In this document: positions 1 to 24,000 of the stretch, piece after piece | How positions within the stretch are numbered: position 1 is the first letter of the stretch | Layout of the letters: every line of letters starts with the position of its first letter | DNA from: Desulfohalobium retbaense DSM 5692 | GTDB lineage: Bacteria > Desulfobacterota > Desulfovibrionia > Desulfovibrionales > Desulfohalobiaceae | Direction: 5' to 3' | Assembly (NCBI RefSeq): GCF_000024325.1 | Contig: NC_013223.1 | Coordinates: forward strand, 2,795,353 to 2,819,352 | DNA length: 24,000 nt | Notes under the pieces: model-generated | Seen by the model: the letters and a program-made list of their open reading frames with translations, nothing else | Told to the model about the DNA's origin: nothing | The model's database searches: none | Program-made: the position numbers and the translations under genes

Positions 1-1370
1 CCAATGATGCCAAAGAGCAAGGGGTTGATCTTGAATTCTTCGCCCCAGAACTTGAAGCGGAAGTTGGTCAGCCCGGTGCTCACAGGTTCAATGGAGCCCA
101 TTTGTGCGGCGCGGCCCTCTTCTTTGGCCTTGCGGACTTCTTCATTGAACTTCTGGGTCATGGCCTTGATGTTTTTCCGCTTTTCCATGACCTTCGGAGT
201 CAATTCATACAAGGTCCGGGCGCCCATGAGGACCACGAGCACGGCCAGCCATTCCTTGTACGAGGCCAGCGGCAGGAATTCGGTGACATATTTCCCGAGC
301 CAGATAGAACCGATCAAAATCCCCACGCCAAAAGAGAGGCCGACCGGCCAGGCCACGCGGCGTTCCTTGATCGCATAGCGGTAAAACGACCCCAGGGGCG
401 AGAACAGGGTCAAGGCGACGTTGGAAGGCCGCAGGACGTTGGCCGCGTTGATCCCCACCGGCCCCATGGTATTGACAACCATGACCTGGTAGGCGGCCAT
501 GAGCATGCCGCCGGCGGCCCCGATCAGCGAAAAGAAGGCCCCGACAAGAATCGCGCCCAGAATGATCCACAAGGGGTTCATGTACCGGCCGCCCAGGGAG
601 AGCCAGAATCCTTTGCCTTCCAGGGTATAGGAGCCGATTTCCTTGCCGTTGACAAAGACGTCGAAATTCGTGTCCGGCGGGGAGTGACGGAAGGTCTTGA
701 AGCTGGCGGTGAATTCACCAGTGGCCTTGTCCAGCTCAATGGAGGTCCCTTCGTCCCAGTAATTGCCGGTTTGTTCATAGTCGCCCAGGACAGAACGGGC
801 GAAAATGGTGACCTTTCCGATCTGGGTGCGCTCTTTGGTCACCGTATTGATTCCGTAAGAGGTCTCGTGGGTATAGCGGTAGAAATCCCACTCCTGCTGG
901 GTATCGATCGGGCCGAGGTATTGCTTGAGCTCAGTGTTGAGCTGGTCATAATCACCAAGCCTGAACATGGTCGTTTCATAGATCCCCTTGGCAAAGGAAG
1001 GGCCGCCGAAACGTTTCTTGGTGATATTCCCCAATTCTTCGGGCTTGTTGGTCAGGACATAATACAGAACCGGCACCTCGGTATCCATTTCAAAGGCGTT
1101 GTCCTGAACATCACGGGCAAAAGACTTCTTCTCATTGACCCCGTCCGTGTCTTGCGGCGCGAACTTGTCCTGGGAGGCCACAGTAACAAAAAGGTCCTTT
1201 CCCGGCTGGATCTTGCCCTTAATGGTCACGGTCTCTCCAACCTGGAGATCCTTGGACTCAAGGCTGGCTTGTACCCCGTTTTGGGCCCAGAGCGGGCCGC
1301 AGAGAAACAGGGACAAGGCGAGTACCGCCGCAGCGGTCATGGCACGTGCAAACTGTCTGTGCATGGTCAT
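1..1370 (-). CDS. Membrane permease, TSUP (TauE/SafE, DUF81)-like, with signal peptide and a ~270-aa periplasmic N-terminal domain. Partial: the 3' end runs off the window.
   Basis: It is absent from the ORF track because it has no stop inside the window. Hand translation of the reverse strand from ATG 1370 (GAAGGAGAGG directly upstream; second ATG at 1364) is open down to position 3. It reads MTMHRQFARAMTAAAVLALSLFLCGPLWAQ..., then TM helices containing LIGAAGGMLMAAYQ, a charged central loop (KRKNIKAMTQKFNEEVRKAKEEGR) and a second TM bundle. This matches the 4+4 TM layout of TSUP permeases. The + strand ORF 102..1496 is its low-complexity shadow. Confidence 0.7.
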   Translation of the reverse strand, partial: MTMHRQFARAMTAAAVLALSLFLCGPLWAQNGVQASLESKDLQVGETVTIKGKIQPGKDLFVTVASQDKFAPQDTDGVNEKKSFARDVQDNAFEMDTEVPVLYYVLTNKPEELGNITKKRFGGPSFAKGIYETTMFRLGDYDQLNTELKQYLGPIDTQQEWDFYRYTHETSYGINTVTKERTQIGKVTIFARSVLGDYEQTGNYWDEGTSIELDKATGEFTASFKTFRHSPPDTNFDVFVNGKEIGSYTLEGKGFWLSLGGRYMNPLWIILGAILVGAFFSLIGAAGGMLMAAYQVMVVNTMGPVGINAANVLRPSNVALTLFSPLGSFYRYAIKERRVAWPVGLSFGVGILIGSIWLGKYVTEFLPLASYKEWLAVLVVLMGARTLYELTPKVMEKRKNIKAMTQKFNEEVRKAKEEGRAAQMGSIEPVSTGLTNFRFKFWGEEFKINPLLFGII

Positions 1371-2218
1371 CCTCTCCTTCACTCTCATCAGATGATGTTC
1401 AACTTCCGGCCCAGTGGCCGCTTGGTGGTACCCCGGGACTGGAAGTACCTCGTTCCCACACGACACCGATACCTGTCGGTGTTTAGCCTCCCCTAAGCAA
1501 AACATGTTCCAAAACATAAAAATGAATTATTTCAAAAAACTAAAAAGAAAAGGATTTCGGAGTTGTCCCAAAAGGGACAAGGATTCCGAAGAGGGTCTGT
1601 CCCATATGGCACAAGACGACCCCGCTCTGGCCCATATGGAACACACCGCTGCCCCCCCCTCTTTTCAGTCAGCCTTTTTCCCGGCGACATAATGAGGCTG
1701 GTTTCGTGGCCCCTCGTTACCACTCGCCCAGACGACCAGCTCTCCGACTCTTTTGGCGCGCTTTTGCAAAATTCTGAAAAGACACCAATCTGAGGAGACG
1801 ATCAACAATCTGTCACTGTAGAAACCAGAGGTCGCAAGGGGTGAACGTCCTTCTTCCGACTGGCCTTATGAGCACCCCCCAAGCCAAAAGCACGGCACGG
1901 CGAAAAAGTGCTGAACGGATCGACTTCATAAAGGATAAAGAATAACGGCGAAGGGTATTTTGCGGCCCGCTGCAGAGGCGGTCTGCGCCTCAGGGCTGGC
2001 ATTGACAGGATGCGGGTGTGGGGGCAGGTTATTGCTTTTGCGAATCCCGCTGACTGTTGGAAAATTCTGTACCCCGCATCCCGTTCAAAAAATCTCGCAA
2101 GCATGGCGCAACGCATTCAGAGCCGCAGTGTATCGAGTAGACACACCCGTGCGAAGTCCTTGTCGCCTTGTGCCCCTTGAGATTCCCGATGGGCTGCTAA
2201 CGTGAAAGGATTGAGGTC

Positions 2219-3580
2219 ATGACCGCCGTATTGAATACATTTGTCTCTCTTGTCCTCATTCTGGGCAGTGTGTCCGTCTTTCCCTCACTTTCGATGGCCG
2301 CGACCGATGCGGCGTTGACGCTGGGACAGGCCGTGCAAACCGCTCTAGAGGACAACCACCGCCTGGAGGCCGCCGGAGCCCGGGTCCGCGGCGCTCAGGC
2401 CGGGGTCAAGGCAAAACGCGGCTCTTTGGGTCCCTCAGCGAAGGTCGATTACGGCTATACCCGACTTGATGAGGAACCGACCGCCTTTGGAATCCAGTCT
2501 GGGGAGCAGAACCAGTGGGACGCCCACTTGAATGTCAGTCAGCCCCTTTTCACCGGCCTGTGGCTGTTAAGCGGCTACCAGAAAGCGCAACTCGAGTCGG
2601 ACCGAGCCCGACTCGAACTCCAGGACCTCAGGCTTACTGTCGCCCTACAGGTCCAAACCGCCTTTCTGGACCTGATCAAGGCCCGGGAAAATGTGACCAT
2701 TGCCCAGGATGCGCTGAGACAACTCCGGGCCCAACGCGATGTGGCCCAATCCTTTTACGAGGTGGGCGTCAAACCCAAACTCGACGTCCTTCAGGCTGAA
2801 GTGGATGTGGCCGGCGCCGAACAGGACCTGCTGGCGGCTCAAAACAGAGTACAGACCCAGAAGGCCCGCCTGAACACCCTTCTCGGCCGTCCAGCTCAAA
2901 GCGAGGTCACCTATACCGGCAGCCTGGATTTTACCCCCTTTCCCCTGCCCTTGAAGACCTGCATGGCCATCGCCAAAAAACACCGCCCCGACCTCGCTCT
3001 GGCCCAGAAAAGCGTTCAAATCGGGGAGAAAGCCGTGCGAGAAATCGCCAGTGCCAGGTACCCTCAGATCAGTGCCAATTACGATTATTACCGAGCCGGG
3101 GACACCCCGGCCGTTGACGGCAACGAATATCAGGACCCGAGCGAGTGGCGGCTTTCCGCCCGCATGCAATGGGAAATCTTCAACTCTGGAAACACAACGT
3201 ATCAAATTGCCCAGGCCCGGGAACAGGTCCAGGGATTGCAAGCAGAAGCGCGCAATGCGGATACAGAAGCACAATACGAAGTCAAAGCCGCATTCCTTCG
3301 TCTGGAGCAGGCCCAAAAACAGATCCGTGTCGCTCGCAAGGCGATCCAGGAGGCTGAAGAGGGGTACCGTATTGCTCAGGAACGGTATGCCAACCAGGTC
3401 GGCACCAATACCGACGTCCTCAACGCCCAGGCCAGACTGACGCAAAGCCGAGGCCGTTTGACGACCGCGATGGCCGACTATCAACAGGCCATGGCCCAGC
3501 TTTTTAACGCCATGGGGCTTTTGCGCCCGGCATTGACGACCACGGGATTGCCCCTGAACACCTCCTCATCTTCGACATGA
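2219..3580 (+). CDS. TolC-family outer-membrane efflux protein (OMF)
   Basis: 453-aa ORF with a signal peptide (…VFPSLSMAATD). It has the typical OMF opening LTLGQAVQTALEDNHRLEAA and two coiled-coil/beta repeats with LDLxxAxxN, LDVLQAE and VLNAQARL motifs. AAGGA/GAGG lies upstream of the ATG. Confidence 0.88.
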   Translation: MTAVLNTFVSLVLILGSVSVFPSLSMAATDAALTLGQAVQTALEDNHRLEAAGARVRGAQAGVKAKRGSLGPSAKVDYGYTRLDEEPTAFGIQSGEQNQWDAHLNVSQPLFTGLWLLSGYQKAQLESDRARLELQDLRLTVALQVQTAFLDLIKARENVTIAQDALRQLRAQRDVAQSFYEVGVKPKLDVLQAEVDVAGAEQDLLAAQNRVQTQKARLNTLLGRPAQSEVTYTGSLDFTPFPLPLKTCMAIAKKHRPDLALAQKSVQIGEKAVREIASARYPQISANYDYYRAGDTPAVDGNEYQDPSEWRLSARMQWEIFNSGNTTYQIAQAREQVQGLQAEARNADTEAQYEVKAAFLRLEQAQKQIRVARKAIQEAEEGYRIAQERYANQVGTNTDVLNAQARLTQSRGRLTTAMADYQQAMAQLFNAMGLLRPALTTTGLPLNTSSSST

Positions 3581-3653
3581 TGCTCCCCGATCTCCTCCTG
3601 CCCCGACCACCAACGCGGACAGGGGAGAGACTTTCAATCTGCTAAGGAGAGGC

Positions 3654-5606
3654 ATGCAACGCAATCTGAACAAGCGCTTCTTTCAACCAGCGATGATCGT
3701 CCTGATCTATGTGCTTGTCGCCGGAGTCTGGATCGTCTTTTCTGATTCCATTGTCGCCCAATTAGCGCCATCAAGCCATTGGCGCACGACCCTCCAAAGC
3801 CTGAAAGGCCTTTTCTTTGTCGCCGGTACCGGCATTTTGCTCTACGTCCTGATCCGGGGATATGCGGAAAGTCTGCGCCAAAAAGAGCGGCACAACCGTC
3901 TCACCCAGCGCGCAGCCAAAGCCTGCAGTTGGGACTGGGATATCGAAGCAGACCGTTTCACCTGGGCCGGCGACGTCTCCAGTTTTCTAACCGAAGGGGA
4001 CGGCACCTCCCCTTTGCCCCGGACCTATCAAGATGTGCTCCGGCACATTCATCCCGAAGACATTCCGAACTTTGAACGAGCGGTCCAGGAAAGCTTGCTG
4101 CGCGACCAGGAACTCCACTTGGAATTTCGCTGGCAACGGGGCGCCAATACGCGGTGGTTTTTTGCCGTGGGCGAGGTGGAACGCGACCTCACGACGAACA
4201 AGCCCCAGCACTTGCGCGGCATCATCCGCGATATCACCCAACGCAAACAGGCAGAGCAAGAACTCGCCTATAAAAGCGAATGGGACGGTCTCACCGGCCT
4301 GCTCAACCGTTCCTTCTTTCTCAAGCGCCTGGAACAGCTTTTCCAAACCCAGCGCCGCCTGGGGCACTGCTCCTTTGCCGTCCTGCTTTTGGACATCGAC
4401 CGCTTCAGCCGAATCAACGACAGCCTCGGACACTGGGTGGGCGACGCTGTATTGCAGGAAGCCAGCCGCCGATTGGCCAACTTTCTCTCTCCAGCGGATT
4501 CCCTGGCCCGGCTGAGTGCCGATGAATTCGGCATCCTGCTCCAGGCCAGCAACGACCAGGACCAGGTCCTGAGAAGCGCCCACCATATTCTCGAGGTCCT
4601 GAAAACCCCGATGCACCTCTCTCCGCATGACATCAATATCACGGCCAGTATAGGGGTGGTGACCTGTTTCGACGCCAATCCTTACAACAATCCGGAATAT
4701 ATTCTGCGCGATGCCGCCACAGCGATGCGCCAGGCCAAACTCCAGGGCGGCGACCAGATCGCCGCGTTCAAAAAAGCCCTGCACACCCAAGCTTTTGAAG
4801 CCCTGTCCCTGGAGAATCAGCTTCGAAAAAACCTCCGAGACCCGGCTCAACAGGAACTCTTTCTGGCCTTCCAGCCCATCGTCGACCTGGGCAGCGGTGA
4901 GATTGCGGGATTCGAGGCCTTGATCCGCTGGAGGCTGGCCGACGGAACGGTCATTCCGCCCAATCGCTTTATTCCCGTGGCTGAACAAAGCGGATTGATC
5001 CAGCCGCTTGGCAAATGGGTCCTGGATTCGGCCTGTGCGGCACTGGCCGCATTGCGGGCGAATGACCCCAATGCAGTTGACCACATGCATGTCAACGTCA
5101 ATGTGTCCGCCCGCCAATTGGAACAGCACGATTTTGTTCGCGAAATCAATGAACTGCTCCTGATTCACAACCTGCCTGCCCAGACCCTGCGTTTGGAACT
5201 CACTGAGACCGTGCTCATGGAGAACGCCGCCCAGGTCCAGAATTTCCTCGGCCAACTCCAGGAGATCGGCATCGGAGTGGCGGTGGATGACTTCGGAACC
5301 GGATATTCCTCGTTGAGCTATCTGCACCGTTTTTCGATCAACACCTTGAAAATCGATTTGAGTTTTGTCCAAAGCGTTTTGACCAACGAGCACAGCAAAG
5401 CCATCACCCAGGCCATTATTGATATGGCCCAATCCTTGAACAAAACTGTTGTCGCTGAGGGCATTGAAACGCAGGAACAGGCCGCCCTGATAGCAGCGAT
5501 GGGATGCCGGTACGCGCAGGGATTTCTCTTCAGTTACCCCCTTGAGAAGGAAGCGCTTCCGCAATTGCTCGACCAACAGCCCCTTGTGCCGACCCCTCGG
5601 GAATAA
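3654..5606 (+). CDS. Membrane-anchored PAS-GGDEF-EAL c-di-GMP turnover protein; GGDEF degenerate (SADEF), EAL motifs intact
   Basis: 650 aa with two N-terminal TM helices and a PAS-like region (WDWDIEADRFTWAG…). The GGDEF domain reads LLDIDRFSRINDSLGH … RLSADEFGILL (SADEF at 4515..4529). The EAL domain carries EALIRW (4914..4922), NVNVS, ELTE, DDFGTGYSSLSYL, KIDLSF, EGIET and AQGF. RBS AAGGAGAGG. Confidence 0.92.
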   Translation: MQRNLNKRFFQPAMIVLIYVLVAGVWIVFSDSIVAQLAPSSHWRTTLQSLKGLFFVAGTGILLYVLIRGYAESLRQKERHNRLTQRAAKACSWDWDIEADRFTWAGDVSSFLTEGDGTSPLPRTYQDVLRHIHPEDIPNFERAVQESLLRDQELHLEFRWQRGANTRWFFAVGEVERDLTTNKPQHLRGIIRDITQRKQAEQELAYKSEWDGLTGLLNRSFFLKRLEQLFQTQRRLGHCSFAVLLLDIDRFSRINDSLGHWVGDAVLQEASRRLANFLSPADSLARLSADEFGILLQASNDQDQVLRSAHHILEVLKTPMHLSPHDINITASIGVVTCFDANPYNNPEYILRDAATAMRQAKLQGGDQIAAFKKALHTQAFEALSLENQLRKNLRDPAQQELFLAFQPIVDLGSGEIAGFEALIRWRLADGTVIPPNRFIPVAEQSGLIQPLGKWVLDSACAALAALRANDPNAVDHMHVNVNVSARQLEQHDFVREINELLLIHNLPAQTLRLELTETVLMENAAQVQNFLGQLQEIGIGVAVDDFGTGYSSLSYLHRFSINTLKIDLSFVQSVLTNEHSKAITQAIIDMAQSLNKTVVAEGIETQEQAALIAAMGCRYAQGFLFSYPLEKEALPQLLDQQPLVPTPRE

Positions 5607-5632
5607 CACCATGCATCGCAGAGGAGGCTTTT

Positions 5633-6550
5633 TTGGTCACTGATATCGTCTGGGCGGTGGTCCAGATATTTTGCGTCTTTGGCCTTGGCTGGCTGGCTAG
5701 GCATCTCAATTACCTTCAAGGCATGGATATCGGGCGTTTCAGCCGGTTGGCCATCGATTTCCTGATGCCCTGCCTTGTTTTTTCGGCCACCACCGAACAT
5801 TTTGCCACCGAGCGCTTGCACGAACTCTGGCCCCTGCCGGTCATCGCTTTCGCCATCGTGGTCTTTGGGACCTGTGTGGGGGCTGGGGCACGGCTTTTGC
5901 TCAAAAAACGGACAGTGGCGCAACGCAGGACGGTCCACCACCTCTGCGCGGTGAACAACGCCGTTTTTCTCCCGGTGATTCTCGTAGAAAACCTGTGGGG
6001 AGACGCCGCGGTAGCCAATCTCTTTTTCTTCAGCCTCGGAGCGGCACTCGGGCTCTGGAGTATCGGCGTCGTCCTGCTCGGCGGCGGTTCCTGGCGCGAT
6101 GGCGTTCGCCATCTGCTCACACCGACCCACCTCGCCCTGCTCATGGCACTCACCCTGTGTCTTCTGGGAGCGACCGAAGCGATACCAACCATAGTGGCCC
6201 AGACCACCGCCTTTGTCGGTTCGGCCGCCATCCCGCTGGTCCTCTTTCTCGTGGGAGCCAGCCTCTATCCCCTGCCGGATTTCTCTCCCCGGCGGCTTGT
6301 CCTCTTGACCTCCTGCTTGCGCATCATTGGTATCCCGGTCTTGCTGACCCTCATCCTGCGTCAATTGCCCATCGTGGACGACGTCTACAATATGGCTGTC
6401 GTCAACGCCTTCATGCCAGCTGCGGCCATTTCGACCATCTTGACCCACCGCTTTGGTGGCGACCCCCAGCTTGCCGCCAGTACGGTCGTGGCCACCACCC
6501 TAGCCTCACTGATCACCGTGCCCCTCGGCCTAAGCTGGGCCCTGATCTGA
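5633..6550 (+). CDS. AEC (auxin efflux carrier) family transporter
   Basis: 305-aa polytopic membrane protein, about 10 TM. The N-terminal pattern (IFCVFGLGWLARHLNYL…GRFSRLAIDFLMPCLVF) and the C-terminal PAAISTILTHRFGGD are typical of AEC/malonate-type permeases. TTG start is preceded by GAGGAGG at 5 nt. Confidence 0.82.
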   Translation: MVTDIVWAVVQIFCVFGLGWLARHLNYLQGMDIGRFSRLAIDFLMPCLVFSATTEHFATERLHELWPLPVIAFAIVVFGTCVGAGARLLLKKRTVAQRRTVHHLCAVNNAVFLPVILVENLWGDAAVANLFFFSLGAALGLWSIGVVLLGGGSWRDGVRHLLTPTHLALLMALTLCLLGATEAIPTIVAQTTAFVGSAAIPLVLFLVGASLYPLPDFSPRRLVLLTSCLRIIGIPVLLTLILRQLPIVDDVYNMAVVNAFMPAAAISTILTHRFGGDPQLAASTVVATTLASLITVPLGLSWALI

Positions 6551-6684
6551 ACAAAAAAGTGGCCATCCAGCACACCTCTCTCTTGCCAGATCAACCCCTG
6601 CCACCAGATCCAGAAGCCCCCCTGCATTCGTAAAGGTCCTTTGCGCGCAACGCTGCCGGAGTTGGCAGGTGCTTGAAAAGCCCC

Positions 6685-6718
6685 CAATGGCAGCAAAACT
6701 GCGAGACGTTCAAACTCG
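6685..6718 (+). repeat. 34-nt repeat, copy 1, whose + strand reads as a sigma-54 -24/-12 core (TGGCAG-N5-CTGC)
   Basis: caatggcagcaaaactgcgagacgttcaaactcg matches 20747..20780 at 31/34 positions. GG is at 6689-6690 and GC at 6701-6702, exactly 10 nt apart. It sits ~550 nt upstream of the amyloid operon on the same strand. Confidence 0.5.
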
Positions 6719-6792
6719 GACCTACGAATACGCGCGCTAGGACCGCGAACTTTTGGCTCTTCGTCACAGGGCATGGAATTTCAGACGCAAAA

Positions 6793-7029
6793 GTTTGCCG
6801 TCTCTTCTGTGTGCTTCGAGCGAAAGGCCCACACATTTTCTTGGTCCCGCCAAAAGGGGGAAACCGGACCGCGAACTGAATGCTCCCAGGCGGATTCCGG
6901 TGCAACAAGGGCCATCTTCGACACCTAGAGTTCTGTTCCACTTGAGAGTCCGGAGGGGGCAAGGATCCCCCTTTGGCGGGATTGAGAAAATACCGGGCCG
7001 AAAGTGGGCACACAGAAGAGACGGCAAAC
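6793..7029. repeat. Long imperfect palindrome bounded by perfect 22-bp inverted repeats (MITE-like element or structured RNA/UAS)
   Basis: GTTTGCCGTCTCTTCTGTGTGC (6793..6814) is the exact reverse complement of 7008..7029. Inner arms also pair: cccgccaaaaggggga (6846..6861) with tccccctttggcggg (6966..6980), and accgga with tccggt. No credible ORF lies in this interval. Confidence 0.6.
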
Positions 7030-7241
7030 TCCAAAAATCCACTGGATCCGTCAAAGAACCGAACTTTTTTGCGCCGTCCCTTAGGATTTTTGAACAGTCA
7101 GTTGGGCCCACGGCCTCGCGACCATCCGTTAATTGCTGTAAAGACTGTCTTCCCCCCCATTTCCTTCGCTTTTTACGTTCCCTACGCTGAAAGCTTTACA
7201 TCCTGCCTAAATAAAGTCTTGCATTTCGGGTAATTATTTAT

Positions 7242-7257
7242 CGGCACGCCTCTTGCT
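7242..7257 (+). promoter_or_regulatory. Sigma-54 (RpoN) -24/-12 promoter for the amyloid operon
   Basis: cGGCACGcctcTTGCTt compared with the consensus TGGCACG-N4-TTGCW. GG is at 7243-7244 and GC at 7255-7256 with the exact 10-nt spacing. It lies directly upstream of the first ORF of the operon, and a sigma-54 activator is encoded in the same locus. Confidence 0.65.
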
Positions 7258-7269
7258 TGTATCTCTCGC

Positions 7270-7593
7270 ATGAAGACGCCATCTGCCGCCCTTGCCTCCC
7301 TTTTGTTCCTTCTTGCCAGCCTCAGTGGTCCAGGCCCGCTGAGCGCTGGACCACTTTGCCCTCAGGAGAAGACCTCCCAGTCGGCCACGGCATGGCAAAG
7401 TGTGCAGGATGACCAACTCTACGCGGTTTTTGGGCGGTTTTCTCCGGCGACCAGCACAGCCGCTATGCCGAATCCCCCAGGGGATATCATTTTGTGGGAC
7501 GAGGCCAAGGGAAGTTCCCGTGAAGCTGCCCACAGCTCCTCTTCGGGCACCAATATCAGTATCCAACGGACACAGACCCATTTCGACCATTAA
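7270..7593 (+). CDS. Hypothetical small secreted protein occupying the FapA position; coding status uncertain
   Basis: 107-aa ORF with a convincing Sec signal peptide (MKTPSAALASLLFLLASLSGPGPLSA|GP). Its stop lies 19 nt before the next gene. There is no Shine-Dalgarno, and the predicted sigma-54 transcription start (~7268) would make it leaderless. No recognisable family motif. Confidence 0.45.
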   Translation: MKTPSAALASLLFLLASLSGPGPLSAGPLCPQEKTSQSATAWQSVQDDQLYAVFGRFSPATSTAAMPNPPGDIILWDEAKGSSREAAHSSSSGTNISIQRTQTHFDH

Positions 7594-7612
7594 GACCACC
7601 ACGGGGACAGCC

Positions 7613-8242
7613 ATGCTTGGACATCCATCCCGCTCCGCACACCATCTCTGTAAAAGCCTACTTGGAACAGTCCTCGGGATCCTGTTGGCCACGGCAGTCG
7701 CTGCTCAACCGCCGCAAGGCGGAGTGAATGTCAACATCATCGAGGATAACGCCCTGGCGGGTAGCACCGGCGTGATCGGGGTCAATACAGCTGCCGGCGA
7801 CAACCACGTCCAGGCGAACCAATGGAGTATTGGTGTCGGGACAACCGCAGATTTTGGACATGTTGACCAGACCACCCTTTCCATCGGCACGCCTCCAGAA
7901 TTGAGTATCGACCGCATTACAGACAACGCCTTCCAAGGGGTCTCGGGACTTCTGAGCGTGAACCAGGCCGCTGGGAGCGGGTCCGCCGAGAGCAACCAGG
8001 TCTGTATCGGAATCGGCATGGCCACAAACGCCAGACCGGTTTCGGCCAGCAATCTGCGTCAGACGGTGGGTTCCGCCACTGCCTCACGACCCAACGTGGG
8101 AAGTCAGCGGGCGGATATTATAGACGGACAGGCATTCTCCGGGGCCAGCGGTGTGGTCCAGGTCAACCAGTCCGCGGGCTCGGGCAATGGTGTGTCCAAT
8201 CGTGTTCTTATGGACATGGGATTTATGGACGTCACACCCTAA
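7613..8242 (+). CDS. fapB: FapB-like amyloid subunit (secreted, three Fap-type repeats)
   Basis: The true start is taken as ATG 7613, not the 7400 track start, which overlaps the upstream ORF. Signal peptide: …LLGTVLGILLATAVAAQ. Three repeats are present: IEDNALAGSTGVIGVNTAAGDNHVQANQ, ITDNAFQGVSGLLSVNQAAGSGSAESNQ and IIDGQAFSGASGVVQVNQSAGSGNGVSNR. The protein is Gly/Asn/Gln/Ala/Val-rich, and its size (209 aa) and position before the larger repeat protein match FapB. Confidence 0.75.
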   Translation: MLGHPSRSAHHLCKSLLGTVLGILLATAVAAQPPQGGVNVNIIEDNALAGSTGVIGVNTAAGDNHVQANQWSIGVGTTADFGHVDQTTLSIGTPPELSIDRITDNAFQGVSGLLSVNQAAGSGSAESNQVCIGIGMATNARPVSASNLRQTVGSATASRPNVGSQRADIIDGQAFSGASGVVQVNQSAGSGNGVSNRVLMDMGFMDVTP

Positions 8243-8271
8243 CCCAACGTGTAACCAGAGGAGGTTCTCCC

Positions 8272-9573
8272 ATGAAACGGTTTATGAGTGTCGTACTCGG
8301 TTGTGCAATGCTGTTGTGCTTCGGCACCTCAGCCAATGCTCAAGGCCATCCGGCCATCATCGCAGGCCTCGTCGCTGACGCGGAACTCAGCGGCAATCTC
8401 GATCTGACCCTGCAGCTGATGGCCGAAGCCAACATCGGCGTTTATTTCGCCATGGTCGACGCAGATGTCGCAATCGACGGCGATATCGATGTCGACGGGG
8501 TCACCCGCAGTTTGGCGAAGAATGATCAATTCCTGATGATCAATTCGGTGAACAATTACGAAGTTGATAACACCGCTACGGTCTCCGGCGAAGTGTTGAA
8601 GGGTGCTGCCGGCAATATTGGTGTCAATATCGCTGCTGGCGATTTCAATGCCCAAAGCCAGGTCGTCGCGGTTGCCGCTTCCGAACAGGAACGGAGTATG
8701 GCTGAAGCCAAATCCTTCAGTGTCCAAAAGGCAATGTTCAACAGCGCCTGCAACGAAGGGGTGACCAACAAAGCCTTGGCCAAGGGCGATGCGCTCATGG
8801 GCGTCAGCGGCAACATCGGATTGAATATCGCCGCTGGGAACCACAACGGGCAGACGAATATGTTTGCGGCGACAGTGGCCCCATCCCGGGTCTCGGTGGC
8901 CACCGCCTATGTGCAACAGAAAAACATGCACAACACCGTGGGAAACATGCCCCTTGTAGAAGAATACGTCGAAAATGTCCCTGTTAACCTGGGACTTAAT
9001 GCTGGCGGCACCGCTGGATCCACCAACCAAATCGGATTCTACGGAGGTGATACCCAGGGCAGCTTTAATGGCGAGACCTCGGGCATGAGCTACCAGGCCA
9101 GCAACTTCTACCCCGATGTTTGGGCCCGCAACCCGAACTTCCCGATCGACGAGCAACACCCCAATTCGCCAGAGCATCTGGGCCATGTTGACTTCGACGC
9201 CGCCACACAAGGCGCCATCGACAACCCGAACCGCGAGGGCGTCGGCGGAATGGCCTTTGACAACGAAGGCACGGTTGAAGGCGACTACGAAGGCACTGAA
9301 TCCGGTATGTTCATGGGCGGCATCGGCTCCCAGCAAATCCAGCTGACCGGCACTGTCACCGGTGATATCCCTGTCGTCGTAACCCGCTATGTGGGCGCCA
9401 CCAACACCGCGACCCTGAGCAACCGAGTACTCATGAACGCCGAGGGCAATGTCGGTGTCAATGTGGCTGCCGGCACCAACAACCTGCAAGCCAATTCGCT
9501 CTCTGTGAGTTATGTCCCGGCTGCGAACGGCAATATCCCCACTCCTGGCAATGGAGGCGGCGGGGAACAATAA
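8272..9573 (+). CDS. fapC: FapC-like major functional-amyloid subunit (three repeats, two linkers)
   Basis: 433 aa with a strong RBS (GAGGAGG) and signal peptide …CFGTSANA|QG. R1 (8569..8679): NTATVSGEVLKGAAGNIGVNIAAGDFNAQSQ. R2 (8767..8880): NKALAKGDALMGVSGNIGLNIAAGNHNGQTN. R3 (9403..9510): NTATLSNRVLMNAEGNVGVNVAAGTNNLQAN. The core GN(I/V)G(V/L)N(I/V)AAGxxNxQxN matches the repeat I recall from Pseudomonas FapC. A long G/N/E/D-rich second linker separates R2 and R3. Confidence 0.85.
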   Translation: MKRFMSVVLGCAMLLCFGTSANAQGHPAIIAGLVADAELSGNLDLTLQLMAEANIGVYFAMVDADVAIDGDIDVDGVTRSLAKNDQFLMINSVNNYEVDNTATVSGEVLKGAAGNIGVNIAAGDFNAQSQVVAVAASEQERSMAEAKSFSVQKAMFNSACNEGVTNKALAKGDALMGVSGNIGLNIAAGNHNGQTNMFAATVAPSRVSVATAYVQQKNMHNTVGNMPLVEEYVENVPVNLGLNAGGTAGSTNQIGFYGGDTQGSFNGETSGMSYQASNFYPDVWARNPNFPIDEQHPNSPEHLGHVDFDAATQGAIDNPNREGVGGMAFDNEGTVEGDYEGTESGMFMGGIGSQQIQLTGTVTGDIPVVVTRYVGATNTATLSNRVLMNAEGNVGVNVAAGTNNLQANSLSVSYVPAANGNIPTPGNGGGGEQ

Positions 9574-9657
9574 CCGCTAGTGGAAATGGACCTGTAAACA
9601 AAGAGGAGGCGGCCGTGTCAAAACGGCTGTCTCCTCACCCATATCAGGGGAGCGCGC

Positions 9658-10365
9658 ATGAAAAGAAGCAGATGGCATTTCGGACTGGCAAGTACCCTCC
9701 TGCTCTTCTTTGCTCTAAGCCTGGCGAGCCCGGGCTTTTCAGGCACGTTGCAACTCAAGGTGGGGCCAAACGGGTGTTTCATGCGCAAAGAAATCCAAAG
9801 CGTCAAAGAGCTTCGCTACAAAAACATTGTCAGGCAGGGTCTGGACTACAGTTGCGGTTCAGCCGCCCTGGCGACGATCATCAAATACTACTACGGCCGA
9901 AAAAAGCTGACTGAACAGGACATCGTCAAAGATATCCTTGAAAAAGGGGACGATGCGCGGATAAAAGACAAAGGATTTTCATTGCTTGATCTCAAACAAT
10001 ACGCGGAACGGCAAGGCTTCAGGGCTGAAGGGTACAAAATAGAAGCGGATCAATTGTCGCAGCTGAGTATTCCAATCATCGTTCTGATGGAAGTCAAAAA
10101 TTATAAACACTTTGTGGTACTCAAAGGAGTCAAAAACAATAAGGTGTATCTTGGCGATCCGGCCTATGGCCATCGTGTTGTCAAGTTGGAAGAATTTTCC
10201 AAATCCTGGAACAACATCTTTTTAGCCGTTCTCGGCACCAATCCGGACAAAGATCTGTATAAACTCCACCAACTCAATGTCTCTCAAAAAGATGCCTGGA
10301 GTCTTCGTCAGACAGCTCTCCCGCTTCACTTTATGACTCGCCCTTTTGAAATGAATTGTAACTGA
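9658..10365 (+). CDS. fapD: Stand-alone secreted C39-family cysteine peptidase (FapD-like)
   Basis: 235 aa with signal peptide (…FFALSLASPGFSG). C39 catalytic layout: Q60-x5-C66 (RQGLDYSCGSAALATI; TGC at 9853..9855), H151 (KHFVVLKG) and D167-P (YLGDPAYG). There is no ABC transporter domain. It sits immediately downstream of the FapC-like gene, as in fapABCDEF. Confidence 0.85.
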   Translation: MKRSRWHFGLASTLLLFFALSLASPGFSGTLQLKVGPNGCFMRKEIQSVKELRYKNIVRQGLDYSCGSAALATIIKYYYGRKKLTEQDIVKDILEKGDDARIKDKGFSLLDLKQYAERQGFRAEGYKIEADQLSQLSIPIIVLMEVKNYKHFVVLKGVKNNKVYLGDPAYGHRVVKLEEFSKSWNNIFLAVLGTNPDKDLYKLHQLNVSQKDAWSLRQTALPLHFMTRPFEMNCN

Positions 10366-10389
10366 TGTTGCACGAAAAGGGGAAAATAC

Positions 10390-10869
10390 ATGTGGACATA
10401 TAAACAAAGCATCGTTGTCCTCTTCTTTGTATTCGTCTTTCTGGGCGCAGCCCAACCGGCCCAGAGTTCCGGGATCCTGCCCGAGAGTATTCAGGCGCAG
10501 GCTCTCGCGGATACACAACTTGAGGAGATACGGGGAAAGTTCATGGGGTTCTATTTTTCCATGAACTATTCCATGTATTGGGATACGAGCGGCAACCAAT
10601 TTGCCCTGAATGATGCGGCCGGTGGGGCGAATACGGATCTCGTCCGTGCTCCGGGGGATTCCTCGGTCCAGCTCAACAACCCCTTGGGAACGAGCACCGC
10701 CGTCATAGGCGATTTTCAGGGCGGAAGCGGTATTTTCCAAATAAACCAAGTTCCTGGAAACAATAATCTGGTGAATAACAGTCTGGTTCTTGATATAGCC
10801 ATCTTTACACTCCAAGAATCACAAATAGGGCAAATGCAAAGCGTCCTTCAGGATTTTCTCCAATTCTAG
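10390..10869 (+). CDS. Small secreted protein with one degenerate Fap-type repeat (FapE position)
   Basis: 159 aa with RBS AAGGGGA and signal peptide MWTYKQSIVVLFFVFVFLGAAQPAQS|SG. It has a single repeat-like segment, IGDFQGGSGIFQINQVPGNNNLVNNS, and a C-terminal …DFLQF. Confidence 0.8.
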   Translation: MWTYKQSIVVLFFVFVFLGAAQPAQSSGILPESIQAQALADTQLEEIRGKFMGFYFSMNYSMYWDTSGNQFALNDAAGGANTDLVRAPGDSSVQLNNPLGTSTAVIGDFQGGSGIFQINQVPGNNNLVNNSLVLDIAIFTLQESQIGQMQSVLQDFLQF

Positions 10870-10931
10870 TCGTTCACAAGATCGACAATGAACTTGAAGG
10901 ACACCGGCTAGACTCAATTCCCCTTTTGACG

Positions 10932-10987
10932 ACAGGTAGTACGGGAAGCGGATACCTAATGCTTTCAACGTGCTACCTGTTTTTTTG
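10932..10987 (+). terminator. Rho-independent terminator closing the amyloid operon
   Basis: acaggtagtacg (10932..10943) pairs with cgtgctacctgt (10969..10980): 12 bp with 1 mismatch and a 25-nt loop. A T7 run follows, 62 nt after the stop of the 10390..10869 gene. Confidence 0.6.
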
Positions 10988-11135
10988 CTGCTCTTCCATT
11001 TTTTTGTGCTTTATGACAAAACCTGGTTGAAAAGACCGTATTTTCGTTGTAAAAGAGACATAAATAGTCCTCTCCGTTTTTTATTCCATACATATCAACA
11101 TATTAAATCAGAAGCAGAGCACGGAGCGAAATCTG

Positions 11136-12605
11136 ATGCATAGAATTGACATTCGCTGTGAATGCAATTTAGCTGCTCAAGCATTCTCGCCACCCCATTG
11201 CGATGATTGTGAAAGCCGTTACCCGGTGAAGATAATCGATATAAGCTTGGGAGGGGCCAAACTAGTATTCAACACCCTCCCATTCAATAATGACTATTTT
11301 ACTCTCAAGCTTGAAGACTTTCCAAATATTGAAATTGTGGCTTATGTAAAATTTAAAAAAGAAAATCAGGCTATAGTTGTTTTTTATTACGACTCAGTCG
11401 AAAATGCGCAAAAAATAATTGAGATAGTACGAAAACACTACGAACACAAAAACCACAATTACTGTCCCTATTGCGGCCAAACCCACGCCAGTGGAAGTCT
11501 TTTCTGCCCTCATACCCAGTTAAGCTTGAACATTTACGACCCCGCCTACCTCAATGACCACGTCTGTCGAACGCTCCTCAAACGCATCAGTTGGCGATTG
11601 CACAATGTTGATTGCGACAAAGCCTGGTCTATTCTCTCTTCCCTCGACAAACAATTACTCAGTGTGCAGCCCACAACCGCACAATTGGAGATCGTAGGGA
11701 CCTCTCCAGCCATGTTGAATCTCTTTTCACAAATCCGCAAAGTCGCCGCCACCGACCTCCCCGTTCTCATTCTTGGCGAAAGCGGAACCGGTAAAGAGCT
11801 CGCTAGCAAAGCTATATTCGAACGAAGTGACCGCAAATCGAAACCATTTATCGTCATCAACTGTGCAGCCATTCCCGAAACTTTGCTCGAGGCTGAACTT
11901 TTTGGGTACGAACGCGGCGCGTTCACTGGCGCGCACACGACCCGCCACGGCAAATTTGAGCACGCTGACGAAGGCACAATCCTTTTGGATGAAGTCGGAG
12001 ACCTCCCCCAATCCCTTCAAGCGAAGCTCCTGCGCTTTCTTGAAGAAGGGACCATTGAACGCCTCGGCTCCAATACCCCCCGACAACTTGATATCCGCAT
12101 CCTGGCAGCCACCAACCAGGACCTTGAAAGCAAAGTCCACAACGGCACCTTCCGACTTGACCTCTACCACCGGTTGAGCGCCTTCACCATTACCCTTCCC
12201 GCCCTGCGGGACCGCGGCGCCGACAAGACCATCCTCGCCAAATTTTTCCTCAACAAATTCAGTCAAAAATACAATTCCGGTCGCCCCATGGTCTTTTCCA
12301 GCACGGCGATTGGGGCCATCAACGACTATGCCTGGCCCGGCAATATCCGTGAAATGATCAATAAAATCCGCAAGGCAGTCGTCATAGCCGACTCGCATAC
12401 TATTAGCACGGAAGATCTGGGGCTCCATACATCCCAACCCACGTCATTGGGCGCCCAAAATGAGGGACGGAAAAAGAAAATTGACAAAGCGACCCTCCTT
12501 GAAACGCTGGATGCATGCAGTTGGAACAAAAGCCTGGCTGCCAAAAGGTTATGCATAAGCAGACCGACATTGTACAAACTGACACGGGAGTACGGACTTC
12601 TATGA
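11136..12605 (+). CDS. Sigma-54-dependent transcriptional activator (bEBP) with N-terminal PilZ domain and Cys-rich linker: PilZ-AAA+-Fis HTH
   Basis: 489 aa. PilZ motifs: RIDIR (RxxxR, 11142..11156) and DISLGG (DxSxxG, 11238..11255). A CPYCGQTHASGSLFCPH zinc-ribbon-like segment follows. AAA+ motifs: Walker A GESGTGKE, GAFTGA (11916..11933), Walker B LLDEVG and the arginine-finger region RLDLYHRL. C-terminal Fis-type HTH: NKSLAAKRLCISRPTLYKLTREYGL. There is no receiver, GAF or PAS domain. Confidence 0.9.
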   Translation: MHRIDIRCECNLAAQAFSPPHCDDCESRYPVKIIDISLGGAKLVFNTLPFNNDYFTLKLEDFPNIEIVAYVKFKKENQAIVVFYYDSVENAQKIIEIVRKHYEHKNHNYCPYCGQTHASGSLFCPHTQLSLNIYDPAYLNDHVCRTLLKRISWRLHNVDCDKAWSILSSLDKQLLSVQPTTAQLEIVGTSPAMLNLFSQIRKVAATDLPVLILGESGTGKELASKAIFERSDRKSKPFIVINCAAIPETLLEAELFGYERGAFTGAHTTRHGKFEHADEGTILLDEVGDLPQSLQAKLLRFLEEGTIERLGSNTPRQLDIRILAATNQDLESKVHNGTFRLDLYHRLSAFTITLPALRDRGADKTILAKFFLNKFSQKYNSGRPMVFSSTAIGAINDYAWPGNIREMINKIRKAVVIADSHTISTEDLGLHTSQPTSLGAQNEGRKKKIDKATLLETLDACSWNKSLAAKRLCISRPTLYKLTREYGLL

Positions 12606-12774
12606 GGGCTGACTGTTGAAAAATTCCTTTTAACACAGGTTGTTCACAAAACCCACAGAGTTGGCGACACAACGTTCCAGATCACAGCGTATACATGCAA
12701 AGGTACGTGTTGGAACATATTGCAGTTTTGTTGCCATTGGGAAGGCTTGAGCGACCTGATAGGAGGGTGGTTCT

Positions 12775-13293
12775 ATGCTGAAAAAATGTCTCCCCGCTTT
12801 TTTGCTTGTTCTATGCTTCGCCCCTCAACTGGCTCTGGCACAGGCAAAAATTGGTTTTTTTGATCTGCAGGAAATCATTCGCAGTTCTGAGGCTGGCAAG
12901 CAGTCCCAACAAGAATTGCGCCAGTTTGTTGAATCCCAGCACGCCCTCCTGCGATCTAAGCGTGACAACATCGAAAAGGCCCAAAAAGCGCTGCAAGATG
13001 CCCCAAAAAACAATGGTGAGCGGAAAAAACTGCAACAGCAATTAAATGAACAGATTGATGAGTACCGAAGCCTCAGCTCGCAATACCGCAGCGAACTCCA
13101 AAAAAGAGATGCCGCATTGACAAACTCAATAAATCGTGACGTACAGGGCATCGTTCACCGCATAGCGCAACAGATGAAGTTGACCTTTGTCTTCGAAACC
13201 AATGGGTGCGGAATAGTTGTTTATCCAGAATCTACCGATATCACAGAAGAAGTTATTCAAGAATACAACTCCGCCTTGATTTCTCAAAAGTGA
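12775..13293 (+). CDS. Skp/OmpH-family periplasmic chaperone
   Basis: 172 aa with RBS AGGAGGG and signal peptide …CFAPQLALA|QA. It opens with the OmpH signature KIGFFDLQEIIRSSEAGKQSQQEL, followed by a long K/Q/E-rich coiled-coil. Confidence 0.85.
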   Translation: MLKKCLPAFLLVLCFAPQLALAQAKIGFFDLQEIIRSSEAGKQSQQELRQFVESQHALLRSKRDNIEKAQKALQDAPKNNGERKKLQQQLNEQIDEYRSLSSQYRSELQKRDAALTNSINRDVQGIVHRIAQQMKLTFVFETNGCGIVVYPESTDITEEVIQEYNSALISQK

Positions 13294-13332
13294 TTTTGAC
13301 CATTCTGGACTTCAACCTATGGAGGGCTTGGT

Positions 13333-14322
13333 ATGTTGCGTGTTATAAAACCAACCATTTACATCGCCTGCTTCCTTTTTTTCTGGACATCGATCTCCCC
13401 TGTCTATGGACAATCCAACTCCACAACCTCTCCCAAGGATGAAACAACAGAAATCGAACAGGGAGGAGCCCTCCTGGATCCTGGTCAATTTATTTGGGAG
13501 CCCGGCATACAGTACTCCCATACATCACGGACACGACTTTCCATCAGTGGTTTCACGATCTTTGAGGCTATTGTCTTAGGAAGAATTCAAACTGAAGACT
13601 CAAAAAAAGATGTCATCATGCCGTATATGAACTTCAAAGCAGGACTTTTAAAGAATCTCCAACTTGATATTAAAGTTCCATTTTTATATAGACGTGACCG
13701 TATCACTTCAGATAGCAATGATGACGACGAAAAAATCATAACTGACGCGAACCTCGGAGATATAGAAGCTGCGCTTTATACCCAGGTTCTTCGTGAACGG
13801 GGCGCGATTCCGGATTTAATCATAAACACCAGAGTCAAAAGCAGAACCGGCCAAGATCCGTATGACCTGGAAACAGACGATGACGATGATCCCACAGAAC
13901 TTCCCACAGGAAGTGGTCATTGGGGAGTGTCATGGGGATTAACAGCCTCGAAAAGCAGCGACCCTGCTCTCCTTTTTGCCTCTTTAAATTATTACTATAA
14001 TATAAAGCGAGATATTGGCGATGACATTGGCGAAATAGAACCAGGGGATAGCATAGAATACGGCTTTGGCCTCGCCTACGCTTTAAATGAACGACTCTCC
14101 AGCAGCATCTTTTACCAGCAGCGTATTTATGACAAAACCAAACAAAATGGGGAAGGGATAGACGGAAGCGATCTCAATGTCAGCACTCTCTATTTTGGCG
14201 CCAATTACGCCCTCTCACCGCAGCGCAGTATCAGCGTTTCCCTGGGCACCGGGCTTTCCGAGGACGCACCGGACGTCACCCTCCAGGTGAGTATGCCTAT
14301 TCTCTTCGGGCTGGACGGATAA
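13333..14322 (+). CDS. Outer-membrane beta-barrel protein (MetA-pathway/transporter-like); candidate secretion pore of the locus
   Basis: 329 aa with RBS GGAGGG and a signal peptide (…FFWTSISPVYG|QS). Amphipathic beta strands alternate throughout. LGDIEAALY and LPTGSGHWGVSWGL motifs resemble small OM channel families, and acidic loops are present (DSNDDDE, ETDDDDDP). The gene starts 39 nt after the skp-like gene. Confidence 0.75.
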   Translation: MLRVIKPTIYIACFLFFWTSISPVYGQSNSTTSPKDETTEIEQGGALLDPGQFIWEPGIQYSHTSRTRLSISGFTIFEAIVLGRIQTEDSKKDVIMPYMNFKAGLLKNLQLDIKVPFLYRRDRITSDSNDDDEKIITDANLGDIEAALYTQVLRERGAIPDLIINTRVKSRTGQDPYDLETDDDDDPTELPTGSGHWGVSWGLTASKSSDPALLFASLNYYYNIKRDIGDDIGEIEPGDSIEYGFGLAYALNERLSSSIFYQQRIYDKTKQNGEGIDGSDLNVSTLYFGANYALSPQRSISVSLGTGLSEDAPDVTLQVSMPILFGLDG

Positions 14323-14480
14323 GGAGAAGCACCGCTTTGAATCAAGGGCCAAGACGGGTGGAATAGGGACAGGAGAGGGAGTCGCTCTCAAACGGCGAGC
14401 CGACTGGGGAGTATTGCCAAGCGTTTCATCTCACAGGTCGCCGGTGTAGCAACCGAAAATGACCGCGGAGACTAACGCAA

Positions 14481-14512
14481 AAAGGGGTTACAGCTTAAGC
14501 TGTAACCCCTTT
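14481..14512 (-). terminator. Strong hairpin terminator, effectively bidirectional
   Basis: aaaggggttacagc-ttaa-gctgtaacccctt is a perfect 13-14 bp stem. On the minus strand it is followed by TTTTTGCG, just downstream of the tRNA-Phe 3' end. On the plus strand it is followed by TTTG, downstream of the OM barrel gene. Confidence 0.8.
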
Positions 14513-14519
14513 GCATTCA

Positions 14520-14595
14520 TGGTGCCGAGGAACGGAATCGAACCGCTGACACGGGGATTTTCAGTCCCCTGCTCTACCGACTGAGCTACCTCGGC
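14520..14595 (-). tRNA. tRNA-Phe (GAA)
   Basis: The reverse complement folds as a 76-nt cloverleaf. Acceptor GCCGAGG/CCTCGGC; D arm GCTCAGTCGGTAGAGC; anticodon stem GGGGA/TCCCC with loop CTGAAAA; T arm AGCGGTTCGATTCCGTT; encoded CCA. Confidence 0.95.
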
Positions 14596-14627
14596 GCATG
14601 GAAGCGCTTTCCCGTACGAAAGCGGGA

Positions 14628-14714
14628 TGGTGCCGAAGGGGAGATTCGAACTCCCACGGGCTGGTGCCCACTAGACCCTGAACCTAGCGTGTCTACCAAT
14701 TCCACCACTTCGGC
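14628..14714 (-). tRNA. tRNA-Leu (CAG), class II with long variable arm
   Basis: The reverse complement is GCCGAAGTGGTGGAATTGGTAGACACGCTAGGTTCAGGGTCTAGTGGGCACCAGCCCGTGGGAGTTCGAATCTCCCCTTCGGCACCA. Anticodon loop TTCAGGG (CAG), long variable arm, T loop TTCGAAT, encoded CCA. Confidence 0.93.
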
Positions 14715-15089
14715 AGCGGGAGAAAGATGTATCCAAATCAGGCCCGGTTGGCAACCCCTTTTTTCAGACTTCCACCAATTTTTTGGATCTTATAACTCGA
14801 TATGTACATTTAACGATCTGAAATGTTTTATTAATTTCCCAGAAGGCCCGTTCTTGCGACGCGCTTCGTTTTGGGATACGTAAAAGGGCTCTTTTCAGGA
14901 CGGAATGCCTTCACGCCGAAAGAGCAACCTCCCCTCCCGCTGGGCCTCAATGCCCCAGACAAACGGCGGGCGAATCGCCCAGGGTTGAAGCGGGTCTTTT
15001 TTCCGAACACGCGGAAATGGGTTTCGGCGCTGATTGCCACTGAACACATTGCCACGGGCTGTATAACAGAGACCAAGTGGACGATATAT

Positions 15090-16031
15090 ATGCATATTTT
15101 TCGAAGTCTGACCGACATCCAACCCCATGTGGCCCAAGGGTCCTGCGCCACCATCGGCAACTTTGACGGGGTTCACCTCGGTCATCAGGCCCTGCTCAGA
15201 CGGGTCATGGACAGCGCGCGGAACAGCCGTTTGCCCAGTGTGGCCGTCACCTTTGACCCACACCCCTTGCGGGTTATCCTGGGCAAGACCCCCCCGTTTA
15301 TCACTCTTACGGACCAAAAAATTGAGATCATGGACAAGTTGGGGTTGGATTACCTGCTCTGTCTCCCATTTACCCGTGAAATGGCGGGGATGGAGCCGGA
15401 GCAATTTGTCCTCACCTTCCTTATCAAAGGACTCAACCTCAAACACCTTGTTATCGGCTACGACTACGCCTTCGGCAAAAAACGTCGCGGGGACTTCTCG
15501 TTGCTCCAGGAATTGGGGACCAAATACGGATTTACAGCCGAACAAATCGGTCCGGTCCAAAAAAACGGGGATACCATCAGTTCGACCCGGATCCGGGAAC
15601 TGGTTGAACAAGGACGCGTCCACGAAGCCCGCCCCCTTCTCGGCCGATGGTACCGGGTCGTTGGCAGTGTCGTTGAGGGGCGCAACCGTGGTGGGCGTCT
15701 TCTTGGGTTCCCCACAGCAAATCTCAAACTGATTGATGAATTGGCCCCACAGCCAGGAGTCTACGCCGTATGGGCCGAATTCCAGGGCCAAATCCATAAA
15801 GCAGTGGCCAACATCGGCTACAACCCGACCTTTGGCAATGACGCCTTGTCGGTTGAGGTCCATATCATGGATTTCAACAAGGACATCTACGGTAGCGAAT
15901 TGCGGGTCCATTTTGTCGAGCGCCTCAGATCTGAGCGCAAATTCGACTCCTTGGACGCATTGATGGAACAAATCTACCAGGATATCGCGTCCGGGCGGGA
16001 ACTTCTTGATCGTCCGGCCAACGCTTTGTAG
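15090..16031 (+). CDS. ribF: Bifunctional riboflavin kinase / FMN adenylyltransferase
   Basis: The start is taken at ATG 15090; the track ORF begins at 14871, but that upstream extension is basic junk. Motifs: ATIGNFDGVHLGHQALL, GYDYAFGKKRRGD, STRIRELV and PTANL…GVYAV…NIGYNPTF…VEVHIMDF. 313 aa, the typical RibF size. Confidence 0.93.
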   Translation: MHIFRSLTDIQPHVAQGSCATIGNFDGVHLGHQALLRRVMDSARNSRLPSVAVTFDPHPLRVILGKTPPFITLTDQKIEIMDKLGLDYLLCLPFTREMAGMEPEQFVLTFLIKGLNLKHLVIGYDYAFGKKRRGDFSLLQELGTKYGFTAEQIGPVQKNGDTISSTRIRELVEQGRVHEARPLLGRWYRVVGSVVEGRNRGGRLLGFPTANLKLIDELAPQPGVYAVWAEFQGQIHKAVANIGYNPTFGNDALSVEVHIMDFNKDIYGSELRVHFVERLRSERKFDSLDALMEQIYQDIASGRELLDRPANAL

Positions 16032-16171
16032 CCTGCCTGCTTGGTCTGGCTTGTGTTTTTGGACTTGGGTCCCCTTTTCGTGTCCTTCGGACGCGAAGAC
16101 GCAGCAACCTATGAACCCGCTCTTTGCTTTGCAGCTGTTGTCCACAGCAACGGAGATATCCCGTGATACTC

Positions 16172-17974
16172 ATGCGCCCATTTTGCCGTCTCTGGCATGA
16201 GGCCATAAAAACGTATCGGACCGTGAACACGGTCCGCCTTCTTTTACTCGGTATCGTGGTTGGCGTGCTTTCCGGAGCTGGTGCCATTGTCTTTTTTGCC
16301 GGTGTAGAAGGTATTCGCTTCCTCTTATTGACCAAACTGGCCGGGATGTCCCTGCCGGCTCCGGCAGGCGAAGAACTTTTCCACGGTCATGCCGGCCCCA
16401 GTCGGCCCTGGTTGATTCCCGTCTTCACTACGGGCGTGGGGCTCATCACCGGGCTGCTGGTCTACAAATGGATTCCCGACACCCACGCCAACGGGACCGA
16501 CGGCACCGACTCCATGATCAAGTCCTTTCACCGATTGGGCGGACTGATCAAGCCGGTTGTTCCCCTCATCAAAAGCGGCACAGCAATTCTGACCATCGCC
16601 TCGGGCGGCTCAGCAGGCCGGGAAGGGCCCATCTCCCAGATGGGAGCTGGCTTCGGCTCCTGGCTGTCGACCAGAATGGGGCTGACAGCCAAAGAGCGCC
16701 GCATCCTCCTGCTCTCCGGGGCTGCCGGCGGACTGGGCGCCATCTTCCGCGCCCCTCTGGGCGGCGCCCTGACAGCCATTGAAGTCATCTACCGCGAAGA
16801 CTTTGAAACGGAAGCCCTGCTCCCCGCGGTTATCTCCTCCGTCGTCTCCTATACCCTGTTCACCCTGGTCTTTGGCACCGACCCCATTTTCGGCATCCCC
16901 CGCTTTTCCTTCAACGATCCTCGTGAACTGCTCTTCTATGCGGCCCTGGCCCTGGTCTGTTCCCTGACCGGCTGGTTTTACGTACGCACCTTCTTTGCCA
17001 TCAAATACTCCGTTTTCGAACAGATCAAGAAAAAGGTCGGACTGGTCTGGACCACGACCCTTGGCGGATTGCTCATGGGCCTTTTGGGGATGCAGTTTCC
17101 CCAACTCTTAAGCGGTGGCTATGGCTGGCTGGAAATGGCTATGGTCGGCCAATTGTCGGTCGGCTTCATGGGGGCCATTCTCGTCGGCAAAACGTTGGCG
17201 ACTTCCATCACCCTCGGTTCGGGGATGAGCGGCGGGATGTTCGCTCCAGCCCTCTTTGTGGGCGGTATGAGCGGGGGGATGGTCGGTTACACGGCCCACA
17301 ATTTCTATCCCGGGATCGTCAGCCAGCCCGGAGGGTATGTCCTGGTCGGCATGGCCGCCTTTTTCGCCGGCGTGGCCAATGCCCCCATCGGCCCACTGAT
17401 CATGGTCTGCGAACTGACCCAGGGCTATGGGCTTTTGGCCCCGCTCATGCTCGCTTCTGCCGTCTGCCTGGTCGTCAACCGCAATATCTCTTTGTATGAA
17501 AACCAGGTCGATAATAAATTCGACTCTCCGGCCCACATCGACGACGCGACTATCAATGTCCTCGAAGGGTTGCAGGTCAAGGACTATTACCAACGCGGCC
17601 AGGTCACGACCATGGAAGAGTCGACCACCTTCAAAGAAATTACTGAAATGATCACCAACTCCAACGAGCTCTATTTCCCGGTCTGCAATCAGAAGGGGCT
17701 CGTTACCGGAATTGTTGCGGTTCAGGATTTGCGCCGGGTCCTGTTCGAGGATTGTCTCTGCGAACTGTTGCTTGCGAAAGATGTTGCGCGAAATCCGGTT
17801 CTTCTGCATCCTGAAGACGATCTCTACACCGCCCTGCTCAAATTCGTGGACACGGATATGGGGCAGATTCCCGTCGTTTCTCCAGAGGACCCCAGACGCA
17901 TTCTCGGGCTGTTGGCCAGGGAGGATGTCTTTATGGCCTATAAAAAGGCTCTTCAAGCCATAAAAGAATTGTGA
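16172..17974 (+). CDS. ClC-family chloride channel/antiporter with C-terminal CBS pair
   Basis: Motifs GTDGTDSMIK, GGSAGREGP (gating Glu), GGMFAPALFVG and PIGPLIMVCELT, then two CBS-like segments. The start could instead be GTG 16163, which has better spacing to GGAGA at 16152. Confidence 0.88.
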   Translation: MRPFCRLWHEAIKTYRTVNTVRLLLLGIVVGVLSGAGAIVFFAGVEGIRFLLLTKLAGMSLPAPAGEELFHGHAGPSRPWLIPVFTTGVGLITGLLVYKWIPDTHANGTDGTDSMIKSFHRLGGLIKPVVPLIKSGTAILTIASGGSAGREGPISQMGAGFGSWLSTRMGLTAKERRILLLSGAAGGLGAIFRAPLGGALTAIEVIYREDFETEALLPAVISSVVSYTLFTLVFGTDPIFGIPRFSFNDPRELLFYAALALVCSLTGWFYVRTFFAIKYSVFEQIKKKVGLVWTTTLGGLLMGLLGMQFPQLLSGGYGWLEMAMVGQLSVGFMGAILVGKTLATSITLGSGMSGGMFAPALFVGGMSGGMVGYTAHNFYPGIVSQPGGYVLVGMAAFFAGVANAPIGPLIMVCELTQGYGLLAPLMLASAVCLVVNRNISLYENQVDNKFDSPAHIDDATINVLEGLQVKDYYQRGQVTTMEESTTFKEITEMITNSNELYFPVCNQKGLVTGIVAVQDLRRVLFEDCLCELLLAKDVARNPVLLHPEDDLYTALLKFVDTDMGQIPVVSPEDPRRILGLLAREDVFMAYKKALQAIKEL

Positions 17975-17981
17975 GCGGCCC

Positions 17982-19799
17982 ATGGATATACTCCGGACCG
18001 TGCGTGAAACCCTGACCTTTACTACTGAAACCTCGCCTCTGAAACGCACTGGAAAATGGCTCCTGGTGTACATCCTGATCGGAGTCATTGCCGGACTGGG
18101 TTCCATCCTGTTCCACACGCTTTGCGAATTGGGCATGCACTTTTTTCTGGACGGCCTGGCCGGATATCGTCCACCTGTTCCGGCTGGCGAGCATGCCTTG
18201 CTGCCCCCGACAGACACCCCCTTTTCCCGCTGGATTTTACTTTTCCTCCCGGCCCTGGGCGGACTGGTCAGTGGCTGGCTGGTTTACACCTACGCCCCGG
18301 AAGCTGAAGGCCACGGTACCGACAGCGCCATCGACGCCTACCACAACAAAGGCGGACAGATCCGGGGCCGGGTACCGATCATCAAGACCGTGGCCTCGGC
18401 CATTACCTTGACCACTGGTGGCTCCGGAGGGCGGGAAGGCCCGATCGCCCAAATCGGGGCCGGATTTGGCTCATTTCTGGGCAATCAGCTCGGCTTGTCC
18501 GAACGCGAGCGCCGGATCATGCTCGCCGCAGGGGTAGCGGCCGGTGTCGGGAGTATCTTTCGCGCCCCCATGGCCGGGGCGCTGTTTGCGGCTGAAGTGC
18601 TCTACCGTGAACCGGAATTCGAGTCGGAGGTCATCATTCCCGCTGGCATCGCTTCGGCGGTGGCCTATTGTATTTTCTGCCTTGTCTACGGCTGGGGCTC
18701 CCTCTTCCACGCCCCGAATTTCACGTTCACCAATCCCCTTGAACTAGGGCCGTACGCTCTTTTGGCCCTTGTTCTGACGGCCGGGGGCTTCGTGTACGTC
18801 AAATGCTTCCACGGCGTTCACGCGCTGTTTGCCAAAATCCCTATCAAAAACCACTTCAAGCCGGCCATTGGCGGTCTGCTCACCGGGGGCATCGGCTTTT
18901 TCCTGCCCCAGACCCTGGCTTTCGGCTACGGGGTCGTCCAACAGGCGATCAATGGAGAACTCGGCATTGCCCTCCTGCTCGGCGTAGCCCTGGGCAAAAT
19001 CCTGACCACGTCCTTCACCATCAGCTCCGGCGGCAGTGGCGGCGTCTTCGGACCATCCGTGGTCATTGGCGGCGCGTTGGGCGGCGGAGTGGGGCAAACA
19101 GTGGACGCGCTCCTTCCGGGCCTGATCGACCCCGGCGCCTTCATCATCGTTGGCATGGCCGGTTTCTTCACCGCGGTGTCCAACACCCCGGTCTCGACAA
19201 TCATCTTCGTCAGCGAGATGACCGGGTCCTACCACCTGCTTCTGCCCAGCCTCCTGGTCTGTTTCCTGTGCCAGATCCTGGCGCAGAAGGTGACCATCTA
19301 TGTCGAACAATACGCCAACAAGCTCCAGTCTCCGGCCCATGCGGGCGAGTTTTTCGTGGACGTCCTCCAATCCTTCCGCGTTCGCGATCTGCTCGGTCAA
19401 ATCCGCAAGTTCGTGACCGTTCCCGAGGGCATGTCGTTTGCCAAGTTCAAAGAATTCTTCTCCGACACCACCCAGGATTACTTTCCTGTGGTCAATACCC
19501 GCAATGAACTCAGCGGCATTTTCACCAACCGCGATATCCGAACTATCCTTTTTGCTCCGGAGGTCGACGACCTGGTTGTGGTCAAGGACATTGCCACGAC
19601 AGACCTGATCACCACCAACCCGGATGAGGACCTGGGCACGGTGATGACCAAATTCACCAAAAAGAACCTCGACTGTCTGCCCGTCGTCGATGTCCAAAAC
19701 CCGAACCATCTTCTCGGCATGCTCAGACGGCGGGAAGTGATCGCTTTTTACAACAATGAACTGGCGAAGATGAAACGCCAAGGCAACTCAGAGCGTTAA
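17982..19799 (+). CDS. ClC-family chloride channel/antiporter with C-terminal CBS pair (tandem paralog)
   Basis: 605 aa with EGHGTDSAIDAYH, GGSGGREGP, GGVFGPSVVIGG and PVSTIIFVSEMT, followed by a CBS pair (YFPVVNTRNELSGIFTNRDI; CLPVVDVQNPNHLLGMLRRREV). It starts 7 nt after the previous ClC gene. Confidence 0.9.
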   Translation: MDILRTVRETLTFTTETSPLKRTGKWLLVYILIGVIAGLGSILFHTLCELGMHFFLDGLAGYRPPVPAGEHALLPPTDTPFSRWILLFLPALGGLVSGWLVYTYAPEAEGHGTDSAIDAYHNKGGQIRGRVPIIKTVASAITLTTGGSGGREGPIAQIGAGFGSFLGNQLGLSERERRIMLAAGVAAGVGSIFRAPMAGALFAAEVLYREPEFESEVIIPAGIASAVAYCIFCLVYGWGSLFHAPNFTFTNPLELGPYALLALVLTAGGFVYVKCFHGVHALFAKIPIKNHFKPAIGGLLTGGIGFFLPQTLAFGYGVVQQAINGELGIALLLGVALGKILTTSFTISSGGSGGVFGPSVVIGGALGGGVGQTVDALLPGLIDPGAFIIVGMAGFFTAVSNTPVSTIIFVSEMTGSYHLLLPSLLVCFLCQILAQKVTIYVEQYANKLQSPAHAGEFFVDVLQSFRVRDLLGQIRKFVTVPEGMSFAKFKEFFSDTTQDYFPVVNTRNELSGIFTNRDIRTILFAPEVDDLVVVKDIATTDLITTNPDEDLGTVMTKFTKKNLDCLPVVDVQNPNHLLGMLRRREVIAFYNNELAKMKRQGNSER

Positions 19800-19876
19800 G
19801 GGGAGAAGACCGACAAGCAAAGAAGGGTAAGAACTACCGGCAGGTCCCTATACAGCGCGGCGCAAACAGTGGAGGT

Positions 19877-20662
19877 TTAGCCATGGCAGTCGTTCCCTGC
19901 TTGCCCGTGGACCATTTGACAGAGATCCCCGATGGCCTGTCCAGGGGCAGGATGCTGAAAAAGATTGCGTCCGATGCTAACGCCAGCCGCGCCGCAGTCC
20001 AAAGCTGTTGCGACCATATCGAGAAACGCTGACCAGTTTGGCTGGGCCGGTCCTCCGGCAATAACCACAGGCACAGGGCACGCCCGGACATGCGCAGCAA
20101 AGGCGTGCGGATCCTTCCCAAATCCAACCTTGACCACATCAGCCCCCAATTCGACGCCGACACGGATACAATGCCCGATCAATTCCGGATCCTGATCGTC
20201 CGCCACAGCCGGTCCGCGGGCATACAGCATCGCCAGCACTGGTATGCCAAGAGAATGCGCCCGCTCCCGCACGGCGGCCAAATCCGACAACATCTCTCCC
20301 TCAAAGCGGTTGCCGATATTCACATGGACGGAAACAGCGTCCGCTCCGCTGCGAAGCGCCTGATCCACAGAGCAGACCCCGGTTTTGCGGTACGAAGGCT
20401 CGGCATAGCGCGTCCCGCCTGAGAGATGGACCACAAGACGTTGGTCCAGGGCCAGCCGCGGAGCGCCCCAAACCTCGGCCGCTCCCTGATGCAGGACGAC
20501 CCCCTGGACTGCTGCATGGCGGGCCACATGATCCACAAAAGCCGACGTATGCTCCAAGCCCGGCAACAGACCTTCAGTCAGCCCGTGATCGAGAGGGACA
20601 AGAACCGTGCGCCCACTGTGGGCATGGAAAAGCCGGCGAAACCGGCGTTGCAGACCAGCCAT
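19877..20662 (-). CDS. Class I aldolase family protein (DhnA/FbaB / ADH-synthase / LsrF-type TIM barrel)
   Basis: The start is taken at ATG 20662 (AGAGGAG RBS 7 nt upstream) rather than 20701. Motifs: VLVPLDHGLTEG, GADAVSVHVNIG, IPVLAMLYARGP, ELGADVVKV (Schiff-base Lys context), PVVIAGGP and GAAGVSIGRNLFQ. Confidence 0.8.
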   Translation of the reverse strand: MAGLQRRFRRLFHAHSGRTVLVPLDHGLTEGLLPGLEHTSAFVDHVARHAAVQGVVLHQGAAEVWGAPRLALDQRLVVHLSGGTRYAEPSYRKTGVCSVDQALRSGADAVSVHVNIGNRFEGEMLSDLAAVRERAHSLGIPVLAMLYARGPAVADDQDPELIGHCIRVGVELGADVVKVGFGKDPHAFAAHVRACPVPVVIAGGPAQPNWSAFLDMVATALDCGAAGVSIGRNLFQHPAPGQAIGDLCQMVHGQAGNDCHG

Positions 20663-20746
20663 AGCCACACTCCTCTTTCGTGTCAGGACGGCATTCTTCA
20701 CCTAGTGTTCAAAATCTGCTGGGCCTAACAGGGTGGGAAATGCTTT

Positions 20747-20780
20747 CAATGGCAGCAAAGCTGCAAAACGTTCAAACTCG
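20747..20780 (+). repeat. 34-nt repeat, copy 2 (sigma-54-like core TGGCAG-N5-CTGCA)
   Basis: caatggcagcaaagctgcaaaacgttcaaactcg matches 6685..6718 at 31/34 positions. GG is at 20751-20752 and GC at 20763-20764. It lies in the 123-nt gap between the methyltransferase stop and the aldolase start, both minus-strand genes. Confidence 0.45.
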
Positions 20781-20785
20781 CCTGT

Positions 20786-22072
20786 TCAGCGCTCTGTCCA
20801 CAAGACCTGCCGTCCTTTGACTGTCCCCCAGCCCAGGGGCAAGCCGCGCCAGTACAGACCGACCCGTTTCCCCCCTTCGGCATGCGGCAGCCGCTGCCCC
20901 CTCAAAAGCGCCTCCAGCGGAGCGAGGGTGTCGACATCCACGCCCAGGGGGCCGGGAGCCGCAGGCAGGAGCCATCTGGCCCGGGGATCGAGCAGGATCC
21001 CCCCCTTCTTGCGCCGCCCGACGTACGCCCCTTGCCACCGCAGGCCCGGGGCGAGAACCGAACGCGCCTTGTCTGAAGCATAGATCAATTTCTCCCCAAA
21101 GGCGAAAACCCGTCCATAGCGAAGATGCTCTGCCGACTCACTGGGAAGATGGCGGAGGACTTCAGCCGTGACCTCCTCGCCTTTGGGAGCGAGCTCCGAC
21201 CAGGCAGCCGTTTCTTGGAAGGAGTGCTGGCCGGCAGTTTTCTTTCGCAGCAGGGCCACAAAAAATCCCTGGCTCTCCGAGGCCTCCTCCTGAACCTGTA
21301 ACACCCCCTGCTTGAGGCCCTGCGGGGCGCAACTCACCGAGGGCAGTGGCGATAACGGGTCCACAACAAGATCCAGGTGCTCAACAGCCCAGGCGATCTG
21401 TTCTTCATTTTCCCGGGGATTGGTGGTGCAGGTGGAGTAGACGATCCGACCGCCCGGCACTGCCAGATGGGCAGCTCTGTGCAGAAGGTTTCGCTGCAGT
21501 TCGACCAGGCCGTGGACATTGCCGTCATGCCAGACTTGGCGCACATTGGGATTTTTGGCCGCGGTCCCCCAGCCACTGCACGGGGCGTCGACCAGGATAT
21601 GCGAAAAGGTCTCAGGCGCGAGGGGCAAGTCCTCACCGCGTTCCGAGACCGTGAGGACATTGGGCAGGGCAAGATGGCGCATATTGGCCCGCAACGTTTC
21701 CAGCCGGCTCGTGTTGGGTTCATTGGCCAGGACGACCCCTTGCGGTCCGACAAGCTGGGCCAGAAGCCCGGTCTTGCTCCCCGGACTGGCGCACAAATCC
21801 AGGACCGTGTCCCCGGGTTCCGGGGCCAGACAGAGCGGAGGCACCATCGACGACTTGTCCTGGATATAGACCCGGCCGAATCTGGCCGCCACACAGCGGC
21901 CCAGGGCATAGGGGCCCTCCGACAAACGGCGGGCCAGAGAAAACACCGGTTCCTGCAAGGCGGCAAATCTCTCTGCCGCCAGCATACCGTCCACATATTG
22001 CTGCTCTTCCGGTGTGCAAACCAGACGAAAATACCGCACAGGCACAGACACAAAACGATCCTTGGCTCTCAT
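20786..22072 (-). CDS. RsmB/RsmF (NOL1/NOP2/Sun) family RNA cytosine-C5 methyltransferase
   Basis: The start is taken at ATG 22072 (MRAKDRFVSVPVRYFRL…); the track start at 22258 adds an implausible extension. Motifs: DLCASPGSKTG (SAM binding), LANEPN, LVDAPCSGWGT and IVYSTCT (the two catalytic Cys motifs), plus an RsmF-like C-terminal domain. Confidence 0.88.
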   Translation of the reverse strand: MRAKDRFVSVPVRYFRLVCTPEEQQYVDGMLAAERFAALQEPVFSLARRLSEGPYALGRCVAARFGRVYIQDKSSMVPPLCLAPEPGDTVLDLCASPGSKTGLLAQLVGPQGVVLANEPNTSRLETLRANMRHLALPNVLTVSERGEDLPLAPETFSHILVDAPCSGWGTAAKNPNVRQVWHDGNVHGLVELQRNLLHRAAHLAVPGGRIVYSTCTTNPRENEEQIAWAVEHLDLVVDPLSPLPSVSCAPQGLKQGVLQVQEEASESQGFFVALLRKKTAGQHSFQETAAWSELAPKGEEVTAEVLRHLPSESAEHLRYGRVFAFGEKLIYASDKARSVLAPGLRWQGAYVGRRKKGGILLDPRARWLLPAAPGPLGVDVDTLAPLEALLRGQRLPHAEGGKRVGLYWRGLPLGWGTVKGRQVLWTER

Positions 22073-22394
22073 GCAACGTAAAAAAACCGGGACAGGGGCC
22101 GCACCCCAGGGGCGTTCATGTTGATTGGGGCTGTTATACCTCCCTGGCCACGGTGTCAAAAGGCCTGTCCAGTGTCCGCTCCCGTGCGAACACCGCCTGC
22201 AAGAGGCCGACCAATCCCCTTTCCCGCTTGACAAACCAAGAGACCATCCACTAGGCATAAAGCATGCGCAGGACTCAATTCAGCCACACGTTTCTCGCTC
22301 CCGTATCCACTGCTTGGTGGTGGCAATGGTGGCGTGTATCCTGTGGCCTGGCTGGAATCTGCCGCTGATATTGTAGGAATCCATCGCTTCTCTG

Positions 22395-22428
22395 GGCCGC
22401 AGGAAACCGTTTCCTGCGGCCTTTTTTT
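22395..22428 (+). terminator. Strong intrinsic terminator with no annotated gene upstream on its strand
   Basis: ggccgcaggaaa-ccg-tttcctgcggcc is a perfect 12-bp GC-rich stem followed by T7. It ends 26 nt before the dctP ATG, and the minus-strand reading lacks a U tract. Confidence 0.75.
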
Positions 22429-22453
22429 GACCTGCAACACGAGGGGAACCCAT

Positions 22454-23467
22454 ATGCAACGCCGTATCGCCTTGTCACTGATGCTCCTCATGGTTTTCCT
22501 GGGGACCACTGCCGTCTCTACCTCAGCCACCACATTGACCTATGCCAATTTTCCTCCCGCCCCCACATTTCCCTGCGTTCAGATGGAGCGCTGGGCCGAT
22601 GAAGTCGAAAAACGCACCGACGGGGCATTGACCATCGAGACTTTCCCCGGTGGCACCCTGCTCGGGGCCAAACAGATCTGGCGTGGCGTCCAATACGGTC
22701 AGGCCGACATCGGCTGCATCAGCCTGGCCTACCAGCCGGGTCTTTTTCCTTTGATGTCCGTTATGGAACTGCCACTCGGGCTTCCTTCAGCTGAAACCGC
22801 GAGTACCCTCATGTGGGATCTCTTTACCAGCTATTCCCCCGAAGAGTTCGACAAGGTCAAAGTCCTGACCATGTTCACCTCAGCCCCCTCTAATATCATG
22901 AGCAAAAAACCGCTTCCCGACCTGGCCAGCCTCCAGGGCGTGGAATTGCGTGGCTCCGGTACCGCGTCCCGCATCCTCGAGGCCCTGGGGGCCACCCCGG
23001 TCTCCATGCCCATGCCGGACACCCCTCAGGCCTTGCAAAAAGGTGTTGTCCAGGGCCTTTTCTCCTCGCTGGAAGTCCTTAAAGACCTCAATTTCGCCGC
23101 CTATTGCCAGCACGTGACCCGTACCGATCTCCAGGTCTATCCCTTTGCCGTGATCATGAACAAACGGGTTTGGGAGGATTTGCCCGAGTCAACCAAGAAG
23201 ATTTTGAACGAGCTTGGACCGGAACAGGCGGCCTGGACCGGCCGGTATATGGACAATCACGTCCAGAAAGCGCTCGCCTGGGCCCAAAAGGAACACGGTC
23301 TGACCACCCACGCCTTGTCGGCAACTGCATTGGAAGCCGTCCAACCCAAGCTCGACAAACTCATTGAGGAATGGGTCCAGGACGCCTCGGCCAAAGGACT
23401 TCCTGCCAAAGCGGTTTTGCGCGATATCAGCGCCCGTCTGGACAAAGCTGAGGCGAAAGGGGAATAG
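22454..23467 (+). CDS. dctP: TRAP transporter substrate-binding protein (DctP family)
   Basis: The start is taken at ATG 22454 (RBS GAGGGGA). Signal peptide: MQRRIALSLMLLMVFLGTTAVSTSA. Typical DctP features: LTYANFPP…, FPGGTLLGAKQ, GVELRGSG… and PVSMPMPDTPQALQKGVVQG. It is followed by dctQ and dctM. Confidence 0.88.
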   Translation: MQRRIALSLMLLMVFLGTTAVSTSATTLTYANFPPAPTFPCVQMERWADEVEKRTDGALTIETFPGGTLLGAKQIWRGVQYGQADIGCISLAYQPGLFPLMSVMELPLGLPSAETASTLMWDLFTSYSPEEFDKVKVLTMFTSAPSNIMSKKPLPDLASLQGVELRGSGTASRILEALGATPVSMPMPDTPQALQKGVVQGLFSSLEVLKDLNFAAYCQHVTRTDLQVYPFAVIMNKRVWEDLPESTKKILNELGPEQAAWTGRYMDNHVQKALAWAQKEHGLTTHALSATALEAVQPKLDKLIEEWVQDASAKGLPAKAVLRDISARLDKAEAKGE

Positions 23468-23472
23468 CCGCT

Positions 23473-23943
23473 ATGAACGGCTCTTTGCTGAACAGGATTT
23501 CCTCGGCCCTGATGGTCATAGCCGGTGGCGCCCTGCTGCTCATGGTCGGCATCGGCTGTGCCAATATCTTGGGTCGCGCCGTGGGAATCCCCCTCAAAGG
23601 CACCTATGAACTCATGGGCTATTTCGGTGCTGTGGCCGGTTCCCTTGCTCTGGCCATCACCCAGATTGAAAAAGGGCACATCCGAATCGGTTTCCTGGCC
23701 CGGTGGCTGCCCAGGCGGCTCAGTGGCCTTCTCGACAGACTCGGCCTTTTCTGCTCCGCTATGCTCTTTGGCGCCATCAGCTGGCAATGCGGGCTCTTGG
23801 CCTTCTCCTTGTGGCATAGCGGCCAGGTCTCGGAGACACTGCGCCTGAATTACGCCATTTTCCCCCTGGCCGTGTCCCTTGGAACAGCATGCCTCGCTCT
23901 GGTCCTGCTCTTTGAAACCGCAATACTTCGTGAGCAACGCTGA
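23473..23943 (+). CDS. dctQ: TRAP transporter small permease (DctQ family)
   Basis: 156 aa with 4 TM helices and a typical N-terminus (…ISSALMVIAGGALLLMVGIGCANILGRAV). It lies between the DctP and DctM genes, and its stop overlaps the next start (TGATG). Confidence 0.85.
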   Translation: MNGSLLNRISSALMVIAGGALLLMVGIGCANILGRAVGIPLKGTYELMGYFGAVAGSLALAITQIEKGHIRIGFLARWLPRRLSGLLDRLGLFCSAMLFGAISWQCGLLAFSLWHSGQVSETLRLNYAIFPLAVSLGTACLALVLLFETAILREQR

Positions 23944-24000
23944 TGTCCCCTCTGGCTCTGGCCTTCTGCGGCATCGTGGCCCTGCTGGCCCTCCTTTTTG
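23943..24000 (+). CDS. dctM: TRAP transporter large permease (DctM family), 5' fragment only
   Basis: ATG 23943 overlaps the dctQ stop. It reads MSPLALAFCGIVALLALLF… (hydrophobic) and runs off the window. The call rests on operon position. Confidence 0.6.
   Translation, partial: MSPLALAFCGIVALLALLF

Follow-up and report, generated by a model that had tools for sequence, protein, structure and literature searches.

A sigma-54 enhancer-binding protein with a predicted PilZ regulatory module encoded inside a Fap-like amyloid cluster

The gene at 11136..12605 of our 24 kb window (the whole stretch of Desulfohalobium retbaense DNA analysed here) is predicted to encode an enhancer-binding protein (bEBP) with a regulatory module in which a zinc ribbon and then a two-helix linker come after a canonical PilZ domain. 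As judged from homologs, this protein belongs to a conserved family with one fixed architecture, and family members are physically linked to Fap-type amyloid clusters. The explanation we consider best, and reasonably probable, is that a single protein would convert a c-di-GMP signal into RpoN-dependent transcription for amyloid production. The activator probably switches the fap genes on when c-di-GMP is high. Coordinates of individual features are given in Table 1.

Table 1. Features of the activator gene, its putative target promoter, and the surrounding fap-like cluster.
Feature	Position	Strand	Evidence
Membrane PAS / degenerate GGDEF / EAL protein	3654..5606	+	Pfam EAL E=1e-73, GGDEF E=4e-41; syntenic in L081
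Candidate enhancer half-sites (T/C)GTAAA(G/A), within 7137..7200	7137-7143; 7171-7178; 7194-7200	+; -; -	
Sigma-54 type -24/-12 promoter CGGCACGCCTCTTGCT	7242..7257	+	One mismatch to TGGCAC-N5-TTGCW, GG and GC intact
fapA-like small secreted protein gene, 107 aa, ILWDE motif	7270..7593	+	Conserved in L081, L086, L088, L089, L090, L001
FapB-like amyloid subunit	7613..8242	+	NCBIfam FapB E=6e-24; PF27129 FapBC on identical L085 gene
FapC-like amyloid subunit	8272..9573	+	NCBIfam FapC E=6.5e-38; PF27129 on identical L085 gene
FapD-like C39 peptidase	9658..10365	+	Peptidase_C39 E=5e-27; NCBIfam C39_FapD E=2.4e-56
FapE-like secreted protein	10390..10869	+	Repeat motif common with FapB/C; L081 ortholog weakly PF27129
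PilZ / zinc-ribbon / sigma-54 AAA+ / HTH_8 enhancer-binding protein gene	11136..12605	+	489 aa; ORF, translation, Pfam and NCBIfam domains, homologs
PilZ domain, residues 1-101: N-terminal loop, six strands (8-84), C-terminal helix (88-101)	11136..11438	+	Pfam, AF2, Foldseek, family profile
RxxxR motif, R3-I-D-I-R7	11142..11156	+	R3 and R7 invariant in 69/69 family members
D/NxSxxG motif, D35-I-S-L-G-G40	11238..11255	+	Family conservation
Zinc ribbon, residues 107-130: C110, C113, C124, H126	11454..11525	+	Family Cys conservation; ribosomal ribbon-like profile
Two-helix linker, residues 138-155 and 160-177, then flexible hinge 178-185	11547..11666	+	AF2 models
Sigma-54 interaction AAA+ domain and lid	11691..12443	+	Sigma54_activat (PF00158) E=8e-69; AAA_lid_14 (PF25601) E=1e-16
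Walker A, GESGTGKE (214-221)	11775-11798	+	Direct reading; invariant in family
GAFTGA (residues 261-266)	11916-11933	+	Direct reading; invariant in family
Walker B, LLDEVG (residues 283-288)	11982-11999	+	Direct reading; invariant in family
Fis-type HTH_8 DNA-binding domain	12480..12578	+	PF02954 E=6e-7, 29.5 bits vs cut-off 22
Skp/OmpH periplasmic chaperone gene, within cluster	12775..13293	+	PF03938 E=2e-25; syntenic in L081, L086
FapF-like outer-membrane amyloid transporter	13333..14322	+	NCBIfam FapF E=1.2e-49; Phenol_MetA_deg

The original prediction described this open reading frame as a PilZ domain joined through a CxxC…CxH segment to a complete sigma-54 AAA+ module and a Fis-type HTH, and each of these elements was recovered. 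The frame is present with the translation described, and its ATG is preceded by GGAG at 9 nt. The protein has four parts: the PilZ domain, the zinc ribbon with its two-helix linker, the sigma-54 AAA+ module, and the Fis-type HTH. All three domains named for a search (PilZ, Sigma54_activat, and HTH_8) were matched in Pfam, with PilZ borderline. The three AAA+ motifs are intact, and the domain with its GAFTGA is predicted to be catalytically complete. No rpoN gene was found within the 24 kb window.

Judged on this one sequence, the PilZ call is borderline because the Pfam match (PF07238) is restricted to residues 25-98. The full protein scores 22.2 bits, just under the gathering cut-off of 22.5 bits, and the N-terminus alone scores above it (24.0-24.7 bits), as the original prediction expected of a PilZ domain. 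Since the alignment begins at residue 25, the RxxxR tail goes unscored. Pfam PilZ matched twenty-six of thirty-five family N-termini (best E=1.5e-10), and for one homolog (L002) the match reached 29.2 bits across profile positions 3-100. Both halves of the claimed signature, RIDIR at residues 3-7 and DISLGG at residues 35-40, can be read in the translation, the second placed 28 residues past R7. Among the N-terminal 185 alignment positions, the only invariant residues are R3, R7, C110, C113, and C124. Position 35 is D in twenty-four of the 69 family members, N in twenty, and E in nineteen (D/N/E together 63/69, D/N 44/69); position 37 is S in fifty-three and G in fifteen, and G40 is kept in sixty.

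Structural comparisons point the same way. When compared with the PDB, the family profile matched PA4608, Alg44, and the BcsA PilZ structure 4i86; in 4i86 both motifs line up, with R3-R7 aligned to RNSHR. The AF2 model of the N-terminal module (pLDDT 92, pTM 0.84) has PilZ topology, with strands at 8-17, 28-36, 40-45, 54-59, 66-75, and 78-84 and a helix at 88-101. In a Foldseek search of the PDB with this model, the top forty-two matches were all PilZ domains (TM 0.64-0.78), most of them from c-di-GMP complexes. The PilZ call is therefore well above chance, given the motif conservation across 69 homologs, the Pfam matches within the family, and the predicted fold. The N-terminus is thus predicted to have a canonical PilZ fold with intact RxxxR and DxSxxG.

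The connector reads C110-P-Y-C113...C124-P-H126. Its profile is similar to the ribosomal L32/L37ae ribbons, and the Pfam Zn_ribbon_3 and Zn_Ribbon_1 matches fall under their own cut-offs. A fourth family cysteine, at position 127, is found in 67 of 69 members and is Thr in the window protein. At two near-invariant family positions the clade of the window protein carries a substitution (I for W95, T for C127), and its zinc site may therefore be modified. A second metal site made of C8, C10, C22, and C25 was rejected as a conserved feature: an 88%-identical relative has Phe instead of C25, and elsewhere in the family these cysteines are absent. The full-length AF2 model has a pTM of 0.57, with low pLDDT at 178-181.

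The 69 relatives from which all conservation counts by position were drawn are 37-88% identical overall to the window protein, and N-terminal identity is 17-31% (thirty-four relatives aligned in this region); full-length homologs as a whole range from 37 to 98% identity. A full-length search and an exhaustive profile search recovered the family. Searches of a word-indexed protein database with the N-terminus alone or as a profile, in contrast, matched almost nothing, which is a sensitivity limit of the index. Across 1.84 billion representatives, full-length matches to the PilZ/zinc-ribbon profile occurred only in proteins of ~455-545 aa, and the weaker matches were ordinary PilZ proteins. No Pseudomonas proteins were among the family matches of the full-length and profile searches. 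A genome-contig scan was saturated by generic activators through the patterns NCAAIP and EAELFG; its only full-length relatives were L001 and L002, and L003-L080 were set aside because none of them carries fap genes.

Public databases commonly contain the fusion itself, annotated generically. It is not rare, since it makes up dozens of 50%-identity clusters, many tagged PF07238+PF00158. The full-text searchable literature yielded no characterised PilZ-gated sigma-54 activator and no paper on such a fusion, and a PilZ review preprint (bioRxiv 10.1101/814665) does not mention one. The family is apparently unstudied.

The surrounding locus was also predicted to encode an amyloid system with a sigma-54 promoter at 7242..7257, and both predictions agree with what we found. 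NCBIfam places FapB/FapC-like subunits, a FapD-like peptidase, and a FapF-like channel in one cluster; all of these scores are under the equivalog cut-offs, so the proteins are distant homologs. The activator gene sits inside this cluster, ~3.9 kb from the promoter. Linkage to fap was seen in the window, L081-84, L086/87, L088, L089, L090, and L001, and the fap-linked relatives come from at least six further distinct lineages with varying gene orders. L002 has FapF only beside its PilZ-bEBP relative, and in Geotalea uraniireducens (L091) a related C39/FapF-like cluster lies beside the family member. In L092 the family member adjoins cellulose synthase genes. EAL or GGDEF protein genes neighbour family members in the window and L092. 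The 3654..5606 product keeps the EAL and DDFGTG motifs and has SADEF in place of GGDEF; it is likely a c-di-GMP phosphodiesterase and possibly a local c-di-GMP input. No terminators were found around the regulator gene, and no c-di-GMP riboswitch or other RNA element was found upstream of fap. The recurrence of the same architecture beside fap in these further lineages supports a role for the PilZ-bEBP as the fap switch.

The promoter lies directly before the fapA-like gene. Its one mismatch is a C replacing the first T of the consensus, and the site is identical in the 88%-identical relative (L081). Equivalent -24/-12 sites precede the fapA-like genes of L001, L086, L088, L089, and L090, and in all seven loci (7/7) the ATG lies 13-17 nt past the C of the -12 GC. 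Consensus matches with at most one mismatch occur at chance frequency across the window and are not rare. We regard this promoter as the likely target of the activator.

Upstream of the promoter, TGTAAA-type half-sites cluster 42-105 bp from the -24 element. In relatives, TGTAAA-N5-TTTACA palindromes lie 68-82 bp ahead of -24, where 0.06 would be expected by chance. The sequence ...CTTTACATCC is common to the window and L001, 48 and 60 bp upstream. No full palindrome was found in the window at up to two mismatches, and our assignment of the half-sites as an enhancer is tentative for this reason. A generic inverted-repeat finder was uninformative for a palindrome in this upstream region, as was footprinting against the 88%-identical relative, in which the non-coding DNA is nearly identical.

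Based on this arrangement, the switch could work as follows. At high c-di-GMP, the RxxxR tail at the N-terminus and the surface of the barrel would clamp the ligand between them. Binding would alter the seating of the compact PilZ/zinc-ribbon/linker module on the AAA+ domain, or its pairing with that domain, across the hinge at 178-185. We favour relief of inhibition as the mode of control, as in NorR, DctD, NtrC1, and XylR-type activators, but the choice between this and ligand-driven assembly is a guess because the inter-domain geometry of the full-length model is of low confidence (pTM 0.57). The AAA+ ring would then assemble on the TGTAAA-type upstream sites, and ATP hydrolysis would open the RpoN holoenzyme complex at 7242..7257. 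Transcription would cover fapA-B-C-D-E and may run on into the regulator gene, skp, and fapF. A local drop in c-di-GMP could come from the neighbouring EAL protein.

Several other readings have to be weighed against this one. The activator could be a mere neighbour of the fap genes that controls some other sigma-54 promoter, with 7242..7257 served by another activator or matching by chance. The chance frequency of one-mismatch sites, the lack of a clear enhancer palindrome upstream, and the distance between promoter and activator gene within the cluster all fit this. However, the activator gene stays beside fap in at least seven lineages although the order of the genes differs, the -24/-12 site precedes the fapA-like gene at a fixed 13-17 nt from its ATG in all seven loci examined, and the half-sites cluster 42-105 bp upstream of -24, so we give this reading only a slight chance. 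We assign a marginally larger, but still small, probability to the idea that c-di-GMP binds the PilZ domain and turns the activator off, either with Fap produced at low c-di-GMP or with a FleQ-like repressor. The sequence does not dictate whether control is positive or negative, and the ATPases of FleQ and FlrA are inhibited by c-di-GMP (PMC10333796). Fap, on the other hand, is a biofilm-matrix component that high c-di-GMP induces through BrfA in Pseudomonas (PMC13101488), and the cellulose synthase genes beside the L092 family member are also high-c-di-GMP outputs.

The remaining readings concern the sensor. The N-terminus might have a PilZ-like fold that does not sense c-di-GMP, either recognising another nucleotide (e.g. 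3'3'-cGAMP) or serving as an interaction or dimerisation module while the zinc ribbon senses redox or metal. Geobacter relatives use 3'3'-cGAMP. The second motif is non-canonical in part of the family, with E35 in 19/69 and G37 in 15/69, but that of the window protein, DISLGG, is fully canonical. The zinc-ribbon cysteines are invariant to the same degree as the arginines. Non-binding PilZ-related domains are known (bioRxiv 10.1101/814665). In this family both arginines are kept in 69/69, whereas PilZ variants that do not bind typically lack RxxxR. Ligand-bound PilZ domains give the closest structural matches, and the adjoining EAL or GGDEF genes in the window and L092 also speak for c-di-GMP. 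We consider a PilZ domain that does not sense c-di-GMP unlikely, while giving it some weight. It is very improbable that the AAA+ domain senses c-di-GMP as in FleQ, with the PilZ domain an accessory. In FleQ and FlrA, and probably in BerB, c-di-GMP does bind to the AAA+ domain (PMC10333796, PMC5552954), but the FleQ LFRS motif (from the motif list in PMC10333796) is absent from the window protein on direct reading, and the PilZ motifs are strictly conserved in the family.

If the one-protein switch is correct, c-di-GMP control of functional amyloids reaches past Pseudomonas to anaerobic sulfate- and metal-reducing lineages. For BerB and BrfA, the mechanism by which c-di-GMP turns an enhancer-binding ATPase on, and not off, has yet to be explained; a separable, well-understood PilZ ligand site would make a clean system for studying this coupling. 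The ligand, protein, and sigma-54 promoter would form a compact orthogonal c-di-GMP biosensor part, and the family-level promoter and enhancer motifs identified here make the regulon computable in metagenomes. A more ambitious reading, toward which we are nearly evenly divided but lean slightly against, is that this would be the first defined family in which an AAA+ sigma-54 motor is gated directly by a canonical PilZ domain. It would act as a dedicated c-di-GMP master switch for Fap-type amyloid and related matrix loci in Desulfobacterota-like, Thermodesulfobacteriota, Geobacterales, and Nitrospirota lineages through an enhancer code of its own, TGTAAA-N5-TTTACA. Its promoter would give an essentially leaderless fapA message, and the Cys4 zinc ribbon, strictly conserved in the family, might provide a second input (redox or metal).

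Activators that sense c-di-GMP have been described before (BrfA on fap, BerB, and FleQ), and the circuit from c-di-GMP through a bEBP and RpoN to fap is known from BrfA of Pseudomonas fluorescens, which acts at the RpoN-dependent fapA promoter (PMC9207406, PMC13101488). Both systems have a sigma-54 bEBP encoded beside the fap cluster, a -24/-12 promoter before fapA, and a c-di-GMP input (PMC9207406, PMC13101488), which for the window protein we infer. The description of BrfA goes no further than a Fis-family RpoN-dependent regulator (PMC9207406, PMC13101488). Its gene lies downstream of fapF in the opposite direction, whereas the window gene is inside the cluster, and the hosts of the PilZ family are Desulfobacterota-like, Thermodesulfobacteriota, and Nitrospirota lineages. 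The N-terminus of BrfA is probably receiver-type. The predicted sensor of the window protein is a PilZ domain with a zinc ribbon, BrfA being compared here by its description only. The difference in length (441 aa for BrfA, 489 aa here) and the lack of Pseudomonas proteins among the family matches argue against N-terminal orthology.

FleQ, FlrA, and BerB share the AAA+ sigma-54 core with GAFTGA and the Fis HTH, and in them a response to c-di-GMP is coupled to control of biofilm matrix genes (PMC10333796, PMC5552954). None of the three has a PilZ domain (PMC10333796, PMC5552954). In FleQ and FlrA the c-di-GMP site lies on the AAA+ domain (FleQ motifs LFRS, RN, and ExxxR; PMC10333796), and BerB has no sensor domain and an unmapped c-di-GMP site (PMC5552954). 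MrkH of Klebsiella pneumoniae, whose structures 5kgo and 5ejl were among the Foldseek matches of the AF2 model, converts c-di-GMP directly into transcription of a surface-fibre operon (type 3 fimbriae) through a canonical PilZ domain in one polypeptide; it differs in having no AAA+ or HTH_8, in not being sigma-54 dependent, and in pairing its PilZ domain with a PilZ-like N-terminal barrel. Last, MapZ/PA4608, BcsA, Alg44, and YcgR share the fold and both ligand motifs (TM 0.64-0.73, rmsd 2.1-3.5 A over ~100 residues). Their output is protein-protein contacts or glycosyltransferase gating rather than an ATPase transcription motor, and the window protein differs from them in that its RxxxR begins at residue 3 and a zinc ribbon follows the PilZ helix.

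The open reading frame described in the original prediction is real. It begins nine bases after a GGAG and translates into 489 amino acids, with RxxxR (RIDIR) at residues 3–7, DISLGG at residues 35–40, the cysteine segment C110xxC113...C124xH126, and GESGTGKE, GAFTGA and LLDEVG all where they had been placed. The domain search it proposed matched PilZ (weakly), Sigma54_activat and HTH_8, the last being the predicted Fis-type helix-turn-helix. The Pfam PilZ score was 22.2 bits for the whole activator and 24.0–24.7 bits for its isolated N-terminus (gathering cut-off 22.5). A zinc ribbon at residues 107–126 matched below its own Pfam cut-offs. In NCBIfam, only generic sigma-54 activator models matched, over the AAA+-HTH part and all under cut-off. 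Judged by its motifs, the activator joins a motif-complete PilZ domain to a catalytically complete sigma-54 activator.

Features of the window and of database loci carrying relatives of the activator (coordinates are those of each locus unless given as residues)
Feature	Locus	Position	Remark
464-aa ORF	window	102–1496
Membrane PAS-GGDEF-EAL protein	window	3654–5606	two genes upstream of fap promoter
Segment absent from L081	window	6746–7059	314 bp
Inverted repeat	window	6741–6760 / 6783–6802
fapA-like small secreted protein	window	7270–7593
FapB-like	window	7613–8242
FapC-like	window	8272–9573
FapD C39 peptidase	window	9658–10365
FapE-like	window	10390–10869
Activator	window	11136–12605 (+)	489 aa
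PilZ	activator	residues 25–98	Pfam, weak score
Sigma54_activat	activator	residues 186–352	Pfam, E = 8e-69
AAA_lid_14	activator	residues 358–436	Pfam
HTH_8	activator	residues 449–481	Pfam
Cys-rich loop, residues 8–25	window	11157–11210
W95I codon	window	11418–11420
C127T codon	window	11514–11516
Skp/OmpH chaperone	window	12775–13293
FapF-like channel	window	13333–14322
tRNA-Phe and tRNA-Leu	window	14520–14714
Tandem ClC-type channel genes	window	16124–19799
Promoter-to-ATG span	window; L001; L086; L088; L089; L090	7242–7272; 131–164; 5239–5268; 4441–4471; 3700–3733; 5264–5295
TGTAAA-N5-TTTACA	L088; L090; L092; L093; L094	4295, 4373; 5123, 5193; 3513, 6046; 11526; 7558
PilZ activator and cluster	L091	11772–15842	CP000698
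Tandem activator paralogs	L094	5340–6791; 7664–9115

A full-length search returned many proteins of ~480–490 amino acids that span the whole query at 40–50% identity, many of them with precomputed PF07238 and PF00158 together. We aligned sixty-nine full-length relatives, 37–88% identical to the activator. Conservation is low over the N-terminal 185 residues (17–31% identity in the 34 relatives aligned there alone), yet five positions in this part are invariant across the sixty-nine: R3, R7, C110, C113 and C124. The second PilZ motif persists as well: at position 35, D occurs in 24 members, N in 20 and E in 19; at position 37 there is S in 53 and G in 15; and 60 have G at position 40. Taken individually, 26 of 35 family N-termini matched Pfam PilZ (best E = 1.5e-10). 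When a profile of the N-termini was compared with solved structures, it matched PilZ domains, with RxxxR and DxSxxG in register with the BcsA PilZ domain (4i86, E = 1e-3) and weaker matches to PA4608 and Alg44. The AlphaFold2 model of residues 1–187 (pLDDT 92, pTM 0.84) has an N-terminal loop, six strands and a helix in PilZ topology, followed by a small ribbon and two helices. Its first 42 Foldseek matches in the PDB are all PilZ domains, ahead of any other fold, and include MapZ, BcsA, Alg44, YcgR, MotI, MrkH and PA0012 (TM 0.64–0.78 on target). Because motif conservation, Pfam matches, profile, predicted fold and Foldseek agree, we identify the N-terminal domain, on sequence and model evidence, as PilZ with a complete ligand-binding signature.

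An exhaustive profile search with the N-terminal module against 1.84 billion cluster representatives found 87 clusters at E ≤ 1e-10, of which 35 remain at E ≤ 1e-30. Since matches above ~450 amino acids are all 455–545 long (shorter ones look like fragments) and weaker matches are ordinary PilZ proteins and zinc-ribbon repeats, the PilZ/zinc-ribbon/linker module seems confined to a single architecture. Named members, annotated only generically, come from Geotalea uraniireducens, G. toluenoxydans, Thermosulfurimonas, Nitrospiraceae and Geothermobacteraceae, with others in Thermodesulfobacteriaceae and Desulfarculaceae genome bins. The activator's own clade, which includes the homologs P0001 and P0002, deviates at two positions that are otherwise nearly invariant in the family: residue 95 has Ile in place of Trp, and C127, the family's fourth ribbon cysteine, is Thr, for which His126 is a possible substitute. 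The PilZ domain of this clade also has an unusual Cys-rich loop between strands 1 and 2 (C8, C10, H21, C22, C25); the extra cysteines 8, 10, 22 and 25 are not conserved, even in the 88%-identical relative. The full-length model has good individual domains, a pTM of 0.57 and a low-confidence hinge at 178–185, and its predicted domain packing is not reliable.

The amyloid locus of the original prediction holds up: the genes flanking the activator are, by homology, a Fap-like cluster. Its gene for a periplasmic Skp/OmpH chaperone, between regulator and fapF, is conserved in L081 and L086, and the product may act on FapF or the amyloid subunits; Pseudomonas fap operons are not known to carry such a gene. 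Upstream of the cluster are genes for a TolC-like protein, an auxin-efflux-type carrier and a membrane PAS-GGDEF-EAL protein, the last syntenic in the 88% relative. This protein is probably a phosphodiesterase, since its GGDEF is degenerate (SADEF) and EAL and DDFGTG are intact, and it may set local c-di-GMP for the activator. GC content is 44–47% from fapD through fapF (10000–14000) against 55–62% elsewhere, tRNA genes adjoin the cluster's end, and an IS66 element follows fapF in L082, which together hint that horizontal transfer brought in part of the cluster as an island. The window also holds an ORF with no match in Pfam or NCBIfam and, after ribF, two genes for ClC-type chloride channels that both contain CBS domains.

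In the 88% relative (L081–L084) the regulator accompanies fap in the same gene order as in the window. Elsewhere it lies upstream of the fap cluster (L086/87), back-to-back with fapF (L088, L090), beside fap genes (L089) or between fapE and fapF (L001); in L002, fapF is the only fap gene seen before the contig ends. The persistence of this linkage across changed gene orders speaks for a functional connection with matrix production. In G. uraniireducens Rf4 (L091), the regulator stands ahead of a sigma-54 promoter and a related cluster whose subunits differ: besides a C39 peptidase and a FapF-like barrel, it encodes a 171-aa protein and two unknown secreted proteins. The cluster may make a Fap-related fibre from novel subunits, and its host is a cultured Geobacter relative that is amenable to genetics. 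A Nitrospiraceae member (L092) lies ahead of a GGDEF gene and two cellulose synthases that bear PilZ, and two further members are surrounded by housekeeping genes, with a small ORF after each. In L094, a 163-aa ORF separates the paralogs, and a sigma-54 promoter and perfect TGTAAAAGAATTTTACA site before the second suggest a regulatory cascade or autoregulation.

The proposed sigma-54 promoter, CGGCACGCCTCTTGCT at 7242–7257, is one base off TGGCAC-N5-TTGCW, with the GG and GC retained. Matches this good are not rare across the 24 kb; this one is intergenic and identical in L081, and it has counterparts ahead of the fapA-like gene in L001 (a perfect match), L086, L088, L089 and L090. In all seven fap-linked loci the fapA-like ATG follows the C of the -12 GC at a distance of 13–17 nt, which implies a leader of only ~1–5 nt; translation of the first operon gene would therefore start on an essentially leaderless mRNA that lacks a ribosome-binding site. 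The ILWDE motif common to fapA-like proteins indicates that this ORF is real.

TGTAAA-N5-TTTACA palindromes lie 68–82 bp upstream of the -24 element in L088, L090, L092, L093 and L094, where ~0.06 such placements are expected by chance. Beside PilZ-activator genes this enhancer-like palindrome recurs family-wide, ~70 bp and sometimes also ~150 bp upstream of -24/-12 promoters. The full palindrome was not found in the window, whose subclade has abutted or dispersed half-sites instead. Three (T/C)GTAAA half-sites occur in the window at 7137, 7171 and 7194, and CTTTACATCC is common to the window and L001 at a similar distance from -24; the enhancer assignment here is tentative. The fap upstream region also contains a segment missing from the otherwise near-identical L081, flanked by the direct repeat CGAACTTTT and overlapping an inverted repeat. 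It may have arrived as a small mobile or MITE-like element, or the L081 relative may have lost it; in the window it puts any distal enhancer ~300 bp further from the promoter.

By gene context and motif, the activator family is fap-linked and the fap clusters carry a -24/-12 promoter. We infer that c-di-GMP would bind the PilZ tail and barrel and alter the hold of the N-terminal module on the AAA+ domain. Relief of inhibition is favoured by analogy with NorR, DctD and NtrC1, and ligand-driven dimerisation is equally possible. The AAA+ ring would then assemble and use ATP to open the RpoN complex at PfapA, the promoter before the fapA-like gene. Judging by Fap in Pseudomonas, where BrfA acts in this direction (PMC9207406, PMC13101488), fap would be activated at high c-di-GMP, and the cellulose-synthase neighbours in L092 likewise favour this direction.

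The observation behind the original prediction is thus confirmed, and its interpretation is supported in silico: the activator would be a c-di-GMP-responsive bacterial enhancer-binding protein for biofilm amyloid, with a PilZ/zinc-ribbon sensor. To our knowledge, no known c-di-GMP-responsive activator uses a PilZ sensor, and neither a full-text literature search nor a PilZ-diversity preprint yielded a description of a PilZ/sigma-54 activator fusion. Early PilZ domain surveys reportedly list fusions to many signalling outputs, so specialists may be familiar with the architecture through Pfam or InterPro, and the circuit logic and domain combination would not surprise them. What is new, as far as we found, are the family's links with fap, with a shared enhancer motif and with a near-leaderless fapA; the family itself is uncharacterised yet well defined and experimentally tractable.

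MrkH is the known transcription factor that bears PilZ, but it lacks an AAA+ domain. In FleQ and FlrA the ligand binds to the AAA+ domain, by way of LFRS, RN and ExxxR motifs (PMC10333796); the LFRS motif is missing from the activator. BerB has no sensor domain (PMC5552954). BrfA, a c-di-GMP-sensing activator that controls Pseudomonas fap (PMC9207406, PMC13101488), differs in length and taxonomy, which argues that it stands outside the activator's family.

Follow-up and report, generated by a model that had tools for sequence, protein, structure and literature searches.

The locus described here raises the question of what a second gene for a Skp/OmpH-family protein is doing immediately upstream of the outer-membrane channel gene of a functional-amyloid cluster. 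It lies within a window of 24,000 nt, the whole stretch of the Desulfohalobium retbaense DSM 5692 genome that was analysed, positions 7242-14512 of which are predicted to form a Fap-type functional-amyloid cluster comprising fapB, fapC, fapD, a gene in the fapE position, a gene for a PilZ-containing sigma-54 activator (ebp), skp and fapF, all encoded on the forward strand. The first of these genes (7613..8242) would encode a FapB-like minor amyloid subunit of ~209 aa (NCBIfam FapB NF058557, E 6e-24), and its orthologue in L106, which together with L105 represents the window's nearest relative, is called as a 209-aa protein with a Pfam FapBC domain and 92% identity; the longest open reading frame for this gene begins at 7400. 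It is followed by a gene (8272..9573) for a FapC-like major amyloid subunit of 433 aa (NCBIfam FapC NF058558, E 6.5e-38) with a pI of 4.3, whose orthologue likewise has a Pfam FapBC match, and by fapD (9658..10365), predicted to encode a secreted C39 peptidase of 235 aa (NCBIfam FapD NF058616, E 2e-56; Pfam Peptidase_C39, E 5e-27). The slot between fapD and fapF holds the gene for a 159-aa FapE-position protein (10390..10869), to which the FapE model NF058559 gave no match; its orthologue has a weak Pfam FapBC match, and neighbour clustering finds homologues in the same fapD/fapF slot at 14 other loci (cluster 10). The ebp gene (11136..12605) encodes a putative enhancer-binding protein combining PilZ, zinc-ribbon and sigma-54 activator regions (Pfam Sigma54_activat, E 8e-69; PilZ, E 1.8e-4; HTH_8), homologues of which flank fapF at 41 of 81 loci (cluster 3).

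The two genes at the centre of this study close the cluster. The preliminary description of this DNA had reported a Skp paralogue and a 329-aa barrel encoded 39 nt apart, and both open reading frames lie exactly where it had placed them: skp at 12775..13293 (172 aa, ATG start; PF03938, E 2e-25) and a short fapF, with a plug and a 12-strand-type barrel, at 13333..14322 (329 aa, ATG start; NCBIfam FapF NF058560, E 1e-49). Each is preceded by a GGAGG-type ribosome site ~8 nt upstream and begins with a signal-peptide-like N-terminus, as read from the sequence. No terminator was found between skp and fapF, and with a gap of 39 nt the two genes are probably co-transcribed. A perfect terminator-like hairpin, also read from the sequence (AAAGGGGTTACAGC..GCTGTAACCCCTTT, 14481..14512, no strand assigned), closes the cluster; it appears as a reverse self-match and is kept in L105 and L106. 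Beyond it, tRNA-Phe and tRNA-Leu genes identified with ARAGORN (14520..14714, reverse strand) border the low-GC block to which skp and fapF belong.

Upstream of fapB, a sigma-54 promoter-like site (CGGCACGCCTCTTGCT, 7242..7257, forward strand) is the sole match within the cluster to TGGYAYN5TTGCW at one mismatch and has the correct GG-N10-GC spacing. Matches to this motif across the window number three against 2.6 expected, which is no excess over chance; the site is plausible because it lies upstream of fapB in a cluster that itself encodes a sigma-54 activator. A second candidate, located before skp (TGGAAC-N-TTGCA, 12711-12724), was discarded on account of its GG-N8-GC spacing and of a GG that is not kept in L105 and L106, and the search upstream of skp-fapF yielded no assignable promoter for the pair.

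The 329-aa barrel is a FapF homologue. The NCBIfam FapF profile NF058560 covers it over profile positions 109-420 of 420 (E 1.2e-49) with a score of 169 bits, far under the equivalog cut-off of 700 bits, and profile positions 1-108 find no match in it. A profile made from an alignment of 31 family members (A1) matches PDB FapF chain 5O65_A over residues 12-334 with an E-value of 3.8e-70. The AlphaFold model of the barrel (pLDDT 85.5, with a low-confidence plug helix) matches 5O65_B in Foldseek at E 8e-24, with TMt values of 0.82-0.88 across 5O65, 5O67 and 5O68, and the next structural family is the COG4313/MetA-type channel (4RL8, E 5e-13). Assignment to the MetA-pathway or OmpW-like channels, which the preliminary description had set beside FapF as possible relatives, was rejected, since Pfam Phenol_MetA_deg gives a partial match only (E 1e-8) and FapF is far better by both profile and fold. 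Taken together, the NF058560, A1 and fold matches identify the protein as FapF rather than as a different barrel in its place, and its gene is encoded together with fapB/C, fapD and the E-position gene.

This FapF does lack the N-terminal periplasmic trimeric coiled coil, a point on which the preliminary description was right: counting the signal peptide, the stretch before the GG plug motif is only 43 residues long. The protein is a natural 'FapF-beta', consisting of plug and barrel without the periplasmic coiled coil. The corresponding engineered construct enters the outer membrane of E. coli with no special factor needed but fails to secrete FapC (Rouse et al., 2017; PMC5557850). Secretion in Pseudomonas requires the coiled coil, for which a role in substrate recruitment has been proposed, and the full-length protein is an open channel (PMC5557850); the domain has been described as essential and as present in all homologues (PMC5557850, PMC6173795).

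A survey of 80 FapF loci fetched from species-representative genomes shows that channels of this kind are widespread. At least 30 of the 80 are short, with 35-57 residues before the GG motif, and nearly all of these belong to Thermodesulfobacteriota, Nitrospirota or unclassified 'delta' MAGs, whereas most Pseudomonadota loci have 100-240 residues in this position, many with obvious heptad repeats. A few FapFs have a long N-terminus in which heptad repeats are not evident. The short FapF is common in nature, yet the literature searched contains no description of it; a single deltaproteobacterial Fap system was known to Dueholm et al. (PMC3792158). Most short fapF genes have no Skp neighbour (Thermodesulfobacteriaceae, L005, L109 and more distant clades), and in their N-terminal tails the short FapFs with and without a linked Skp resemble one another. 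Neighbour clustering brought up no other conserved chaperone-like partner beside the Skp-free short fapF genes, the only candidate being a lipoprotein-like ORF in one subclade. Since short FapFs are common and mostly Skp-free, Skp is not a necessary substitute for the coiled coil, and the earlier suggestion that the coiled-coil function has been split off into the Skp paralogue is weakened accordingly, five genomes with short FapFs having just one OmpH gene over the family cut-off.

The product of skp is a full-length member of the Skp family. It matches Pfam OmpH PF03938 over model positions 1-140 of 141 (E 2.2e-25, 90 bits against a cut-off of 32.4), and its structural model (pLDDT 84.5; E26-29, H39-75, H81-133, E138-141, E153-155) is that of a Skp protomer, or "jellyfish", with a small beta body and a long helical hairpin of approximately the length of that in E. 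coli Skp. The model matches the T9SS protein SkpA (8GL8_C) and E. coli Skp (1SG2/1U2M) with TMt values of 0.77-0.83 (0.83 for 1SG2_C and 0.80 for 1U2M_C); the best structural match is 8GL8_C (E 1.4e-6), with E. coli Skp about equal. The genome (2.9 Mb, 99.98% complete) contains exactly two OmpH genes. One is the housekeeping skp, located between bamA (942 aa) and lpxD-fabZ-lpxA (G000:C1:2531960-2532385), and the other is the copy between ebp and fapF, outside that bamA-skp-lpxD-fabZ-lpxA arrangement.

The pairing of skp with fapF is not specific to this genome. At least 11 further loci, drawn from several lineages, carry the same pair, which argues that the adjacency is not due to chance. Six of the 80 surveyed loci (L007, L008, L009, L012, L013 and L017) have fapF followed by skp with gaps of 10-51 nt, L105 and L106 share the window's own ebp-skp-fapF order, and a Dissulfurispira contig reads fapBC-fapBC-C39-fapF-OmpH. 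The pair is thus kept in both orders, with spacings that range from a 1-nt overlap to 51 nt. Copy number follows the same division, with two to three OmpH genes over the cut-off in genomes with a linked Skp and a single one in the five genomes that have a short FapF without a linked Skp (Thermodesulfobacterium, Thermodesulfatator, Thermosulfurimonas and L005).

The fap-linked Skps form one clade (support 95/98) that excludes the housekeeping Skps from those genomes. A word-seeded search for further relatives returned two hits only and was replaced by an exhaustive one, in which 1.84 billion representative proteins were compared with a profile built on the linked Skps (A2). Nine clusters outscored the best bamA-linked Skp examined (P0131, 122 bits): seven single-domain Skps and two tandem-Skp fusions (P0129 and P0130), the fusions being closest to the housekeeping copies. 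Among the single-domain clusters with informative context, five of six are fapF-adjacent: P0122, P0123 and P0124 correspond to linked groups that were already known, P0125 lies in a fapF-skp-PilZ arrangement and P0128 in a fapF-skp arrangement. The sixth, P0126, is on a 9.4-kb contig that has no fap genes, and the contig of P0127 is too short for a context call. In the enlarged tree the Fap-linked clade (support 99/96) comprises 12 fapF-adjacent members together with P0126 and P0127, so that fapF is the immediate neighbour, on one side or the other, of 12 out of 13 informative members, and the clade spans Syntrophales, Nitrospirota and the window's lineage. The suspicion voiced in the preliminary description that this is a system-specific copy, distinct from a housekeeping skp residing with bamA and lpxD, is borne out by this clade, as is the expected co-occurrence of the pair with fap genes.

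In the FapF tree, every Skp-linked barrel falls inside a single subclade of 16 with 97% support, which also holds the Skp-free Thermodesulfobacteriaceae and L005, as well as L020, whose contig is too short to judge Skp linkage. We conclude that the skp-fapF pairing is genuine and conserved and that it arose once. Either skp joined a Fap system whose channel already lacked the coiled coil, with subsequent loss of skp from some lineages, or it was gained just inside this subclade. Since its lineage is found almost only beside short fapF genes, skp probably encodes a dedicated helper of this biofilm-amyloid export system, and as the majority of short-FapF systems do without a dedicated Skp, it is accessory rather than required.

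Skp holdase activity on unfolded beta-rich clients is established for the family, and the reading we favour, tentatively and at somewhat less than an even chance, is that skp encodes a periplasmic chaperone of the Skp family, dedicated to Fap and escorting the amyloid subunits to a FapF that has no coiled coil. Fap subunits would be carried over the inner membrane by Sec, and a Skp-like trimer would trap FapB, FapC and the E-position protein, unfolded and prone to aggregate, inside the cavity formed by its helices, preventing their nucleation as amyloid in the periplasm or their degradation, before passing them to the FapF pore. In this way Skp would take over in trans the capture and chaperoning of substrates for which Pseudomonas uses FapA and the FapF coiled coil. 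The analysis establishes what both proteins are, that skp is a paralogue, that its pairing with fapF is conserved and that it is under purifying selection; that the protein is a trimer, which clients it has and that it delivers them to the pore are what we infer here. An escort, or holdase, role is favoured because the established biochemistry of the family suffices for it, because the system has no FapA and because the Skp-free short FapFs show that the channel itself needs no Skp. Some of the evidence pulls the other way: skp is tied to fapF and not to the subunit genes, a pattern that a channel-directed role fits equally well, most short-FapF systems are Skp-free, and the clade includes P0126, which has no fap genes nearby. 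Full-text literature searches returned no paper linking FapC with OmpH, and FapF and Skp were co-mentioned only through author initials in a reference list.

The preliminary description had seen in the pair a candidate replacement for FapA and FapF. The FapF half falls with the identification of the barrel as FapF itself, and the FapA half retains its premise, as the FapA model NF058556 has no match at E <= 1 in the whole genome (99.98% complete). The Skp paralogue is not itself a FapA by the same model. A 107-aa signal-peptide ORF (7270..7593) considered as a FapA stand-in was rejected, being kept only in a near-identical relative, where its conservation is uninformative because the DNA there is 96% identical. 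Nothing need replace FapA, however, since many functional Fap systems have no fapA (PMC3792158).

A different role for the paralogue would be that of a docked translocon component. Skp and FapF are both trimers, and their three-fold symmetry would match. A Skp-like trimer could accordingly sit on the periplasmic face or the short N-terminal tail of the FapF trimer, replacing in trans the three-fold helical module that the coiled coil forms in Pseudomonas FapF, and would gate plug release or position substrates in the manner of SkpA in the type 9 translocon. We regard this as unlikely, and regard as rather unlikely the fuller version in which the dedicated trimer docks under the coiled-coil-less FapF trimer, captures unfolded subunits and also controls plug opening. 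The specific pairing of skp with fapF, on either side, speaks for docking, as does a best fold match to SkpA as it stands in the SprA translocon complex (8GL8_C), where the SkpA trimer belongs to the structure of an outer-membrane translocon and encloses the SprA N-terminus (PMC10994853). The dependence of Pseudomonas secretion on the coiled coil, in a protein that is an open channel at full length (PMC5557850), is also in its favour. Loss of the coiled coil is, however, older and much wider than the gain of Skp, and the short FapFs of genomes with a single Skp presumably work without it. Furthermore, the model fits E. coli Skp about as well as it fits SkpA, and Skp-linked short FapFs have N-terminal tails similar to those of Skp-free ones.

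Alternatively, the paralogue could serve the channel rather than its substrates, carrying unfolded FapF, made in an induction burst, through the periplasm to BAM, which would be the canonical Skp job specialised for one client. The adjacency of skp to fapF and their probable co-transcription fit such a role, and outer-membrane protein biogenesis is the only established role of Skp (PMC10994853). Every genome examined nevertheless has a housekeeping Skp, and elsewhere short FapFs make do with it, and Pseudomonas FapF-beta inserts unaided in E. coli (PMC5557850); on both counts a channel-assembly role is less likely, and we consider it quite unlikely.

Composition and divergence bear on whether the pair might be a by-product of gene transfer. 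As the preliminary description had noted, low GC is common to skp, fapF and the fapD/E-like genes: GC3 is 0.46-0.57 in fapD, fapE, ebp, skp and fapF, against 0.63-0.73 in fapB, fapC and the flanking genes. FapF was not found in 29 of 30 genomes of the same order in which it was sought, the single other match being weak (26% identity). This absence, the abutting tRNA-Phe and tRNA-Leu genes and the low GC3 indicate that the cluster has probably been mobile in the course of evolution. Relative to L106, the upstream flank is 96% identical and the fapD-fapF block 84%, and dS is 0.19 for fapB against 0.5-1.1 for fapD through fapF, contrasts that point to a mosaic history of the cluster. The dN/dS values in the same comparison are 0.17 for skp, 0.10 for fapF and 0.07-0.08 for fapD, fapE and ebp; skp is the least constrained of the accessory genes, and its value marks it as a functional gene under purifying selection. 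That skp is a generic spare copy, or a passenger of a horizontally moving block, would suit the low-GC3 segment abutting tRNA genes, the near absence of FapF from the searched genomes of the order and the fap-free context of P0126, but this accidental-neighbour reading is disfavoured and in our view very unlikely, given fap-linked Skps that are monophyletic across Syntrophales, Nitrospirota and the window's lineage, fapF adjacency in 12 of 13 informative members, a fapF-skp pair that survives rearrangement of the remaining cluster, and purifying selection on skp.

The locus is a Fap-system variant that combines a coiled-coil-less FapF with a dedicated Skp-family partner. Current models of Fap secretion rest on Pseudomonas, and the locus is one of a large group of hitherto undescribed Fap systems, found in Thermodesulfobacteriota and Nitrospirota, that have a channel without coiled coil and no FapA; one subclade of this group recruited its own Skp. 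It offers a testable handle on how amyloid subunits stay harmless in the periplasm and feed an unpowered pore, and on the actual role of the FapF periplasmic domain. It would also add a second secretion system with a system-specific role for a Skp paralogue. The interest would be higher should Skp prove to be part of the translocon, as this would constitute a second independent case, after T9SS SkpA, of a Skp scaffold in an outer-membrane secretion machine, and would explain how natural 'FapF-beta' channels work where the engineered one fails.

Comparison with known systems places the locus as follows. The plug and barrel are homologous to those of Pseudomonas sp. UK4 FapF (PDB 5O65/5O67/5O68), with 28-29% identity, and both channels are encoded with fapB/C/D and an E-position gene. 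The short barrel differs in having neither the ~80-residue N-terminal coiled coil nor the linker, and is the natural counterpart of the crystallised FapF-beta, which is non-secreting for FapC in the Pseudomonas/E. coli assay. By hand mapping on the A1-5O65 profile alignment, E98 corresponds to Gln43 (with Glu42 adjacent) and K401 to Ser319, so that the E98-K401 plug-to-wall salt bridge appears not to be kept; F102 corresponds to Leu47 (invariant in A1) and R157 to Lys102, and the PTG-type motifs and the E111-equivalent Glu56 are kept.

The Skp paralogue shares with E. coli Skp (1SG2, 1U2M) and with the housekeeping gene product the same full-length Pfam family, protomer fold, signal peptide and similar size. 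It differs from the bamA-skp-lpxD gene in being a second copy, from a separate clade almost always found beside fapF, and in having a near-neutral pI of 6.95 (after a crude signal-peptide cut) and a Gln-rich sequence (20 Q), against a pI of 8.9 for the housekeeping copy. Charge was rejected as a signature of the fap-linked clade, the two groups showing no consistent difference (pI 6.6-10.0 versus 6.7-9.7).

FapA and CsgC/CsgE are periplasmic anti-amyloid chaperones. The job proposed here for the Skp paralogue would be the same as that of FapA in Pseudomonas and of CsgC/CsgE in curli, namely keeping amyloid subunits soluble in the periplasm and delivering them to the pore, but the paralogue is unrelated to them in sequence and fold. 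The best structural match is Flavobacterium johnsoniae SkpA of the T9SS Extended Translocon (PDB 8GL8; Lauber et al., 2024; PMC10994853), a member of the Skp family that has been co-opted by one particular protein-export machine of the outer membrane. The two proteins show 18% identity and no sequence kinship beyond the family, and their phylum and secretion system differ; SkpA binds the SprA N-terminus and has a C-terminal extension, whereas the likeness of the Fap-linked Skp to it is one of fold only.

Comparison of window positions 4993-14741 with L106, the corresponding locus of the window's nearest relative, revealed a mosaic pattern of divergence, with 96% identity in the upstream flank and 91% in the fapB region, and only 84% from fapD through fapF. 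The same contrast is apparent in the synonymous divergence (dS) between the two loci, which amounts to 0.19 for fapB and to 0.54-1.12 for fapD through fapF. Together, the mosaic identity and the contrast in dS suggest that the low-GC 3' block of the fap cluster has recombined or been replaced.

Upstream of the fap promoter, a segment of ~305 bp (6755-7059) present in the window is missing from the otherwise 96%-identical L106. This segment overlaps a 237-bp palindrome (6793-7029) and looks like a MITE-like insertion. The gap that separates fapB from the sigma-54 promoter-like site is occupied by a candidate 107-aa open reading frame on the forward strand (7270-7593) with a signal-peptide-like N-terminus; L106 retains it, yet at ~96% DNA identity in this stretch its conservation says little about coding.

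The distribution of the fap cluster across the order is patchy. A search of 30 same-order genomes did not detect FapF in 29 of them, and the single match was weak (26% identity). In the window, the cluster adjoins tRNA-Phe and tRNA-Leu genes.

Within the fap-linked Skp clade, the sole exception to skp-fapF pairing is P0126, encoded at positions 4749-5300 of the 9.4-kb contig L113, where its neighbours are MFS, methyltransferase, TilS-like and EamA genes and no fap genes were found. Two further proteins carry tandem Skp/OmpH domains in one polypeptide, three in P0129 (513 aa) and two in P0130 (348 aa); the nearest relatives of both are housekeeping Skps.

Dissulfurispira-type contigs (L108, 2083-3617; L107, 2972-4507) contain a Fap cluster without the E-position gene, and the conserved E-x-GG-x-LL plug segment is absent from their FapF, which is 320 aa long. 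The OmpH gene adjoining fapF is broken into 98-aa and 60-aa open reading frames in the L107 assembly. In a short-FapF locus without Skp (L109, 5401-9005), fapF and the gene for the PilZ sigma-54 activator flank a GAF-GGDEF diguanylate cyclase gene, an arrangement that fits c-di-GMP control of such fap clusters.
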